A DNA stretch of 63,950 bases, counting the filler, from Candidatus Rokuibacteriota bacterium (GTDB lineage: Bacteria; JAUVQV01; DATDCY01), in NCBI GenBank assembly GCA_031406795.1. It is 9 parts of 9 records of this genome, joined end to end, with 100 filler letters (N's around TTAATTAATTAA, not from the genome) between each part and the next. Parts side by side here need not be neighbours in the genome. Positions count along the whole stretch, not along the records: positions 1 to 17,482 come from JANOHV010000203.1; 8 more parts are not named here. One strand, 5' to 3'. Shown here piece after piece: positions 1-63,950 of this stretch. Positions within the stretch are counted from its first letter, which is position 1. Each line of letters opens with the position of its first letter. The notes below the pieces were generated by a model that saw only the letters and a program-made list of their open reading frames with translations, was not told the DNA's origin and did no database searches. The translations under genes were made by a program, and so were the position numbers.

Positions 1-1
1 G

Positions 2-200
2 ATCGAGGCGGCGGGGCTCAAGGGGGCGCGGGTCGGGGGCGCGGAAGTCTCGGTGAAACACGCGAACGTCATCGTGAACATCGGGCAGGCTACGGCAGCC
101 GACATTCAGGGGTTGATGGCGACGATCGCCGACCGGGTGCAGCAGCATTCCGGGATCCGGCTCGAGTCGGAGATTCAGACCGTCGGCGAGGAGCGCTGAG
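2..200 (+). CDS. murB: UDP-N-acetylenolpyruvoylglucosamine reductase, C-terminal fragment
   Basis: Translates IEAAGLKG..VGGAEVS.KHANVIVN..ATAADI..LESEI, the MurB C-terminal signature; lies upstream of ddl. Confidence 0.9.
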
Positions 201-1178
201 ATGGGTGCGGGGGAGTCGATGGCTGCGCAGAAGCTGAAACAGGGGGTCGTGGGTGTGCTCATGGGCGGCCGCTCCGCCGAGCGCGAGGTGTCGCTGCGGA
301 CGGGGGCGGCGATTCTCGCCTCGCTTCGCCGGTGCGGACACCGGGCGGTCGGCGTCGACGCGGGGCGGGATCTGCCGCAGGTGCTGGCCCGCCGGAGAGT
401 CAGCGTGGCGTTCCTCGCGCTGCACGGGCGCGGCGGCGAGGACGGCACGGTTCAGGGACTGCTCGAGTGCCTGGGCATCCCCTACACCGGGTCCGGCGTG
501 CTCGCGAGCGCGTTGGCGATGGACAAGAAACAGACCAAGTGGATTTTCCGTGCGCACGCTCTGCCGACTCCGGACTTCGAGGTCCTGGCCGTCGGCACGC
601 GGAGGGGCTGGCCGCTCGATCGTCTCGAACCCCCGGTCGTGGTCAAGCCGGTCTGCGAAGGCTCGACGGTCGGCATGAGTGTCGTGCGCACGCGCGGCGC
701 GCTGGCGAGGGCTCTGGCGACGGCATTTCGCTACGATCCGGAAGTGCTCGTCGAGGTGTTCGTTCCCGGGCGCGATCTGACCGTCGGGGTCCTCGGCGAC
801 CGGGCCCTCGGCGTGGTCGAGATGCGGCCGCGCGGCGGCTTCTACAGTTATCGGGCCAAGTACACCTCCGGGGCCACGGAGTACCTCGTGCCCGCCCCCC
901 TCACGGCCCGGCAGACGGCGCGAACGCAGAAACTGGCGCTGGCCGCTCACCGTGCGCTCGGCTGCCGCGGTGCAAGCCGGGTCGACTTCCGTCTCGACGA
1001 GCGCGGGCGTCTCCAACTGCTGGAAGTCAACACGATCCCGGGGATGACCGCGACGAGCCTTCTGCCCAAGTCGGCCGCCGAAGCCGGGATCGGGTTCGAC
1101 GAACTCGTCACGCGCATCCTGGCCGACGCGCGGCTGGACGCGGCACCGCGGTGTCCCGATCGTGGAGCGGCGCGGTGA
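201..1178 (+). CDS. ddl: D-alanine--D-alanine ligase
   Basis: GG.SAEREVSL.TG, LHG.GGEDG.VQG, LEVNTIPGMT motifs; alternative start at 219. Confidence 0.95.
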   Translation: MGAGESMAAQKLKQGVVGVLMGGRSAEREVSLRTGAAILASLRRCGHRAVGVDAGRDLPQVLARRRVSVAFLALHGRGGEDGTVQGLLECLGIPYTGSGVLASALAMDKKQTKWIFRAHALPTPDFEVLAVGTRRGWPLDRLEPPVVVKPVCEGSTVGMSVVRTRGALARALATAFRYDPEVLVEVFVPGRDLTVGVLGDRALGVVEMRPRGGFYSYRAKYTSGATEYLVPAPLTARQTARTQKLALAAHRALGCRGASRVDFRLDERGRLQLLEVNTIPGMTATSLLPKSAAEAGIGFDELVTRILADARLDAAPRCPDRGAAR

Positions 1179-2122
1179 AGAGCTATTACCGCCCGGACTT
1201 CGATGCCCACCAGGCCACCTACCACCGTGCGCAGCGGCGCCGCAGATGGCTGGTGGGCGCCCGGCGCGGCGGCATCGGGCTGGCCATCGCGGCGGCGGTC
1301 GGTCTCGGCTCGTCCGCCTGGGCCTCGCTGGGGCCCGGCTGGGTGCACGCGCGCCTCTCCTCGCTGCGTCTGTTCCGCATCGAGACGCTGCAGGTCGCCG
1401 GCAACCAGGCGCTCACGAGCGCCGACGTGCTCGCAACCGCGGGCCTGCGCACGGGAGAGAGCCTGCTCGGCCTCGATCTGGCGGCTGCGCGCGCCCGGCT
1501 CGTCGCGCACCCGCGGGTGCGCGAGGCGAGTCTGCGCCGCCGGCTGCCGGGCACGATCGTCGTCGAGATCGCCGAGCGGGTGCCCGCGCTCCTCGTGCGC
1601 GCCGACCGCGACTACCTCGTGGACGCCGAAGGGGTCATCGTCGCGGATGCCGCTCCCGGCAGCCGCCCGGAGTTGCCGGTCCTCACGGGAATCGAGGCGG
1701 TGGCCGGGACGCTGACCGCGCGCGGCGCGGCGGATCTCGCGGCCGGGATCGACCTCGTCGCGGCGATCAGGCTGGTTGGTTTCCCGGCGCTTTCGGCCAT
1801 CGATCACATCGACCTCGCGGACCCGGACGATGCGGTGATCGTCCCGGTTTCCGGCCGCCCGCTGGTTCACGCGGGCCGGCGCGACGCGGCCGGGCGGCTG
1901 CGCCGCTGGCATCTCGTGGCGCCGGACATGGCGCAGCGTTGGCCGGAGCTGGAGTACGTGGATTTGCGGGCCGAGGGTCAGGTGGTGGCGCTGCCGGCGG
2001 CGCCGGCGCCGATCGTCGAGCCCGAAAAGAAGGCGGCGATGCGCCCGCCGGCCGTGCGCCCGCAGGGGCAGGGAAATGGCGCCGGCGCGGGCCGGGCCAA
2101 GGCGGGGGGCGGACATGCCTAA
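1175..2122 (+). CDS. ftsQ: cell division protein FtsQ/DivIB
   Basis: GTG start overlapping the ddl stop; TM helix, POTRA domain (V.GN..L, P.V..A...RRLP.TIVVEIAER.P), YVDLR; lies between ddl and ftsA. Confidence 0.88.
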   Translation: MKSYYRPDFDAHQATYHRAQRRRRWLVGARRGGIGLAIAAAVGLGSSAWASLGPGWVHARLSSLRLFRIETLQVAGNQALTSADVLATAGLRTGESLLGLDLAAARARLVAHPRVREASLRRRLPGTIVVEIAERVPALLVRADRDYLVDAEGVIVADAAPGSRPELPVLTGIEAVAGTLTARGAADLAAGIDLVAAIRLVGFPALSAIDHIDLADPDDAVIVPVSGRPLVHAGRRDAAGRLRRWHLVAPDMAQRWPELEYVDLRAEGQVVALPAAPAPIVEPEKKAAMRPPAVRPQGQGNGAGAGRAKAGGGHA

Positions 2123-3347
2123 GAACGAAAACCGCGTGGTCGGCCTCGACATCGGGACCACGAAGATCCTCGCCGTCGTCGGGGAGATCACCGACCGGGG
2201 GCTGGACATCATCGGCATCGGCACGAGCCCCTCGCGCGGCATGCGCAAGGGGGTCGTCTCGGACATCGACTCGACCGTCGAGGCGATCAAGAAAGCCGTT
2301 GAGGAAGCCGAGCTGATGGCCGGCGTCGAGATCAACGAGGTCATCGCCGGCAGCCACATCAAGGGCTTCAATTCCCGCGGCGTCATCGCGATTAAGGACA
2401 AGGAAGTCACGCAGGGGGACATCGAGCGGGTGATCGACGCGGCCAAGGCCGTGGCCATCCCGATGGACCGCGAGGTGCTCCACGTGCTGCCCCAGCAGTT
2501 CGTGATCGACGAGCAGGACGGCATCAAGAAGCCGCTCGGCATGTCGGGGGTGCGCATGGAGGCCGAGGTGCACATTGTGACCGGGGCGGTGACCTCGGCC
2601 CAGAACATCATCAAGAGCTGCAATCGCGCCGGGCTCGAGGTGCGCGACCTGGTGCTGCAGCAGCTGGCGTCCTCGTACGCCGCGCTGACCGAGGAGGAGA
2701 AGAACCTCGGGGTGGCGCTGATCGACATTGGCGGCGGCACCACGGACATCGCGGTTTTTCACCAGGGGAGCATCTGGCACACCTCGGTGATCGCCCTCGG
2801 GGGCAACCACGTCACCAACGACATCTCCGTCGGGTTGCGGACGGCGCCGAACGAGGCCGAGAAGATAAAGCGCAAGTACGGCTGCGCGATGGCCTCGATG
2901 GTGCGCCCCGAGGAAAGCATCGAGGTGCCCTCGGTCGGCGGCCGCGAGCCGCGGACGCTCTCGCGCATGGTGCTCGCGGAGATCGTGCAGCCGCGGATCG
3001 AGGAGATCCTCGAGCTGGCGAAACACGAGATGGAGAAGTCCGGGTTTCTCGAGATGATTCCCTCGGGGATCGTCGTGACGGGCGGTTCGGTGATCCTGGA
3101 CGGGCTGCCGGAACTGGCCGACCAGATCTTCGATTTGCCCGTGCGCCGCGGCACGCCGCACGACGTGGGCGGGATGGTGACCGTCATCGACAGCCCGGTG
3201 TACACGACCGGGGTCGGGCTGGTCCTCTACGGGATGCACAACCAGGATAGCGCGCGCTTCGGGCCGCGCTCGGGCAGCAAGGGTTTCTTCGGACGCAATG
3301 CGAACCGGATGCGGGACTGGTTCGGCGGATTCTTCGACGGCAATTGA
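2115..3347 (+). CDS. ftsA: cell division protein FtsA
   Basis: [24 protein letters not shown]-terminal amphipathic WFGGFF. Confidence 0.96.
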
Positions 3348-3388
3348 CGGCAATCGGGCGCGACGGGAAAGACAGGGGGAGAACGGTG

Positions 3389-4582
3389 ATGGGCTTTGAG
3401 CTTCTGGACGATGCGCGGGAGGGCGGGCGGATGCACTTCGAGATCGAGGAGGACATGATGCTGGGGGCCGACATCCGGGTGATCGGGGTCGGCGGGGGCG
3501 GCGGCAATGCGGTGAATTCGATGATCAGCTCCGGCATCGACGGGGTCAAGTTCATCGCGGCCAATACCGATCTGCAGGCCCTGGCGCACTCGCTTGCCTC
3601 CGCGAAACTCCAGATCGGCTCGATGCTGACGAAGGGTCTCGGCGCCGGCGCCAACCCCGAAGTCGGCCGCAAGGCCGCCAACGAGGATTCAACGCGCATC
3701 GCCGAGGCGATCCAGGGGACCGACCTGCTCTTCATCACCGCGGGGCTCGGCGGCGGGACCGGCACCGGCGCGGCCCCGGTCATCGCGAACATCGCCAAGG
3801 AGATGGGGATTCTCACTGTCGGCGTGGTCACCAAGCCCTTCCCGTTCGAGGGGCAGCGGCGCATGCGCCAGGCCGAGGAGGGGCTGCGCGAGCTGCGCGA
3901 GAACGTCGACACGCTGATCACGATCCCGAACCAGCGGCTGCTCGGCCTCGTGGACCGCAAGACCACGCTGCTGGACTCCTTCCGGATGGCCGACGATATC
4001 CTGCGCCAGGCCGTGGCCGGCATCTCCGACCTGGTGACCGTGCCGGGTCTCGTGAACGTGGACTTCGCCGATGTGCGCACCATCATGTCGCGCATGGGCC
4101 GCGCCGTGATGGGCGTCGGGATCGCGCGCGGCGACAACCGCGCCGTCGAGGCGGCGCAGCGCGCGATCTCCTCGCCGCTGCTCGAGGACGGCTCGATCGA
4201 CGGCGCCCAGGGCGTGCTGATCAACGTGACCTGCGGTCCGGACCTGGCGCTGCAGGAGGCGAACGACGCAGCCAACATCGTACAGAAGGCGGTCGCCGAG
4301 GACGCCCAGATCATCTGGGGCACGGTGATCAAGCCCGAGCAGCAGGAGGACATCATCATTACCGTCATCGCCACGGGCTTTGAGCAGAAAGCCGTGCCGA
4401 TGCCGTCGCGGCCTTCGGTGCGGACCGGACGTCCGGCGCACGCCCCGACGAATTTCGACACGCCGACCTACATCCGACAGCAGGGCCTGAAGAAAGCCGT
4501 CGGGATGGATTTCAGCCACGACAGCGAACTCGACAGCGCCGACCTGGACATCCCGACGTTCCTGAGGCGCCAGGCTGACTAG
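3389..4582 (+). CDS. ftsZ: cell division protein FtsZ
   Basis: [19 protein letters not shown] tubulin signature, NVDFAD, C-terminal DIPTFLR; start may be 3431. Confidence 0.97.
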
Positions 4583-6227
4583 ACCGCAGCGCGGTTCGCC
4601 GATCGGCGGCCGCCGCGAGAGCGGCTGGCTCCCGCCGCGGCATGGCGGCGATGTCCGGGTCGCGCTCGCCTACCCCGGACACTACCGGTCGGGGATGTCG
4701 TCGCTCGGCTTTCAGACCGTCCTGTACGGCTTCGCGACGCAGCCCGGCGTCATTGCCGAACGCATCTTTCTCGAGGACGCGAGGCCGGGGCTCAGGGTGC
4801 TCGACGCCGGTTTTGCGCCGCGCGAGGCCGACCTGCTGGCCTTCTCGGTCAGCGGCGAGAACGCGTACGAACAGCTGCTGCGGATGCTGGCGCTCGCCGG
4901 CCTGCCGCTTCGAAGCGCGGACCGCGACCCGGGATCACCGCTGGTGATCGCCGGCGGCATCGCCCCGACCCTGAACCCCGAGCCGCTCGCGCCTTTTGTC
5001 GACGCGGTGGCAATCGGGGAGGGCGAGGAGTTGTTCGCGCCGCTCGTCGACGCGGTGCGCGGGCGCGCGGGGCGCGAGGCCGCTCTCGAGCGGCTGTCCC
5101 TGACGCCCGGGATCTACATTCCCTCGCGGTACGAGCCGTTCTACGCCGCGGACGGAACCCTCGCATCCTTCGAACCCTCCGGAATCGCCCCACGGCAGGT
5201 GATCCGCGCCTCGGTGCGCGATCTGGACGCCTGGCAGACTTTCGGGCGCACAGTGGCGCCGGGCAGCGAGTTCGAGAAGCTCTGCCTCGTCGAAGTCTCG
5301 CGCGGCTGCGGCCGCGGCTGTCGCTTCTGCGCGGCCGGGCACGTGGTGCGCCCGCTGCGCCACCGCTCGCTCGGCGCACTGCGCGACGCGATCGCCGCGA
5401 CCGTCGGACTGCAGCCGCGCGTCGGGCTGCTCGGCGCCGCGGTGGCCGACCACCCCGACCTCACCGTTCTCGGCCGCGAACTGGTTGCCGCCGGCCGCGG
5501 ATTTTCGCTCTCCTCGCTGCGCCTCGATCGCGTCGACCCCGAGCTGCTCGAGCTGCTCGCCGCCGGCGGTACGCGCACCGCGACTTTCGCCCCCGAGACC
5601 GGCAGCGAGCGGCTCCGCTTCGTCGTCGGCAAGCGCATCCGCGACGACCAGATCCTCGAGGCGGCGGAGCGGGCCGCCGCCGCCGGCCTGCGCCAGCTCA
5701 AGCTCTATTTCATGATCGGGCTGCCGACCGAGACCCCGGAGGATCGCGCGGCGATACCCGAACTGGTGTGGCGGATCCGCGAGCGCACGCTCGCCGGCCG
5801 GCGCGAGAAGAGCGATCTGGTGCGCATCTCCGTCACGCTCGGCGGCTTCGTGCCGAAGGCCTGGACGCCGTTCCAGTGGCACCCCTTCGCCGGCGTGCGC
5901 GCGCTCAAGGAGGCGCAGTCGGCGCTCATTCGCGGACTGCGGAAGATCCCGAACGTGGCGGTCACGCACGATGTGCCGAAGTGGTCGTACCTGCAGGCGT
6001 TGCTCTCGCTCGGCGACCGCCGGGTCGCCGATATTCTCGAGGCCGCCGTTGCCGCGGACGACTGGCCGCGGGCGCTGCGTGAGGCCGCCGTCGACCCGGA
6101 TTTCTTCGTGCTGCGCGAGAAACGTCGCGATGAGCTGCTGCCCTGGGACTTCATCGAGACCGGACTCACGAAAAGCGCGCTGCGGGCGCAGTACGACAAG
6201 GCGCTCGCGGCGGGAACCGGACGATGA
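4575..6227 (+). CDS. B12-binding-like radical SAM protein (TIGR03960/YgiQ-like)
   Basis: [13 protein letters not shown] (CxxxCxxC), [20 protein letters not shown]; conserved-looking N-terminus extends upstream of the first ATG (4695). Confidence 0.85.
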
Positions 6228-7042
6228 GCGCCCCGGCGATCGTCGAACACCGTGGCGGCGGCGTGCTCTGGTTCGCCGCGGAGCACCTCGAACGCCGTGG
6301 CGTCCACCACGGGTTCACGGCCCGCAGCGGGGGCGCGAGCCGCGGCGTGTTCTCGAGTCTCAACTTCTCCTCGCGCGAAGGCGATGTCCCCCGGCGGGTG
6401 ATCGAGAACTGGGGAAGGCTCGAAACGGCGGCCGCCCTGCCCGCGGGCGGCTGGGCGTTGCTCTCCCAGGTGCACGGCGCGCAGGTCGAGCGTGTCGTCG
6501 CCGGCAGCCCATCGTGTCACCATCGACGCAATCACGCCGAGGCCGACGGGCTGGCGACGGCTGCGAAGGGCGTGGTCCTCGGCGTCTTGACCGCCGACTG
6601 CCTCCCGGTCGTCCTGGCGGTCCCCGGCGGGGGCGCGGTCGCCATCGCGCACGCCGGCTGGCGCGGCACGCTCGAGGGCGTCGTGCAGCAGACTGCGCGC
6701 GAGCTGTGCGCCGTCGCGGGCGCCGAGCCGGTCGATCTGCTCGCGGCCATCGGCCCGTCGATCGGGCGGTGCTGCTTGCAGGTTGGCGCGGAGGTGCATG
6801 CGGCGTTTCACGAACGCTGGGGTGCGGCGCAGACCCGTCGGATCCTCGAGAAGAGCGACCCCTGGCGCCTCGACCTTCAGACGGCCAATCTGATCCAGTT
6901 GCGCGAGATCGGCGTGCGCACCAGCAACGTGGCTCTCGTCCAGCACTGCACCTGCTGCCGCAAGGAGCTCTTCTTCAGTTACCGGCGCGACGGCCGCACC
7001 GGCCGGATGCTGAATTTCGTCACGGCCGCTGAAGAGGCGTGA
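6224..7042 (+). CDS. pgeF: peptidoglycan editing factor PgeF / YfiH laccase-domain protein
   Basis: HGFT.R.GG.S, QVHG, TADCLPV, HAGWRG, IGPSI, FFSYRR. Confidence 0.92.
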   Translation: MSAPAIVEHRGGGVLWFAAEHLERRGVHHGFTARSGGASRGVFSSLNFSSREGDVPRRVIENWGRLETAAALPAGGWALLSQVHGAQVERVVAGSPSCHHRRNHAEADGLATAAKGVVLGVLTADCLPVVLAVPGGGAVAIAHAGWRGTLEGVVQQTARELCAVAGAEPVDLLAAIGPSIGRCCLQVGAEVHAAFHERWGAAQTRRILEKSDPWRLDLQTANLIQLREIGVRTSNVALVQHCTCCRKELFFSYRRDGRTGRMLNFVTAAEEA

Positions 7043-7095
7043 CCAGGGCCGCATAAGGGCTTGACGACGGCACGGCCGCGTTTTACGGTGGCGAG

Positions 7096-7509
7096 ATGAA
7101 GATTGAGTACCGGAAGATCGAAGAGGCCTATGAATTCGTCAGCGCGGGAGAACTGTTCGCACATAGCGCGCTGCTGGATACGCAGACCGGCGAAGTGCTC
7201 CTGCAGACCGAGTCGGGCGAACTGGACGAGTTCCCGGCGGACATCGACCAGGACCGCTATCGGCCGCTCCCGACCCGGAGCGAGCTGCAGCTGGGGAGGC
7301 GGCTCGTCCTGGCGTTCGTCGCGGCCCATCTGCCGGATGCCCTCGATGAGGTCCGGGACATGTTCGGCCGCAAAGGCGCCTACTCCCGCTTCAAGGAGTT
7401 GCTGGCGCTCCACAACATGTTCGATCTCTGGTACGAATACGAGGGGAGAGAGACAGAAAGAGTCTTGCGGGAGTGGTGCGCGGGTGCGGGCATCACGCTC
7501 GCTGGTTGA
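7096..7509 (+). CDS. UPF0158-like protein
   Basis: LD..TGE, F.RKGAYSRFK.LL, W..YE pattern. Confidence 0.65.
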   Translation: MKIEYRKIEEAYEFVSAGELFAHSALLDTQTGEVLLQTESGELDEFPADIDQDRYRPLPTRSELQLGRRLVLAFVAAHLPDALDEVRDMFGRKGAYSRFKELLALHNMFDLWYEYEGRETERVLREWCAGAGITLAG

Positions 7510-7634
7510 CAGATCCGCATTTCACGACTCTTCTTCCGCAGCAGAGAAAAATTAGAGCCGGCCATGTTTGCGCCGTGGTGAGGCGCAGGTCTGCTCGCCG
7601 GTTGCCCCTGCGGCCGGTTGGAGTTCACGCGCGC

Positions 7635-8018
7635 TCACTGTGCGGAAGGATCAGCCTGCATGATCCCGAAAATGTTTCCTTCGGTGTCCTTGAGATAGGC
7701 CAGCCATCCGATCCCGGGAATTGGCATCTTTGGCAGTGCGATAGTTGCGCCACTCTCCCGTGCGGGCTTCATGATCTGATCGAGATTACCGACTTCGATC
7801 GTGCAAACATACGCGGTGACCGCTTGACCATCGAGGGGCCCCCTTCGAACAACGAGACCGCCATTAATTCCCGGCTCGTCCTTTGACCCGGTTTCAATCG
7901 TCCAATAATCGACGGGACCGTCCCATTTGGTGAATTTCCAACCGAACAGGCTTGAGTAGAATTTCTGTGCTCGCTGAACATCCTCGGCATGGATTTCGAA
8001 GTGCACGACTCTGTTCAT
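7635..8018 (-). CDS. VOC/glyoxalase family protein (cassette)
   Basis: VVHFEI.A.D..RA.KFY..LFGW, GINGG, IPG.GW.AY.KDTEGN.FGI. Confidence 0.9.
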   Translation of the reverse strand: MNRVVHFEIHAEDVQRAQKFYSSLFGWKFTKWDGPVDYWTIETGSKDEPGINGGLVVRRGPLDGQAVTAYVCTIEVGNLDQIMKPARESGATIALPKMPIPGIGWLAYLKDTEGNIFGIMQADPSAQ

Positions 8019-8032
8019 GATTCTCTCCTTCT

Positions 8033-8052
8033 GCTACAACGCCTGGTTCGCT
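8033..8052 (-). repeat. truncated attC (left arm only)
   Basis: GCGAAC-CAGGC-GTTGTAGC runs directly into the leader of the next cassette. Confidence 0.7.
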
Positions 8053-8657
8053 GGCCTGTCGTCCTTGTGAAGGCTGACTTTAAGATCCTTGAGCAGTCCA
8101 TCATGGATGTCGTAGACCCACCCGTGCAGAAATAGTTTCTGACCTCGCCGCCAGGCATCCTGAACGGTGGTAGTGTTCGCAACGTTCGTCACCTGCTCCT
8201 TGATATTGAACTCGCATAGTCGACGAAGCAGGGCCGGCTTGTTTTTCACCCGCTTCAACTGGTCGTGGTGGCGCTGGTACACGTCTCGCACGTGACGTAG
8301 CCAATTGTCAATAAGCCCGTGGCGCTGATCTGCGACTGCCGCCTCGATTCCACCACATCCATAGTGACCGCAAACGATTATGTGCTCAACCCTGAGTATT
8401 TCAACGGCGTATTGAAGCACGGAAAGGCAATTGATGTCCGTGTGGATGACAAGATTCGCCACATTCCGATGGACGAAGATTTCGCCGGGCAGAAGCCCGA
8501 CTATCTCGTTTGCCGGGACGCGGCTGTCGGCACAACCTATCCAAAGGTACCGGGGCGTCTGCTGACGAGCCAGATTCTTGAAGAAACTGCGATTGTTCCG
8601 GGTCATACGCTTGGCCCACTGACGGTTATTCTCGAATAGTTCCTTTGTCGTCTTCAT
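8034..8657 (-). CDS. can: beta-class carbonic anhydrase (cassette)
   Basis: [26 protein letters not shown] zinc ligands. Confidence 0.93.
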
Positions 8658-8667
8658 CTCTTCTTTC

Positions 8668-8790
8668 TCTGAACGTAGTGTCGAACCGCGGGCGCGCTTG
8701 CCTGTCCGCCTTCTCCTTGAACTTCTGCCTACTCTGTCACGCCAGGGCAGAAATGCAAGCGAGATCTGTCGGCTACAACGCCTTGGGCGG
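8668..8790 (-). repeat. attC site
   Basis: GCCCAA-GGCGTTGTAGCCGAC...GCAAGCGCGCCCGCGGTTCGACACTAC-GTTCAGA; R''/spacer shortened by about 3 nt. Confidence 0.82.
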
Positions 8791-8792
8791 TT

Positions 8793-9128
8793 TCAATCGA
8801 GGTCCGGCAACTCCAATGCAACACGCAAAGCGACGTTGATTTGCCCGAGGAGTCCTGGCGAAAGGGTCCCGATGTAGTTGGTTAACGCGGACTTGGGAAG
8901 GCTGACGAGCTCGTCGCAGTGGATACCGCTTTCGTGTTTCAATCCTTCGCTCACACCGACAGCGACTTGAGTTGAGAGGCCATCATGGACCGAGAAGATG
9001 GGAGCGCATATGACAGTGGAGAAACGAGATTCGATTACTGTCTGGCGACTGAGAACAACGAACACTCTGGACTTCGTTGGATCCTTAGACGATGGATTGG
9101 CAACGCGATACAGTTCACCACGCTTCAT
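8793..9128 (-). CDS. MazF/PemK family toxin (cassette)
   Basis: MKRGELY.V..P..DP.K.R.FVVLS, C.EL.SL.K. Confidence 0.88.
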
Positions 9129-9355
9129 GGAATTACCTGAAATGAAAGGACGTCCGATGCCTCTTTGTTCAGGCGATCCGCCTGGCGGTTGATGATTTCG
9201 AGGTCCTTGGCGTTCTGCCTGTCACGGATCCTCTGACTGATATAGACCCGTAGTGCGGTCTCGATGAACTCCGACCGGTTTCCTTGTGGACCAGACTGCT
9301 CGTCGATAGCCTTGAGAACGTCGCCTGAGAGAGTGATGGATGTCTTGAGCTTCAT
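9125..9355 (-). CDS. ribbon-helix-helix antitoxin (cassette)
   Basis: KTSITLS.DVL..ID......NRSEFIE.AL; overlaps the toxin start. Confidence 0.82.
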
Positions 9356-9404
9356 ACCGCAAACATACTTCCGATAGTATTACCTGTCAATCATTCTTTT
9401 CCGC

Positions 9405-9440
9405 ACCGAGTGGACCGAGGGCCGTTAACCGGACCCGGCT
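9405..9440 (-). mobile_element. group II intron domain VI remnant
   Basis: Near-identical to the 3' end of the intron at 10910-10945 (GCCGGG.CCGGTTAACGGCCCTCGG.C.ACTCGGT). Confidence 0.8.
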
Positions 9441-9444
9441 ACGC

Positions 9445-9659
9445 GTCGAAGATGCAACCTCAACCGCGGCACGCAGCCTCGATTGCAGCGATGTCGATCT
9501 TTTTCATCTGGGTTCTCTGTCGGGCTTCATTTCCATCTTCCCGCTGGTCCTCACTCACTGGGTAACGTTAGCCAATTTGCCGGGCTCAACGCCCGTTCCC
9601 ATGGCCTCGGACTTACTTGGCGCTGAAGCGTGATCGGTCAGCTACAACGCCTGGTTGCT
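9445..9659 (-). repeat. degenerate, elongated attC site
   Basis: GAGCAAC-CAGGC-GTTGTAGCTGAC left arm is intact; right arm is degenerate. Confidence 0.6.
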
Positions 9660-9922
9660 CATTCGTAATGCGTCCACATTCGAATGACCTTGACGACCTT
9701 CTCATTATCGAATACTTGATACACCAATCGGTTATGGATATTGATTCTCCGTGAGTAGGCTCCGTCCAGATCGCCAATCAACTTTTCATACGGTGGAGGA
9801 TTGATGTAGGGATTCTGTTTGAGGAGTTCAATCAATACCTCAGCCTTGGGTCTCAGACCTGATGACGATATTTTCTTTGCATCCTTTTGTGCTTGTTTCG
9901 TGAAGACGACTTGCCATTTCAC
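9659..9922 (-). CDS. Txe/YoeB family toxin (cassette)
   Basis: GTG start; PP.YEKL.GDL.GAYSRRINI..RLVY, MWTHYE. Confidence 0.92.
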   Translation of the reverse strand: MKWQVVFTKQAQKDAKKISSSGLRPKAEVLIELLKQNPYINPPPYEKLIGDLDGAYSRRINIHNRLVYQVFDNEKVVKVIRMWTHYE

Positions 9923-10167
9923 CAGCCTGGTTCCTTTGAGCACTCCTTGATAGGCGTCTTCAGCCCTTGCCTGACAGATTCCCTCAAACCGGGAACTGAC
10001 AGGAGATAAATGGTCTCTTGAATTGCTTTCCAATCGTCCTCGGAAACAAGGACGGCGTTCGCACGCTTGCCTGTGATGAGGATCGCCTCGTGGCTCGAAG
10101 AAGCGTCGTCGATTAGTCGATAGAGATTTGTTCGTGCCTTGCTTGCACTAAGAGTAGCCATGACCAT
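9919..10167 (-). CDS. Phd/YefM family antitoxin (cassette)
   Basis: A..AR.NLY.LID, AVL.SE.DW.AIQET.YL; GTACGCA operator repeats at 10194-10212. Confidence 0.9.
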   Translation of the reverse strand: MVMATLSASKARTNLYRLIDDASSSHEAILITGKRANAVLVSEDDWKAIQETIYLLSVPGLRESVRQGLKTPIKECSKEPGW

Positions 10168-10244
10168 TCCTTCCCGAAGTTGTTTCAGGAATGGTACGCA
10201 TTGTCGTACGCACTGTCAAATTGCTTTCTAGCATTCCTTTTCCA

Positions 10245-10375
10245 ACCACGTAGCGTTTAGCCGCGGCCGCGCTTGCCTGCCCGTATTGGAACATTGCAGC
10301 CAGAATTCACCTTAGCCTCAAAGGGCAGAAATGCAAGCGTGATCCGTCGGCTACAACGCCTTATAAGGGTTAGGT
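10245..10375 (-). repeat. attC site with expanded R''-L'' spacer
   Basis: ACCTAAC-CCTTATAAGGC-GTTGTAGCCGAC...GCGGCTAAACGCTAC-GT. Confidence 0.85.
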
Positions 10376-10514
10376 GCTCACTGCGACATCGTGAGCCGAA
10401 ATCAAGCCGCATGGGAACTCGCAACGAGGAGTGAAGCACCGAAAAGGCGAAATTTGAAGAGTTCGTCAGCGGCTATTTCTGGCCTTGACGTGGGGAGACC
10501 ATATAAGGGTTAGG
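10362..10514. repeat. 140-bp hairpin element between direct repeats, copy 1
   Basis: TATAAGGGTTAGG at 10362 and 10502; interior differs from copy 2 at only 3 positions; imperfect inverted repeat. Confidence 0.85.
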
Positions 10515-10519
10515 CAAGT

Positions 10520-10894
10520 TCACTTTTTTACGCACAACCGCTTCACCATCTGAGCGAGCCCGAGAAAGATTAGCACCCACACAGTATATGCGAGCGCAAT
10601 GCCCAACGGCTTCGGCCATGCGAACCATCCAGGCGCATTCATCAACCCATACTTCCACAGAATTGAGGTAAATGGGAATGTGAGGAGAAGGGCAGGAACC
10701 GCCAGAATCCAGAAATTGATTACTCCAATTAGTTCGGAGCCCTTGCCAGGAAATCCACCAGGATGAAGTGCCTGAACTGCAGAAGAGAGACAGAGAAGTA
10801 ATCCATGAAGAGCAACCGCTGCCGCGCAGAATCTGAGGACATGCACCAATCCCAGGAATGAGGGACTTGTTACTGACACAAGAACTTTCTTCAT
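10520..10894 (-). CDS. hypothetical membrane protein (cassette)
   Basis: 124-aa ORF with about 3 hydrophobic segments, bounded by attC ends. Confidence 0.7.
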   Translation of the reverse strand: MKKVLVSVTSPSFLGLVHVLRFCAAAVALHGLLLCLSSAVQALHPGGFPGKGSELIGVINFWILAVPALLLTFPFTSILWKYGLMNAPGWFAWPKPLGIALAYTVWVLIFLGLAQMVKRLCVKK

Positions 10895-10909
10895 TGTGGT
10901 TTTCTCTGC

Positions 10910-13121
10910 ACCGAGTAGGCCGAGGGCCGTTAACCGGCCCCGGCCCCTCTCAGAACCGTACGTGACAGTTTCCCGTCATACGGCTCAAGCACTTCGTAAG
11001 GGCTCTGTCGATGAAGAGAGACCCGGCAATTCCGTGAGTCCCGCATTTTCAGATCGTACAGCCGGCCTGGAGCGGATGCAACCGCGCCCAGCCGCGAGCG
11101 GCCCGAGTGCGGAAGTATTCGTCCTGGCCGTGATCGTAGGGATTTGTTTCTCCCCGGATCTTCACGTGCCGGATGATGCGTACGCTTCCGGCGCGCAGCA
11201 GATCCACGATCTTTCTTTGCCCCAAGTTTCCTTTGACGGTCGCGAAGAATTGCCATAGGGTGGTGGTCGTTGATCGGAAGTAGTGCTTCCGGGTCCACCG
11301 CTTGCCTTTGGCCGTGTGCCTTCTTCGCGCCCATCGCCAGAGTTGCCAGAAGATGCAGGAATCGACTTTGGTAAAGGCGGCCGAGGAACAGACGTGCCGG
11401 TGATAGTTCGCCCAGCCCTGGACCACGGGATTGAGCTTGCCGATCATGACTGCAGTCTGCGCTCCTCGGTGGGCTCGAATGATTTCCTTGGTCTTGGCGA
11501 CGATCGCCAGCACTGCGGTCTTGGCGGGCTGGATCAGCAGCTTGCCGCCGTACTTTCGCAGGTTCTGGCCGAGAAAATCGAACCCCTGCTCGATCGGCGT
11601 GATGCGTGTCTTCTCCTCGGAGAGGGTCAGCCCTCGTTCTCGGAGAAACGCCGCGACTGCGGGGAGAACCCTGTCCCGGAGCAGTTCTTGCGAGCCGCCC
11701 GTGATGACAAAGTCGTCCGCATAGCGGATCACGTTGACCTTGGTACGCCTCGGGACGGCCTTTCTCACTGCCGTCTCCAGGCCATCCAGAGTCATGTTCG
11801 CCAGCACGGGGGAAATGATGCCCCCTTGCGGGGTCCCGGCCAGCGTCGAGTAGAGCATGCCTTTGTCCAGGTACCCGGCCCGCAACCATTGTCCGAGAAC
11901 CTTCGCGTCCATCGGGATATGGCGCAGCAGCCAGGCGTGATTGATCTCATCGAAGCAGGAACGGATGTCCCCCTCCAGTACCCAACGCGGCGAGCACTTC
12001 TTGGCCAGACAAATGAAGCACTGTGCGATTGCGTCGGCGCAGCCGCGGTACTCCCGAAATCCGTAGGAGTTCGGGTCCCCCATCGTCTCGGCCACCGGAG
12101 TCAGCGCCAGCGCGTAGAGCGCCTGCATTGCCCGGTCTCGCATCGTTGGAATTCCCAGAGGTCGGAGTTTACCGTTCTTCTTCTCGATGTAGACCCGTCT
12201 CAGCGGCAGGGAACGATACCCGTGCCGTCTGAGCGTGTTGATCGCCTGCATCTTTTTGCGCGACGTGTTCCAAACTTTCCGGTCCACGCCCGGGGTCCTG
12301 CGGCCTTTGTTGCTCACGACTCGTTTCACCGCCAACAACTTTGCGTGATACGAGTGGGTCAGAAGCCACATCAGGGCTTTCACCTTGGCGTGTCTTCGTT
12401 CCCGAACTGCCTTTGCGATACGCACCTGCAGTCTTCTGACAGCGTGACGTACCGGACCCCAGGAAATGGCGTCCCAGTCCGTGCGGCTGTCGGAGAGCGC
12501 ACCAGTCGACCGTCTCGCGGCCACCGTCATTTGCATTCTCTCCCCCGAAGATTCCCCAGATTCTCCCGCAAAGAAGCACCAGATGGACGTCAGCGTATCC
12601 CGACGATTACCGCCGGGCCTTGGCTTCTTCCATCCTCTCTCTCCCGACCTTCGTCAGCCTGCCTTACGGTTGGCCTGCCCAATGTTGCCGGGCGAAGGAC
12701 CGGGAGTTACCACGTTCCGCTTACCTGACAACAGATCACGTAGGCCCACTCTGTCCACCGGCGGGAATGTCGTCCGCGTCGGACCACGTTAGAGAGGTCC
12801 GATCCACCTGCGCACCTTTTGGTCCAAGCCGGTCAGCCCTTCGGCTTGTTCGCTATAACAGCGGTTACGAGTGTTCACCTGGGTTGGCCCTATGACCTTA
12901 TCCTAACCCCTCACCCGGATCGGGCTTCCAGGAGGGCGTCGGCCTCGCGGCTCTTGCCCCGCATCTCGCAGGATGCTTCGGCGCATTGCGGAGAGGCTCC
13001 ATACCCGCTCGGGATGCACCCGAGCACGCATGCTCCCCTTGGATCGCGGCAACGGAATGCCGGGTTCAAGCGGCCCTCCTGCACCGTTGAACAGTCTTGT
13101 GTAAGCGACCTCGTGTCGCAA
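10910..13121 (-). mobile_element. group II intron (IIB, chloroplast-like CL1 type) inserted in attC R' box
   Basis: 5' TTGCGACACGAGGTCG; 34-nt domain V GAGCCGTATGACGGGAAACTGTCACGTACGGTTC (10953-10986); domain VI; removing it restores GTTCG|GCAG. Confidence 0.92.
11049..12536 (-). CDS. ltrA: group II intron reverse transcriptase/maturase, no HNH endonuclease domain
   Basis: RVT_N (V.RLQ.RIAKA), TPGVD, RPLGIPT..DRA.Q, GTPQGG.ISP.LAN, RYADD, domain X GWANY; ends after the R...I.G..NPYD motif. Confidence 0.95.
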   Translation of the reverse strand: MQMTVAARRSTGALSDSRTDWDAISWGPVRHAVRRLQVRIAKAVRERRHAKVKALMWLLTHSYHAKLLAVKRVVSNKGRRTPGVDRKVWNTSRKKMQAINTLRRHGYRSLPLRRVYIEKKNGKLRPLGIPTMRDRAMQALYALALTPVAETMGDPNSYGFREYRGCADAIAQCFICLAKKCSPRWVLEGDIRSCFDEINHAWLLRHIPMDAKVLGQWLRAGYLDKGMLYSTLAGTPQGGIISPVLANMTLDGLETAVRKAVPRRTKVNVIRYADDFVITGGSQELLRDRVLPAVAAFLRERGLTLSEEKTRITPIEQGFDFLGQNLRKYGGKLLIQPAKTAVLAIVAKTKEIIRAHRGAQTAVMIGKLNPVVQGWANYHRHVCSSAAFTKVDSCIFWQLWRWARRRHTAKGKRWTRKHYFRSTTTTLWQFFATVKGNLGQRKIVDLLRAGSVRIIRHVKIRGETNPYDHGQDEYFRTRAARGWARLHPLQAGCTI

Positions 13122-13253
13122 CGAACGTAGCGTTTAGCCGCGGGCGCGCTTGCCGGCCCGTATCGGCACGTTACAATTCTCCTGAGCATCAGCCTCAAAG
13201 GGCCGAAATGCAAGCGTGATCCGTCGGCTACAACGCCTCTATAAGGGTTAGGC
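13122..13253 (-). repeat. attC site with expanded spacer
   Basis: GCCTAAC-CCTTATAGAGGC-GTTGTAGCCGAC...GCGGCTAAACGCTAC-GTTCG. Confidence 0.88.
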
Positions 13254-13265
13254 AGTCATCGCTTT

Positions 13266-13628
13266 TCACTGTTCAATTCCCTTCGTATTGGATTCCTGCC
13301 ATGGCCAGCTGCCCTCAATTTCAAGATGCAGTGTGAATGCCAAGAATGTACGCATCACAATGATTAGCGCGAGAACCGCAACGTTTGTTAACGTGTCAGA
13401 CACAATAACGGTTCGGATAATATCTCCGGCGATCAGAAACTCTAAACCAAGGATGATTGATCGTGCTATGTCCCGGCGATAACTCCGATATGCACTCCCG
13501 CTGTATGTAACCTTCATCCGCTTGATGGCACGTATTGTTGCTAGCACGAAACCAGCAACAATCACTAAGACTCCCGCTGCTTCAATTGCATAGCTGACGG
13601 TCCCAATGAAGTCTTTGAATTGGCTCAT
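13266..13628 (-). CDS. DUF1622 membrane protein (cassette)
   Basis: R.I.LGLEFL.AGDII.TV, IIV.RTFL...L..E. Confidence 0.88.
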   Translation of the reverse strand: MSQFKDFIGTVSYAIEAAGVLVIVAGFVLATIRAIKRMKVTYSGSAYRSYRRDIARSIILGLEFLIAGDIIRTVIVSDTLTNVAVLALIIVMRTFLAFTLHLEIEGSWPWQESNTKGIEQ

Positions 13629-13681
13629 GCTTAATGTCCTCAGAATTACATTTGACTTAGTTCACAGTTCCTTTTGTCTTG

Positions 13682-13800
13682 GCCTAACGTAACGTTTAGC
13701 CGCAGGCGCGCTTGCCTGCCCGTATTTGCACATTACACTGTTCACTACACTCACACTCAAAGGGCAGAAATGCAAGCGTGACTGTCGGCTAGAACGTCTT
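13682..13800 (-). repeat. attC site interrupted by IS110-family element
   Basis: Same attC family with R' GTTAGGC intact; the R'' end is replaced by the IS. Confidence 0.85.
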
Positions 13801-13872
13801 GATACTCATTAAGGCCTCCGGGGAAGCGCCACGTCGGTACCATTGGTGAAACCACCGGAGAGGAGGCCTTGA

Positions 13873-15280
13873 ATGAAGTTCTACACGGGACAGCACAAGT
13901 TCTACTGCGGTGTCGATCTGCACGCCCGCACCATGTTTTTCTGTGTCCTTGACGAGCGAGGATACCCGCTTCTGGAGAGGAACATCAAGACCGAACCGGA
14001 ACTCCTTCTCAAGACTATCGCGCCGTATCGAGAAAGCCTGGTCGTCGGCGTCGAGTGCATGTTCACCTGGTACTGGCTCGCCGACCTGTGCTCCCGGGAG
14101 AAAATCCCTTTCATCCTCGGGCACGTGCCACTGCCGGTTATCAGCGGACCCACTTTGTCGGTTTCGGTGGACCCACCCTGAAATTGCGGAATTCCGCATC
14201 AGCGGCAGTAAAATTCCGGTGAGTGGGTCCGTCGGGCGGGCATACGATTAATGGGTATCGACAACCCCGGGACCTATAAAGACAGCCAGCCCCGACTTCT
14301 ACCTCAGTTTGTTGCCACGTGGCAACAAATCCATACTCCATCTCGTGGAGGTGATACCCGTCGAACCCTTTTAGCAGTTCGGTGATGGATGTCAAGCCAC
14401 TTCCTCCTCGCACCTTGCGGGCAGCCACAAAGTCATTCGCAGGGTTGACACGCCAGATACCCGCGTCATATATGGACCGGAAGACGGACGTCCCCTTTGC
14501 CCTTCCTGAGGACGTTCAATCAGTCGAATTGTCCATCTGGGTCCACACGTCGAAATCCATAGCAGCTCAGTTGACAGGTCATCAGGAGCAGCTTTCGAGC
14601 AGTGGCAGGTTCACTCTTGACCACCAGTATCAGCACGGCGTGGTATTTTCCGCTTACCCCATTTCCGGCCAGGTGGGTCCGACTACCGGCAGGGGGTGGG
14701 TCCACCTTTCACCGGCAGTAGCACGGGCACGCGCTTTACATGAAGGCGATCCACGGCGGCAAGGCCAAGAACGACCGGATCGACGCCAACAAGATCGCCG
14801 TGCTGCTGCGCGGCGGTATGTTCCCCGTGGCTTACGTCTATCCACCAAAAATGCGCTCGACCCGCGACCTGCTGCGAAGACGCATGTTCCTCAACCGAAA
14901 ACGATCCGCGCTGATCACGCACATCAAATGTACGTTCGCTCAGTACAACCTGCCGGAACCCAAGCAAAACGTATTCCGCGTTTCTCAACGCGAAGGGGTC
15001 GCCGAGCAGTTTGCGGACCCTGGCGCCAGCCGCAACGTCCAACTCGACCTGGATCTGCTCAACTTCTACGATCAGACGCTCACCAAGCTCGAACAGGAAC
15101 TGACCGTCATCGCTAAGGACCACGACCCCGACTCCTATTTCCGCCTGCGCACGGTACCGGGCATCGGAAAGATTCTCAGTCTGGTCATTCTCTATGAGAT
15201 CCACGACATCAACCGCTTCCCCTCGGTGCAGGATTTCGCGTCGTATTGCCGGCTGGTCAAGCCGGCCAAGGAGTCCGGCG
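13873..15280 (+). pseudogene. IS110 family transposase, split by an insertion and C-terminally truncated
   Basis: YCGVDLH, VGVEC, FILGH|ALYMKAIHGGKAKNDRIDA, TVPGIG, FASYCRLV...ES; homology is lost after that. Confidence 0.88.
14126..14723. mobile_element. 598-bp IS21-like non-autonomous element
   Basis: TG..CA ends; ~28-bp imperfect TIRs (TGCCACTGCCGGT / ACCGGCAGTAGCA); internal GGACCCAC repeats; 8-bp TSD CGGGCACG at 14118 and 14724. Confidence 0.85.
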
Positions 15281-15521
15281 GCTGGCTTGCTCCGGCACCA
15301 CCTGCCTTGATTGGAAGCCCGGGCACGCGCTGCAATTATCCTCCCTCGCTTCGGATTGCGACTATTCCCGTGGCGCCCCTCACCCGAACCTGGCTCTAAC
15401 TGGAAGGCTCCGTAAGGAGTTCATCCATTACCTTGAATAGGACGGTACGAGGGCCCCGATGAGTTTCTAGGCCGCGGTGGCGCCGACCGCCGCCGCAGTT
15501 GCCGCCGGGCAACCGAGCCTC

Positions 15522-15675
15522 GATAAGTGTTTGGTGCTCACTGCGACATCGTTAGCCGAAATCAAGCCGCATGGGAACTCGCAACGAGGAGTGAAGCACC
15601 GAAAAGGCGAAATTTAAAGATTTCGTCAGCGGCTATTTCTGGCCTTGACGTGGGGAGACCTTATAAGGGTTCGAT
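15522..15675. repeat. 140-bp hairpin element, copy 2, within a composite attC
   Basis: ATAAGTGTTTGG (15523) and ATAAGGGTTCGA (15663) flanks, 140 bp apart. Confidence 0.85.
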
Positions 15676-15974
15676 GGCTTTGTTCGGCTCTTCCATGCCT
15701 TCGGATTGCGTTTGGCATGAAAGACTGCGAGTACCGTGATTCGCGACTCGCTTTCTACGAAGAAGACCGCATACGGGAAGCGGTGAAGGAGGGCACGTCG
15801 GACCGTCTAGAATACCTGCGGGTATTGTTGAGGACCTCGGATGATAGCCTGGAAGACGGCGTCAACCGAAAGAATGAATTGTTCCCCGAGACCATGAACC
15901 CGCTGCTCGTACCACGCATAGGCGTCCGCGAGTTCGACCTCCGCCTCTGGCCGAACAACCAGTTCATGAGGCAC
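15633..15974 (-). pseudogene. ParE/RelE family toxin with in-frame TAG (cassette)
   Basis: MPHELVVRPEAE.EL..AY.WYE....GLG..F ... YPQVF*TVRRALL.RFPY.VFF....I.VLAVFH.KRNP..W. Confidence 0.85.
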
Positions 15975-16191
15975 GGCCAGTCCGAACGCGATCCCGAACC
16001 TGTGCCCAGGGGGAACCTTCGGTTGGATTCCTGTGATATGCATCGAGACGGGCATCTAGCTCCTGCTCCTGGGCTTTGGAAAGCGCGATTGCCTCTGGCG
16101 CTTCCGCGATGCTATCCCAGATGTCCTCGACGAGCAGAATGCGTTCGGAGATGCTGAGCTTGAGAATGTCAGCCCTGCTAACAGTGCTCAT
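15964..16191 (-). CDS. putative addiction module component (antitoxin)
   Basis: LS.SERI.LVEDIWDSI, Q..ELD.RL..Y..NP..G.PW. Confidence 0.88.
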   Translation of the reverse strand: MSTVSRADILKLSISERILLVEDIWDSIAEAPEAIALSKAQEQELDARLDAYHRNPTEGSPWAQVRDRVRTGRAS

Positions 16192-16247
16192 GGCATGTCC
16201 CTCCTCACAATGGCATTCTAACGATGCCATCGGAATCTTTCAATTCC

Positions 16248-16380
16248 ATCGAACGTAGCGTTTAGCCGCGGGCGCGCTTGCCTGCCCGTATTTGCATAGT
16301 TGCCCTCGAACTCGACTCTAAACGCAAAGGGAAGAAATGCAAGCGTGACTGTCGGCTACAACGCCTTATAAGTGTTTCGT
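16248..16380 (-). repeat. attC site with expanded spacer
   Basis: ACGAAAC-ACTTATAAGGC-GTTGTAGCCGAC...GCGGCTAAACGCTAC-GTTCGAT. Confidence 0.88.
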
Positions 16381-16397
16381 TTGTCTGGTTTAGGTCT

Positions 16398-16709
16398 TCA
16401 GTCCTGTGATTCGACTTCATCTTGCGGTGTGATTTCATTGGCGTCAAAAACCTGAGACTGGAGAATCTGCCTCTTTGGGTCTTTGATGAAGAGCATCATT
16501 CCGCCGGCAGCGGTGAGCTTCTTGTATTGCCGCAATGTCTTGGCACGAGTCTTTTCCGAAAGTGAATTGATGTAATCCATTGCGGGATACGCGTATACCC
16601 TTCGTTCCTCCACATCGCATTCGATAATTGGATGGCGATCTCCGAATTCTTGCCAGGCTTGAATTGTTGTGGACCAGTACTCCGCAATGTCGTTTGAGTA
16701 GTCCTTCAT
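16398..16709 (-). CDS. hypothetical protein (cassette)
   Basis: 103-aa ORF with RBS directly after R' GTTCGGC. Confidence 0.7.
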   Translation of the reverse strand: MKDYSNDIAEYWSTTIQAWQEFGDRHPIIECDVEERRVYAYPAMDYINSLSEKTRAKTLRQYKKLTAAGGMMLFIKDPKRQILQSQVFDANEITPQDEVESQD

Positions 16710-16720
16710 CTTCTCTTTCT

Positions 16721-16847
16721 GCCGAACGTTGCGTTTAGCTGCCGGCGCGCTTGCGGGCGCCTTGGAACGTGCCTTCGCCTCTGCTCATTGAACGGTAGCC
16801 CTCTTGCAAGCGTGACGGTCGGCTACAACGCCTTATAAGGGTTGGGA
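16721..16847 (-). repeat. attC site with expanded spacer
   Basis: TCCCAAC-CCTTATAAGGC-GTTGTAGCCGAC...GCAGCTAAACGCAAC-GTTCGGC. Confidence 0.88.
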
Positions 16848-17230
16848 GCTTTCTCTGTCATTAGTGATTTGAATTGTCTCTTCATCGTGTAGGTGTTGAC
16901 TAGAACCGCACCAAGAAGCACAAAGGAAAGCGCTACTTCACCTGATAAAGACGACATGGCTTTAGACCATCCCTCTTGTGCTTGCTTAGCCATTTCGATA
17001 CTAATTGACCGGTACAATCGTTCATTGTCAGTGTTCGGAGTGAAGGCCTCCGCCCGAGTACGGATGCCTGCGTAGGAAGTCTTGACCTTAGGAAGGACGA
17101 CGATCGTGCTGTATGCCTCGAATGCCACGCCACAGACAATGAAGGCAATTCCAAGGAAGAGCAATCGCGCGTTCTTTCTGTGAAATGCCGGATCATGGAG
17201 TTGCTTGCTCAATCTCAATGCGCCATTCAT
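16823..17230 (-). CDS. hypothetical two-TM membrane protein (cassette)
   Basis: 135 aa with two hydrophobic helices; stop codon lies inside attC L''. Confidence 0.68.
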   Translation of the reverse strand: MNGALRLSKQLHDPAFHRKNARLLFLGIAFIVCGVAFEAYSTIVVLPKVKTSYAGIRTRAEAFTPNTDNERLYRSISIEMAKQAQEGWSKAMSSLSGEVALSFVLLGAVLVNTYTMKRQFKSLMTEKAPNPYKAL

Positions 17231-17238
17231 CTTTGCTC

Positions 17239-17482
17239 ACCGGGTAGCCGGGGGGCGTTGCCGCCCCCAAGCCCCCTCAGAACCGTACTTGAGAGTTTCC
17301 CCTCATACGGCACAAGCACTTCATAAGCCTCCTTCGTAGGAAGTAGTATCCGTGTCGGGCCATGTTGGAGAGGCCCGAACCACCCGCTTACCTTTTGGTC
17401 GACGCCTGTCAGCCCTATTTGGCGGAGTCGCTTTAACGGCGGTTGCAAGTGTTTACCTTAAGTTGGCCATATGATCTTATCC
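17239..17482 (-). mobile_element. ORF-less, internally deleted group II intron derivative (5' part cut by contig end)
   Basis: 17350-17482 is homologous to 12775-12903 (domain I) and is fused almost directly to domains V-VI. Confidence 0.85.
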
Positions 17483-17582
17483 NNNNNNNNNNNNNNNNNN
17501 NNNNNNNNNNNNNNNNNNNNNNNNNNTTAATTAATTAANNNNNNNNNNNNNNNNNNNNNNNNNNNNNNNNNNNNNNNNNNNN
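17483..17582. other. artificial contig linker (also 19855-19954, 25859-25958, 37956-38055, 46915-47014, 50459-50558, 54898-54997, 61535-61634)
   Basis: N44-TTAATTAATTAA-N44, with stops in all frames. Confidence 0.99.
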
Positions 17583-19854
17583 GATATTGTGGCAGCTCGC
17601 GCACGTGATGCCGGCCTTCGGGCCGTGTCCGACCGCCGAGTACTCGGTGCTGTTCATCATCGAAGCGGTCTTGTTCTGGCCATTCCACTCGGCAACGTCG
17701 GCCGCTGCGTAGTGGCACTCCTGACAGTTGGTCGCCGCAACGTTCCACGCGACGTTCGCCGTGGCGTTGTGGCAGGAGCCGGTGCTGCAGGAGCCGTAGC
17801 CGGCGTCGCCGACGACGACCGTGCCGCTGTAGGTCAGCCCGGCCTTGATGGTCACCGACCCGTCGATGTGCGCCCCGACCGTCGCCGCCGTGTGGCAGTC
17901 GCCGCAGGCGTACGTCGGGATCGCCATGTGGTCCGCGTGCGCGCCGTTGGCCGGCGTCGCGGGCGTTGCCGCGTGACAGATCGTGCAGTCGGCCGAGACG
18001 ACACCCCAGGCCGGAGACACGATGGCCGCGGCAAGGCCGTTGTTGTGGCAAGAGCTCGTCGTGCAGGTGCCGAAGGGCGCGCCGTACGGGATCGCTACCG
18101 TGCCGCTGTAGATCAGACCGGTCATGTTCGCCAGGTTCACCGTCCCGGACATGTGGCCGTCGTTGCCGACGTTGTTCTGGTGGCAGCTCGTGCAGGCGAT
18201 CGTGTTGATGCCGAAGAGCGTCGCCGCGCCCATGTGCACCGCGTGGCTGCCGGTGGCCGGGGCCGCCGCGGTGTTGTGGCAGAACTCGCACCCGGTGCTC
18301 GTCGTGCCCCACGCCGTGCTCAGTTTCGCGGCGGCCGAGGGGTTGTGGCACTTGTTCGCGCAGGTGTTCGCCGCGTCGACCCAGTCGGCCGGCGCGTTCC
18401 ACCACTGCGCCACCACCGTCGTGTCGATCGCCGCGCTGTCCTGCACCGCGATCGCCTTGTTCGTCAGGATCACCCCTTCGGTTCCCGCGCTCGTCGTCAG
18501 GTGAACCAGCCCGATCGTGAGCGATGCCGCGCCCGTCGTGTCGCCGATGTTGTTCGGGTGGCAGTCGTTGCAGGCCCAGGTCCGTCCGGTCGAATCAAAG
18601 TGCCCGTCGTGGCTCGCCTTCGAAATCTGCCGCTTGGTCGTCCCCGTCGTGTTGTTCACGCTCGAGGGGTTCCCCGCCGTGTTGAAGTAGTGACAGGCGT
18701 CGCAGTTGAGCACCGGGTCGTTCCAGAACCCGTCCGCCACCCCCGAGTTGTGGCAGGTGTTCGTCGAACAGTACCCATTGACGAACAGCGGACCCGTCGC
18801 GCCGGTCCAGGTCAGCAGCACGTCCGTCGTGTTGTTCGCGTGCGTCGCGACCATCGGCGTCGCCGCGTCGATGAGGTTCACGCTGGTGTGGCAGAGGTTG
18901 CAGTCAGAACGGTCGGTCGCGCCGTTGCTGTTCGCGTGCAAGGTGTGCACGCCGGTCGCCGGCACGTCCGCGTGGCAGGCCGTGCAGGCCAGCCGCACCG
19001 GGTCCGCCGCGCCCCAGGCGGGAGCGCCGGGCCCGACCCAGTCGGTCTGGCTCGTCGTGTTGTCGCCGTGGCAGTACAGGTTGGCGCAAGCGCCGTTGTG
19101 CGTGGCGTTCGCCGTCGTGCCGACATCGGCGTCGCCGACGCCGTAGGTCAGGTTCACCCCCGCGTTGAGCGCCGGGTCGAAGCGGACGTTGATCGTCGTG
19201 ATCGGCACGTTGGTGTCGTTCCAGACCCCGCCGTCGACAAAGTTGGCAGTATTATGAGTGTAGTTGAAGTGGCACGCCGTGCAGGGATAGGCATACCCGG
19301 GCACCGCGTCGTTGATCGCGTTCACGTGCGCATTGTGCACCCCGGAGAGGATTTTCTCAGAGCCGACCGTCGAGAGACCCGGGTAGCTGTGGCAGGCGTT
19401 GCACTGCTGCGGCGCGAAGCCGTCCGTCGTGGCAATCTGGACCGCGTCGAAGTTGTGGACGTGGCAGGAAGCGCAGTTTACTCCCACATCGTTCGAGGTG
19501 TACCCGCCGGCGTTGCCCGTGTGATTGCCGCCGGGCGTGCGCATCGCGGTCCCGGATCCCGGACGGTTCGCGTTGGTGTGGCAGGTGTAGCAGATGTTGT
19601 CGATCGTCGTCGCGCCGTCGTCCATCGAGTTGACGCCCGAGACGCGTTCGTACCTGATGTTGGCGATCGTCGTGGCGTCGGCGCCGCCCGGCGTGGTCGT
19701 GAACGAGTTGCCGACGCCGATCGTCGTCTTGATCATGTAGATGTTGTTGTAGCCGGCGCCGTTGGTCATGCCGTGCACGTTGTGGCAGGCATTGCAGTTG
19801 TAGGCGAAGTTCTCGGCCCCGGCGTCCTTGGCCGGCGCCACGAACGTAGCGTTG
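17583..19854 (-). CDS. large multiheme cytochrome c with CxxxxCH...CxxCH repeats (internal fragment)
   Basis: 15 CxxCH, 4 CxxxxCH and 1 CxxxCH motifs; open across the whole contig. Confidence 0.92.
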
Positions 19855-19955
19855 NNNNNNNNNNNNNNNNNNNNNNNNNNNNNNNNNNNNNNNNNNNNTT
19901 AATTAATTAANNNNNNNNNNNNNNNNNNNNNNNNNNNNNNNNNNNNNNNNNNNNT

Positions 19956-22514
<2,559 letters not shown>

Positions 22515-22545
22515 CGGTGGACCGCCCGTGGCCGGCGAAAAGCGC

Positions 22546-22574
22546 TTGACACGGGCGGTGCCTCCGCGTATGCT
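22546..22574 (+). promoter_or_regulatory. sigma70 promoter of the str operon
   Basis: TTGACA-N17-TATGCT upstream of rpsL; overlapped by a hairpin ACCGCCCGTG/CACGGGCGGT after rpoC. Confidence 0.7.
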
Positions 22575-22695
22575 ACAAAGGTTTTCTCATGGAAAGAAGC
22601 GCTTCCCCTGAGGGGGAGCAGAACGCGCAGCGCTTCCGGCGCCGGTTCACGGGCGGAGCGAAGCGGCGCAATCGTTTGATGGGGATGAGAACGGT

Positions 22696-23070
22696 ATGCC
22701 GACACTGATGCAGTTGGTTCGCAAGGGGCGGGACTCGGTGCCCCAGAAGACCGGGTCGCCAGCCCTGAAGGCCTGTCCCCAGAAGCGCGGGGTGTGCATC
22801 AGGGTCTACACGACGACGCCGAAGAAGCCGAACTCCGCCCTGCGCAAGGTAGCCCGCGTGCGGCTGACGAACGCGATGGAAGTGACGGCGTATATCCCCG
22901 GCGTCGGGCACAACCTCCAGGAGCACTCCATCGTTCTCATCCGCGGCGGCCGGGTCAAGGATCTCCCCGGCGTTCGCTACCACATTGTGCGCGGCACGCT
23001 CGACAGCCTCGGGGTTGCCGACCGCAAGCAGGCGCGTTCCAAGTACGGCGCCAAGCGGCCGAAGGGGTAG
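22696..23070 (+). CDS. rpsL: 30S ribosomal protein S12
   Basis: [24 protein letters not shown]. Confidence 0.98.
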
Positions 23071-23074
23071 GGCG

Positions 23075-23545
23075 ATGCCAAGACGACGAGTGCCAGCGAA
23101 GCGTGAGCCGATCCCGGACCCGATCTTCCGTTCCAAGCTCGTGACCCGGTGCGTCAACGTGATCATGAAGCAGGGCAAGAAGAGCACCGCCGAGCACATC
23201 TTCTACGACGCGATGGACATCATCGCCAAGAAGACCAACGAAGAGCCGCTGAAGGTCTTCACCAAGGCGGTCGACAACGTCAAGCCCGTCGTCGAGGTCA
23301 AGTCGCGGCGGGTCGGCGGCTCGACCTACCAGGTGCCGGTCGACGTGCGCCAGGAGCGGCGGGTCGCGCTGGCGCTGCGCTGGCTCACCGATTACGCCCG
23401 TGAGCGCTCGGACAGAACGATGGCCGAGAAGTTCGCGAGCGAACTGATCGACGCGTTCCGCAGCACCGGGAATGCCGTAAAAAAACGCGAGGACACGCAC
23501 AAGATGGCGGAGGCCAACAAGGCCTTTGCGCACTACCGCTGGTAG
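23075..23545 (+). CDS. rpsG: 30S ribosomal protein S7
   Basis: [30 protein letters not shown]. Confidence 0.98.
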
Positions 23546-23597
23546 TTCCGGCGGTTGTTTTTCATTGCTCTTTGCAAGAAACAGGGTGGGATTGATC

Positions 23598-25688
<2,091 letters not shown>

Positions 25689-25731
25689 GGCGCCGGGGCA
25701 GACCAGCGTCGATCGGAGGAGGAGCTCAGCC

Positions 25732-25858
25732 ATGGCGAAGGAAAAGTTTCTGCGAAACAAGCCCCACCTGAACGTGGGGACGATCGGGCACGTGGACCAC
25801 GGCAAGACGACGCTGACGGCGGCGATCACCGAGGTACTGGCGAAGAAGGGCCTGGCCA
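25732..25858 (+). CDS. tuf: elongation factor Tu, N-terminal fragment
   Basis: [30 protein letters not shown]. Confidence 0.97.
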
Positions 25859-25958
25859 NNNNNNNNNNNNNNNNNNNNNNNNNNNNNNNNNNNNNNNNNN
25901 NNTTAATTAATTAANNNNNNNNNNNNNNNNNNNNNNNNNNNNNNNNNNNNNNNNNNNN

Positions 25959-26653
25959 GCAGCGGCAGCTACGACGCAATCCTCGGGAACCTCCGGGACG
26001 TCCACGATCTGGTCGACCTGAAGATCGGCGGGAACTACCAGCGGGAGAACTTCCGGGAGTTCCCCCGCCTGCTCGACGATCTCGCCGCCAAAGGCCTGAC
26101 ACCGGCGGTCGTCTCTCACGTCAAGTTCGACCCGGTGGTCAGGGAGCGGGAGGGTATCGCGCCGCCGGATTTCCACGGCGGCTGCACCACGCTGAACGAA
26201 CCATGGCTCTACGAGGCCAGCGTCTTTCTCCGGGAGGAGGTCCTGCGCCGGGGATACCGCACATCGAGGATCATGCCGGCGATCTGCATGATCGATTTTC
26301 CCGGGCAGATGGTGATCGATCACGATGGCGCCATCTACAAGTGCTCCGGGCTGATCGGTCGGAGGCAATTCCAGGTCGGCGATCTCGAACTGGGTCTGAC
26401 GGACGTTCGCCGTACCCACAACCTCGACGCCTGGAAGAACGAATCGTGCCTCTGCTGCCCGTACCTACCGCTCTGCTTCGGCGGCTGCCGCTATCTGAAA
26501 CTGTTGCGCGACGGCGAGATGGCCGGGGTGGATTGCCGCAAACCGTACTTCGACGCCGTGCTCGAGAAGCTCGTGCTCCAGGACCTGCGCATTGGCTGCG
26601 CTCCGGATGCCGGGAGTCCGCGGGGTTGGTCCGAACCTTCGCATGCGGGATGA
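25959..26653 (+). CDS. radical SAM/SPASM peptide maturase, C-terminal part (geopeptide maturase-like)
   Basis: C.I......ID.DG.IYKC, C..CPYLPLCFGGCR, DC SPASM motif. Confidence 0.82.
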
Positions 26654-26809
26654 TTGACCTCCCGCGGCGGTTGGTGGTACTGATGACCGTGTAGTGTCTT
26701 GACACCCCGGGCTGCCCGGCAGGCCGGGGTTCCGAGTTGGCGCCCCTGCTCGTGGCAGATGCGGGTACTGGCGCAGCCACAATCTTGTTGAGGATCGGCA
26801 GAAAGACAC

Positions 26810-27775
26810 ATGATCGGCGTGCTGGAAAGCAAAGTGCAGCCGGGAATCGGCTTCCCGCCGAGGCGCTTTTTCGCGTTCGCCTTTGCCGTGCTGATTTCAT
26901 TCCCGCTCCCCGCCCCCCCGCGCGCCACGGCCGCCGTCGGCTATGTCGTCGTCGTCTGCGATCGCGAGATCGCGCCGTATCGCGCGCTGCTGGAGAGCTT
27001 CACGAAGGCCTGTGACTGCACGGTGCGTGTCATCCCGCCGCAGGAGGCCGCGCAGGAGGGGCTCGAGCGGCGGCTCAAGGCCGCGGGTGCGCGCGCAGTC
27101 GTGGGCGTCGGTCTGCAGGCGCGCGCGGCGGTCGAGGAGCTGCGCGATCTGCCGGTCCTGCTCACCATGGTCCCGCAGGTGCAACCCTGGGTCTTGGCGG
27201 CGGCCAACCGCTCGGGCATCGAGATGTCGCTCTCGCCGCGGCAGCACCTGGAAACGCTGCGGCAGGTCTTCCCGCGGGCGAAGCGGATCGGCCTGATCTT
27301 CGACCCCGCGCAGACCGGCGGCTATGTTCGCGAGGCGCAGGCGGCGGCGCGCGCGCTGAACCTGTCGCTGGTCGCCCTCGAGATCGCGCGGCCCGGGGAG
27401 CTGCTCCGCCGATTCGAAGAGTTGCGCGGCCAGATCGACGTCTTCTGGGTGCTCCCCGACCCGACGGTGCTCCAGCCGGAGAACCTCAAGGCCCTGTTGC
27501 TCGCCTCCTTCGAGTCGCGGATTCCGCTCTATGCCTTCGCGAGGAAGTACGTGGAGCTGGGTGCGATCGCGGCCGCGCATCTCGATCCCGCGGCGCTCGG
27601 CGCCCAGGCCGCAGGGTTGCTCCCGCGCGTTCTCTCCCCGCCCGGCGGCGCCGACGCGCCCCGCTGGGAGTACGCCAGCGGCGCGCAGCTCGTGCTCAAC
27701 CAGAAAGTCGCCCGCAAGATGGGCATCGTCCTCGACCCCGACGTGCTTGAGGCCGCCACCGATGTACTCCGATAA
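26810..27775 (+). CDS. ABC-type substrate-binding protein, probably partner of the sensor kinase
   Basis: Signal peptide; P.AKRIG..FDP, DVFW.LPD.TV, LVLN.KVA..MGI. Confidence 0.8.
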   Translation: MIGVLESKVQPGIGFPPRRFFAFAFAVLISFPLPAPPRATAAVGYVVVVCDREIAPYRALLESFTKACDCTVRVIPPQEAAQEGLERRLKAAGARAVVGVGLQARAAVEELRDLPVLLTMVPQVQPWVLAAANRSGIEMSLSPRQHLETLRQVFPRAKRIGLIFDPAQTGGYVREAQAAARALNLSLVALEIARPGELLRRFEELRGQIDVFWVLPDPTVLQPENLKALLLASFESRIPLYAFARKYVELGAIAAAHLDPAALGAQAAGLLPRVLSPPGGADAPRWEYASGAQLVLNQKVARKMGIVLDPDVLEAATDVLR

Positions 27776-29324
27776 GCCCACGCGCCGCATCAGCTTCCGG
27801 GTCTTCAGAGTCCTGGCGATCTCGCTGTTGGGGGTTTCCGCGATTTTCACCACGTACTTCGTGCAGTTCCAGAAGCAGCGCCTGGAGGCCGCCCTCGTCG
27901 AGCGAAGCAAGGGGCTCGCCGGGCTCCTGGCCACCGGCGCAAAGATCGCGGTCTACTCGGAAAACGCCGAACTGGTGCAGGAAACGCTTCAGGGTGTAGT
28001 CGATCGCCGGGACGTCCTCGCCGCGGCGGTCTTCACTTTCGACGATGTCCCGATCGCGACGGCCGGTCGGACTCCGGCGTTGAAAGCCGATGCCGCCCGG
28101 CTCATCTCCCGGGACCTCGAGGCCGTGCGCCGCATCCGGACTCAGAGCGGGTGCACGAGCCACCAGGACGCCGAAATCGTGGACGCGTTCTGCCCGGTCA
28201 TGATTCGAAAGACTTCGACGTCGGGCGGCGACCTGTATTACGAGTACCCGACGGAGGAAACCGTCGAAACGCATGTCGGCTTCGTGAGAGTCTCGCTCGA
28301 CCGCAAGCCGATGCGCCGCGAACTCAAATCGCTCGTGCTGCGCAGCCTGGCCTTGATGCTCGTCATCCTGCTCCCCGGCACCTGGGCGGGGTACCTCTTC
28401 GCGCGGCGCGTGACCGAACCGCTCGAACGGCTCACCGAGGCGGTGCGCACCTTCGGCGCCGGTCGCGAGATCGGCGAGCTGTCCCGGATGCCGGACAACG
28501 AGGTCGGCAGGCTGGCCGAGGCGTTCACCAGCATGACCCGCGAGATCACCGAACGCGAACTTGAGAAGGAGCGTCTCGCGGAACGGCTGCGCGAGGCCCA
28601 GAAGATGGAGGCCGTGGGCACGCTCAGCCAGGGGATTTCCCACGATTTCAAGAACATCCTCTCTACGCTCAAGGCGGCCGTGCACATTCTGCAGAAGGGT
28701 TCGCCGGACAATGAGTTCGTGCTGAAATACACCGGAAAGATCCAGGTGTCGCTCGATCGCGCCCGGGACCTGGTGGAGCGGTTGGTCACCTTCAGTCGCA
28801 CGCGCCAGCGCCCGTCGCGGTGCGTCGACCTGAGCGCGCTGCTCGCCCGGCTGGCGCCGATGCTCCGTGAGGCGGTCGGTGAAAGCGTGCGCCTGAGCCT
28901 GGAGCCGTCCCCCGAGCCGGTGCAGGTCCTCGGGGATGCGGCAAGTCTGGAGCAGTTGTTGATCAACCTGGCGTACAACGCGCGCGATGCGATGCCGGAG
29001 GGCGGCATCCTCTGCATCCGCCTCGACAGCCTCGCGGCGGACTCGGCCGACGAGCGTGGCACCGCGCGCATCACGGTCGGCGACACGGGCGTCGGCATGG
29101 ACCCCGAGGTGCGCCGGCGGCTGTTCGAGCCGTTCTTCACGACGAAGGACGTTGGCGCCGGCATGGGCCTCGGTCTCTCGATCGTTCATGGTATTGTCGA
29201 GCAGCACCACGGGCGGATCGAGGTCGAATCCGAGCCCGGGCAGGGCGCCACTTTCCGGGTGGAGCTGCCGCTGGCGGAACCGTGGGGCGCGGAGACGCCG
29301 GCGCGGCCCTGTCCCGGGGACTGA
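27762..29324 (+). CDS. HAMP-domain sensor histidine kinase
   Basis: Two TM helices, HAMP, ISHDFKN H-box, NARDAM, DTGVGM, FFTTK, GLGLS. Confidence 0.93.
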   Translation: MYSDKPTRRISFRVFRVLAISLLGVSAIFTTYFVQFQKQRLEAALVERSKGLAGLLATGAKIAVYSENAELVQETLQGVVDRRDVLAAAVFTFDDVPIATAGRTPALKADAARLISRDLEAVRRIRTQSGCTSHQDAEIVDAFCPVMIRKTSTSGGDLYYEYPTEETVETHVGFVRVSLDRKPMRRELKSLVLRSLALMLVILLPGTWAGYLFARRVTEPLERLTEAVRTFGAGREIGELSRMPDNEVGRLAEAFTSMTREITERELEKERLAERLREAQKMEAVGTLSQGISHDFKNILSTLKAAVHILQKGSPDNEFVLKYTGKIQVSLDRARDLVERLVTFSRTRQRPSRCVDLSALLARLAPMLREAVGESVRLSLEPSPEPVQVLGDAASLEQLLINLAYNARDAMPEGGILCIRLDSLAADSADERGTARITVGDTGVGMDPEVRRRLFEPFFTTKDVGAGMGLGLSIVHGIVEQHHGRIEVESEPGQGATFRVELPLAEPWGAETPARPCPGD

Positions 29325-29348
29325 GCGGCCGGTGAGCAGGAGAAGGCG

Positions 29349-30698
29349 ATGATGAAACGGGTGCTGGTCGTCGACGACGAGGCCGACTTCCGGTCGCTGA
29401 TGTGCGAGGCCCTCCAGATGGAAGGGTACGCGACCAGCGAGGCGGCGGATGGCCTGGAGGCGACCGCGGTCTTCCGCGCCGTCGCTCCGGACGCGGTGCT
29501 GCTCGACCTGCAGATGCCGCGCCGGGGCGGGCTGGCGGTGCTGCGGGAAATCCGGGGCATCGCGCCGGACGTGCCGGTGATCGTCCTGTCGGGGCAGGGA
29601 GACATCGCCGCGGCCGTCGAGGCGGTGAAGGGCGGCGCGTTCGACTACCTCCAGAAGCCGCCGGACTTCGAACGGGTCGCGCTCACGCTGCGGCAGGCGC
29701 TGGAGAAGCAGCACCTCGAGGGGGAGGTGCGGCGCATCAGCGCGGCGCTCGATACCTCACTGGAGAACAAGTTCGGCGCGAGCCCCGCCATCCGCGGCGT
29801 GATCGAGCGCATGAAGCAGGTGGCCCCGACGGATCTGGCCGTCATCGTGCAGGGGGAGACCGGGACCGGCAAGACCTACGTGGCGCACGCCATCCACGAA
29901 TTGAGCCGCCGGGCCGGCATGGCTTTCGTCCGCGTCGACGTCAGCGTGATCCCTCCAAGTCTCGCGGAGAGCGAACTCTTCGGAGCGCGCAAGGGCGCCT
30001 ACACCGGATCCGACAAGGACCGCGTCGGCTACGTCGCCGGCGCGAACGGCGGGACGCTTTTTCTCGACGACATCGAGAACATCCCGTTGGAGATCCAGGC
30101 GAAGCTGCTCGACGTGCTGGAGACCAAGCGCATCTGTCCGGTCGGCGGCGGCGAGCCGACCGCGCTGGACTTTCGCGTGATCGCGGCCACGAACCGCGAT
30201 CTGCGCCGCTGCGTCGCCGCGAAAACGTTCCGCGAGGATCTGCTCTACCGCCTCGGCGAGTTCGTCATCGACATCCCGCCGCTGCGCGAACGGCCCGAGG
30301 ACATTCTCTTCTTCATGGACGTGTTCCTCCTCGACGCGTGCACGGAGATGGGACGCCAGGTTCGGGGTTTCAGCGCGGACGCCGCCGAAGTGCTGCTGCG
30401 CCACCCCTGGCCGGGGAATGTCCGGGAGCTCAAGAATGTGGTGCGGCGGGCGACGCTGCTGGCGCCTGGCGACCTGGTTGAGACCGCACAGGTGAATTTC
30501 ATCGCGCGAGAGGACGAAGACCTCCCGGGAGACTGTCTGGCGCATTCGCTGAAAGAGGCGGTGCACAGCTTCGAGAAGCAGCTTCTCCGCCAGGCTCTGG
30601 ACAAGACCGGCCGCAACAAGAAACGGGTGGCGGAGCTGCTCAGGATGAGCTACCCGAACCTGTTGAGCAAGATCAGGGAGTACGGACTCGAGGAGTAG
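29349..30698 (+). CDS. sigma54-dependent response regulator (NtrC family)
   Basis: REC domain, GETGTGK, SELFG..KGAYTGS, FREDL.YRL, WPGNVREL, C-terminal HTH. Confidence 0.93.
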   Translation: MMKRVLVVDDEADFRSLMCEALQMEGYATSEAADGLEATAVFRAVAPDAVLLDLQMPRRGGLAVLREIRGIAPDVPVIVLSGQGDIAAAVEAVKGGAFDYLQKPPDFERVALTLRQALEKQHLEGEVRRISAALDTSLENKFGASPAIRGVIERMKQVAPTDLAVIVQGETGTGKTYVAHAIHELSRRAGMAFVRVDVSVIPPSLAESELFGARKGAYTGSDKDRVGYVAGANGGTLFLDDIENIPLEIQAKLLDVLETKRICPVGGGEPTALDFRVIAATNRDLRRCVAAKTFREDLLYRLGEFVIDIPPLRERPEDILFFMDVFLLDACTEMGRQVRGFSADAAEVLLRHPWPGNVRELKNVVRRATLLAPGDLVETAQVNFIAREDEDLPGDCLAHSLKEAVHSFEKQLLRQALDKTGRNKKRVAELLRMSYPNLLSKIREYGLEE

Positions 30699-30711
30699 CG
30701 TCGTCACCGAC

Positions 30712-30748
30712 TATTAAAACTTTTAATACTCTATTAAAACTTTTAATA
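30712..30748. promoter_or_regulatory. tandem palindromes, putative enhancer (UAS)
   Basis: TATTAAAA-C-TTTTAATA twice, 20 bp apart. Confidence 0.72.
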
Positions 30749-30794
30749 GTCGCTCCCCCTTCCCGCGATCCAGGCTGAGCAGAATAGTGCCTGA

Positions 30795-30838
30795 TATCAA
30801 TTGGTTGAGATTTTGCACCAATTGGCACCGCTCTTGCT
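30795..30838 (+). promoter_or_regulatory. IHF site plus sigma54 -24/-12 promoter
   Basis: TATCAATTGGTTG fits WATCAANNNNTTR; TGGCAC-CGCTC-TTGC at 30823-30837. Confidence 0.78.
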
Positions 30839-30881
30839 TGCTCCTTTGACAGCCGTTTCAACAGCCGACCCAGGAGGGGTG

Positions 30882-31376
30882 ATGCGCATCGAAGTGACTG
30901 TCGGGTTGAGCCTGGAACCGTGCTCCGGTTCCGGAGGGGGACGAGCCGAGGAATCCGCGCACCTCGCGGCCCGCGGCCGCGGACCGCGGCGGGGAAGGAT
31001 CCTCATCATGGACGACGACCGCATGGTCCGCGAGACCATGTACCGGCAGCTCGCGATCTGCGGCTACGAGGTCGTGGCCGCGGTGCAGGGCGAGGACGCC
31101 GTGCACGCCTACCAGCAGGCGCGCGAGGCGGGGCGGCCGTTCGATGCGGTCATCCTGGACCTGCAGGTTGAAACCGGCTGGGGCGGCGAGCAGACGCTGG
31201 GCGAGCTGCTGAGGCTGGACCCCGGGGTGAAGGCGCTGGTCTGCAGCGGCTCCCTGGAAGGACCGAAGTCGGGCTATGAGCAAAAGGGGTTCCGCGGCGT
31301 CATCGGCAAACCCTATTCGCTGGCGGAGTTGCGCGCGCAGGTCGAGGCGGTGCTGTTCGCGCCCGCCGATGTCTGA
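30882..31376 (+). CDS. single-domain response regulator
   Basis: ILIMDDD, FDAVILDL, KPY. Confidence 0.85.
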   Translation: MRIEVTVGLSLEPCSGSGGGRAEESAHLAARGRGPRRGRILIMDDDRMVRETMYRQLAICGYEVVAAVQGEDAVHAYQQAREAGRPFDAVILDLQVETGWGGEQTLGELLRLDPGVKALVCSGSLEGPKSGYEQKGFRGVIGKPYSLAELRAQVEAVLFAPADV

Positions 31377-31396
31377 TCGCCGCCGCCGCTGCGAGA

Positions 31397-31729
31397 ATGC
31401 GCGTGAGCACGCCGCAGGGTGACGTCACCGGCGACCGAAGGGTGCGGGAGCGCGGCATGCGCCTTGAATCCATGGACCGGGTCTTCGAGGATTACATTTC
31501 CACGGTCACCGGGGAGCTGCGCGCCCCCCTGCGGTCGCTGCTGACGCTGGCCCGGCAGATCGGGGAATACGACGGAGTGATGGACGCCGGCGCCAGGGAA
31601 TATGCCGACTATATCCGCGCGAGCGCGGAGCACATGTCAGTCATGCTCAATGACCTGAAGCGTCCAGCGGCTCCCCGGGCAACCGTCGGCGAAAGCCGGC
31701 GCTCCTGGCAATCCGTGGAGACTCGCTGA
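31397..31729 (+). CDS. stand-alone degenerate HisKA-like protein
   Basis: STVTGELRAPL resembles the SHDLRAPL H-box but lacks His; I..SAE.M..MLNDL. Confidence 0.55.
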   Translation: MRVSTPQGDVTGDRRVRERGMRLESMDRVFEDYISTVTGELRAPLRSLLTLARQIGEYDGVMDAGAREYADYIRASAEHMSVMLNDLKRPAAPRATVGESRRSWQSVETR

Positions 31730-31754
31730 CAGAGACTCCTCCTCAAACCGGGGG

Positions 31755-32000
31755 ATGAGCGCCATGGAATTGCAGGTCAGCCATGAGTCGCGATGGGCGA
31801 CAACGAAGTGCCCGAGTGGGTTTTCCTGTCTCGCGGCGGAGCCGACGGATCTTTGCTCCGTGGAAACTTTCGTCGACGGGACAGTCCAGTTCATCAAATG
31901 CCTGCACAATGGCTGCTGCACTTATCAGCACCCGTTCGGCAAGGGTGATGTGTGCATGTGCCCGGTGAGAAAAGAGATTTTCAGCACGTACAAGTTCTGA
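31755..32000 (+). CDS. small cysteine-rich protein
   Basis: TKC...FSCL, LC.V, CC.Y...FG...CMCPVRKEI; 8 Cys. Confidence 0.7.
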   Translation: MSAMELQVSHESRWATTKCPSGFSCLAAEPTDLCSVETFVDGTVQFIKCLHNGCCTYQHPFGKGDVCMCPVRKEIFSTYKF

Positions 32001-32128
32001 ATCCGTAACTGCCGCGCATTTCTGACCTGGCCAGTCGTTCTCCTTTCTTGATGTCTCCGCTCGGAATGGGTAATCTGGGCGCGGCGTCGTTCGGGAGACG
32101 GGGGGGAGATCGTGAAAGAGGGGCTGGC

Positions 32129-33196
32129 ATGGATACGCGATCGCACCTGAGAGCCATCCCGCTTTTTCAGTCGCTGACCGAGACCCAACTCGACGACATC
32201 TCGCGCAAGATGACCTTCGCCGATTTGCCGGCCGGAACGGTCGTGATGAGCGAGGGCGGCGAGCGCATGGGCTTTTTTCTGCTGCTCTCCGGCAGCGTCA
32301 GGGTCATGAAGAATTACGGCCGGCGGTCGCAGAAGGAACTCAGCCGGCTCGAGGCCGGTTCGTACTTCGGCGAGATGAGCCTTCTGGACGAGTGCCCTCC
32401 TTCCGCCACGGTCGTCGTGTCCGAGGCGGCACAGGGGCTCGTGCTGACTCCCGAAGGTTTCAATGCCGTCATCAGCGCCCATCCCGGGGTGACCCACCTG
32501 CTCCTCTCGACGTTGAGTCGGCGGCTGCGGGTTCTGGAGGACTCCGGCATGCGGGAACTCATCGCGGCGCAGGAAGCGGTCATCCTCAGCCTGGCCAAAC
32601 TCGCGGAATGCCGCGACCCCGAGACGGGGGCGCATCTGGACCGGATCAGCCACTATTGCCGTCTGCTGGCGCGCGCCGCGGCCGGGAGTCCGGCATTCCG
32701 GGAGGAGATCGACGCGGATTTCGTCGACATCATCGCCATGTCGAGCCCCCTGCACGATATCGGGAAGGTCGGCGTGCCGGACGCCGTGCTCCTCGCGCCC
32801 CGGCGGCTCACCGCGGAAGAGACTCTCATCATGCGCCGCCACCCGGAGATCGGCGCCACCGCGATCCGCCGGGCGATGGCCAAGAGCCCGGGCGTCGCCT
32901 TTCTCGCGATGGGGCACGACATCGCCCTGTTCCACCACGAGTGGGTGAACGGCAACGGCTACCCCCAGGGCCTCGCCGGAGACGCGATTCCGTTGAGCGC
33001 CCGGATCATGGCGGTGGCGGACGTCTTCGACGCCTTCCGCTCCGACCGGGTCTACCGCAAGGGACTCTCCCACGAGGAGACGAAACAGATCCTGATCGAC
33101 GGGAGCGGCACGCAATTCGATGCCCGGCTGGTGGACCTCTTTCTGGGGCGGGAGGACGAGCTGCTGGAGCTGGTCGGGCTCTACCGCGAGGCGTAG
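32129..33196 (+). CDS. cNMP-binding + HD-GYP phosphodiesterase
   Basis: FGEMSL cNMP domain; LHDIGK, HHE..NG.GYP.GL, VADVFDA. Confidence 0.9.
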   Translation: MDTRSHLRAIPLFQSLTETQLDDISRKMTFADLPAGTVVMSEGGERMGFFLLLSGSVRVMKNYGRRSQKELSRLEAGSYFGEMSLLDECPPSATVVVSEAAQGLVLTPEGFNAVISAHPGVTHLLLSTLSRRLRVLEDSGMRELIAAQEAVILSLAKLAECRDPETGAHLDRISHYCRLLARAAAGSPAFREEIDADFVDIIAMSSPLHDIGKVGVPDAVLLAPRRLTAEETLIMRRHPEIGATAIRRAMAKSPGVAFLAMGHDIALFHHEWVNGNGYPQGLAGDAIPLSARIMAVADVFDAFRSDRVYRKGLSHEETKQILIDGSGTQFDARLVDLFLGREDELLELVGLYREA

Positions 33197-34671
33197 CTCC
33201 TGTCGTTCCTGCTCCTTTCTCGAGCTGTTTCCTCCAACTCCACCAGCGTGCCGCAGAAGTCCTTCGGGTGCAGGAAGAGCACCGGCGTGCCGTGGGCGCC
33301 CGTTTTCGGCTCGCCGTCGCCGAGGACCCGCGCACCCTGCCCGGCGAGGGCGGCCGCGGCCGCGCGGACGTCGGGCACCTCGAGGGAGAGGTGGTGGATG
33401 CCGCCGCCGGGGCTCTTCTCGAGGAAGGAGCGCAGCGGCGAGCGCTCGCCGAGCGGGGTCACCAGTTCGATCTTGGTGTTGGGCAGCGCGACGAAGACGA
33501 CGATTACGCCGTGCTCGGGCAGCGACCGCGGCTCGGAGACGCTCGCGCCGGGGAGCCGGGCGAAGGCCCGACGAGCGCCCTCGAGATCAGGGACGGCGAT
33601 CGCGACGTGGTTGAGGCGGCCGGCAGCCGCGGCCGGGAGCGGCGGTGCGGCAGTGTCCGCCGCCGTGGGCGATGCGTCGCCCGGACCGCCGGTTTCGCCG
33701 AGGAAGCCGGCGATCAGCCGGCGGGCGCCGATGGTGGGAGGCAGTGTTCCCTCACGGACGGCGCTCTCGAGCTGCGCGAGGCGCTCGCGCACGCCGGGGT
33801 GCTCGCGAAGGCTCTCGAGCAGCGTCTCGGCGGTTTCGGCCCAGAGCCACTCGCCGGCCTGCGCCGCGCGGCGCGCCGCGAGTTCCCCGCTCGCGGTCAG
33901 CGTCTCGTGGTAGCGCAGCATCGCGTCCCAGGCCGCGGCGATCCCGGCGCCGGTGCGCGAGGAGCAGGCGGCCACCGGCACGTCCCACCCGGCGGCGCGC
34001 GGGCGCAGCAGCGTCAGCGCGTTGCGGTAGGCTTCGACGGCGCGCTCGGCCGCAGCCGCGAGGTCGCCGTCGGCCTTGTTGACGAGCACCAGGTCCGCCA
34101 GCTCGACGATGCCGCGCTTGATCCCCTGCAGCTCGTCGCCGCCGCCGGGGACCAGCAGCAGCAGGAACAGGTCGGTCATGCCGGCGACCGCCGTTTCGCT
34201 CTGACCGACGCCGACGGTTTCGACAAGCACGGTGTCGAACCCCGCCGCCTCGCAGACCAGCAGCGCCTCGCGAGTCCGCCGCGCGACGCCGCCGAGCGTG
34301 CCCCCGGAGGGGGTGGGGCGGATGAAGGCTTCGGGGCGGCGCGCCAACTCGGCCATGCGGGTCTTGTCGCCGAGGATCGAGCCGCCGCTCGCGGGCGAGG
34401 AGGGGTCGACGGAGAGCACGGCGACGCGGCGTCCTTTGGCGAGCAGGTGCAGGCCGAAGGCCTCGATGAACGTCGACTTGCCGGCGCCGGGGACCCCGGA
34501 GATGCCGATGCGGAAGGCGCCGCCGGCCGCCGGCGCGAGCAGCTCGATCAGCCGCGCGGCCTCGCCGCGGTGGTCGGCGCGGGTGGACTCGACGAGCGTG
34601 ACGGCGCGGGCGAGCGCCCGCCGGTCTCCGGAGCGCACCGCCGCCGCGAGCTTGTCGATCGTGGCCGTCAT
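33181..34671 (-). CDS. meaB: MeaB GTPase fused to methylmalonyl-CoA epimerase
   Basis: GVPGAGKST, GGSILGDKTRM, ETVGVGQSE, NKAD; then LNHVAIAVPDL...GGIHH..LEV...FLHPKD..GTLVELE. Confidence 0.9.
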   Translation of the reverse strand: MTATIDKLAAAVRSGDRRALARAVTLVESTRADHRGEAARLIELLAPAAGGAFRIGISGVPGAGKSTFIEAFGLHLLAKGRRVAVLSVDPSSPASGGSILGDKTRMAELARRPEAFIRPTPSGGTLGGVARRTREALLVCEAAGFDTVLVETVGVGQSETAVAGMTDLFLLLLVPGGGDELQGIKRGIVELADLVLVNKADGDLAAAAERAVEAYRNALTLLRPRAAGWDVPVAACSSRTGAGIAAAWDAMLRYHETLTASGELAARRAAQAGEWLWAETAETLLESLREHPGVRERLAQLESAVREGTLPPTIGARRLIAGFLGETGGPGDASPTAADTAAPPLPAAAAGRLNHVAIAVPDLEGARRAFARLPGASVSEPRSLPEHGVIVVFVALPNTKIELVTPLGERSPLRSFLEKSPGGGIHHLSLEVPDVRAAAAALAGQGARVLGDGEPKTGAHGTPVLFLHPKDFCGTLVELEETARERSRNDRSYASR

Positions 34672-34717
34672 TGTTTCGATTGAAACTTGGTGATGGAGGT
34701 GCTGCAGGGAACGGAGA

Positions 34718-34836
34718 TGCTGCTCAAAAGGGTCCAGGTGCAAGGCGCCCGACGATCCGGTGACTGAGGCGGGCTGGTGCCCGCCGCAGGGAACCGGGAG
34801 GAGGGCAACGCAGCAGATGGGCCCTTTTCAGCGGCC
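34718..34836 (-). repeat. ~120-bp MITE-like palindromic repeat (family A)
   Basis: GCTGAAAAGGGCCCATCTGC...GCACCTGGACCCTTTTGAGC, same ends as 61190-61321. Confidence 0.8.
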
Positions 34837-34843
34837 GTCACGG

Positions 34844-36841
<1,998 letters not shown>

Positions 36842-36850
36842 GACCTTTGC

Positions 36851-37033
36851 GGGAGGGGATGAACCCCTCCCCTACACCCGGGGTCGAATCCGCAGGGGCG
36901 GGATGATCCAGATCGTCGCGCGAGCGAGTTTCAATGAATTCGCCCACACCCGGGGTCGAATCCGTAGGGGCGGGGTTGATCCCCGCCCGCCGGGAGCCGC
37001 GTCGGTTCGTAGGGGCGGGGTTGATCCCCGCCC
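36851..37033. repeat. GTAG-type REP cluster
   Basis: GTAGGGGCGGGGTTGATCCCCGCCC twice, inverted GGGAGGGGATGAACCCCTCCCCTAC, and duplicated ACACCCGGGGTCGAATCCG. Confidence 0.75.
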
Positions 37034-37057
37034 GCTCGAGAATCGAATTGCACGCGC

Positions 37058-37955
37058 TCACAGTGGTATATTCCCGTGCTTGCGCCAGGGGTTTTCGAGC
37101 TTCTTGCCGCGCAGCATCGCCAGCGAGCGGCAGATCCGCGTGCGCGTGTCGCGCGGCAGGATCACGTCGTCGATGTACCCGCGGTGCCCGGCGATGAAGG
37201 GATTGGCGAATTTCTGCCGGTACTCCTCGGTGCGTTCGGCGAGTTTCGCCGGGTCGCCGGCCTCCTTGCGGAAGATAATCTCGACCGCGCCCTTCGGACC
37301 CATGACCGCGATCTCGGCGGTCGGCCACGCGAAGTTCACGTCGCCGCGCAGGTGCTTGGAGCTCATGACGTCGTAGGCGCCGCCGTAGGCCTTGCGCGTG
37401 ATCACCGTGACCTTGGGCACCGTGCACTCGGCGAAGGCGTAGAGCAGCTTGGCGCCGTGGCGGATGATCCCGCCGTACTCCTGCGCAGTGCCTGGCATGA
37501 ACCCCGGCACGTCCACGAAGGTGATGATCGGGATGTTGAAGGCGTCGCAGAAGCGCACGAAGCGCGCGCCCTTGTCGGAGGAGTTGATGTCCAGGCAGCC
37601 CGCGAGGATCATCGGCTGGTTGGCGACGATCCCGACCGTGGAGCCCTGCATCCGCGCGAAGCCGGTGACGATGTTTTTCGCGTAGTCCGCCTTGAGCTCG
37701 AAGAACTCTCCGTCGTCGACGACCTTGGCGATCAACTCCTTGATCTCGTAGGGCTTGTTCGGGAGGTCCGGAACGAGGGTGTCGAGCGAGGACTCGACGC
37801 GCTCGGCCGGGTCGCTCGTCGCCAGCAGCGGGGGCTTCTGACGGTTGTTGAGCGGCAGGAAATTCAGGAAGCGGCGCATCATCAACAGCGCCTCCACGTC
37901 GTTCTCGAACACGCCGTCGGCGACGCCGCTGCGCGTGGCGTGGGTCACCGAGCCG
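37058..37955 (-). CDS. pccB: propionyl-CoA carboxylase beta subunit, C-terminal part
   Basis: [37 protein letters not shown]. Confidence 0.93.
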
Positions 37956-38055
37956 NNNNNNNNNNNNNNNNNNNNNNNNNNNNNNNNNNNNNNNNNNNNT
38001 TAATTAATTAANNNNNNNNNNNNNNNNNNNNNNNNNNNNNNNNNNNNNNNNNNNN

Positions 38056-38134
38056 GCCCTTCGACCGTTCGACAAGCTCACGGCTCAGGGCGAACGGTAC
38101 TGATCTGGCCACCGTTCACTGAAGGGTTATCGCG
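38056..38134 (+). repeat. partial small repeat (family B)
   Basis: Reverse-complement homolog of 45061-45125. Confidence 0.7.
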
Positions 38135-38237
38135 CCCGTGTGAATTGGATTGACAAGGCGGTGGCGTTGCCAAAAGATACAACCATCCGAGGTAGAGGTG
38201 TCAGGGGCGAGTGCCCGGGGGAAAGCGAGCGTACGTC

Positions 38238-38574
38238 ATGTCACAATCAGCGATAAGACGCGACGCGAGTTACACCTATGCCGATTACCTCACATCTCCC
38301 GAGAGCTTCTTACCCTGTTTTCGGTGCACCTTCGAGGAAAGACCTGTCTCCCGAGTCGCTTGCCAGAGACCAGCGGGAGAAGCTCCATCTCTACGAGCAG
38401 GCCGGGGTGCTGGAGTACTGGATCGTGCATCCGGTGGACAAGACCGTCTCGATCTTCCGACGGGGCCAGGACAACCTGTACGGGAAACCGCAGCTCTACA
38501 CATCCGAGGAGCGCGTCCCCGTCGGCGTCCTTCCGGAGCTGGAGATCGATCTGGCGATGGTGTTCGCAGAATGA
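38238..38574 (+). pseudogene. Uma2 endonuclease with internal deletion/frameshift
   Basis: N-terminus YTYADYL and C-terminus SPES.ARD..EK..LYE.AGV.EYW are in different frames; the core is missing. Confidence 0.8.
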
Positions 38575-38710
38575 GGGCCTCCGTCCTGGGACAATTGTGA
38601 TGGTCTGAGCTGTTTGACAAGGAGGTGGCATTTCCAAAAGATCCCCACGGCAGTCTTCTTGGTGCTCCAGGGACCGAAAATCTACCTGCGGATGCGCCCT
38701 CTGACGATGC

Positions 38711-39292
38711 TCATTCCATGAACACCGTCGACAGGTCGATCGCAAGCTCCGGCAATACTCCGACGGGGACGCTCTCTTCGGAGGTGTAGGTCGCAGGCTG
38801 GCCGTACCTGTCGTCTGAACCCCGGCGGAAGACCATCACCATCTTCTCCGCAGGGTAGACGACCCAGTACTCGAGGACGCCGGCTCGCTCGTAGAGCCGG
38901 AATTTCTCTTTCAGGTCGCGGGCTACTGATTCCGGAGAGATGATCTCGATCACCAAGTCGGGCGCGCCCTTGCACCCCCGCTCCTCAGTCTTTGCGGGGT
39001 CGCAAACAACGGCCAAGTCGGGCTGTACGACGGTACTCGACTTCTCGTCGGTTTCGTTGGCTGCAGGGAGCCGGACATCGTACGGGGCGGCAAACACCCT
39101 GCAGCTTTTCCCTCTCAGGAAAACCCGGAATTGGGCGGCCAAATCGATCGAAACCGCTTGATGCTTGCTCGATGGCGCAGGGGTCATATTGTAGGCGACG
39201 CCGTCGATCAACTCCCAGCGCTCGTCATCGGCCCACGTGAGGTAGTCCGCGTAGGTATATCGCTCATCACGCCTGATAGCCGGCTGTGCCAT
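38711..39292 (-). CDS. Uma2 family endonuclease
   Basis: WELIDG, VQPDL.V.CD, GAPDLVIEI.SP, GV.EYW. Confidence 0.92.
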   Translation of the reverse strand: MAQPAIRRDERYTYADYLTWADDERWELIDGVAYNMTPAPSSKHQAVSIDLAAQFRVFLRGKSCRVFAAPYDVRLPAANETDEKSSTVVQPDLAVVCDPAKTEERGCKGAPDLVIEIISPESVARDLKEKFRLYERAGVLEYWVVYPAEKMVMVFRRGSDDRYGQPATYTSEESVPVGVLPELAIDLSTVFME

Positions 39293-39439
39293 GTTTCTGA
39301 TCACCTCAGGCTTGAAAAAGCCACATCCGACCTCGATGGCATGAATCTTCTGGCAGCGGTACCAGCTTGTCAACAGAAATAATGGCAGGTCCTGGATGAC
39401 CGTCTTGACTTAGTCCAGGACTTAGTCTATGTGTACTGC

Positions 39440-39676
39440 ATGGCAACCACGGTCAACATCCACGAAGCCAAGACGCACCTTTCGCGGCTCTTGAACCGGG
39501 TTGCAGCCGGCGAGGAGATCGTCATCGCCCGTGGCGGCAAGCCGATAGCGGCGCTCGTGCCACTCGGGGCGGCAACGCAGGACCGGAAGGTCGGGAGCGC
39601 CAAAGGCCGGATTACCCTGAGGGAAGATTTCGACGCGCCGCTGCCCGACGAATTGCTGAAGGGGTTCACGGGGTGA
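39440..39676 (+). CDS. Phd/YefM antitoxin
   Basis: NIHEAKTHLSRLL..V..GEEIVIAR.GKP; GACTTAGTC operator repeats upstream. Confidence 0.9.
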   Translation: MATTVNIHEAKTHLSRLLNRVAAGEEIVIARGGKPIAALVPLGAATQDRKVGSAKGRITLREDFDAPLPDELLKGFTG

Positions 39677-40059
39677 GGGCGCTGCTCGACACACACGCCT
39701 TCCTCTGGTGGATCTCGGGAGATGAACATCTCTCGGACCGTGCGTCTCACGCAATCGCCGACGGGCGCAATGAGATCTTCGTCAGCGCAGCGAGCATCTG
39801 GGAGATTGCGATCAAGGCGCGGCTGGGCAGGTTGAGCATCCCCGGGGACCCGGGTCGGTTCATCGGCGGGCAGCTTGTGGAGAACGCCTTCCGCGGACTC
39901 CCGATCGTCGCGGGGCACGCCCTGCGCGTCTGGGAGCTTCCCGATCATCACCGGGATCCCTTCGACAGGATGCTGATCGCCCAGGCGCAAGTGGAGGGCC
40001 TGGCGCTGATCAGTCGTGATTCCGAAGTTGCGCGCTACGACGTCGAGGTGGTCTGGTAG
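39673..40059 (+). CDS. VapC/PIN toxin
   Basis: LLDTH.FLW, SIWEI.IK, HRDPFDRMLIAQA. Confidence 0.92.
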   Translation: MRALLDTHAFLWWISGDEHLSDRASHAIADGRNEIFVSAASIWEIAIKARLGRLSIPGDPGRFIGGQLVENAFRGLPIVAGHALRVWELPDHHRDPFDRMLIAQAQVEGLALISRDSEVARYDVEVVW

Positions 40060-40149
40060 GGTATCGCCGGCCAGGCAATTGACAGAGTGGAAAGGTGTGA
40101 CTAGACTAGTCTAAGGCTAGTCTAAGGCTGGTGTCGTGGGAGGTGACCG

Positions 40150-40386
40150 ATGGGAACCGTAGGGACCTATGAGGTGAAAACGCACCTCTCGAAGCTTCTC
40201 GCACGGGTCGAGAAGGGGGAGAGGATCACGATCACCCGTCATGGTAAACCGGTGGCCGTGATCGTTCCGGCGACGCCGGGAAGGAAGACCGCCGCCGAGG
40301 CTATCGAGGATATACGCGGGCTGCGCGCCGGCATGAAGTTCGACGGTCTCGACGTGAAGGAGTTGATCCGGGAAGGTCGGCGGTGA
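40150..40386 (+). CDS. Phd/YefM antitoxin
   Basis: VG.YE.KTHLS.LL.RVE.GE.I.ITRHGKPVA; CTAGTC repeats upstream. Confidence 0.9.
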   Translation: MGTVGTYEVKTHLSKLLARVEKGERITITRHGKPVAVIVPATPGRKTAAEAIEDIRGLRAGMKFDGLDVKELIREGRR

Positions 40387-40799
40387 AGGGGGTTGTCATC
40401 GATTGTTCGGTGTCCATTTCATGGTGTCTTCATGACAGCCCGGATCCCTACGCGGAGCGGCTCCTGGACGCGCTCACCGGGTTCGAAACGGTACTCGTTC
40501 CCGCGTTGTGGCGGCTCGAGGTCGTGAATGTGCTCCTTTCGGCCGAGCGCCGTGGGCGTACTACCCGCGCTTTGGCGCTGCGTTTCCTCGAAGATCTGCA
40601 GTCGTTGCCGATCAGAGTGGAGTCCTCCGAGGAAGCGTCGTCGATGGACGCCCTGCTGCGTCTCGCCGCGGACCGCGGCCTTACGGCATACGACGCGGCT
40701 TACCTCGACTGCGCCGCGCGGAAGGGTTTTGCCTTGGCCACCCTCGACGAGAAGCTCAGAGCGGCCTGCCACGCCGCCGGGGTCGATCTTTACGCGTGA
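40383..40799 (+). CDS. VapC/PIN toxin
   Basis: VIDCS, EV.NVL, LTAYDAAYL, LATLD. Confidence 0.9.
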   Translation: MKGVVIDCSVSISWCLHDSPDPYAERLLDALTGFETVLVPALWRLEVVNVLLSAERRGRTTRALALRFLEDLQSLPIRVESSEEASSMDALLRLAADRGLTAYDAAYLDCAARKGFALATLDEKLRAACHAAGVDLYA

Positions 40800-41032
40800 G
40801 CTTACGGATTCCAGGACGTTCTCGTTCAGGTCAGGCGCTGAAAAAGCGGCGTATTAGAGCTGGTGTCGGTTCTCGCCCGGGTCGAGAATGGGGGAGGATG
40901 ATCTGCGGGGTGAATGCACCGGTGTCATTGCCGAGGCTCTGCAGTTTGAGCAGTCCGGTCCTGGATGACCTTCTTGACAGGCCTCGACCTGATTTGTACT
41001 ATGTATTGTACAATATGGCAAGGAGGTAGCAC

Positions 41033-41284
41033 ATGGACACCATCAGCTATTCTGCGGCACGCATCCGGCTGGCGTCGACCATGAAAAAGGTGTGTGAAGA
41101 CCATGAGCCTGTCATTATCACCCGGCAGAAAGAGGATTCCGTGGTGATGATCTCGCTCAGCGACTTCAAGGCTCTCGAGGAGACCTCTTATCTTCTGCGC
41201 GTGCCAAAGAATGCGCGGCGACTCCTCGAATCACTGGCCGAACTCGAAAAGGGCGGCGGCACGGAACGTACGCTTGCCCCATGA
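41033..41284 (+). CDS. yefM: YefM antitoxin
   Basis: [33 protein letters not shown] operator at 40995-41012. Confidence 0.92.
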
Positions 41285-41535
41285 AGCTCGTCTTTTCGGA
41301 GCACGCATGGGATGATTACCAATATTGGCTGGAGACCGACAGGCAGATGCTCAAGCGCATCAACCGCCTGATCCAGGAAATCGTGCGAGATCCATTTGCG
41401 GGAGCCGGCAAGCCGGAGCCGCTCAAGCATGGACTCTCCGGCTATTGGTCGCGTCGCATCAATGACGAGCACCGGATCGTGTACCGGATGTCGGAGGATG
41501 CCGTCCTGATTGCCCAATTGCGCTATCACTACTGA
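41281..41535 (+). CDS. yoeB: YoeB toxin
   Basis: [29 protein letters not shown]. Confidence 0.93.
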
Positions 41536-41551
41536 AGCCTGTCAATAGAAA

Positions 41552-41980
41552 TTATGATTTTGTTGCGCTCTTTCGCTCCATCAGCACGGTCGCGCGGTGA
41601 ACGATGTACGACGCCTCCGAGGCGAAGTCGCGCGCCAACTCCTCCGAGTATTCCTCGGTGGGGATGAAATCGATGTCGCCGTAGAAAGAAAGCTCCCTTT
41701 CCTTGCGCAGCCGCTTGGAGACGTCGGCCATGCGCAAGAGACTCTCCCTCGTCTCGCCGGGAAAACGGTCACCGTGCTCCACGAGAATGCCGCCGACATC
41801 GTGCCATTTCGGCGGCTCCACGCCGACATAGCGCAGCATCCCTTTGAGCGCGAGCTCGACGATCTCCTGAGCCTCTCGCACAACGTCGGACCAGGCCTGC
41901 TTGGTACTGAGCAGCTCGAGGACGTCGATGCGGGCGGTAGCCTTCTGCAGGTAAGCCTCCGCGAGGGAACCATTCGTCAT
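41552..41980 (-). CDS. HEPN domain protein
   Basis: EAQE.VELALK..L, PK.HD, ERE.SFYG. Confidence 0.88.
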   Translation of the reverse strand: MTNGSLAEAYLQKATARIDVLELLSTKQAWSDVVREAQEIVELALKGMLRYVGVEPPKWHDVGGILVEHGDRFPGETRESLLRMADVSKRLRKERELSFYGDIDFIPTEEYSEELARDFASEASYIVHRATVLMERKSATKS

Positions 41981-42471
41981 AGTTCGAAAATCTCCCCGGG
42001 CTTGTAATCAGGCTTGAGGTCCCAGTACCAGGCATTCCCCCGCCAGATCCTCCGGGAACCCAGCGTTGCGAGCCGGGAACGCAGCCGGTCGAGAACCCCG
42101 GCGAAGAAGCCATCGCGATCGTGGAGGATGACGGCATCGTCGACCATGTCCAGGAAAAGCGGCGTTGTGTGCGCCGCTTCCTCGGGAGTTTTGAAAACCG
42201 GCGAGAATTCCGTGGAGATTCCCTGTTGTCGGAAGCGTTCGAGCAGGGGCGCCAGCCGTCGCTCCACCTCCGAGAAGTTATCGACCCGGGGGATCCTGCC
42301 CGAGGGCAGCCCGTCGGCGACGATCAGCAGGTCGATGTCGGAATTGGGCCGCATGGTGCCGCGACCGACTGACCCATAGACGACCAGCGAGACGAGGCGG
42401 TCGCCGTAGTGCCGACGAACTTCCCCAAGGAGCGCCTCCTCGATTTCGCGAAAGCCCTCTTTCAGTGACAT
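41977..42471 (-). CDS. minimal nucleotidyltransferase (MNT)
   Basis: YGSVGRG......SDIDLL. Confidence 0.9.
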   Translation of the reverse strand: MSLKEGFREIEEALLGEVRRHYGDRLVSLVVYGSVGRGTMRPNSDIDLLIVADGLPSGRIPRVDNFSEVERRLAPLLERFRQQGISTEFSPVFKTPEEAAHTTPLFLDMVDDAVILHDRDGFFAGVLDRLRSRLATLGSRRIWRGNAWYWDLKPDYKPGEIFEL

Positions 42472-42608
42472 GCGCGAAGTATACTCTCCGGATACGCCGA
42501 TTGCATCGACTGCGAAGAGAAAGCTCCGAAATAGATCGATCCCCCGCCGCGGCCTTGCATTTCCTCGCCGTTCGCTGCAAAATCAGCAACATGTGCGCTC
42601 GAGTGGTC

Positions 42609-43100
42609 ATGACCCCCTGGTGGGCGAGTCCGGTCCAGACCCGCTGGTCGCTGCTCAACCAGCCGGGGTGGGTTCGGGTGACGTTGGCGGCAGGTTTCTT
42701 CGCGGCGCTCAACTGGATGATCTTCGCGCCTGCCAGTTCGTTCCGGGAAGTCCACCTGTTCTTCGCCAACGAGGACAAACTTGCCCACGGCGCGATCTTT
42801 CTGACGCTGGCCTGGCTGGTGCGCTGGTCGGTGCCCGTGGGCGCGGCCCGGAAGCGATTCGATCGCCTGCTGCGTTACGGCGTGCCCGCGTCGCTGGTCC
42901 TGTATGCCTGCTCCACCGAGGTGCTCCAGCCGCTGGTCGGGGGCAAGGGCCGCCAGTTCGAGTGGCTCGACATGGCGAGCAACTTCACCGGCCTTTGTGC
43001 CGGCTGGCTGCTCTTCGGCGCGGTGATAGCAGGCGCGGAGGGCGGCTCGTCCGGGGCGCTCTCGCCGCGGGCTCCGGCCTTGAGCGGCGAGCCTTCCTGA
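42609..43100 (+). CDS. VanZ family membrane protein
   Basis: DKLAH, TE.LQ....GR.FEW.D..N..G. Confidence 0.75.
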   Translation: MTPWWASPVQTRWSLLNQPGWVRVTLAAGFFAALNWMIFAPASSFREVHLFFANEDKLAHGAIFLTLAWLVRWSVPVGAARKRFDRLLRYGVPASLVLYACSTEVLQPLVGGKGRQFEWLDMASNFTGLCAGWLLFGAVIAGAEGGSSGALSPRAPALSGEPS

Positions 43101-43128
43101 GATCGCCGCACTGTCCGCGGATACTCCG

Positions 43129-43863
43129 ATGGCCATGATCGATCTGCACAACCACATCCTCCCCGGCCTTGATCACGGGGCCGGCGACTGGGAAGAAGCG
43201 CTCCAGATGTGCCGCATCGCGGTCGAGGATGGCATCGGGACCGTCGCCGCGACGCCACACGTCAGCGATGTCTTCCCGAACTCGTCGGCGGGCATCGAGG
43301 CCGCGGTCGGCGAACTGCGGCAGCGCCTTCGGGACGCCGGTATTCCGCTCGAGATCGTCGTCGGCGGCGACTACCACATCCGACCTAACCTGGCGCCGGG
43401 CAACGTGCTGACTCTCGGCGGTAACGGACGCTACTTCCTGCTCGAGTTCCCCTACCAGGTGCTGCCGCAGCGCGCGGACACCTTCATCGGCATCCTGCTC
43501 GAGCGCGGGCTCGTCCCGATCGTGACCCACCCGGAGCGCACCGCGTCGCTGCAGCGCGACTGGCGCCGTCTGGAGCCGCTGGTGCGGGCCGGCGCGCTGT
43601 TGCAGATCACGGCGGGGAGTCTGCTCGGCGAATTCGGGCCGGCGGCGAGCGCGGCGGCGAAGCGCTTTCTGAAGAAGGGCTGGGTCCATCTGCTGGCCAC
43701 CGACGCGCACTGGGCGCACGAGCGTTCGCCCCGCCTCGCGGGCGGGCGCGCCGCAGCCGCGCGGATCGTCGGAGAAGAGGCGGCGCGGGCGCTGGTGGAA
43801 ACCAACCCGCGGGCGATCCTCGAAGGGCGCGATCTGCCGGGCGCCGCGGAGAAAACGACGTGA
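43129..43863 (+). CDS. CpsB/CapC-type PHP tyrosine-protein phosphatase
   Basis: IDLHNHILPGLD.G, ATPH, HPER, TDAH. Confidence 0.9.
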   Translation: MAMIDLHNHILPGLDHGAGDWEEALQMCRIAVEDGIGTVAATPHVSDVFPNSSAGIEAAVGELRQRLRDAGIPLEIVVGGDYHIRPNLAPGNVLTLGGNGRYFLLEFPYQVLPQRADTFIGILLERGLVPIVTHPERTASLQRDWRRLEPLVRAGALLQITAGSLLGEFGPAASAAAKRFLKKGWVHLLATDAHWAHERSPRLAGGRAAAARIVGEEAARALVETNPRAILEGRDLPGAAEKTT

Positions 43864-45044
43864 AATCATTGCGCGCCATTCCGATTCCCGGCCTGCTGAC
43901 GGCCGCCATCTTCCTTCTGGCACCGGCGGGCGCGATCGCCGCGGAGGGCATTCAGATCGGGCCGGCGCTGCTGTTCCCGGCCCTGGGCGTCACCGCGACG
44001 CACGACGACAACGTCCACCTGGCCTCGGAGAACCCCGAGAGCGGCTGGGTGACGTCGATTGCCCCCGCGCTGCGCCTGGAGCTGCCCGTGCGCCGCTTCA
44101 CGCTGAGCGCCGAAGGCGGTCTCGATTTCCTGAGCTACCACGGCGTAGAAGAGCGGAACGGCGCGGACTGGTTCGTCGGCGCCGCGGTCGGCGCGGATTT
44201 TCCCGGCGGCTTGAGCTTCAAGCTCGCCGACCGGCACGCGAAGCGCTACCTGCCCGGCACGCAGGAGTTCGGCGACGGCGAGGACTTCACGCTGAACACG
44301 TTGAGCGCCAGCGTGGCCTACGCCATCCGGGACGCGCTGCGGCTGGAAATCTCCGGGAACCGCACGCAGCCCACCTTCGAGCTCAGCGTCCAGCGCGACC
44401 GCGTCGAGACCACGGTCCAGGCGGATCTGCACTGGAGATTCCGGCCGGCGCTCTCCGCGTTGATCGAGGCCTCCCAGGTGACCTACGCGTACGACTCTTT
44501 GAGCGCGCAGGACAACAGCGCGATCCAGGCCGCCGCCGGCCTGACCTGGGATGTCACGTCACGGTCGGCCGGACTGGTCAAGGCGGGATTTCAGTGGAAA
44601 CGCTACGAGGCGCAGGACCCCTCGCTCGGCACCGAAGACGGCAGCTACTACACGCTGCTGGCGGGGGTCAGGCACTCGTTCACCCGGCGGACGCTGCTGG
44701 GCATCGATCTCTCCCGCGCGTCGCGGGAATCCGATTACCCGCAGAACCCCTATTACCTGAGGACGGCGGCGGCCGCGAGCCTCTCGCAGCGCTTCACGCC
44801 GAAGATCCATGCCCGCGTCGGCGTGCAGTACGGCAGTGACGACTACCCGAACGCGGTGGTGTCGGGGTTCGAAGCGGGCGAGCGGACCGACACCACGCTC
44901 GGCGGATCCGCGGCGCTGGGCTTCGACGCGACCCGGTGGCTCACGCTCGAGCTGGCGGCCGGCGTCGAGAGCCGCAACTCCACCATCGACAGTTTCGATT
45001 ACGACGTCGCCCGGGTCTCGCTGAGCGCCAAGGCCGCCTTCTAG
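43860..45044 (+). CDS. EPS-associated outer membrane beta-barrel protein
   Basis: Signal peptide, HDDNV, amphipathic strands, terminal Phe. Confidence 0.78.
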   Translation: MKSLRAIPIPGLLTAAIFLLAPAGAIAAEGIQIGPALLFPALGVTATHDDNVHLASENPESGWVTSIAPALRLELPVRRFTLSAEGGLDFLSYHGVEERNGADWFVGAAVGADFPGGLSFKLADRHAKRYLPGTQEFGDGEDFTLNTLSASVAYAIRDALRLEISGNRTQPTFELSVQRDRVETTVQADLHWRFRPALSALIEASQVTYAYDSLSAQDNSAIQAAAGLTWDVTSRSAGLVKAGFQWKRYEAQDPSLGTEDGSYYTLLAGVRHSFTRRTLLGIDLSRASRESDYPQNPYYLRTAAAASLSQRFTPKIHARVGVQYGSDDYPNAVVSGFEAGERTDTTLGGSAALGFDATRWLTLELAAGVESRNSTIDSFDYDVARVSLSAKAAF

Positions 45045-45063
45045 TCGTTCGCCGGCTCTCCGC

Positions 45064-45143
45064 GGTAACCCTTCAATGAACGGTGCCCCCATCAGTACCG
45101 CTCGCCCTGAGCCCGTCGAAGGGCGCTTGTATGAAGGGTTACC
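45064..45143. repeat. 80-bp MITE-like element (family B)
   Basis: Perfect 12-bp TIR GGTAACCCTTCA/TGAAGGGTTACC enclosing CGCCCTGAGCCCGTCGAAGGGCG. Confidence 0.72.
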
Positions 45144-45242
45144 CTTCGTAAGCGTTGCCGGCTTGATTTCCCACCCCCGCTCGTTGCAGAATTCATCTTC
45201 TATCAGGCGGTGTCCGACGTTCAACAACGGGAGGGAGGCGAG

Positions 45243-46121
45243 ATGACGGAGCAGGGCAGGATTGTCCGCGGCATGGGCTGGTTGCCGGATTGGCCTGACA
45301 TCCGCGACTACACCGCGGAACACGAGCAGATCGCCCCGCTGCTGGCGCGGGCGCACATGCGCTCGCCGCGCAAGAAACTCCCCGCGAAGGCCGACCTGCG
45401 CGAATGGTGTCCGCCCATCGAAGACCAGGGGCAGATCGGCTCGTGCACTGCGAACGCGGGGGTGGCGCTCGTGGAGTACTTCGAGCAGCGCGCGTTCGGC
45501 AAGCACGTGGATGCCTCGCGGCTGTTTCTGTACAAGGCGACGCGCAACCTGCTGAAACTCAAGGGCGACACCGGCGCGTATCTGCGCACGACGATGGGCG
45601 CGCTGGTGCTCTTCGGCGTGCCGCCGGAGAAGTTCTGGCCCTACGCCGAGAAGGACGTCGAGAAGGAGCCGCCGGCGTTCTGCTACGCGTTCGCGGCGAA
45701 ATACTGCGCGATGAGCTATTTTTCGCTCGACCCGCCGGGGACGAAACCCGCCACGCTGATCGAGAAGATCAAGACCTATATCGCGGGCGGCGTCCCGTCG
45801 ATGTTCGGCTTCACGGTCTACACCTCGATCGAGCAGGCGGGCGCGGGCGGCGAGATCCCGTTCCCGGGGATGAAGGAGAAGGTCTCGGGCGGGCACGCGA
45901 TCGTCGCGGTCGGGTATGACGACGCGAAGAAGATCAAGAACAAGGAGCGCGGCGCGAAGCAGACCGTCGGCGCCTTCCTGATCCGCAACAGCTGGGGCGC
46001 GGGGTGGGGCGAGAAGGGCTACGGCTGGCTGCCCTACGATTACGTCGCCGCCGGCCTCGCCGAAGACTGGTGGACACTGATCAAGGCCGAGTGGGTGGAC
46101 TCGGGGGAGTTCGGACTGTGA
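45243..46121 (+). CDS. papain-like (C1) cysteine peptidase
   Basis: DQG.IGSCTA, GGHA...VGYDD, IRNSWG..WG..GY. Confidence 0.92.
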
Positions 46122-46914
46122 AGAATATTCTCGTCACCGGGGCCGCGGGTTTCATCGGCTCGGGCCTCTCGCGGCGGCTGCTCGAGCGGGGCGACACCGT
46201 CGTCGGGCTCGACAACATGAACGACTACTACGACGTCACGCTGAAGCAGGCGCGGCTCGATCGGCTGCTGGCGCACGGCGGATTCACCCATGCGCGCATT
46301 TCGCTCGAGGACCGCGAGGCGATGGCGCGGCTCTTCGCGGAGCAGGGCTTCGACGCGGTGGTCAACCTGGCGGCGCAGGCGGGCGTGCGCTACTCGCTGG
46401 TGAACCCGCACTCCTACGCGGAGTCGAACCTGGTGGGTTTTCTCAACGTGCTCGAGGGGTGCCGGCACACGAAGGTCGGGCACCTGGTGTTCGCCTCGTC
46501 GAGTTCGGTCTACGGCGCGAACCGCGCGATGCCGTTCTCGGTGCACGACAACGTCGATCACCCGGTGTCGCTGTACGCCGCCACGAAAAAGGCCAACGAG
46601 CTGATGGCGCACGCCTACGCCTCGCTCTTCGGGATCTCCTGCACGGGGCTGCGCTTTTTCACCGTGTACGGCCCGTGGGGCCGCCCGGACATGGCGCTCT
46701 TTCTCTTCACGAAGGCGATCATCGAGGGGCGGCCGATCGAGGTGTTCAACGAGGGAAAGATGCGGCGCGACTTCACCTACATCGACGACATTGTCGAGGG
46801 GGTGGTCCGGGTTACCGACCGGGTCGCCGCGCCCGATCCGGCCTGGAACGGCATGCGGCCGGACAGCGCGACGAGCTACGCGCCGTGGCGGATCTACAAC
46901 ATCGGCAACAACGA
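46118..46914 (+). CDS. UDP-glucuronate 4-epimerase-like SDR (partial)
   Basis: [38 protein letters not shown]. Confidence 0.9.
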
Positions 46915-47014
46915 NNNNNNNNNNNNNNNNNNNNNNNNNNNNNNNNNNNNNNNNNNNNTTAATTAATTAANNNNNNNNNNNNNNNNNNNNNNNNNNNNNN
47001 NNNNNNNNNNNNNN

Positions 47015-49359
47015 CCCATCTCGTCCTGGATGGCCTTGGACTGCATGAAGTAGTTGTTCACCGGGACCTGGTCGGTCGTGACGAATGAGACGCTCTCGTC
47101 ACCGATGCGCGACACGCCCCAATACGGGAAAGCGGTCGGGAAGGTCTTGTTGTAGGCCGTGTCGTAGGCCGATTGGGCGACGATCACCGGGTTCTGGGAT
47201 TTTGCGAACACGCCGGGCACGAAGTTCCCCCCGGCGGTGCTGCCGGTCGACCTGAAGGCATTCTCCAGGTTCGTCAGCAAAGTCGGGCTAAAATCGTTGA
47301 CGGGCGCGACACCGCCGCTTCCCGACACCCTGATCTGCATGATCGTGCGGGTGTTGGGGCCGAAGCCGACCGGCGTGCCGGCGGACCCGCCGATATCGGT
47401 CAGGTCTTCCGCGCCGGTGAAATAATCGTAGTGCGGATCCAGGGCCGGATAGGGGGCGGGGGAGTCATTGTACAGAATCAGGGTCTTGCCGGCGTACTGG
47501 GAGAAGTCGACGATGACGTCCGAGCGCTCGGCGGGGCCGAGAATCATCGTGCCCTGGTTGACGTTGCCCGCGTTGAAAGTGGTGACGTCAGTGTTCCAGT
47601 TGATCGGCGTGTTCTCCAGAAGCACGGGGGCCGGCAGGAATCCCCCTTCGGTGCCGATCTGGATCCACGCGGGGCCGGCCGTCGCCGGGTCGGGCACGCC
47701 GCCGGGGCGGCCGTCCGTCGGCCAGGTTTCCGGGAAACCCGGGGTCGCCGCGGCCGGCACCATCCGGACCTCGGTCAGTCCCCGGTTGTCGGCGGATCTG
47801 ACGACCGGGTCGGCCACATAGAACTGCAGGTTGAAGAACCGGTCGTGCGCGGCGTTGAGAATGCGGAACCGGTACGGCCTCGGCTGCAGATCCAGGGTCG
47901 GATAGGCGGTGCCGTTGACCAGCGGTGTGTCCATGAACGCCTCCGCACCCCAGGACGGGTTCGGGGTGCCGGGCATCTCGGGCGGCTGCCAGGGCTGCGT
48001 GCACGGCCCGTCGACATTGTAGGGGAACGGCTTCGCCGCGTCGGCCAGCCAACAGTCGAAGTAGGGGTTCGCAACAGGCGGAAAGGCGATATTCAGCGTG
48101 GGCGGGAAGAACCAGGGACCATAGTGCCAGCGGCCGAAGGGGTTGGCGCCGCCGGCGTCATAGGGATTCTGCGCAGGCATGTAGACGTGCGGCCACCAGA
48201 GATCGCCGGTCCTCGGCACGGCGGCCGGTTTGCCCGGAGCGGTGCCCCAGGCCCAGGTCGGGTCAGTGGCGCCGATCGTCGCGGCGTCGACGAAGGTCTT
48301 GTCCTGGATGATCAGCGGGATCTGGTCCGCGGGAATAGTCCCCGCGGTGATCAGGTCCTGTTCGGTCTGGTCCGTGATCAGGTAGACGGCGGCCTCGCCG
48401 GCGTAGACGTTGAGCCGGGTGATACCCCAGGAATGGTCGTGGTAGAACATCAACCGCGCGCTCTGCTGGTTGGTCCAGTAGAAGGTCTGGGCGCCGGGGC
48501 CCGGATTCGGCATGTCCGGGACGTTCTGAACGCTGTCGCCCTTGAGATAGACGGTGGCCTCGCCGGCGGGGGTGATCCACTGATGGGGTGTCCCGTCGCT
48601 GATCCAGGGACTGAGGCCGCCGTGCAGGTGCAGCGTGGCGCGGTTTTCCGTGAAGTCGACGCACGCGGTGAGCGGGTTGTTCGGATCGTACAGCGGGTCG
48701 GCCGGGTCCATGCAGTCCACGCCGCTCGCCGTCTTGCGGCCCATGCCGGCGCCCATGATCGAAGTGTCGACCGGGATGAAAAGCTCCCCTCCCTGGCCCG
48801 TGGGGAGGTAGTTGACGAACTTGACGCGGACCGGCCGATCCTTCCTGGCGACGATGATCGGGCCGAGATACTGCGGTTTCAGAACCGCAAAGACCGGATT
48901 GCCGCCCGTGTCCAGGATGGGGCCGCCGCCAACGTACCTCAAGGGGAAGTGGCTGCTGACCCCACTGTTGGCCGCGGTCTCGAGCTGGACGTAGCCGCGC
49001 AGCCGCGTGGGAGGCAGGTCGCTGTGCATCTGCTGTTCGTACTCGACCACGGCGATTTCGTAATAATCGGAGGGCGGCGCCGGGAAGGCGTCCGGATCGG
49101 CGACCGCGACGGGAATGCACTGGCCGAGCGGCGTCGGCGTCGTGCAACCCAGCGGCGGGAGCGAGTCGACGAATTTCCGCAACGGGGGGGAATTCGCCCA
49201 GTTCGGGTTGCCGAAATAGTCCGGAATCAGGTAGCCGCTCGCCGGGTCGACCACCAGCGCCGCCGAGGCGTCGTGGGACCAGACCGGCAGAACCGCAAGC
49301 GACAGAGAGACGAGCAGTGCCTTCAACGAGTTCTTCATGCGACCATCTACTCCCGACAT
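47015..49359 (-). CDS. large secreted multicopper oxidase (OmpB/MofA-like), N-terminal part
   Basis: Signal peptide, HLHG, FYHDH, YRFRILNA. Confidence 0.85.
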
Positions 49360-49363
49360 GGGG

Positions 49364-49678
49364 TCACTTGACTCCCTGGGCTGCGGGAGTCAGGGCTCCG
49401 GCTTTCTTTGCCTCGATCTCGGCCAGCTTGCGCCTCCTGGCCTCCATCGCCGCGAGCTTCTCGGCGAGGGTGAATCGGTGACTCCTTGAAGCCGGTCTGC
49501 CCACCACCGGCACGGCCTGCGGGGTCTTGTCGGCGGGAACCACGACGAGGATCGGGCCGGAAGCGTCCGGCCGGACGACCATCCCCGGTTCAGCCGCCGG
49601 AACTGCGGCTCCAGGAAGCAATAGGGTGAAGACCAGAATGGAAACTGCAGTCACTCGCCCAATCGATCTGTTGCTCAC
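49364..49678 (-). CDS. small secreted hypothetical protein
   Basis: Signal-peptide-like N-terminus; abuts the multicopper oxidase. Confidence 0.55.
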   Translation of the reverse strand: MSNRSIGRVTAVSILVFTLLLPGAAVPAAEPGMVVRPDASGPILVVVPADKTPQAVPVVGRPASRSHRFTLAEKLAAMEARRRKLAEIEAKKAGALTPAAQGVK

Positions 49679-50067
49679 TCTGACTCCTCTTCTGCCGTAA
49701 TCGCTGCCAACCCACCGTCATTCAACGCCGGAGGCGCCGTCACCTCAAACGCTTCTTGGCGCTGGTGCGCATCCTCCAACGGACTTGTGATTATAGCATG
49801 GGCACGACGCGACCTTCCTCCCGGCAGCCGCCACCCAACCTCCTCGCTCTTCACGCTCCGGTTTCCTGCTCGTGAAATCGGTCGCCTCCCTGAGAGGCCG
49901 CATCGACGGGGCGGCGCTGAGTCCGCCGCTGTCAGGCTGGCATTCGTCGGCAGGTGACGTGGCCGGCGGCAGGGCAATGCCGGTGGAATAACGCGCCGCA
50001 ATCTGCTATTTTCATAAGCATTGGACAAGAGAACCGTGACCCGGGCGAACCGCGAGGAGGATCCGCC

Positions 50068-50458
50068 TTGAATTCAACCGTGACCTATCCTATCGATCGC
50101 ACCGCCGCGATCCCCGCGGAGTTCGTCCGCCGCGTCTACGCCTGGATGTTCGCCGGCCTCGCGCTCACCAGCGTGGCGGCGCTCTTCACGGCAGGCAGTC
50201 CCGGCCTGCTCAAAGCCATCTTCGGGAACCGCATGGTGTTCTATGCGCTCATCTTCGGCGAACTCGGTCTGGTGATCGCCATCAGCGGCGCCATCAACCG
50301 GCTCAGCGCCGGCGCCGCAACGGGGCTCTTCCTGCTCTACTCCGCGCTCAACGGGGTGACGCTGGCCTCGATCTTCCTCATCTACACCGGCGGGTCCATC
50401 GCCGCGACGTTCTTTGTCTCCGCCTCGACTTTCGGCGCGATGAGCGCGTACGGGTATC
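50068..50458 (+). CDS. Bax inhibitor-1/YccA family membrane protein (partial)
   Basis: RVY.WM..GL..T, LF.LYSALNG.TL..IF..YT..SI...F. Confidence 0.88.
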
Positions 50459-50558
50459 NNNNNNNNNNNNNNNNNNNNNNNNNNNNNNNNNNNNNNNNNN
50501 NNTTAATTAATTAANNNNNNNNNNNNNNNNNNNNNNNNNNNNNNNNNNNNNNNNNNNN

Positions 50559-50586
50559 GCCGCAGATGGGCCCTTTTCAGCAGCCG
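50559..50586 (-). repeat. end of a family A MITE copy
   Basis: GCAGATGGGCCCTTTTCAGC at the contig edge. Confidence 0.75.
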
Positions 50587-50590
50587 TACT

Positions 50591-52840
50591 TCAGACGGTG
50601 AATTTCTCCAGTTCGTCGTGGAGCTTCTGAGCGGCGGAGGTCAGTGCCCCGATCGTGGGTTTCATTTCGTTCGAAGAGAGCACCAGCGAGCCGGTCGCCT
50701 GCTGGATCCGGTCCATCGAGCTGACGATTTCCGCGTTCTTCTGCTTCTGCAGCCCCGTCGCCTGCGCGATGGCCTCCGCCTGACGCGCAACGTCGTCGAT
50801 CGCCTCCACCATGTGGTTGCTGCCCTGACGCTGCTCGCCGATCGCCCCGCGCACCTGGCGGGAAACCTCCTTCATCTTCTCGGTCTGGCCGATGATGAAG
50901 ATGCTGCCCGTGTTCTGCTCCTGCAGCGCCCGGGCGATGCCCTCGGCGTGGCTGACCATCTCCTGGATGGCGTGGGCGATCTGGTTTACCGCCTGCGCCT
51001 CCTCGGCCGTCGAGCGCTGGATCGCCTTCGCCATATCCGACGACGCCACCGAACTCTTCGCGATGCTGCCGAGCGCCCTCTCGACGCCCCGCACGAGCTT
51101 CAACCCGGCGTCGACCGCCTCCAGCCCGCTGGCGGCCTTCGTGACGCTCGAAGAAGTCTCCTCGCGCACCGTGGCGATCAGCCCGCCGATCTCCTTCACG
51201 GACACCGAGGTCTTCTCCGCCAGGTGCTTGATCTCCGCAGCCACCACGGCAAATCCGCGACCGTGCACCCCGGCCTGCGCGGAGAGGATGGCCGCGTTCA
51301 GGGCCAGGAGATTCGTCCGGTCGGCGATGTCGTCGATGATGGTCAGAATGGAGCCGATGTCCAGGGAGCGCTTGCCCAGCGACTCGACGACGTCCGCGAG
51401 CGACCGCACGCTGGCGCGGATGCGCTCGATCCCCGTCAGGGCATCGACGGCGGCGGCGGCCCCCCGGCCCGAAGCGTCGGCCAGGACCTGTTCCGCGAGA
51501 CCGACGGACTCGACGGCGTGGTGCTCGATCTCCTTGGTCGAGGCGCTGACCTGCGTGACCGAGGAGGTGATTCTCTCCGACGACGCGGAAAGCGACTCGA
51601 GCCCCTTGGCAATCTCCCTGATGCCCATGATCAGCTGGTGCACCGACGAGGCGGTCGCTTCGGTCGAGGACTCCAGCACCTCCGAGCTTCCGGCGACGCT
51701 GTTGATCGCCTGACGTGTTTCGGTGATCACGGAAGAGGCGTTCACCGCGGACTGCGAGAGCCGGTGCGCGCTCTCGACCATGGCGGTGTTCGAAACGCTC
51801 ATGTCCGCGACGGCGCCGGCGGTGGTCTCGATGGCGGTCTTCTGAACGTCGGCGGCGCTCATGACCCGCCGCGAGGCGGAGACGATGTCCTCAGTGGTCT
51901 GCGACAGACTCTCGGTGACCTCCCGGATCTTCAGGAACATCTCCTTGAGGTTGGCGGCCATGGTGTTGATGGCCCCGCCGAGCAGCGCAATCTCGCCGCG
52001 CCCGCGGATCGGCAGCGTGTGGGTCAGGTCCCCCGACGCGATCTTCTCCGCGGCGCCCTTCATCTCCAGCAGCGGACGGATCACCAGCCTCCGCGTCGCG
52101 GCCATGCCGAGCAGCAACGCCAGCACGACGGCCGAGACGCTCACCGAAACCAGCGCGACGCGGGCCTTGCGCTGCACCGCCGCCACCTCCTCGCGGGTCT
52201 CGTTCATCAGCGTGCCCACCGTGACCAGCAGCTCGTCAATCGCCGATTCGACCTTGCCGCTCGCGGCAAGAATATCCTCGCGGATCAGCAGGTTCAGGCG
52301 CGGATTGCTCAGGCTCTCCTTCGCGGCCGCCCCGCTCGCATCCGCTGCCGCCGCCTCGAGCAATTCGCTCTTGAGGGAGAGCAGCCGGCCCGCGGCGGCT
52401 TCGAACTCGGTCCAGACGGCCTGCACGGCGCTGATCTTCTGCTCGAGCTTGCTGCCGGCCGGCGCGGCCTCGATGCCGACCTTCGCGTTGCCCTTGAGCA
52501 GCAGGTTCAGATACCCGCGGAAGCGCTCCCGCATCATCTCGTAGTCGTCCCGGGCGAAGTCGAAGTCGTCGGCTTCCCTGAACGCCATCGCCGCTTCGAG
52601 GAGGTGGACCCGGGACTCCTGCACGGTGACCTTCATCAGCACCGCCATCTTCTCCTGGGCGGCCCGGGTCCGCACCATCTCCTGAACCGTGCCGCCGACC
52701 AGCGTGATTCTCGAGATGCCGAACACGCCGGTGACGGCGACGATCAGGGCCATCACCAGGAAGAGGGCGGTGAAGCGCGCCGCCAGACCTTGGCGCCAGT
52801 TCGCCAGCCGCCGGGGCAAGGAGGGGCGCTGTTCAACCAT
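50591..52840 (-). CDS. methyl-accepting chemotaxis protein
   Basis: Two TM helices around a helical sensor domain, [27 protein letters not shown]. Confidence 0.94.
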
Positions 52841-52911
52841 GGCTTGCCGGTGCGTGCCGCCCGCGGCGCCCGTGCCGGGCGGGCGCCGGGCGACAGTTCA
52901 CGCGATCCGCC

Positions 52912-53289
52912 TCACCGGGCGGCCTCATCGATCAGATAGTTCATCAGTTCGACGACCTGTTTGACCTGCTCCTTGTTCATGTCGGAGTCCGGCTTGCGCA
53001 ACATCTTGATGCCGTAGGCCTTCGTCGCCCCCCGGTCGAAGGGCTGCCCGGAGACCGGGGCGACGCCGGTCTTGATGGAGACGATCGTCCGCTCCATGGT
53101 GTGGCACTTGACGCACTTGACCCGCATGACCTCGAACTTCTGCCTCATCTCGCCGGGGAAGATGGCGGGATCGAAGTTCATCGCGTCGCCGCTGCCAACG
53201 GTCTTGAGGTCGGCGGCCGCGAGCGGGCCCGCCGCGAGGCACAGCGCCGCCGCGACGAACAGCGGCTTGAGTTTCCAAGTTCTGCCCAT
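52912..53289 (-). CDS. periplasmic monoheme cytochrome c
   Basis: Signal peptide, CVKCH, distal Met candidate (KM.RKP). Confidence 0.85.
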   Translation of the reverse strand: MGRTWKLKPLFVAAALCLAAGPLAAADLKTVGSGDAMNFDPAIFPGEMRQKFEVMRVKCVKCHTMERTIVSIKTGVAPVSGQPFDRGATKAYGIKMLRKPDSDMNKEQVKQVVELMNYLIDEAAR

Positions 53290-53298
53290 GTGACCCCC

Positions 53299-54627
53299 CT
53301 AGAAGGACAGCGTCGCGCTCAGCGTCGCCGTGGTGTTGGCGTCGGCCTCGCCGGTGTTGGCGCTGGTGGGATTGGAGTCGATGGCGGCGCTCAGCTGCAG
53401 CTTGAAGCTCTGCAACGGGGCGTAGATGATGGCGGGGATGATGACCGTCCTCTGGTCCTTCCCATCGACATCGAGAACGTCGTAGCGCACTCCCGCCGCA
53501 AACTTCGCGCTCAGGAAATAGTCGAACCCCGCAGAGAGCGCCGTGGATTTCAACGGATCGTCGGCATCGGCGTTGTTCTCGCCGAAAGTCGCGCCGAGCA
53601 TCAGGATCGCCTTTTTATAGCTCGCCTCGGCCTGGACGCCGTAGCGGGACAGGTCGTGGTCGACGCCGTCGCCTATCGACGTCGAGCCGAAGTACCCGAA
53701 GGCGCCGACGGAAACCGACAGGTAATCCCAGACGGAGTCCTTGTCGAGGTCGATGTCCGGCTCCTTCCCGTGATAATCGGCCCCGCCGAATTTCACGCCG
53801 ATGCGCCCGTAAAAATCGTTGACGCTGTTTGCCGCGGCGACCTTGCCCGCGACGACCTCGCCCTTGGCGTTGACGGTCGCGGGGGCGTTCGCTGCGGTAT
53901 TGTTATTCCGGTCGTTCATGCCGAGGACGACCTGGACCCGGGGACCGAGGAAGGAGCTGAGCTCGAGTCCGGCCTGTGCCCCGGTCCACGAGAAGCCGTC
54001 TGCGGTATAGCCTGCAGATGAGACCGTCGGGCGGACCAACAGCGTCGATCGGAGGCTCAGGTCGGGGGAGAATTTCCCGGCCCGGATGTGGGCGGGAATC
54101 CCCAGCGGGTCGCGGACCGCAAACCAGTACCCGGGGGCCGTGGGACTCGCGCTGAAGCTGCCCAGGCTCTGGTTGAACCAGAAGCCGATGATGTCCCAGC
54201 CAAAGGCGCCACCCGCCAACAGCGAAGCCCTGAGGTTCTTCTGATCGAATTCGTCCTCTTTGGTGTCGTCGAAGATGTAGCTCGTGGCCAGCACGGCGGA
54301 GAGCGGCAACACCGCCGGAATGCCCGAGAGATTGATGAATTCCGCCGACTTGCGCTCCTCCTCGGTCTGGGAGACCCTCACCTTCTTCGATATCGGCACA
54401 CCCCCGGGCCAGACAAAGACGTTCTTCTCGAAGGCCTGCCCGAACTCGTTGAGGTGCGGGAAGATCGTATGGCAGGTCGTGCACTCGGTCTTGTACTCGC
54501 GGGAAAAAGCCGGGATCGCTTCGGCGCGGGGAACGCAGAAGACCGTCAGAAAGAGCGTGGAGAGCGCGACGAGCGTACCGATCCCCAGAACCTTGCGAAC
54601 AACCGCTGCTGCCGAGTAATTACTCAT
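53299..54627 (-). CDS. Cyc2-like fused monoheme cytochrome-porin
   Basis: Signal peptide, then IPAFSREY...CTTCH..FP.LN.FG..F, a beta-barrel body and terminal Phe. Confidence 0.8.
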   Translation of the reverse strand: MSNYSAAAVVRKVLGIGTLVALSTLFLTVFCVPRAEAIPAFSREYKTECTTCHTIFPHLNEFGQAFEKNVFVWPGGVPISKKVRVSQTEEERKSAEFINLSGIPAVLPLSAVLATSYIFDDTKEDEFDQKNLRASLLAGGAFGWDIIGFWFNQSLGSFSASPTAPGYWFAVRDPLGIPAHIRAGKFSPDLSLRSTLLVRPTVSSAGYTADGFSWTGAQAGLELSSFLGPRVQVVLGMNDRNNNTAANAPATVNAKGEVVAGKVAAANSVNDFYGRIGVKFGGADYHGKEPDIDLDKDSVWDYLSVSVGAFGYFGSTSIGDGVDHDLSRYGVQAEASYKKAILMLGATFGENNADADDPLKSTALSAGFDYFLSAKFAAGVRYDVLDVDGKDQRTVIIPAIIYAPLQSFKLQLSAAIDSNPTSANTGEADANTTATLSATLSF

Positions 54628-54997
54628 CAGTCCCTCCCAGTGAAATAGAGCTTTCCCAATTAAAACTTTTTCTATCATGAATGAGTGCGAATAATCACCA
54701 TCTATCTTCGACTCCCTGAAATCCGCAGCGCAGATCCCCGATCCGCGCGTACGCGCGGATCCAGCAGCAGAGGAAGCATTTCAACCGCCGAAAAAGCCGG
54801 ACTTATTGCAGGAAGCACGGCGTGGCAGAGGGCAAGCATCGCTTGAAGCAGGCATTGCGATCAGATATGAGCAACGACTTGGATAAACCGGACCAGGNNN
54901 NNNNNNNNNNNNNNNNNNNNNNNNNNNNNNNNNNNNNNNNNTTAATTAATTAANNNNNNNNNNNNNNNNNNNNNNNNNNNNNNNNNNNNNNNNNNNN

Positions 54998-55789
54998 CGC
55001 CGCTTCGCGATGCTCGAGAAGGGGCTCGTCCTCGTGACCGGCCCGACGGGCAGCGGCAAGTCCACGACGCTCGCGGCGATCATCGATTACTGCAACAAGA
55101 ACCGCCGCGACCACATTGTCACCATCGAGGACCCGATCGAGTTCAAGCACTCCCGCATCAACTGCATCGTCAACCACCGTGAAGTCGGGCTGCACACGCG
55201 CAGCTTCGCCGCGGCGCTGCGCGGGGCGCTGCGCGAGGATCCGGACATCATCATGATCGGCGAGATGCGCGACCTGGAGACGATTTCGCTGGCGCTGGAG
55301 GCGGCCTCGACCGGACATCTGGTTTTCGCCACGCTGCACACCCAGAGCGCGATGAAGACCATCGACCGCATCATCGACGCCTTTCCGACCAACGCCCAGG
55401 AGCAGGTGCGCTCGACGCTCGCGGACACCCTCAAGGGAGTGCTCGCCCAGACGCTGTTCAAGCGCATCGACACGCGCGGCCTCACCGCCGCGATCGAAAT
55501 TCTCGTGGGCACCGCGGCCTGCGCGAACCTGATCCGCGAGGCCAAGACCCACCAGCTGATGAGCGTCATCCAGACGGGGCGCAAACTGGGGATGCAGACG
55601 CTGGACGACGCGATCGAGGCGTTGCTCATCAAGCGCCAGATCTCCCCCGAGGAGGCCTTCGAGAAGTCGATCCAGAAAGAGCGCTTCACCCCGTATCTGA
55701 CGTCGATCCCCCTCGAGTATCAGGATGTGCTCGGGAAGGACGGCGGCAAGGCGCCGGCCGGCGTCCGTCCCGGCGAGGGGCGGCGATGA
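54998..55789 (+). CDS. pilT: type IV pilus retraction ATPase (partial)
   Basis: GPTGSGKST, TIEDPIE, LREDPD, GEMRD, TGHLV..TLH, NLIRE, GMQT. Confidence 0.9.
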   Translation, partial: RRFAMLEKGLVLVTGPTGSGKSTTLAAIIDYCNKNRRDHIVTIEDPIEFKHSRINCIVNHREVGLHTRSFAAALRGALREDPDIIMIGEMRDLETISLALEAASTGHLVFATLHTQSAMKTIDRIIDAFPTNAQEQVRSTLADTLKGVLAQTLFKRIDTRGLTAAIEILVGTAACANLIREAKTHQLMSVIQTGRKLGMQTLDDAIEALLIKRQISPEEAFEKSIQKERFTPYLTSIPLEYQDVLGKDGGKAPAGVRPGEGRR

Positions 55790-56949
55790 ACCGGGATGAG
55801 CTCGAGCACCATCTCGAAGCGATGCTCCGGGCCTTCCCCGGGGCTTCCGACCTGAACTTCACCCCCGGGCGGCGGCCTCAGGCGGAAGTCGACGGCGAGT
55901 TGCGGGAGGCCGGGGGCACGGGCGCGGTTCTGGCGCCGGCGGCGTGCGAGGCGATCGCGGAACTCCTCATCGGCGATTCGCGCGTGCACCGCGAGACGCT
56001 CGCCGCCACCGGCGCCTGCGACCTCTCCTGGAGCCTGCCGTCGGGGACCCGGCTGCGCGTCAACGTGTTCCGCGCGCGCGGGGGGACGTCGATCGTGCTG
56101 CGCGTGCTCCACGTCGAAATCCCGACGCTCGAGCAGCTCTGCCTGCCCGAACGTCTCGCGGGGCTGGCCGGACTGCACGACGGGCTGGTGCTGGTCACCG
56201 GCGCCACCGGCAGCGGCAAGTCCACGACCCTCGCCGCGGTGATCGGCCTGATCAACGCGACGCGCCGGGTCCACGTCGTGACCCTCGAGGACCCGATCGA
56301 ATATGTGCACACGCCGCAGCTGGCGACCATCAACCAGCGCGAACTGGGCGCCGACTTCCCGAACTTTGCGGCCGGGTTGCGTTCGGCACTGCGCCAGGCG
56401 CCCAAGGTGATCATGGTCGGGGAGCTGCGCGACGCGGAGTCGGTCGAGATCGCCCTCAAGGCCGCGGAGACCGGGCACCTCGTGCTCGCCACGCTGCACA
56501 CCATCGACGCCGGGCAGGCGATCGGGCGGCTCACGGGCATCTTCCACCCGTCCGAGCAGCGTCTGGTCCGCAATAGGCTGGCCGAGGTCCTGCACAGCGT
56601 GGTCGCCCAGCGCCTGCTGCCGCGCGAGGGCGGGGGGCGGGTCGCGGCGGTCGAGATGATGGGGCAGAGCCTGCGCGTGCGCGAGCTGATCCGCGAGGGG
56701 GAGGGGGCCGAGGCGACTTTTCGCCAGGCGATCGCCGAGGGGCGCTCCTACGGCTGGCAGACCTTCGACCAGCACATCGTCGATCTCTTCGAGCGCGGGC
56801 TGGTTACGGCGGAGACGGCGCTTGCGTCCGCTTCCGAGCTTGCCGAGGTGCTGCGCGGGATCGACCGGGTCCGGTCGGCTCGTGGCGAGGAGACTTCGAC
56901 TTTGGGCGCGCTGCAGATGGAGCGCGGTCCCGGGGCGCCGCAACCATGA
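55786..56949 (+). CDS. PilT/PilU family ATPase
   Basis: GATGSGKST, EDPIE, LRQAP, GELRD, TGHLV..TLH. Confidence 0.9.
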   Translation: MNRDELEHHLEAMLRAFPGASDLNFTPGRRPQAEVDGELREAGGTGAVLAPAACEAIAELLIGDSRVHRETLAATGACDLSWSLPSGTRLRVNVFRARGGTSIVLRVLHVEIPTLEQLCLPERLAGLAGLHDGLVLVTGATGSGKSTTLAAVIGLINATRRVHVVTLEDPIEYVHTPQLATINQRELGADFPNFAAGLRSALRQAPKVIMVGELRDAESVEIALKAAETGHLVLATLHTIDAGQAIGRLTGIFHPSEQRLVRNRLAEVLHSVVAQRLLPREGGGRVAAVEMMGQSLRVRELIREGEGAEATFRQAIAEGRSYGWQTFDQHIVDLFERGLVTAETALASASELAEVLRGIDRVRSARGEETSTLGALQMERGPGAPQP

Positions 56950-58235
56950 ACGAGCCGCCCGCCGACACCCCGGTTGTCGAGCAGCTGCTGCGCGACGTGG
57001 TGGGCAAGCCGCCGCAGGTTCGCGACGACATCGCCCGCGCCCTGGTCGCCGCGGCCGCCCCGAGCCGGATGGAGGCGGCGATCGGTCAGATGATGCATGC
57101 GCCCGCGCCCGAGCAGCGCGAGGCTGCGCTCAGCCTGATCGCGGCGCTCCCGGATTGGCAGCCGCACCTGCGGCACCTGAAGGTCGCCCTCCAGGACCCG
57201 GTCCCGGAGCTGCGCCAGAGTGCCGCCCGGATTCTGTGCCGCGGCAGCGAGAGCCGCGCGGTCCACCTGGTGCTGCTCGAGCTGCTGCGGGACGAGGACC
57301 CGGTGATCCGCCGGCAGGTTATCTCGACGCTGGCCGCGAGCCCGCACCCCGACGTGGTCGAACCCTTCCTGGAGCGGCTCTCTCAGGAGGAGCCGGCCGG
57401 GCAGGCGCTGATCGTCGACGCGCTCAAGGGGCTCGCCGGCAACGCCGAGGCCCGGCTCACGGAGCGGCTGCTGCCGGTCCTCGCCAACGAGGACGAGCGC
57501 GTGCGGGAGGCGGCGGTCAGGCTGCTCGGTCAGATGCCCAACGCCGTCGAAATCCTGCGCGCGTACCTGATCTACAGCCGCGGGCTGGCGTTCTGGCTGC
57601 GCGAGCGCGCCGCAGCCTCGATCACGAAGATCGCACCCGACATCGTCGAGCCGCTCAGCTGCCTGATGCAGGACGCCGAGTTGGACGTCCGCATTGGCGC
57701 GGTCGTCATGGCCTCGACCTGCCGCGACCCCCGGATCGTCCCCCGGACCCTCGAGATCTTTCTCGGCTCGGACGACTGGTGGGTCCGGAGCATCGCCGCC
57801 GAGGTCCTCGGTCATTTTCCCTCCCCCGAGGTCACCCGGGCGCTGCAGAGCCGCATTGACGACCCCGACGTGCGCTCGAGCGTAATCGCCGTGCTGGCGA
57901 AGGTGCGGGATTGCGAGTCCGACGCCTGTCTTCTCCAGTGTCTCGGCGACGTCGACCGCGGCACCCGCATGGCCACGCTTGACGCCCTCGCCCCCGTGCG
58001 GAGCCCGGAAGTGTATGCCGCGCTTCAGCAGGTTGCGCTCGGCGACCCGGAGCCCGCGCTGCGGGACAAGGCCGTCGTGATCCTCGAGAGCCACGGCCCG
58101 GCCGCCGAACAGCAACTGCGGGCAGTCGCCGGGGCCGGCGTCGTGCCGCGTCCCCCGGGGGGCGTTGGAGACGAATTGCAGCTCTCGATGGAGAACGAAG
58201 CACTCTCGCGCAAAGCGGGCCCGGCTGACCCCTGA
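56946..58235 (+). CDS. HEAT-repeat protein
   Basis: Repeated L.D.D..VR..A...L units. Confidence 0.85.
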   Translation: MNEPPADTPVVEQLLRDVVGKPPQVRDDIARALVAAAAPSRMEAAIGQMMHAPAPEQREAALSLIAALPDWQPHLRHLKVALQDPVPELRQSAARILCRGSESRAVHLVLLELLRDEDPVIRRQVISTLAASPHPDVVEPFLERLSQEEPAGQALIVDALKGLAGNAEARLTERLLPVLANEDERVREAAVRLLGQMPNAVEILRAYLIYSRGLAFWLRERAAASITKIAPDIVEPLSCLMQDAELDVRIGAVVMASTCRDPRIVPRTLEIFLGSDDWWVRSIAAEVLGHFPSPEVTRALQSRIDDPDVRSSVIAVLAKVRDCESDACLLQCLGDVDRGTRMATLDALAPVRSPEVYAALQQVALGDPEPALRDKAVVILESHGPAAEQQLRAVAGAGVVPRPPGGVGDELQLSMENEALSRKAGPADP

Positions 58236-58278
58236 GGCAGGGTCCCGCAACGAGTCGCCGCGTCGATCGCGCCGCTGA

Positions 58279-58911
58279 TCAGGCGCTCAGGGCCCGGATC
58301 CGCTCCATCAACAGGGCCGTGGCCTCCTCCAAGTGCTCTCTTGCGGCATGGCCGCGCCAGGCCTCCGGGAATTCGAGCGGTTCGCCGAAGCGGACCAGGA
58401 CCGGCCCCGGCCGCGGGAACCGGTGGTGACGCGACCAGACCGCGTAGGTGCCGACGATCCCGGCGGGGACCAGCGGCACGCCCGCGCGCAGCGCCAAGAG
58501 CACCGCCCCGGGCTTGCCCGCCTTCAGGCTGCCGTCGTCGGATCGCCCCCCTTCGGGGAAAATCCCGATCATCGCGCCCGCCCTGAGCGCCAGCAACGCC
58601 CGGCGCAGCGAGCCGAGGTCGCGCGTGTCGTTTCCGACGGGGATGGCCCCCGTGCGCACCGCGACCCAGTGCACGAGCGGCCACCGGTAGACGCCGCGAT
58701 CGATGATGAAGCGGATGGGTCGCGTGCAGGCCATGAACAGGACAATCGGGTCGAGATAACTCGTGTGGTTCGCGGCGATGAGGCAGGGACCCGCGCCCGG
58801 CACGCGCGTCGCCCCCTCGACCCGCAGGCGAAGAGACCAGCGCGGCAGAAGACAGAGTATCCGCAGGAAGCGATAGAAGAAGGTTGTCTCGCCCGCCATG
58901 CGCCACACCAT
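58279..58911 (-). CDS. lysophospholipid acyltransferase (PlsC family)
   Basis: NHTSYLD, IFPEG.RS, VPLVP. Confidence 0.9.
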   Translation of the reverse strand: MVWRMAGETTFFYRFLRILCLLPRWSLRLRVEGATRVPGAGPCLIAANHTSYLDPIVLFMACTRPIRFIIDRGVYRWPLVHWVAVRTGAIPVGNDTRDLGSLRRALLALRAGAMIGIFPEGGRSDDGSLKAGKPGAVLLALRAGVPLVPAGIVGTYAVWSRHHRFPRPGPVLVRFGEPLEFPEAWRGHAAREHLEEATALLMERIRALSA

Positions 58912-59102
58912 AGCTGAATCGCCGGGCGTGGCAAGTGCGCTGCGCTCCGGCGGCAACGCTCGATGCGGTGCGGGCGCCTGCGCGCGGCGCCGTGGTATCA
59001 TCGGCCGGGTGAAGACGACGGGGATTCCATGAGCGAACGCACCGGCCCGCCCCTGCGGCCCGGTCTGCGCGAGAGGTACGCCGTTCCCGCCGGAAGCTCG
59101 CG

Positions 59103-60134
59103 GTGAGCGTGCCCGCGGGGAGCGGCGCCGACGTTCTCGTCACCGGCGGCACCGGTTATTTCGGCGTCCGACTCGTGCAGGCGCTTCGCCTCCGGGGCGC
59201 GCGCGTCCGGGTGCTGGCGCGGCCCTCGACCGACACGAAGCGGCTCGAGGCGCTCGGGGCGCAGATCGCCCGCGGCGACGTCACGGACCCGGCAAGTCTC
59301 GGCGCGGCGGTGGAAGGCCGGCCGGTCGTGATCCACGCCGCCGGCCGGGTCTCCGACTGGGGGCCGCGGCGCGAATTCTTCCGCGTCAATGCTCAGGGGA
59401 CCGCGAACATCGTGGCGGCGTGCCGCGGCGCGGGCGTGCGGCGGCTCGTGCACCTCGGCTCCCTCACCGTGCTCGGCCTGCCGCGGGATGGAGCTCTGAT
59501 CGACGAAACGGCGACGCCGCCGGCCGCTCCCGCCGACGCCTACACCGCGAGCCGGCTCTCGGGCGAGCGGATTGTCCGCGCGGCGCACGGGGAGGGGGGA
59601 CTCGAGACGGTCGTCGTCCGCTGCGGCCTGATCTGGGGTCCGGGGGAGCCGACGATTCTGCCGCGCATCCTCGCGCTGTTGCGGCGCGGACGGATGGTCT
59701 ACCCGGGCGGCGGCCGCAACCATCTCGGTCTGGCCTATGTCGACAACCTCGTCGAAGGCGTGATCCTCGCGGCAACGGTGCCGGCGGCCGCCGGCCGGCT
59801 CTACCATATCACCGACGGCGAGGACGTGACCTGCCGCGAAGCCCTCGACGCGATCGCCGCCGCGCTCGGGGTCCCGCCGCCGCGCCGCGCCGTGCCGTTC
59901 CCCGTGGTCTACGCGATCGCGGCGCTGCTCGAAGGGCTCGCCAGAGCCGTGCGCAGCGCCACGCCGCCGGCGATCACCCGGTACGGCGCCCGGCTGCTGG
60001 CCTGCGACTGCCGCTACGACATCGGCCGGGCTCGGCGGGAACTCGGCTACCGGCCGGCCGTCTCCTTCCGCGAGGGGGTCGCGCGCCTCGCTGCCGGTGG
60101 TCAATCCGGGGCCGGGAAGGACGGGCGGGCATGA
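59103..60134 (+). CDS. 3-beta-HSD-like extended SDR (OleD-like)
   Basis: VTGGTGYFG, HAAG, N..GT.N...AC, WGPGE, YVDN; catalytic YxxxK appears as YTASR. Confidence 0.8.
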   Translation: MSVPAGSGADVLVTGGTGYFGVRLVQALRLRGARVRVLARPSTDTKRLEALGAQIARGDVTDPASLGAAVEGRPVVIHAAGRVSDWGPRREFFRVNAQGTANIVAACRGAGVRRLVHLGSLTVLGLPRDGALIDETATPPAAPADAYTASRLSGERIVRAAHGEGGLETVVVRCGLIWGPGEPTILPRILALLRRGRMVYPGGGRNHLGLAYVDNLVEGVILAATVPAAAGRLYHITDGEDVTCREALDAIAAALGVPPPRRAVPFPVVYAIAALLEGLARAVRSATPPAITRYGARLLACDCRYDIGRARRELGYRPAVSFREGVARLAAGGQSGAGKDGRA

Positions 60135-61204
60135 GCGCGGCGCCGCTCAAAGTCCGCATCGAGTGTCTCGGTGTCCACCTGCCCGGGACGGTGCTGACCA
60201 CCGCGGCGCTGCTGGATCGCTGTCGGCGCCGCCCCGGGCTCGATCTCGAGGCGATCACCGGTATCCGCGAGCGGCGCGTCGCCGTCGGCGAGCACGCGCT
60301 CGAACTCGCCGTTCGCGCCGCCGAGCGGGCGCTGGCCCTCTCGCGGTACCGGCCCGAGGAACTCGAGGCGGTCATCTGCACCAGCATCTCCAAGCATCAC
60401 CGGGACGACGAATTCACGCTGGAGCCGGCCACCGCGGTCCTGGTGCGCAAGGCCATCGGGGCGCGCCGGGCGCTGGTCTTCGATGTGGTCAACGCCTGCG
60501 CCGGGATGCTCAACGGCATCGCCGTGCTGCGCGCGCTGATCCAGACCGGCGTCGTGCGCAACGGCATGGTGGTCAGCGGCGAGCAGAACCTGCCGCTGGC
60601 CGAGAGCGCGACGCGCGAAATCCGGCACAGTCTCGATCGGCAGCTCGCCGCGCTGACGCTCGGGGACGCGGGTGCGGCGCTGATCCTCGACGCCGCGACC
60701 GACGCGCGCTGCGGCATCCACCACCTGGAGCTGGTGACCGGGGCGAAACACGATCACTACTGTCGCTCGCTCCCCTCGCCGCGCGGGCGCGGCGGCATTC
60801 TGCTGACCAAGGCCCGCGGCCTGCAGCGCAAGGGCGCCGAGCATTTTCCGGTCTATCTGGAGCGCACGCTGGACGCCACCGGCTGGAGCATCGCGGATCT
60901 GCAGCACGTCATCCCGCACCAGGTATCGGTGCGCGCGGTGCGGCAGGGGGTCAAGGCGCTGGCGCGGTATTTCGGCCGCGAAATGCCCGACATCTTCCTC
61001 TGCTGCGCGGCGACGTACGGGAACACGACGACCACGAGCCACTTCGTCGCGCTTCACGAGTTCATGCTGAGCGGGCGCGTCAATGCGGGCGACAATCTGC
61101 TGCTTGTCAGCGGCGCCTCCGGCATCGTGATTGCGCACGCGACGCTGACTCTCGACGACCTGCCGCAGCGCTACCGTGCGCTCTGGGGGGGGGCAGGCCG
61201 CTGA
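60131..61204 (+). CDS. FabH/thiolase-fold condensing enzyme (OleA-like)
   Basis: LEPATA, DVVNAC, IPHQVS, YGNT. Confidence 0.8.
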   Translation: MSAAPLKVRIECLGVHLPGTVLTTAALLDRCRRRPGLDLEAITGIRERRVAVGEHALELAVRAAERALALSRYRPEELEAVICTSISKHHRDDEFTLEPATAVLVRKAIGARRALVFDVVNACAGMLNGIAVLRALIQTGVVRNGMVVSGEQNLPLAESATREIRHSLDRQLAALTLGDAGAALILDAATDARCGIHHLELVTGAKHDHYCRSLPSPRGRGGILLTKARGLQRKGAEHFPVYLERTLDATGWSIADLQHVIPHQVSVRAVRQGVKALARYFGREMPDIFLCCAATYGNTTTTSHFVALHEFMLSGRVNAGDNLLLVSGASGIVIAHATLTLDDLPQRYRALWGGAGR

Positions 61205-61534
61205 AAAGGGCCCATCTGCGGCGTTGGGCTTCGCCCTTCGTCACTGCGGCGTACTGTTCGTACGCCTCATTCCTCAGGACTCGCCCGCCTTGCACCTGGA
61301 CCCTTTTGAGCGGCCTGCCCCGCAGGCGCTGCACCCGGGCCGATCTGCGGCGTTGGGCTTCGCCCTTCGTCACTGCGGCGTACTGTTCGTACGCCTCATT
61401 CCTCAGGACTCGCCCGCCTTGCACCTTGACCCTTTTGAGCGGCCTGCCCCGCAGGCGCTGCACCCGGGCCGATCTGCGGCGTTGGGCTTCGCCCTTCGTC
61501 ACTGCGGCGTACTGTTCGTACGCCTCATTCCTCT
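61190..61534 (+). repeat. tandem array (129-bp period, at least 2.5 units) of family A MITE
   Basis: ATCTGCGGCGTTGGG at 61214, 61343 and 61472; 21-bp IR at 61190-61210 / 61301-61321. Confidence 0.88.
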
Positions 61535-61634
61535 NNNNNNNNNNNNNNNNNNNNNNNNNNNNNNNNNNNNNNNNNNNNTTAATTAATTAANNNNNNNNNN
61601 NNNNNNNNNNNNNNNNNNNNNNNNNNNNNNNNNN

Positions 61635-61708
61635 TGAAAGCCCAGCTTTCTGCGGATGGCGGCGGGGAGAACAATCTGGGACTTGCTGCTCAGTCTGGCC
61701 AGCGGCAT
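61635..61708 (-). CDS. AbrB/MazE family DNA-binding protein, N-terminal fragment
   Basis: LSSKSQIVLPAAIRRKLG. Confidence 0.75.
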
Positions 61709-61858
61709 GACGCACCTCCTGTGCTTTACACAAAGGTAAAGCATCCGCCATTGTTCGTCAAGGTTGCAGCCAGACAGGTTACGCGACCATCCGGCGGATG
61801 GTACCGCCTCGCTCTCGTCCTTTCCTCTCGGCACGCCATGTCGTAGGATGGAAGCGGC

Positions 61859-63580
61859 ATGCAACCCGAGAACTTCGTCGTCGCAGCCGTCTTCCTGCTG
61901 ATTGTCACCTCGGTGACGGTCGCCCTCGCCACGAGGTTCGGCCTCGGCTCGGTGATCGGACTGCTCGTCGCCGGCGTGATCGTCGGCCCGCATTCCCCGG
62001 GCCCGGCAATCACGCACGACGTCGAGAGCCTGCGCGGCTTCACCGAGTTCGGCGTGGTCCTGCTGCTCTTCGTGATCGGGCTCGAGATCCAGCCGGCGCG
62101 TCTCGCGGCGATGCGACGGGAAGTCTTCGGCGTCGGCTCGCTGCAGATCGCGCTCGCCGGGGCGGCGATCACCGCGTACCTGCTGCCGGGGCAGCAGACC
62201 TGGCAGGCCGCCCTGATCATCGGTCTGTCCCTCGCGCTCTCCTCCACGGCGTTCGTCATGCAGCTGCTCCGGGATCGTGGCGAGGTCGCCAGCCGGCACG
62301 GCACCACGGCCTTCGCGGTTCTGCTGATGCAGGACCTGGCGGTCGTGCCGATCATGGCTCTGGTGCCGCTGCTCGCCGGGGCCGGCGCCCTCGCCGCGGG
62401 TCCGCCACTCCCGGCCCGGCTCGCTCTGATCGCCGGCATGCTCGCCCTCGTGGTCGTGTTCGGCCGCTACATCGCGCCCTTCGCCCTCGAGCGGCTCGCG
62501 CGGCAGGGCAACCGCGAGGGGTTCCTGCTGGTGGTCATGCTGGCGGTCTTCCTCGCTGCCTGGGCCGTGCACCGCGCCGGCGCGTCGATGGCGCTCGGCG
62601 CGTTCATGATGGGCATGCTGCTCTCCGGCTCCCGCTACCACCTGCAGATTCAGGCGCTGATCGAGCCCTTCAAGGGGCTGCTGATGAGCATCTTCTTCGT
62701 CGCGGTGGGGATGTCCGTCGATCTCGGCGCGATCGTTGCGCGTCCGGGCGCCTTCGCGCGGGACGTGGCGCTCATCGTCATGCTGAAGATCCTCGCGATG
62801 GGCGTCGTCGGCTGGTTGTTCGGGCTTGGCCGCGCCGTCACCGTCCGGGTTTCTTTCCTGCTGGCGCAGGGCGGCGAGTTCGGCTTCGTGCTGCTGGGTT
62901 CCGCGCTGGCTCTCGGCGTCCTGAACGACGATGCTTTCGTCACCGGCATCGGCGTGATCTCGGTCAGCATGCTCCTGACTCCGCCGCTGGCGCGCCTCGG
63001 CGAGGCTCTCGCACAACGCTGGGAGCGATCGTCCGCGGCCGCGGCGGAGTCGCTTCCGGGCCCCGCCTCGGGCGGCCCCGAGCCGCGCGTGATCATCGGC
63101 GGCTACGGGAGGGTCGGGCACACGGTGGCAGCCGTTCTGGCCAGCAAAGGCATACCGTTGATCGTGATCGACGCCGACCCGGCCCGCGTCGACCGCGGCA
63201 AGGCCGACGGCTACCCGGTGTTCTACGGCGACATCGGCAACCTGGAGTTGCTGTCGGCCGCCGGCGCCGGGCGCGCGGACCTGGTGGTGCTGACGATCGA
63301 CCAGGAGCAGGCCACGCTTCGCGCCGTCACGCTGCTGCGAAGCGCCTGGCCCGAACTCCCGGTGATTGCCCGCGCCCGGGATCTGGCGGCGAGCGGCCGG
63401 CTGCTTGAAGCCGGGGCCACCCAGGCCTACCCGGAAGCGGTGGAGAGCAGCCTGCGTCTGGCCGGAAATGCCCTCCAGATGGTCGGCCTCGCCGGCCGCG
63501 ACGTGGACCTCGCGCTCGGGGATGCCCGCACGGGCAACTACGCGCTGGTGCGGCCCGATGAGGCAACCGATGGCCGTTGA
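61859..63580 (+). CDS. CPA2 family K+/H+ antiporter with TrkA-N domain (KefC-like)
   Basis: EFGVV.LLF.IGLE, ALSSTA, QD, IEPFKGLL, QGGEFGFV, GYGRVG. Confidence 0.9.
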   Translation: MQPENFVVAAVFLLIVTSVTVALATRFGLGSVIGLLVAGVIVGPHSPGPAITHDVESLRGFTEFGVVLLLFVIGLEIQPARLAAMRREVFGVGSLQIALAGAAITAYLLPGQQTWQAALIIGLSLALSSTAFVMQLLRDRGEVASRHGTTAFAVLLMQDLAVVPIMALVPLLAGAGALAAGPPLPARLALIAGMLALVVVFGRYIAPFALERLARQGNREGFLLVVMLAVFLAAWAVHRAGASMALGAFMMGMLLSGSRYHLQIQALIEPFKGLLMSIFFVAVGMSVDLGAIVARPGAFARDVALIVMLKILAMGVVGWLFGLGRAVTVRVSFLLAQGGEFGFVLLGSALALGVLNDDAFVTGIGVISVSMLLTPPLARLGEALAQRWERSSAAAAESLPGPASGGPEPRVIIGGYGRVGHTVAAVLASKGIPLIVIDADPARVDRGKADGYPVFYGDIGNLELLSAAGAGRADLVVLTIDQEQATLRAVTLLRSAWPELPVIARARDLAASGRLLEAGATQAYPEAVESSLRLAGNALQMVGLAGRDVDLALGDARTGNYALVRPDEATDGR

Positions 63581-63588
63581 CGCGTCCC

Positions 63589-63726
63589 TGCATCGAGGAG
63601 GCCAACGGCGATATTGCGTTCATCGCCAAGGCGCTGGGCGATATCGCCCGTGCCAAGGGTATGTCGCAGGTTGCGCAAGATGCCGGCCTGTCTCGTGAAA
63701 GTCTTTATAAGGCGCTCTCCGGCGAC
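63589..63726 (+). pseudogene. addiction-module antidote (HTH) fragment
   Basis: FIAKALGDIARAKGMSQVA.DAGLSRESLYKALSG with no start codon and no C-terminus. Confidence 0.78.
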
Positions 63727-63950
63727 GCGGCGTTCTATCTGTACAACTCGGTGAGCGGCAGGATGATCTACCATCAGCAGAAGGACGCGACCTCGGGATG
63801 GAACAGGACCATCTGCCTCGCGCGCGCCTCCCATCTCTCAGCTCTTCTTGTAGAACCCGCCTTTCTTTACCGTCTGCCGGAAACCATCCTCGTTCGGCTT
63901 GTTGAAGACATCAACTCCCCGCTCGATTTCCCCGGCATGTCTCTCATGTT

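What the first reader, a model, noticed from the sequence alone, without database searches (positions are those of the whole stretch)
10362..10514. 140-bp ORF-less hairpin element nested in attC between duplicated R''-CCTTAT motifs (two copies)
Seen: 10373-10500 and 15533-15660 differ at only 3 positions, follow unrelated cassette genes, and sit in front of different attC bodies. On the minus strand each reads AAC-CCTTATA-[GGTCTCCCCACGTCAAGGCCAGAAATAGCCGC...GCGGCTTGATTTCGGCT..CGATGTCGCAGTGAGCACC]-(T/A)AAC(C/A)CTTAT. That is a long bulged inverted repeat with exact 140-bp direct-repeat spacing, and it regenerates an R''-like box at its end. It does not resemble the resident attC family, the intron or the IS ends. 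Inference: a non-autonomous, site-specific attC parasite, or the folded ssDNA substrate of a second recombinase acting on the array.
Basis: partly seen in the sequence, partly recalled or inferred. Interest (0 to 1): 0.8.

Follow-up and report, generated by a model that had tools for sequence, protein, structure and literature searches.

The report
Small insertion element inside integron attC sites
Two near-identical 140-base non-coding inserts sit at exactly the same spot inside two recombination sites of an integron gene-cassette array, and matching cassettes in other bacteria lack them, so this looks like a new small parasite of integron sites whose way of moving is still unknown.

Summary
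Cores 10373-10500 and 15533-15660 differ at 3 of 128 bases and lie on the cassette (minus) strand between the R'' and L'' boxes of two attC sites.

One detail is wrong. Copy B does not precede a different attC. It precedes a resident-type attC that is split by an IS110-family element.

New evidence:
- Orthologous cassettes in two other MAGs carry the ordinary spacer. Both window copies are therefore clean insertions of 146 and 147 bp at AACC|AGGC.
- A 6-nt version (CTTATA) at the same bond occurs in 3 more attCs of this array, in 17 metagenome contigs and in one further MAG. One orthologous pair differs by exactly this 6-bp indel.
- The insert is not an attC by a covariance model of the family. 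It matches no Rfam family, no conserved ORF, and no IS or intron end.
- One diverged partial relative (L059) and one marginal relative (L076) both lie at array ends. None of 19 genomes with this attC family holds a significant copy.

Best reading (0.45): a non-autonomous, site-specific element that recombines through the shared R''+CCTTATA repeat with an enzyme supplied in trans. Movement and the enzyme are inferred, not shown.

The parts
10362..10507 (-). Copy A: the full 146-bp insertion relative to the orthologous empty attC (between AACC and AGGC)
   Evidence: Alignment with the orthologous cassette of G011 (L009) shows one clean 146-column gap at AACC|AGGC.
10373..10500 (-). Copy A: 128-nt conserved core
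   Evidence: 3 differences from copy B. Model R1 scores 119.9 bits, but R1 was built from this copy, so that score is not independent.
15521..15667 (-). Copy B: the full 147-bp insertion relative to the orthologous empty attC
   Evidence: The ortholog in G001 (L085) reads ...CCATCGAACC|AGGCGTTGTAGCC. The window has the insert between these two halves (bases counted).
15533..15660 (-). Copy B: 128-nt conserved core
   Evidence: Logan contigs of runs X2 and X3 cover it; the X2 record spans 15376-16278 and so bridges both junctions.
10499..10514 (-). Copy A upstream direct repeat: the cassette's own R'' box plus CCTTATATGG
   Evidence: 16-nt repeat, 15 of 16 identical, spacing 140.
10359..10374 (-). 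Copy A downstream direct repeat: the R''-like box supplied by the insert plus CCTTATAAGG of the attC spacer
10245..10369 (-). Resident attC downstream of copy A (long CTTATA spacer)
   Evidence: attC-family model R2, 98.7 bits, E 6e-27.
13682..13807 (-). Resident-type attC that belongs with copy B. Its R''/spacer part is separated from it by the IS.
   Evidence: R2, 92.7 bits. Its stems are the same as in the G001 ortholog.
13796..15516 (+). IS110-family element inserted between the spacer (..CGAGGC) and L'' (GTTCTAGCC). It is itself interrupted by an insert of about 600 bp and its 3' part is decayed. It is not part of the 140-bp element.
   Evidence: Pfam Transposase_20 and DEDD_Tnp_IS110. 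Inverted repeats 14118-14153 / 14696-14731. Ends read.
16721..16841 (-). attC with the 6-nt CTTATA spacer only (no insert)
16248..16374 (-). attC with the 6-nt variant (ACTTATAAGGC), no insert
13120..13253 (-). attC with a 7-nt variant (CCTTATAGAGGC), no insert. A group II intron follows it.
10520..10894 (-). Cassette gene upstream of copy A (124 aa, no Pfam family)
   Evidence: Ortholog at 69% aa identity in G011.
15964..16230 (-). Antitoxin-type gene of the cassette upstream of copy B
   Evidence: Pfam Unstab_antitox. Ortholog at 90% aa identity in G001.

Best explanation
It is a roughly 140-bp, non-coding, non-autonomous insertion element. It lives in the spacer between the R'' and L'' boxes of one family of integron attC sites, in Rokubacteria/Methylomirabilota-type chromosomal arrays. 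Both copies are clean insertions of 146 and 147 bp at the same bond of the ordinary spacer (AACC|AGGC).

On the cassette strand the unit begins with CCTTATAWGG and ends with its own R''-like box (ACCWAAC). The attC downstream therefore keeps a complete 5' end, and the insert is bracketed by a 10-16-bp direct repeat (R'' + CCTTATA).

My reading has three inferred steps. (1) The unit moves as a 140-nt entity, probably a circle, by site-specific recombination inside that shared repeat, with the crossover at or next to the AAC triplet. (2) The enzyme is supplied in trans. The integron integrase acting on the R'' side is my first suspect and an unidentified recombinase my second. (3) Recombination between the flanking repeats removes the unit and leaves, or restores, the 6-nt-longer CTTATA spacer seen in many attCs.

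Shown here: the insertion state, its exact position, the boundaries of the conserved unit, the absence of coding and of attC character, and the existence of the 6-nt state in orthologous cassettes. Inferred: mobility as a unit, the circle, the enzyme, and the direction of the link between the insert and the 6-nt variant.
For: (1) Two empty-site comparisons. The cassette upstream of copy A has an ortholog in G011 with ...GCCTAACC|AGGCGTTGTAGCC and one 146-column gap. The cassette upstream of copy B has an ortholog in G001 with ...ATCGAACC|AGGCGTTGTAGCC.
(2) The two copies are 98% identical. The genes upstream are unrelated, and the loops of the attCs downstream differ. So the unit was placed independently of both neighbours.
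(3) The shared sequence available for copying is only the 10-16-nt repeat. I recall that this is far below what general homologous recombination needs, which favours a site-specific enzyme.
(4) Identity between the copies runs on the upstream side through AACCCTTATA(W)GG. It stops on the downstream side right after GAGCACC(W)AAC, where the two sites differ (CCTTATAAGGC against ACTTATCGAGGC). This fits a crossover at the AAC.
(5) The 6-nt CTTATA state sits at the identical bond. One orthologous pair, G001 L010 against L072, differs by exactly this indel. In the window 5 of 8 attC junctions carry the CTTATA signature: 4 are listed as long spacers in the tally, and the fifth is the IS-split attC, whose spacer part I read. 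Among the junctions that the scripts list in L001-L024, only 1 is long.
(6) A diverged relative of the core lies in another array: L059, 73.6% over 72 nt, 48.3 bits, against 200 shuffles with mean 26.0, sd 2.1 and maximum 36.8.
(7) The attC family belongs to real integrons. An integron integrase (TIGR02249, 295.7 bits, cut-off 265) lies beside four such attCs in G001.
Against: Only two full copies are known. None of the 19 genomes that carry this attC family has a significant match; the best is E 0.066. Exact-word scans of genome, metagenome and viral collections and blastn against the plasmid collection found nothing.

No autonomous partner was found. No crisp terminal inverted repeats exist, and the fold is no better than shuffles.

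The flanking repeat of copy B is degenerate.

If recombination is conservative, the target must already hold CTTATA, yet both orthologous empty sites are of the ordinary type. Either a 6-nt intermediate existed in each case, or the insertion creates both CTTATA copies by a mechanism I cannot name.

The integron integrase needs a folded R box, and I see no GTT partner for the element's AAC on the same strand.

The 6-nt variant occurs in 17 metagenome contigs, of which only 1 holds element-like sequence. It may therefore be independent of the element.
Confidence: 0.45

Rival explanations
1. It is not an element in its own right. A stray piece of DNA, for example the tail of a lost cassette, was once trapped in an attC spacer. 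It was then copied into a second attC by recombination, repair or template switching between the very similar attC 5' ends. The 6-nt CTTATA spacer is a separate attC variant that merely provides the short homology.
For: There are only 2 copies. None is in the 19 related genomes. The left boundary of the unit coincides with the R'' box, where homology between cassettes ends. attC loops are shuffled relative to cassette genes: the G001 ortholog of the copy-B cassette carries the loop of another window attC, so recombination within attCs does occur here. The two possible fossils match different halves of the unit, L059 the right part and L076 the left part, as if the unit were a composite.
Against: Homology on each side is only 10-16 nt. 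The sequence just downstream of the unit was not co-converted, since the two sites differ there. The same end points were reached twice behind unrelated genes. The unit carries its own R''-like box, which keeps the attC intact; a random fragment would not be expected to do that.
Confidence: 0.25
2. It is an ORF-less cassette-like unit in inverted orientation, moved by the integron integrase through the 'wrong' (top) strand. On the + strand it runs from G|TTAGGT to G|TTAGGC, as a cassette would.
For: On the + strand both copies are bounded by core-site-like heptamers: GTTAGGT...GTTAGGC in A and GTTTGGT...GTTCGAT in B. The limits of conservation fit a crossover in AA|C. The enzyme would be at hand, since an integron integrase lies next to this attC family in G001.
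Against: The unit holds no attC. The family model finds 7 attCs in 7500-17482 but nothing over either copy on either strand at E up to 10 with filters off. There is no inverse-core partner for the AAC on the same strand. I recall that top-strand recombination is very inefficient.
Confidence: 0.12
3. It is a deletion derivative (a miniature IS) of an IS1111/IS110-type element that targets attC sites, mobilised by such a transposase and its guide RNA.
For: An IS110-family element sits 12 nt away in the same attC, and a like IS end lies in an attC of L066. IS1111-family members are known to target one end of attC sites, and mini-ISs made of short ends can be moved in trans (PMC11187229; passages read). 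The size fits.
Against: There is no sequence similarity to the resident IS. The family's subterminal repeats are 11-13 bp and near perfect, with extensions of 7 and 3 bp. Here the best pairing is 9 of 12 with an indel (my reading). A 7+3 register gives 138 bp, which does not restore any attC spacer seen. The direct repeat of 10-16 nt is much longer than the few bases reported for that family.
Confidence: 0.08
4. It is a functional RNA or regulatory module (a stabilising hairpin, terminator or small RNA) that belongs to the 3' end of cassettes, not a parasite.
For: It lies in the transcribed 3' end of cassettes. A partially conserved core is shared with L059. A weak terminator-like site lies at 10425-10406 on the minus strand.
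Against: No Rfam match: the two matches listed have E 5.2 and 9.1. Fold z-scores are weak. With three sequences, 3 of 28 predicted pairs show compensatory change and the covariation term is unfavourable. Orthologous cassettes do without it.
Confidence: 0.07

Closest known systems
IS1111-attC group insertion sequences (ISKpn4, ISPst6, ISPa25; IS1111/IS110 family with seekRNA/bridge RNA)
   Same: They insert site- and orientation-specifically into one end of integron attC sites and move through a circle. Short end-only derivatives can be moved in trans (PMC11187229, passages). A member of the wider family sits in the same attC here.
   Different: This unit has no transposase and no similarity to the resident IS. 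The family's end architecture is not met. It inserts 4 nt further upstream (AACC|AGGC against ..AGGC|GTT). It has a much longer flanking repeat.
Group IIC-attC introns
   Same: They are also specialised parasites of attC sites and are present in this array.
   Different: This unit has no intron domains, no reverse transcriptase, a different position in the attC, and flanking direct repeats.
MITEs and other short hairpin repeats (REPIN, ERIC, IS200/IS605-derived PATEs; names recalled)
   Same: Small size (about 130-140 nt), no ORF, imperfect end-to-end pairing, and a need for an enzyme supplied in trans.
   Different: Those families are dispersed in many copies and have clear terminal repeats or paired hairpins. 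This unit has two copies, weak pairing, and one single kind of target inside a recombination site.
ORF-less integron gene cassettes
   Same: Non-coding, lies in a cassette array, and is bounded by AAC/GTT core triplets.
   Different: It has no attC of its own. It lies inside another cassette's attC, not between two attCs.
Small integrative elements that recombine through an identity segment shared by element and target (attP x attB logic of tyrosine recombinases)
   Same: The integrated form is flanked by direct repeats of a segment that the element shares with its target (CCTAACCCTTATAWGG in copy A). Loss would restore a single copy.
   Different: No recombinase gene is on the element and it is far smaller than known integrative elements. 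The ordinary, ancestral-looking target lacks 6 nt of the shared segment.

Membership tests
integron attC site | Scores with a covariance model of the resident attC family (R''/R' and L''/L' stems) | tested here: not met
   Model R2 (31 attCs, 20 base pairs) finds 7 attCs on the minus strand of 7500-17482. It finds nothing over 10373-10500 or 15533-15660 on either strand at E up to 10, filters off. The model covers this family only; a general attC model was not available.
integron attC site | Inverse core (..AAC) paired with a core (GTT..) on the same strand | tested here: not met
   Both ends carry AAC in the same orientation, so they are direct and not inverted. The consensus motifs are recalled.
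integron gene cassette (ORF-less) | Bounded by two core-site crossover points | tested here: met
   On the + strand: G|TTAGGT ... G|TTAGGC in A and G|TTTGGT ... G|TTCGAT in B.
integron gene cassette (ORF-less) | Carries its own attC at its 3' end | tested here: not met
   Local alignment to 7 resident attCs is significant only over the R''+CCTTATA part.
MITE | Terminal inverted repeats | tested here: inconclusive
   No gapless terminal repeat was found. By eye, GGTCTCCCCACG pairs with the reverse complement of CGCAGTGAGCACC at 9 of 12 with one indel. Folds pair the ends, but z is -1.05 to -1.92.
MITE | Target-site duplication | tested here: inconclusive
   Copy A has a 16-nt repeat at 15 of 16. 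Copy B has no repeat by the tool. Part of the repeat (CTTATA) is absent from the orthologous empty sites, so it is not a plain duplication of the target.
MITE | Many dispersed copies and a related autonomous element | tested here: not met
   2 copies in the window. No significant match in 19 genomes. No similarity to the IS or introns here. The window's own whole genome is not held.
IS1111-family (mini) IS | Near-perfect 11-13-bp subterminal inverted repeats with extensions of 7 bp (left) and 3 bp (right), as stated in PMC11187229 | tested here: not met
   The repeats are imperfect. A 7+3 register gives a 138-bp unit whose removal would leave a spacer 2 nt longer than any seen (my reading; the rule is).
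IS200/IS605-derived element (PATE) | Similar subterminal hairpins at both ends on one strand (recalled) | tested here: not met
   The left hairpin (CGTCA...TGACG) and the right hairpin (GCTCAC...GTGAGC) are unlike each other.
IS200/IS605-derived element (PATE) | Insertion 3' of a fixed short target word without duplication (recalled) | tested here: inconclusive
   Both copies can be read as inserted right after AAC and ending in AAC. The extra CTTATA is not explained by that.
any Rfam RNA family | Match at or near a gathering score | tested here: not met
   Only two matches in 10200-10700, at E 5.2 and 9.1, far below gathering.
protein-coding gene | Conserved open frame with a start | tested here: not met
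   One + strand frame is open across both copies (about 48 codons) but has no shared start. By my reading of the sequence, the same frame holds a stop in the L059 relative. The minus-strand frames hold stops.

The most novel reading that the evidence does not exclude
A hit-and-run parasite of integron recombination sites. A 140-nt minicircle-type element inserts beside the R'' box by using the integron integrase itself on the normally silent strand, or by an enzyme not yet known to act on attC sites. It brings its own R'' so that the cassette stays mobile. On leaving, it marks the site with a 6-nt CTTATA footprint. The footprint would then be a fossil record of its passage through a sizeable share of the attCs in some environmental arrays.
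Probability: 0.2. Interest if true: 0.75.

Novelty: new variant of a known kind. Interest (0 to 1): 0.6.

Why it matters
From what I recall and from the listings, two kinds of mobile DNA are known to specialise on attC sites: IS1111-attC insertion sequences and group IIC-attC introns. A third kind that is tiny, gene-less, lodges in the unpaired central spacer and rebuilds the R'' box would show that the folded attC is a richer niche for parasites than thought.

It would also give a natural test case for how much extra DNA the spacer tolerates. The titles and abstracts listed name the spacer as one of the features that set strand choice and efficiency.

The three-state polymorphism (empty, +6, +146) at one bond in orthologous cassettes is directly testable with an integrase assay. 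If the integrase itself moves the unit, that would be natural evidence for recombination on the R'' side.

Tried and rejected
- The window's own genome is not held, so the copy number in the source genome is unknown.
- Exact-word scans with 38- and 20-mers of the core found nothing in genome contigs, metagenome contigs or viral contigs.
- Two junction words hit 38 and 8 viral contigs. None showed extended similarity, so these are chance matches.
- blastn ('distant') against plasmids: no match.
- BLAST of the unit in 5 genomes: best E 0.16. That hit is an 18-27-nt match to a repeat of about 280 bp in G004 that I judge to be chance.
- The search at phylum level around G001 reached only 5 genomes.
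- Reads. Contigs of 4 runs were laid on 8000-17400. Among the 15 joints listed, none skips the 140 bp; 45 further joints were not shown. The runs are contigs, not reads, so neither empty alleles nor circles can be excluded. Runs X1-X3 belong to one study and may be the source of the window.
- Similarity of the unit to attCs: apart from the R''+CCTTATA part, no alignment beat shuffles. An apparent match of ATTTCTGGCCTT to the attC stem was not significant.
- G002 hit of model R1 (E 0.07): it lies in a coding region and is unrelated.
- Covariation between the unit and L059: three sequences, not informative.
- Promoter scan: nothing inside the unit.
- Ideas dropped after reading the sequence: a TA-duplicating (IS630-type) MITE, because the ordinary target has no TA; palindrome or hairpin-repair origin of CCTTATAAGG, which is not testable here; a Xer/dif-like site, because there are no matching arms.
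- Supplementary figures of PMC11187229 (target logos of the attC-targeting ISs) could not be seen. They would fix the exact insertion point of that group.
- Literature: four full-text searches listed no paper describing a small gene-less insert in the attC spacer. I read only the listings, plus passages of PMC11187229 and PMC3518468.

Full report
**What is there.** The window is a chain of MAG contigs joined by N/TTAATTAATTAA linkers, and the first contig is 1-17482. Its part from about 7600 to 17482 has lower G+C and is a cassette array read on the minus strand. The cores 10373-10500 and 15533-15660 differ at three bases: 10393, 10456 and 10461. A 19-mer of the core occurs twice against 0.05 expected. 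Sensitive blastn finds no third copy in the window or in 58 fetched loci.

**The array is an integron array.** One attC family recurs on the minus strand. It reads R'' (....AAC), a spacer, L'' (GTTGTAGCC...), a variable loop, L' (GGCTAAAC), GCTAC, then R' (GTT....). The box names and consensus motifs are recalled. The same family occurs in 24 loci of species-representative MAGs, with long arrays in a Rokubacteria MAG, G001.
- In G001 the R'' of each attC is the complement of the R' of the attC before it, as cassette biology predicts.
- An integron integrase (TIGR02249, 295.7 bits, cut-off 265) lies divergently beside four such attCs.
- A covariance model built from 31 of these attCs finds seven attCs in 7500-17482, all on the minus strand.
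- The array also holds group II introns and an IS110-family element.

**Where the element sits.** In 69 of the 110 junctions tallied by the script, the spacer between R'' and L'' is CAGGC. On the cassette strand copy A reads GCCTAAC-CCTTATATGG-[core]-ACCTAAC-CCTTATAAGGC-GTTGTAGCC. Copy B reads ATCGAAC-CCTTATAAGG-[core]-ACCAAAC-ACTTATCGAGGC, followed by an IS and then GTTCTAGCC.

The sequence after copy B is the end of an IS110-family element (Pfam Transposase_20 and DEDD_Tnp_IS110). That IS has split a resident-type attC, and the model finds the rest of that attC at 13682-13807. Both copies occupy the same position in the same kind of attC.

**Empty sites.** This is the strongest new evidence.
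- The gene upstream of copy A has an ortholog in G011 at 69% aa identity. Its DNA aligns through ...GCCTAACC and resumes at AGGCGTTGTAGCCGACGGATCACGC, with one gap of 146 columns.
- The antitoxin-type cassette upstream of copy B has an ortholog in the large G001 array at 90% aa identity. It reads ...CCATCGAACC|AGGCGTTGTAGCCGACAGTCACGC. The window has 147 extra bases there, by my count.

Both copies are thus insertions at AACC|AGGC relative to ordinary attCs, or the orthologs carry precise deletions. The genes upstream are unrelated to each other. The loops of the two downstream attCs also differ, while the cores are 98% identical. The unit was therefore placed independently of both neighbours.

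**The 6-nt state.** Three further attCs of this array have the same bond filled by only 6-7 nt: CCTTATAAGGC, ACTTATAAGGC and CCTTATAGAGGC.
- In the window 5 of 8 attC junctions carry the CTTATA signature. Four are listed as long spacers in the tally. The fifth is the IS-split attC, whose spacer part I read.
- Among the junctions that the scripts list in L001-L024, which were fetched by an attC-stem word, only 1 is long (L022).
- A scan for the long spacer found 17 metagenome contigs with it, on several attC subtypes.
- One orthologous cassette pair, G001 L010 against L072, differs by exactly the 6-bp indel CTTATA at this bond.
- My junction classifier gave 79 ordinary, 23 long and 15 other out of 117. 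This set is biased because 17 loci were fetched by the long spacer itself.

One bond in this attC family therefore exists in three states: empty, +6 and +146/147.

**What the unit is not.**
- Not an attC: no hit of the family model on either strand at E up to 10 with filters off, and both ends carry AAC in direct orientation.
- Not similar to attC bodies beyond R''+CCTTATA, nor to the IS or introns.
- No Rfam family.
- No gene. One + strand frame is open in both copies but has no shared start, and by my reading it holds a stop in the L059 relative. The other frames have stops.
- The hairpin is weak. The ends pair in most RNA-parameter folds, but the energies are ordinary: z is -1.05 to -1.92 and -2.26 / -1.64 with DNA parameters. 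No gapless terminal inverted repeat is found.

**Relatives.**
- L059, a metagenome contig with two long-spacer attCs, holds a stretch 73.6% identical over 72 nt to the right two-thirds of the core, in the same orientation. It lies between a truncated last attC and the flanking MiaB-like gene. Its 48.3 bits exceed all 200 dinucleotide shuffles (mean 26.0, sd 2.1, maximum 36.8). G001 has the same flank without this stretch.
- L076 (G006) holds a marginal match to the left third: 84% over 32 nt, 34.0 bits, which is below the largest shuffle. Model R1 gives E 0.0049 in 315 kb and 0.066 per genome. I note it because it lies in the equivalent place, between an R''-like box followed by a 10-nt palindrome and the L'' box of the last attC of an array.
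- No significant copy exists in the 19 genomes G001-G019.

**How it most likely works.** Identity between the copies runs on the upstream side through AACCCTTATA(W)GG. It stops on the downstream side right after GAGCACC(W)AAC, where the two sites differ. That is the pattern expected if a 140-nt unit, carrying an R''-like box followed by CCTTATAWGG across its joined ends, recombined with an attC at or next to the AAC. The integrated form is then flanked by the shared segment, 16 nt at 15 of 16 in copy A. Recombination between the repeats removes 140 bp and leaves the long spacer. Only 10-16 nt are shared on each side, so I favour a site-specific enzyme over general recombination. The integron integrase is the obvious suspect, because the shared segment contains its R'' box and cleavage triplet.

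The weak points are plain.
- I see no folded R box for that enzyme.
- A conservative reaction needs CTTATA in the target, yet both orthologous empty sites lack it.
- The 6-nt state is much more widespread than the unit.

I therefore cannot say whether the 6-nt state is the unit's footprint or its preferred target. I put 0.45 on 'discrete, trans-mobilised, site-specific element'.

**Rivals.**
- Passive copying of a trapped fragment between similar attCs (0.25). Few copies, a boundary at the edge of homology, and fossils that match different halves speak for it. Short homology, no co-conversion downstream, and the unit's own R'' box speak against it.
- An inverted ORF-less cassette moved by top-strand integrase action (0.12). 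The + strand core-site-like ends speak for it. The lack of an attC speaks against it.
- A mini-IS of the IS1111/IS110 kind (0.08). The family's end rule, taken from PMC11187229, is not met.
- A regulatory RNA (0.07).
- An assembly artefact is unlikely. Contigs of public runs bridge both junctions of copy B, though these runs may be the source sample.

**Comparison and novelty.** The known attC specialists are IS1111-attC elements and group IIC-attC introns. Both are present in kind in this array, and the unit fails the defining tests of both. It works like a MITE or a tiny integrative element but does not meet their membership features. Four full-text searches listed no description of a gene-less insert in the attC spacer or of the CTTATA spacer variant. 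I rate it a new variant of a known kind: small, non-autonomous, site-specific insertions.

**Limits.** Two copies. No whole genome. Contig-level read data only. Enzyme and mobility untested.

Noticed in passing
window 13796-15516 (+): An IS110-family element is inserted between the spacer and the L'' box of an attC, as the attC-targeting IS1111 group does. Its transposase gene is split by an insert of about 600 bp with 36-nt inverted ends (14118-14153 / 14696-14731), and its 3' part is out of frame. Its 3' non-coding part holds TTCTAGGCC, close to the L'' box it sits beside, which could be a guide-RNA segment. Contigs of runs X1 and X3 skip 14091-14724 with 26 to 36 other letters between the two sides, so uninterrupted relatives exist in those samples.
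   Followed up: partly
L066 about 905-945 (+): An attC in a metagenome contig is preceded by ...GAGAGTATCAAGGC. This is nearly the same as the IS end next to the window's attC at 13796-13810, so the same IS family seems to sit in the same attC position elsewhere.
   Followed up: no
window 9500-9651 (-) and L022 1700-1932 (-), L063: One attC subtype (GTTGTAGCTGACCGATCACGCTTCA|GCGCCAAGTAAGTCCGAGGCC...) is interrupted inside its stem by the 5' end of another group II intron type. L022 has the intron with its reverse transcriptase. The window seems to keep only about 110 nt of it.
   Followed up: no
window 10905-13100 (-) and 17239-17482 (-): A complete group II intron with a reverse-transcriptase/maturase gene lies right after the R' end of an attC, in the same orientation as the cassettes. 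A second intron is cut by the contig end.
   Followed up: no
window 15339-15360 and 15689-15710: A 22-nt direct repeat (82% identical, core CTTCGGATTGCG) lies on both sides of copy B. One copy is in the decayed end of the IS and the other in the 3' end of the cassette gene. Unexplained.
   Followed up: no
L076 1540-1555 (-) compared with window 10499-10508: In both places the 10 nt after the R'' box are a perfect palindrome, but of different sequence: CCCTGCAGGG against CCTTATAAGG. The outer three bases match the end of the local spacer (GGG against AGG). This could hint at a snap-back or hairpin-repair origin of the extra spacer bases. Speculative.
   Followed up: no
L025, L030, L035 (genome G004): An intergenic repeat of at least 280 bp is present in at least three copies in a Nitrospiraceae MAG. 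It shares an exact 18-mer with the element, which I take as chance. It has no Rfam match.
   Followed up: partly
L009 (G011), L085 (G001), window: Orthologous cassettes (69-90% aa identity) and one attC family are shared by MAGs labelled Rokubacteria, NC10, Nitrospirae, Deltaproteobacteria, Actinomycetes, Cyanobium and others. This means either wide cassette exchange or binning errors.
   Followed up: no
L059 2240-2300, L077 1500-1560, L136: In G001 and in contig L059 a short integron (integrase, a few cassettes) ends next to the same MiaB-like gene, so this integron has a conserved chromosomal place in that lineage. The window's array ends in a different context.
   Followed up: partly

Follow-up and report, generated by a model that had tools for sequence, protein, structure and literature searches.

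Well-described group II introns of integrons, the group IIC-attC introns (S.ma.I2 and relatives), lack an endonuclease and exploit the repeated attC sites of cassette arrays (PMC3001079; PMC4424553). According to the published description, these introns belong to class C, insert in the bottom strand and thus antisense to the cassettes, have no EBS2, and take the attC hairpin as a substitute for a terminator motif; their insertion stops transcription from Pc while providing a promoter that points outward (PMC3001079). One review gives attC specificity for class C only (PMC4424553). A sense-oriented intron is listed for a class 1 integron of Enterobacter cloacae (ref 31 in PMC7923331); as presented there, it is a class C intron and in this differs from the IIB/CL1 intron analyzed here. 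The closest described system is UHB.I2, which was found on a soda-lake metagenome contig (Sonbol and Siam, 2021, Mob DNA 12:8; PMC7923331). By its description, UHB.I2 has a IIB1 ribozyme, a CL1 reverse transcriptase (RT) without endonuclease and 5'-UUGCG..GU-3' ends, lacks the expected EBS3 bulge, and lies directly after an attC, co-oriented with the cassettes of an array that contains toxin-antitoxin cassettes. The same text presents it as a single copy 'just downstream' of attC and the exon flanks as poorly conserved among its homologues. In our literature search, this was the only publication that links IIB introns with integrons. T.el4h (Th.e.I3) and EcI5, which are classed as IIB1/CL1, carry EBS2 and EBS1 in domain I and find their DNA targets by EBS-IBS pairing (PMC8643678).

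The window (the whole stretch of DNA that was analyzed, 63,950 nucleotides from a Candidatus Rokuibacteriota genome) contains a complete mobile group II intron of 2,212 nt that lies inside the recombination core of an attC, in the sense orientation relative to the cassettes (Table 1). This intron fits the UHB.I2 kind as that is characterized in the published text. Because UHB.I2 is already described there with these ends, this class and this orientation, the possibility, left open in the preliminary description, that the intron is of an undescribed type is not upheld. Set beside the text on UHB.I2, the window intron is mapped inside R' (GTTCG^GC, where ^ marks a junction) and has an EBS1 complementary to the R' core, and its insertions are three in a single register, with relatives behaving likewise. 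T.el4h and EcI5, whose arrangement of EBS2 and EBS1 in domain I recurs in the window intron (with a candidate EBS2), home into single-copy gene sites, while the window intron enters a repeated recombination core. The locus represents a clean, base-resolved IIB/CL1 case that is the opposite of the bottom-strand, transcription-blocking arrangement of class C.

attC sites are about 55–140 nt long and have an RYYYAAC left end and a GTTRRRY right end. Between positions 7900 and 17482, eight repeats lie each behind short minus-strand ORFs, and these repeats resemble attC in their left and right ends, in an L''/L' stem with an extrahelical base, in their length, and in forming an array of short co-oriented cassettes. 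R' occurs as GTTAGGC, GTTCGGC and GTTCGAT, and R'' as GCCTAAC, ACCTAAC, TCCCAAC and GAGCAAC. In the fold, GTT-G-TAGCC pairs with GGCTA-AAC and the L''/L' stem has one bulged base; five of the repeats have an unusual R''-L'' spacing, 11 nt. The cassette contents are typical and include Phd/YefM with YoeB/ParE, PemK/MazF, DUF1622 and a beta-carbonic anhydrase. An Rfam search of the repeats gave no match, and a first attC scan (regular expression plus energy) recovered 0 real sites. On its upstream side the array is cut off by the contig end at 17482, and no IntI gene is visible, so the array could be a CALIN. RNA contigs follow the repeat as far as GTT and then diverge, as at a cassette boundary, leaving loose ends at 13124. 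Three DNA runs and one RNA run gave no contig that joins 13122 to 10909, as an empty site or a spliced RNA would, although at the level of contigs such a negative has no weight as proof.

Table 1. Positions in the window of the intron copies, their functional parts, and the attC sites and ORF around them
Feature	Position	Strand	Basis
Group II intron, full length, 2,212 nt, UUGCG...GU	10910..13121	minus	Rfam matches, junction reading, attC A comparison, EBS1-IBS1 pairing
Intron-encoded RT/maturase, 495 aa, YADD, no endonuclease domain	11049..12536	minus	Pfam and T.el4h RT alignment
Domain V, 34 nt, AGC triad	10953..10986	minus	RF00029 alignment, direct count
EBS1 CUAACG, loop of hairpin CGGACC/GGUCCG	12787..12792	minus	Loop column covaries with 5' exon, 65 introns
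Candidate EBS2 UAGCG (tentative)	12851..12855	minus	Pairing to CGCUA of the exon (-11..-7)
attC D, 5' part: R'' GCCTAAC (13253-13247), L'' GTTGTAGCCGAC, L' GGCTAAAC, spacer GCTAC, GTTCG (13126-13122)	13122..13253	minus	Repeat mapping
GC, final two bases of the split R', start of 3' exon	10908..10909	minus	Junction reading; cf. GTTCGGC of attC A
ORF, 124 aa, no Pfam family, in the intron-bearing cassette	10520..10894	minus	ATG 16 nt past intron
Second intron copy, internally deleted, cut by contig end	17239..17482	minus	Rfam domain V/VI and alignment
Third intron copy, last 35 nt of domain VI, then cassette start GCGGAAAAGAATG	9405..9439	minus	Alignment to full copy
attC A, uninterrupted: R'' TCCCAAC, R' GTTCGGC; of the cassette starting behind the second intron copy	16721..16847	minus	Repeat mapping, fold
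attC B, uninterrupted, ...CGCTACGTTCG^A; IBS1 and IBS2 as at the occupied site, yet empty	16248..16380	minus	Repeat mapping, fold
attC C, uninterrupted: R' GTTAGGC; CGTTAG^G a perfect EBS1 match, yet empty	13682..13815	minus	Repeat mapping, fold
attC E: R'' ACCTAAC, R' region GCTACGTGGTTGGAA with three extra bases	10240..10375	minus	Repeat mapping, fold
attC F: R'' GAGCAAC ... GGCTAACGTTAC; R' missing	9562..9660	minus	Repeat mapping
attC G: CCGCCCAAG ... GTTCAGA; ends the MazF-type toxin-antitoxin cassette behind the third remnant	8668..8790	minus	Repeat mapping, fold

The boundaries of the full-length intron are fixed to the base because its removal rejoins the exons as GTTCGGCAGAGAAA, which is almost identical to the R' and cassette start of the intact neighboring attC A (GTTCGGCAGAAAGAG at 16727). 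At its 5' end the sequence is ...GGCTAAACGCTACGTTCG^TTGCGAC, and at its 3' end ...CCTACTCGGT^GCAGAGAAAACCACAATG. Rfam matches were obtained for group-II-D1D4-7 (12907-13064, 65.8 bits) and for domain V/VI (RF00029; 10910-10988, 63.6 bits), and another domain V/VI was matched at 17239-17315 (56.7 bits). Domain V, counted along the RF00029 alignment from 10986 to 10953, has the 34 nt and the AGC triad previously ascribed to it, and domain VI follows on its 3' side down to 10910, with a bulged A 7 nt from the intron 3' end. RVT_N (3.7e-28), RVT_1 (1.2e-39) and GIIM (7.5e-23) are the only Pfam families in the intron-encoded protein, in which no HNH family was detected in Pfam at E <= 0.001; its C-terminus extends 75 residues past GIIM and 16 residues past the end of the T.el4h alignment. 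Like the RT of T.el4h (6me0_C), with which it can be aligned over residues 5-479 at 543.8 bits, this RT is CL1-like, the scores being 129.8 bits against LtrA (IIA) and 124 and 109 bits against the IIC RTs in the PDB; for CL1 as against CL2, B, D, E and F, classes outside the reference set, the placement is based on an identity of about 55% only. Among the matches listed in a tblastn search with the RT (25 records), identity to plasmid group II intron RTs was 52.8-55.8%, and the closest RT homologue is 92% identical and of equal length. Taken with the ribozyme features, these comparisons support the assignment, made in the preliminary description, of a IIB ribozyme with an endonuclease-less RT of the CL1 lineage.

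In attC D, the intron interrupts R' (GTTCG^intron^GC) at a point four bases beyond the G^TT crossover. The junctions and the comparison with attC A agree with the earlier placement 5 nt into R' and in co-orientation with the cassettes. When folded without the intron, attC D pairs CTGCC-AAC with GTT-GGCAG. EBS1 forms five of six pairs with the exon CGUUCG (-6..-1), with a U.C mismatch at exon -2, and its perfect partner is CGTTAG^G (CGUUAG). Across the alignment of 65 related introns, the mean number of pairs in the EBS1 column is 4.89 of 6 when each intron is set against its own exon and 2.06 when exons are shuffled (largest of 1000 shuffles, 2.52); for the EBS2 column the two values are 4.45 and 2.05. 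The candidate EBS2 of the window intron makes two of six pairs in the register of the family and five of five when shifted by 2 nt; its exon partner, CGCUA, comprises the last base of L' and the L'-R' spacer. Targeting through RNA-DNA base pairing to the R' core is thus supported at the level of predicted pairing, and this recognition logic, an EBS1 complementary to the R' core, can be read likewise in relatives from unrelated metagenomes. An intron stretch at about 12905 (GGGGTTAGG) had also been considered for pairing with R'' (CCTAACCC) across the hairpin, and was dropped because the alignment of 69 introns puts EBS2 elsewhere.

Two further intron 3' ends in the same register, ...CCCGGT^GAGC at 17239 and ...CTCGGT^GCGG at 9405, had been pointed out before and are both real. 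The array thus has three insertions that differ in age, the intact one and these two, which are decayed. The second copy retains two stretches that align with the full-length intron, at positions 219-349 (78%) and 2122-2212 (84%) of the latter, and its EBS1 loop reads UCCAACA (17369-17363). From this loop, CCAAC predicts the junction GTTGG^GAGC; CCAAC and the 3' exon GAGC together yield GTTGGGAGC, the exact complement of the cassette R'' GCTCCCAAC. In two DNA runs, contigs (257 nt, 22 differences) extend across the 5' junction of this copy, where the exon is GTTGG^. The third copy is identical to the full copy at 32 of its 35 positions. On the 3' side of attC F come about 120 nt that match nowhere in the full intron, followed by this remnant. 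As to the proposal that the flanks of each copy complete the complement of the R'' of its own cassette, it holds in nine of nine positions for the copy at 17239 (CCAAC plus GAGC against GCTCCCAAC), whereas only 4 nt are concerned at 9405; for the full copy, the matching R'' (CTGCCTAAC) is that of the occupied attC and not that of the downstream cassette.

The insertion was most probably produced by an endonuclease-less IIB/CL1 intron that retrohomed into the attC top strand by pairing of EBS1 with R'. In the proposed model, a CL1/IIB intron would enter the top (coding) strand of attC, choosing its target by the ordinary IIB mechanism. EBS1 CUAACG would pair with R' bases 1-5 together with the one L'-R' spacer base that precedes them (CGTTAG, here CGTTCG), and the second loop, UAGCG, would probably pair with the spacer directly upstream, so that the intron would enter GTTRRRY between its fifth and sixth bases. 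R' is the only sequence that all cassettes share, which would give a single intron many targets per array. Two targets that are equal to or better than the occupied one, those in attC B and attC C, are empty in the same array, which counts against the model, as do the shifted register of EBS2, the U.C mismatch at exon -2, the lack of a visible IntI gene and the number of relatives that home to other sites. Priming would occur at the replication fork, by analogy with other endonuclease-less introns. Since the insertion lies on the 3' side of the G^TT crossover, at a distance of 4 nt, the intron is part of the downstream cassette and should therefore move with it upon excision by IntI, and its sense orientation would in principle allow splicing from the array transcript, restoring GTTCG^GCAG. 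The intron may be active at present, splice in vivo and be co-mobilized by IntI; as raised in the preliminary description, it may also be spliced out of the mRNA of the cassette and influence excision by IntI.

A metagenome search with the RT returned 80 loci with 52-62% identity, which include neither any of the relatives with 74-92% identity nor the UHB.I2 contig LFIK01005957, and a search of genome contigs with the single RT protein gave only two distant loci (L001 and L002). The flanks were compared in 69 introns with at least 20 nt of 5' flank, a set that leaves out the 11 closest RTs (74-92% identity), which have no flank attached. In 10 of the 69 (the window intron, L006, L007, L008, L016, L018, L019, L022, L027 and L079), the intron sits in a GTT box that matches its own EBS1, although these cases are not independent, as the RTs of L016 and L018 are identical; the flank of L022 occurs two further times in its locus. 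The remaining 59 home elsewhere. An upstream xxxxAAC with a spanning hairpin accompanies 7 of the 10 GTT-box introns and 71 of 600 control GTT sites, a crude and weak test, and a stricter hairpin detector did not discriminate and missed the attCs of the window itself. Within the 21-row clade that includes the window intron, three of the seven introns with known flank (L003, L004 and L009) lie outside a GTT box, and R'-box targeting on the RT tree involves at least four state changes among 62 rows. L010 (EBS1 UCCUAAC), at one point taken as R'-targeting, was dropped, its 3' flank being a CRISPR-like repeat array. The separate attC-parasitic lineage envisaged at the outset is therefore retained in part: homing to the attC core stands, but an exclusive lineage does not, because introns with R'-box targets occur in several RT subclades, interspersed with relatives that home elsewhere.

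These data can also be read in terms of an ordinary site-specific CL1 homing intron that is tuned to the repeat spacer and R' of this particular host and not to attC as such. The candidate EBS2 indeed pairs with the host-specific spacer CGCTA, and relatives retarget freely, into genes, domain VI of other introns and RT ORFs, with the state changes on the tree pointing in the same direction. However, L006, L008, L016, L022, L027 and L079 enter GTT boxes with a matching EBS1 in the context of unrelated spacers and hairpins, and GTTAG, the core that EBS1 recognizes, is identical to the attC consensus. We consider such a host-repeat specialist unlikely, and what separates it from attC-core homing is a difference of degree.

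Even less probable is that the repeats are not attC sites of an integron and belong instead to another interspersed hairpin repeat, whether a REP-like element or the target of some other recombinase, in which case the intron would home into a repeat outside integrons. The lack of a visible integrase on a contig that stops within the array and the unusual R''-L'' spacing would be compatible with this, whereas the position of all eight repeats behind short co-oriented ORFs, including toxin-antitoxin pairs, the RYYYAAC-type and GTTRRRY-type ends, the stem with its single bulged base, and the divergence of RNA contigs right after GTT argue for attC. That the intron is a known group IIC-attC intron, for which its location in attC is the one supporting point, can be practically discarded in view of the far lower scores of the IIC RTs, the 34-nt domain V with AGC, the presence of a candidate EBS2, and the insertion in the top strand, group IIC-attC introns being described from the bottom strand (PMC3001079). 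Retrohoming of a CL1/IIB intron through EBS1-R' pairing thus remains the preferred reading of the locus.

It is conceivable, though we would lean against it, that top-strand homing into attC R' has been reached repeatedly by CL1/IIB1 introns through an EBS1 tuned to GTTRR, and that these introns, occurring widely among bacteria of sediment and groundwater, form a second, mechanistically distinct class of parasites of integrons. If this repeated strategy were true, the introns would constitute the 5' end of mobile cassettes and would be spread between arrays and hosts by integron recombination, while splicing would keep the transcript intact. If general, integron arrays would harbor a second kind of retroelement, one that does not silence the downstream cassettes and that IntI would excise and re-insert as part of a cassette. 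Moreover, because CL1/IIB1 introns such as EcI5 are already programmable gene-targeting tools, a natural variant directed to the attC core could serve for marking cassette arrays of laboratory strains.

The ends of T.el4h and EcI5 are the canonical GUGYG...AY. The window intron departs from this consensus with UUGCG...GU, a variant with a pyrimidine at the first and G at the penultimate position; the 5' TTGCG and 3' GT ends reported initially were read directly at the junctions. Covariation between the first and penultimate bases is complete in 57 relatives: where the intron starts with G or A, the penultimate base is A (42 of 42 introns), and where it starts with Y, the penultimate base is G (15 of 15). 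The UUGCG...GU ends therefore represent a compensated variant and not a sign of decay. Given this strict pairing of the first with the next-to-last base, the 57 introns also form a natural data set that is useful for studying how 3' splice sites are selected.

Both Rfam models of group II introns match the minus strand of the first contig in the full intron, D1-D4 with 65.8 bits and domain V/VI with 63.6 bits, and between them lies an ORF of 495 aa with RVT_N, RVT_1 and GIIM domains and a YADD motif; no HNH domain is present among the domain families of this ORF. The best solved relative of the encoded reverse transcriptase (RT) is the T.el4h RT (543.8 bits, residues 5-479), and T.el4h and EcI5 are both IIB1 introns with CL1 RTs (PMC8643678, available text). 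Scores are far lower against the IIA RT LtrA (129.8 bits) and two IIC RTs (124 and 109 bits). Plasmid-borne RTs are 52.8-55.8% identical among the matches listed (25 records). Domain V has 34 nt with AGC, and the bulged A of domain VI lies 7 nt from the intron end. The preliminary description of a IIB intron with a CL1-type RT devoid of endonuclease, and outside class C, is thus borne out. The 5' junction reads ...GGCTAAACGCTACGTTCG|TTGCGAC... and the 3' junction ...CTACTCGGT|GCAGAGAAAACCACAATG. Since the rejoined flanks GTTCGGCAGAGAAA are nearly identical to the uninterrupted attC A with its cassette start GTTCGGCAGAAAGAG, both boundaries are fixed to the base, and the intron sits where it had been placed, 5 nt into R', 4 nt beyond the G|TT crossover, in sense orientation relative to the cassettes.

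The host array carries one repeat family in eight copies, each behind short co-oriented ORFs. Its left ends are of RYYYAAC type (GCCTAAC, ACCTAAC, TCCCAAC, GAGCAAC) and its right ends of GTTRRRY type (GTTAGGC, GTTCGGC, GTTCGAT), with an inner stem GTT-G-TAGCCGAC / GGCTA-AAC containing a single bulged base and a 5-nt spacer, GCTAC; judged by this architecture, we read the repeats as attC sites. The products encoded in the array include Phd/YefM with YoeB/ParE, a PemK/MazF toxin, DUF1622 and a beta-carbonic anhydrase. No integrase is visible, as the contig stops on the upstream side of the array, which may therefore be an integron or a CALIN. ORF 10520-10894 is followed immediately by an orphan attC left end that has no right half; the complete attC E comes 126 nt downstream of it and itself has three extra bases in the spacer-R' interval (GCTACGTGGTTGGAA vs GCTACGTTCGGC in the other attCs).

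Features of the window discussed in the text
Feature	Position	Strand	Remark
Cassette array	~7900 to contig end (17482)	minus	first contig, 1-17482
Full intron	13121..10910	minus	inside R' of attC D
EBS1 of full intron, CUAACG	12792-12787	minus	aligned, covarying loop
Target in attC B, CGCTACGTTCG|A	16248-16259	minus	empty
Target in attC C, CGTTAG|G	13682-13693	minus	empty
attC E	10240-10262 (spacer-R' part)	minus	
Orphan attC left end, GCCTAACCCTTATA	10502-10515	minus	
Second intron copy	17239-17482		
Third intron copy	9405-9439		
Linkers, N44-TTAATTAATTAA-N44	17483-17582, 19855-19954, 25859-25958, 37956-38055, 46915-47014, 50459-50558, 54898-54997, 61535-61634		join the MAG contigs of the window at eight places; neighbourhood across them not real

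The choice of this position can be followed in 82 related loci, whose intron ends were mapped by iterated nhmmer, and in a domain I alignment of the 69 introns having at least 20 nt of 5' flank. Two variable blocks of domain I change in step with the 5' exon. One, a seven-base loop closed by a conserved hairpin, forms a mean of 4.89 of 6 pairs with exon positions -1 to -6 (65 introns), against 2.06 when exons are shuffled among introns (maximum 2.52 in 1000 shuffles); the other, further upstream, forms a mean of 4.45 pairs with positions -13 to -8, against 2.05. The loop is EBS1 and the upstream block EBS2. In the window intron, EBS1 pairs with exon CGUUCG with a sole mismatch, U.C at -2. A full match would be CGTTAG|G, which is the consensus R' and the complement of the host attC's own R'' (CTGCCTAAC vs GTTAGGCAG). 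Its EBS2 block UAGCG may pair with CGCUA at -11 to -7, a tentative assignment because it is 2 nt off the register of the family. Both attC B and attC C offer equal or better EBS1 targets than the occupied site, yet are empty.

Two more intron 3' ends in the same register had been noticed, and both are confirmed: of the three insertions in the array, one is intact and two have decayed, and each ends in ...CGGT ahead of a cassette start. The second copy aligns with the full intron at positions 219-349 (78%) and 2122-2212 (84%), and thus lacks the stretch from the end of domain I up to and including domain IV, its 5' part falling beyond the contig end. Its EBS1 loop, UCCAACA, predicts an exon ending in GTTGG, which, joined to the 3' exon GAGC, yields GTTGGGAGC; this complements without a mismatch the R'' (GCTCCCAAC) of the cassette that the copy heads, as the preliminary description had proposed. 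The third copy consists of the last 35 intron nt only (32/35 identical), downstream of attC F, whose R' is lost; the ~120 nt between them (9440-9561, minus strand) have no match in the full intron.

The unusual ends, 5' TTGCG and 3' GT, are genuine. The first and penultimate bases of group II introns interact. In the 57 introns of this family with both ends mapped, the window intron included, a G or A at the first position is accompanied by a penultimate A (42/42) and a U or C there by a penultimate G (15/15), the sets being GUGCG or AUGCG with ...AC or ...AU, and UUGCG, UCGCG, CCGCG or CUGCG with ...GU or ...GC. This exceptionless covariation marks UUGCG...GU as a compensated variant.

These introns had been suggested to form a separate attC-parasitic lineage. 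Ten of the 69 introns (window, L006, L007, L008, L016, L018, L019, L022, L027 and L079) sit 3 to 6 nt inside a GTT box, all with an EBS1 matching their own exon (e.g., UCUAAC with GTTAGA, AACGGG with CCCGTT). Rejoining their flanks gives R'-like heptamers such as GTTGGAA, GTTGGTC, GTTAGCC, GTTAGAT and GTTAGGC, and several of the introns are followed 9-25 nt downstream by the start of an ORF. In a crude test of attC likeness, an upstream xxxxAAC and a spanning hairpin of 58-134 nt accompany 7/10 of them vs 71/600 control GTT sites; a stricter version of the test failed. The L022 flank has two further occurrences downstream in its locus. The remaining 59 introns target conserved genes, domain VI of other introns or RT ORFs. 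In the RT tree (94 rows, quick search, SH-aLRT support only), the window RT and its 11 closest proteins form one group (support 100), nested in a 21-row clade (support 87) with L003-L009, L012 and L024; of its seven members with known flank, four are in GTT boxes and three elsewhere. The other GTT-box introns fall at three or four further places, requiring at least four state changes (62 rows, L019 not mapped), and GTT-box targeting is therefore a recurrent habit within the family and not one exclusive lineage.

Among family members at other sites, several are nested in a second group II intron, within its domain VI and just after domain V (L020:197 and 2598, L035:2382, L059:1008, L063:987, L075:714, L033:2467), and those of L029 and L069 interrupt an RT ORF at its FDFLG-coding motif. 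In the 3' flank of L010 (2290-2450), a repeat of 27-28 nt (GTTCACCGCCGTGCAGGCGGCTTAGAA) occurs three times, separated by spacers of ~32 nt; this resembles a CRISPR array, inside which the intron may lie.

The well-described IIC-attC introns enter the bottom strand and so run against the cassettes (PMC3001079, available text), unlike the window intron, and in a 2015 review class C is the only one listed with attC specificity (PMC4424553). The kind is not undescribed: by its published description in the available text, UHB.I2 is likewise a IIB1 intron with a CL1 RT without endonuclease and ends 5'-UUGCG..GU-3', located immediately behind an attC and oriented like its cassettes, and the exons flanking its homologues were found to be poorly conserved (Sonbol and Siam, 2021; PMC7923331). 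Its exact insertion position may already be shown in the supplementary figures of that article, besides which no paper on IIB introns in integrons was found in the literature searches. The window intron belongs to this scarcely described kind as a new and well-resolved member, and adds the EBS1-R' logic, a fixed register over three insertions and recurrence across subclades. On the whole, the initial observation is confirmed and its interpretation supported in the main points; intron activity, in vivo splicing and any interplay with IntI are putative.

Three sediment DNA runs and one RNA run were compared with the window as contigs, and none of these contigs skips the intron. A 421-nt contig of the RNA library (25 differences) crosses the 5' junction with an identical GTTCG exon and may derive from precursor RNA or from carried-over DNA. 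Contigs of the RNA run have the attC in common as far as GTT (13124) and diverge beyond, as expected of a cassette boundary. In one run X3 contig of a related copy, 11081 is joined to 12959. This contig represents a deletion derivative without the ORF, comparable to the second copy: it has lost 1,877 nt, reaching from domain I to where the RT ORF ends. Contigs of 257 nt from two DNA runs (22 differences) span 12897-13153 with the exon read as GTTGG| (at 13123); they stop where the window's contig begins and may be the missing 5' part of the second copy. The attC repeat at 13136-13222 reaches a summed contig depth of up to 1082 in the sediment DNA runs and 639 in the RNA run, with flanks at ~10, and its family seems abundant in those communities.

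Follow-up and report, generated by a model that had tools for sequence, protein, structure and literature searches.

The window, the whole 63,950-nt stretch of DNA that we analysed, carries in its first contig an integron cassette array with two or three group II intron copies. Eight attC copies lie on this contig, one after each cassette ORF, and were identified by their imperfect palindromes, their R'' (RYYYAAC) and R' (GTTRRRY) boxes and their extra arm bases. Pfam families are present in seven of the ten minus-strand cassette ORFs, and the introns, both on the minus strand, are in the same sense as the cassettes. No integrase gene was found on the contig, where the array reaches the end at 17482, the side on which intI would be. 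Intron 1 is full length (2212 nt, 13121->10910, minus strand). Intron 2, as assembled (17239..17482, minus strand), consists of the 3' part of domain I (D1), which gives way to D5/D6 after about 21 nt; its D1 is cut off by the contig end. A third copy, reduced to a remnant of D6 (9405..9439, minus strand, ...CCACUCGGU/GCGGAAAAG; a slash marks the insertion point throughout), stands at the start of a toxin-antitoxin cassette.

The extent of intron 1 is supported by Rfam matches, by the family alignment and by divergence from its closest relative, L003, whose intron-encoded protein (IEP) is 91% identical and which shares the same attC family and the same intron-cassette arrangement. We set the 5' end by pattern search and family alignment, and the 3' end is the point at which L003 and the window diverge. 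At the 5' junction, the only intron 5' end found in the window, the last exon base is 13122, the first intron base is 13121 and the occupied site reads ...GCUACGUUCG/UUGCGAC. D1 matches RF02012 (12907-13064, minus strand) and D5/D6 matches RF00029 (10910-10988, minus strand, 63.6 bits); D5 and a bulged A at -7, which mark a group II intron, are visible in the RF00029 alignment. The termini (5' UUGCGAC ... CUACUCGGU 3') depart from the group II consensus 5' GUGYG...AY 3' and instead have the form UUGCG...GU. In a comparison of 52 relatives, the first base of the intron covaries with the penultimate one, the pair being U-G in 26, G-A in 20, C-G in 4 and G-C in 2.

The IEP of intron 1 (495 aa; 11049..12536, minus strand) comprises a reverse transcriptase (RT) with a YADD motif, a maturase domain and a short C-terminal tail, and lacks an endonuclease. 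It matches the Pfam families RVT_N, RVT_1 and GIIM as well as TIGR04416 (357 bits against a cut-off of 300), and Pfam detects no HNH domain in it. Among the introns of the window, only intron 1 carries an RT/maturase. The nearest solved chain is 6ME0_C (E 3e-162, residues 5-479), from the RNP of the T.el4h IIB intron (PDB 6ME0), whose IEP has 562 aa compared with 495 aa here; in neither protein does the match extend past residue 479. LtrA follows at 1e-36, and the IIC RTs at 6e-35 and 2e-30. T.el4h is not known as an attC-targeting intron. A scan of genome contigs with the IEP returned only two distant loci (49% and 46% identity), and all but one of the 1814 matching plasmid records fell below 60% identity.

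Upstream of the IEP gene, the hairpin at 12779-12802 (minus strand) pairs the stem strands 5'-UCGGACC and GGUCCGA-3' around the loop UCUCUAACGU, which contains CUAACG (12787-12792, minus strand). Its counterpart in intron 2 (17355-17378, minus strand) has the stem strands 5'-UCGGGCC and GGCCCGA-3' around UCUCCAACAU, with CCAACA at 17363-17368 (minus strand), so that the two stems are one compensatory A-U to G-C change apart. The intron 1 hairpin folds at -14.4 kcal/mol (z -2.2, with 8 of 200 shuffles equally good) and that of intron 2 at -16.4 kcal/mol (z -3.4, 0 of 200). The first-pass annotation had reported both, with sequences and coordinates that hold to the base on the minus strand, and had taken them for the Id3 hairpin that carries exon-binding site 1 (EBS1). 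Three observations bear this out. In a D1 consensus fold of 28 sequences, the folding check that the annotation had called for, the hairpin is the terminal one of the last d-arm branch and lies 3' of the EBS2 segment. The stem covaries across the family: of 430 cells, 76.7% are paired and 127 have changes on both sides, and none of 500 shuffles does as well. The loop sequence varies in step with exon positions -6 to -1, and an unbiased scan of all of D1 for exon complementarity peaks at this loop in 34 of 55 loci, compared with a permuted maximum of 10. We are therefore confident that the hairpin at 12779-12802 is Id3, the stem-loop with EBS1, and that the intron to which it belongs is intact, lacks an endonuclease, is of the group IIB/CL type and is aimed at the attC core.

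The strength of the loop-exon relationship is apparent from 59 related introns whose 5' exon can be read over at least 7 nt. The loop is a perfect complement of the last six exon bases in 24 of them, compared with a mean of 3.0 and a maximum of 8 perfect matches in 2000 permutations; at least five of the six pairs form in 48 of 59, and the EBS1-exon score is at least 5.5 in 34 of 59. A second guide, EBS2, emerged from family complementarity. In intron 1 its core UAGCG (12851..12855, minus strand) lies within the single-stranded UUAUAGCGAAC, and its partner is CGCUA at exon -11 to -7 (IBS2, 13128-13132, minus strand); in 21 of 56 loci the EBS2 segment holds a complement of at least 5 nt to exon -18 to -6, where 1000 permutations gave a mean of 4.0 and a maximum of 11. 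EBS3 of intron 1 is the C at intron position 369 (12753, minus strand), which lies in an internal loop of domain I and pairs with the G at 10909 that opens the 3' exon, and across the family its column is Watson-Crick with 3' exon +1 in 38 of 52 loci, with 15.7 expected from composition. From the matches to solved RTs together with EBS2 and EBS3, the introns are classed as IIB/CL-type and not as class C (IIC-attC), which corrects the first reading.

What the guides read in common is the R' core of attC, as had been proposed: GTT stands at exon -5 to -3 in 20 of the 59 loci, with about 1 expected. The same loop, CUAACGU, is found in 14 of these 20, with IEPs only about 56% identical to that of the window. 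The expectation that variants are tuned to GTTAG or GTTGG sites is also borne out, CUAACG occurring with CGUUAG and, in L003, CCAACG with an observed CGTTGG exon; relatives L025 and L028 add a third pairing, of CGAACG with CGTTCG. At exon -2, where these variants differ, the EBS1:exon pair among the 20 GTT loci is U:A in 11, U:G in 3, G:C in 3, C:G in 1, C:T in 1 (L002) and U:C in 1, the last being intron 1 of the window. The claimed co-variation of EBS1 with its target thus stands in the relatives, and within the window it is weak, since exon -2 is the single informative position. We also considered targets ending in ...CCGAAC/ (L069, L077 and L080) as R''-like attC cores and dropped them, their flanks being short tandem repeats with no attC hairpins.

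The 5' exon of intron 1 is itself an attC (13122..13253, minus strand, top strand of the site), with R'' GCCTAAC and an R' that the intron splits as GTTCG/GC. IBS1 is CGUUCG (13122-13127, minus strand), and the occupied ACGTTCG, as noted in the first pass, deviates from the loop by one mismatch, a C·U at exon -2. The perfectly matching ACGTTAG at 13684-13690, also reported earlier, is the R' region of another attC, is read on the minus strand and is empty, as are two equal sites in the 16251 and 16724 regions. Intron 1 thus occupies the mismatched site while these remain vacant. Joining of the exons restores GTTAGGC or GTTCGGC. Folding of the 5' exons yields long imperfect hairpins, and among 15 folded loci of the Y1/GTT group the minimum-energy fold has CTAAC:GTTAG paired in six (L003, L018, L025, L028, L035 and L048). 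We set aside a constrained-fold attC score that picked the wrong AAC in the window's own attC. Self-BLAST of the 5' exons at 42 loci (L011, with an exon below 80 nt, was skipped) reveals repeated attC within one locus clearly in the window and L003 and weakly in L022, whereas the matches in L020, L075 and L081 were short and either inverted or single.

A perfect or near-perfect EBS1 match could be trivial, as any homing intron fits its own site, and the attC location might then be an accidental ectopic hit. PMC4424553 describes EBS1-IBS1 pairing as common to all group II introns, many relatives have non-attC targets (29 of 77 rows are labelled 'other'), and intron 1 itself is mismatched. A fit to each intron's own site, however, does not predict the GTT excess or the recurrence of one loop among divergent IEPs, nor that the joined exons regenerate GTTRRRY, that six independent exons adopt an attC fold whose AAC arm has the extra bases, or that one array holds several intron copies. 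We regard this explanation as very improbable.

The orientation of the introns relative to attC separates them from the known attC-specialised group II introns. In the intron-bearing strand it is the AAC arm that holds the extra base, the mark of the attC top strand under the rule in PMC5027507; the introns therefore occupy the top strand, sense to the cassettes, a further correction to the first reading. Stop-to-stop ORFs in the flanks of 16 loci, a measure that is ambiguous in GC-rich DNA, have their longest representative mostly on the intron strand, with L021, L022 and L044 opposite. Ordinary group IIC-attC introns would read the folded bottom strand mainly by its shape, with an IBS1 of 3-4 bp (TTGT/T), and would lie antisense to the cassettes. 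It speaks for such introns that attC sites of a cassette array are indeed occupied and that attC targeting, in the relevant parts of PMC3001079 and PMC4424553, is the work of class C. Yet the IEP is far nearer to the IIB RT than to the IIC RTs, the family has an EBS2 and an EBS1 pairing of 6 bp, insertion is at GTTRR/RY and not GT/T, and the introns are top-strand elements sense to seven Pfam-supported cassette genes. We consider this alternative scarcely credible. Hairpin identity, pairing rules, strand and insertion position of the IIB/CL-type introns we count as established.

Intron 2 is a more delicate case. Its two blocks are 78% and 83% identical to intron 1, and its D5/D6 (17239-17315, minus strand) matches RF00029 at 56.7 bits. 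The cassette downstream of it carries the R'' GCTCCCAAC (16842..16850, minus strand), the complement of which, GTTGG/GAGC, predicts the end of the missing 5' exon. The first-pass annotation had matched the intron 2 loop to this prediction. The EBS2 segment of intron 2, for its part, has CGCUU as its complement. The sequence agreement stands, as CCAACA fits GTTGG and the 3' exon GAGC (17235-17238) fits the cassette R'' at four of four positions; what is less secure is the link between hairpin and cassette, which hangs on the unbridged joint at 17342/17343. In three freshwater-sediment runs of one study, 84% of sampled words from the window are present; public contigs from these runs extend only 23 bases past 17482 and stop before the 5' exon of intron 2. 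Among the contigs listed from four public runs, none bridges the joint. In runs X1 and X2 the depth of the bin that holds the joint equals the sum of two contigs that stop there, and this accounts fully for the depth, so a hidden bridging contig is not present in either run. IEP-like sequence follows in one of the two contigs, and D2-like sequence comes before the other. As the joint is unbridged and the contigs diverge, the hairpin and the cassette could stem from different intron copies.

If intron 2 is an assembly artefact of this kind, the D1 piece with CCAACA and the cassette-side D5/D6 come from separate copies and the agreement with GTTGG is chance. Besides the depth at the joint, this possibility is favored by the continuation of both stopping contigs as full-length intron and by the depth of the intron pieces, about four times that of the cassette piece. 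On the other side, the 3-4 bases that the two pieces have in common at the joint are not enough for a k-mer misjoin, and contigs can lose minority paths. Group II introns are known to leave deletion derivatives that lack the ORF, and intron 2 as assembled may be one. The GAGC 3' exon fits the cassette R'' whichever D1 is attached. We judge an artefact unlikely, while giving it appreciable weight, and the 5' exon of intron 2 remains predicted to end in GTTGG.

Taken together, the guides show how a IIB/CL-type intron recognises attC. The loop CUAACG pairs with exon positions -6 to -1, EBS2 UAGCG with the five bases upstream of IBS1, and the EBS3 C with the first base of the 3' exon. The combined read-out, CGCUA-CGUU[A]G/G, corresponds to the attC 3' arm plus the R' core GTTRR/RY, on the top strand. 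The top strand is the one that the integrase does not use. By reading its R' core, the guides place the intron at the start of the downstream cassette, four bases 3' of where the integrase crossover occurs, and in the same sense as the cassette genes; pairing of EBS1 with the conserved core explains why the introns stand at cassette starts. Homing would proceed by reverse splicing primed at replication forks, as the lack of an endonuclease suggests, and the intron may splice out of cassette transcripts and travel with the cassette.

More broadly, and tentatively, we propose that a widespread endonuclease-less IIB family, represented in metagenomes of soil, sediment and freshwater, has more than once directed EBS1 and EBS3 at the top-strand R' core of attC. 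A quick IQ-TREE tree of the IEPs places such introns in at least three separate lineages, with the registers GTTR/, GTTRR/ and GTTRRR/, and their ends covary between G...A and U/C...G. Members would land just 3' of the crossover, lead the downstream cassette, splice from its transcript and be moved with it by the integrase. This wider scenario is possible rather than probable; if true, the integron is the vehicle of a retroelement.

Among published introns, UHB.I2 comes closest. It belongs to group IIB1, has an IEP of class CL1, stems from a soda-lake metagenome and was described together with two fragments, H.ha.F1 and H.ha.F2 (Sonbol and Siam, Mob DNA 2021, PMC7923331). As presented in the sections of that paper on the intron, UHB.I2 has the same non-consensus ends (5' UUGCG...GU 3'), lies directly at attC in the sense of the cassette genes and has a IIB-type fold with EBS1 and EBS2. 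It differs in that the same sections report neither conserved flanking exons nor an EBS3 bulge, and the main-text parts on the intron do not draw the link between EBS1 and the attC R' core. In the window introns, compared here with the published description of UHB.I2, EBS1, EBS2 and EBS3 are each backed by covariation and the target is GTTRR/RY. The IIC-attC introns typified by S.ma.I2, in the corresponding portions of PMC3001079 and PMC7923331, are likewise attC-specialised mobile group II introns that insert at the 3' foot of a folded hairpin with a GTT-containing core. They have a class C IEP and ribozyme, no EBS2 and an IBS1 of 3-4 bp, and insert into the bottom strand at TTGT/T, antisense. 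The window introns, set against these descriptions, are IIB/CL, combine a 6 bp EBS1 with EBS2 and EBS3, lie in the top strand in sense orientation and insert two bases further 3'.

Integron attC sites have very little conserved sequence. Homing into them had so far been understood for class C introns alone, which recognise mainly shape and insert in antisense orientation. Our findings indicate that a second, unrelated intron type reaches attC by plain base pairing and in the sense direction, with a guide that covers the only attC bases that are conserved; such a guide explains what had been a single published observation, UHB.I2. The general picture of group II intron targeting is unchanged. 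The result provides a search rule for further introns of this type (loop CNAACG, ends UUGYG...GGU), and the guides, being short and modular, make an easy model for guide-loop swaps. It also raises the idea that these introns may ride inside integron cassettes without blocking their expression.

The linkers joining the nine contigs of the window (N44-TTAATTAATTAA-N44, at 17483-17582 and seven other places) make neighbourhood across them meaningless. Contig 1 (1-17482) carries an integron-type cassette array at its end. The attC sites are imperfect palindromes of about 130 nt; eight copies lie between about 8030 and 16850, each downstream of a minus-strand ORF. Pfam families were found in 7 of the 10 minus-strand cassette ORFs: carbonic anhydrase, MazF, YoeB/ParE-like, Phd/YefM, DUF1622, an antitoxin component and a bleomycin-resistance-like N-terminal domain. 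Contig 1 holds no integrase, and the side where one would lie is truncated by the contig end at 17482. At 8033-8052, an attC is represented by its R''-L'' half alone (minus strand CCAGCGAACCAGGCGTTGTAGC); it directly abuts the ribosome-binding site of the final ORF (8018->7635) and probably marks the array's distal end. Two near-identical elements of about 135 nt (10376-10513 and 15527-15670; GTGCTCACTGCGACATCG...GGGGAGACC), each with a GTT core at its end, resemble cassettes lacking an ORF or members of a second attC family. A transposase reading frame, presumably IS110-like, occupies 13873-15399 (start MKFYTGQHKFYCGVDLHA...); it adjoins a damaged attC at about 13684-13810 and is apparently interrupted at about 14140-14720 by an insert flanked by GTGCCACTGCCGG...GGACCCAC-type repeats.

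Rfam places group II intron parts in the window on the minus strand only: domain 1 (D1; RF02012) at 12907-13064, and D5/D6 (RF00029) at 10910-10988 in intron 1 and at 17239-17315 in intron 2. Intron 1 spans 2212 nt (13121->10910), with a 5' junction ...GCUAAACGCUACGUUCG|UUGCGAC and a 3' junction ...CCUACUCGGU|GCAGAG; its 3' end was fixed by the Rfam D6 alignment (bulged A at -7) and by the point where similarity stops to its closest relative, the metagenome locus L003. The joined exons read GTTCG|GC, an R' core, and the joined-exon sequence GTTCGGCAG is present uninterrupted at the attC near 16724. The intron-encoded protein (IEP; 12536->11049, minus strand, 495 aa) contains RVT_N, RVT_1 and GIIM domains and a YADD motif, and a domain search of these 495 aa found no HNH endonuclease. 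A third intron copy is a D6-only remnant (9405-9439, minus strand; end ...CUCGGU|GCGGAAAAG) immediately upstream of a MazF-type toxin-antitoxin cassette. Unoccupied attC sites in the 16251 and 16724 regions have an IBS1, CGTTCG, identical to that of the occupied site, and one of the two also shares its 3' bases GCAG; the array is thus far from saturated.

The first-pass annotation had read a hairpin of intron 1 at 12779-12802 (UCGGACC/UCUCUAACGU/GGUCCGA) and its homolog in intron 2 at 17355-17378 (UCGGGCC/UCUCCAACAU/GGCCCGA) as the Id3 hairpin bearing EBS1, the guide to the 5' exon. Both sequences are present on the minus strand and fold as drawn (-14.4 kcal/mol, z -2.2 and -16.4 kcal/mol, z -3.4, respectively), and the occupied site ACGTTCG and the perfect ACGTTAG of the attC at 13684-13690 are likewise as described. 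The protein database holds at least 8000 IEP relatives, all scored at E 1e-50 or better, the best being 92% identical among those scored; a metagenome scan gave 80 loci and a genome scan two distant loci. We aligned intron 1 with the 67 loci that extend 560 nt or more upstream of the IEP. Exon tests used 59 introns, the window's included, whose 5' end could be placed and whose exon comprised 7 bases or more; nine alignment rows were left out because the exon was absent or too short, because the boundary was not located or, for L064, because an N lies close to the junction.

The hairpin is kept in all of these introns, with a variable loop and conserved flanks. Its loop is perfectly complementary to exon positions -6 to -1 in 24 of 59 introns (at least 5.5 of 6 in 34; at least 5 of 6 in 48), whereas 2000 rounds of shuffling exons between loci yielded 3.0 perfect matches on average and never more than 8. 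Scanning all D1 positions produced a sole peak at this loop (34/55 loci, with no permutation above 10). Covariation is also seen in the stem, where pairing holds in 76.7% of 430 cells and 127 cells changed on both sides, a level equalled in 0 of 500 shuffles, and slid registers pair at most 60% of cells. A D1 consensus computed with RNAalifold from 28 sequences contains 74 pairs, 64 with compensatory support, and puts the hairpin terminal on the last branch of the d-arm, past a single-stranded segment and a small hairpin. We take this terminal position to be the place of Id3 in IIB models and name the hairpin accordingly. The earlier observation is confirmed, and its interpretation as EBS1 is supported by loop-exon complementarity, the D1-wide scan, stem covariation and consensus topology.

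Two further guides complete the reading of the target. The EBS2 segment is single-stranded (UUAUAGCGAAC in intron 1), and in 21 of 56 loci it is complementary over 5 nt or more to a stretch within exon positions -18 to -6, versus a mean of 4.0 and a maximum of 11 in 1000 permutations; in the window and L003, its UAGCG pairs with CGCUA at exon -11 to -7. EBS3 is a single alignment position (C12753 in intron 1) whose base can form a Watson-Crick pair with the first base of the 3' exon in 38 of 52 loci, where 15.7 were expected. Through its EBS1, EBS2 and EBS3 pairings, intron 1 reads CGCUA-CGUUxG|G. Group II introns have a boundary contact between G1 and the penultimate A. Across 52 relatives, the first and penultimate bases covary (U-G 26, C-G 4, G-A 20, G-C 2; intron 1 has its ends at 13121 and 10910), a pattern suggestive of natural compensatory change in that contact.

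Of the 59 loci, 20 have GTT at exon positions -5 to -3, against about one expected; the GTT is displaced by one base in the 5' direction in 6 loci and by one base in the 3' direction in 2. In U1-type introns the joined exons restore GTTAGGC, GTTAGGT, GTTAGCC, GTTAGAC or GTTCGGC. The guide follows this core: in the 20 GTT loci, the EBS1 base opposite exon -2 forms U:A in 11, wobble U:G in 3, G:C in 3 (L025, L028, L045) and C:G in L003, with mismatches in the distant L002 (C:T) and in intron 1 of the window (U:C). L003, whose IEP is 91% identical and which lies in a cassette array whose attC sites belong to the same family and whose ORFs are on the intron's strand, has a loop CCAACG that matches its exon CGTTGG at 6/6 positions. 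As to the exception, the R'' of intron 1's own cassette (GCCTAAC, 10507-10513) would pair with GTTAGGC, and the site may once have been a perfect GTTAG; this is only suggestive, because R''/R' complementarity is not kept in other cassettes of the array. Taken together, the GTT loci, the restored R' cores and the loop-exon tuning support the proposal that targeting is guided to the GTT core of attC.

Intron 2 as assembled (17482-17239, minus strand) consists of the 3' part of D1, which shares 78% identity with positions 213-343 of intron 1 and is joined about 21 nt on to a D5/D6 that is 83% identical to intron 1; it is without D2-D4 and IEP. Its EBS1, CCAACA, predicts an exon UGUUGG, and its EBS2 segment, unlike that of intron 1, predicts CGCUU. 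The cassette R'' (GCTCCCAAC, 16842-16850) predicts GTTGG|GAGC, and the 3' exon does begin GAGC. The 5' exon, beyond the contig end, is not reached by public contigs of four runs, and none of the listed public contigs of these runs bridges the joint at 17342/17343. There, one contig continues into IEP-like sequence and the other is preceded by D2-like sequence; both continue as full-length intron. Depth in the joint bin is fully explained by the two contigs stopping there, and intron pieces have about 4x the depth of the cassette piece. The window contig may join two intron copies at this point, a reading we regard as the less likely; the deletion may instead be real and lost from public contigs.

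Folded as DNA, the exons of 6 of 15 members of the GTT group (L003, L018, L025, L028, L035, L048) pair CTAAC with GTTAG across 80-125 nt, and in their L boxes the 5' arm, which bears AAC, has one or two extra bases, as in the window attC (GGCGTT-G-TAGCCG against CGGCTAAACGC). Extra bases on the AAC-bearing arm are described as a mark of the top strand (Nivina et al., PMC5027507). Together with gene orientation, this feature places the introns in the attC top strand, sense to the cassettes, with the insertion point four bases beyond the G|TT crossover on its 3' side. The comparisons establish guide-target complementarity at three sites, strand, register and an intact endonuclease-less IEP. By inference, the intron would reverse splice into attC with cDNA primed from the replication fork, a route reported for endonuclease-less introns (PMC4424553). 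It would be spliced out of the cassette transcript, since it is sense to the cassettes, and carried along with the downstream cassette, since insertion is on the 3' side of the crossover.

In an IQ-TREE phylogeny of 77 IEPs (quick search, midpoint root only), the window and L003 form their own clade (support 100), separate from the soil CGTTAG clades and the GTT(-6) clade (L014, L015, L019); it follows that attC targeting either is old and has been lost often, or arose on several occasions. A sister group (L069, L075, L077, L080) targets ...CCGAAC| or ...TTTCGG| in short tandem repeats, e.g. TAGGTTCGGA units, with a perfectly matched EBS1 (GUUCGG).

Known IIC-attC introns are class C and insert into the bottom strand at TTGT/T, antisense to the cassettes, as cited reports describe them (PMC7923331; PMC3001079). 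The nearest solved reverse transcriptase (RT) to the IEP is the IIB T.el4h protein (E 3e-162; IIC RTs 1e-30 to 1e-35). With this affinity, an EBS2 and a 6-bp EBS1, we reject an IIC-attC identity and correct the class to IIB/CL-type rather than class C. UHB.I2, a soda-lake metagenome intron, is described by Sonbol and Siam (2021) as a IIB1/CL1 intron with ends UUGCG...GU, in cassette orientation and immediately after an attC; according to these authors, its exons show no conservation and the EBS3 bulge is missing (PMC7923331). Among the papers listed in literature searches, we found none tying EBS1 of a UHB.I2-like intron to the R' core, and the supplements of PMC7923331 may hold EBS/IBS assignments. 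The window introns are new members of this little-studied kind, and what is new here is a clear targeting rule for it.
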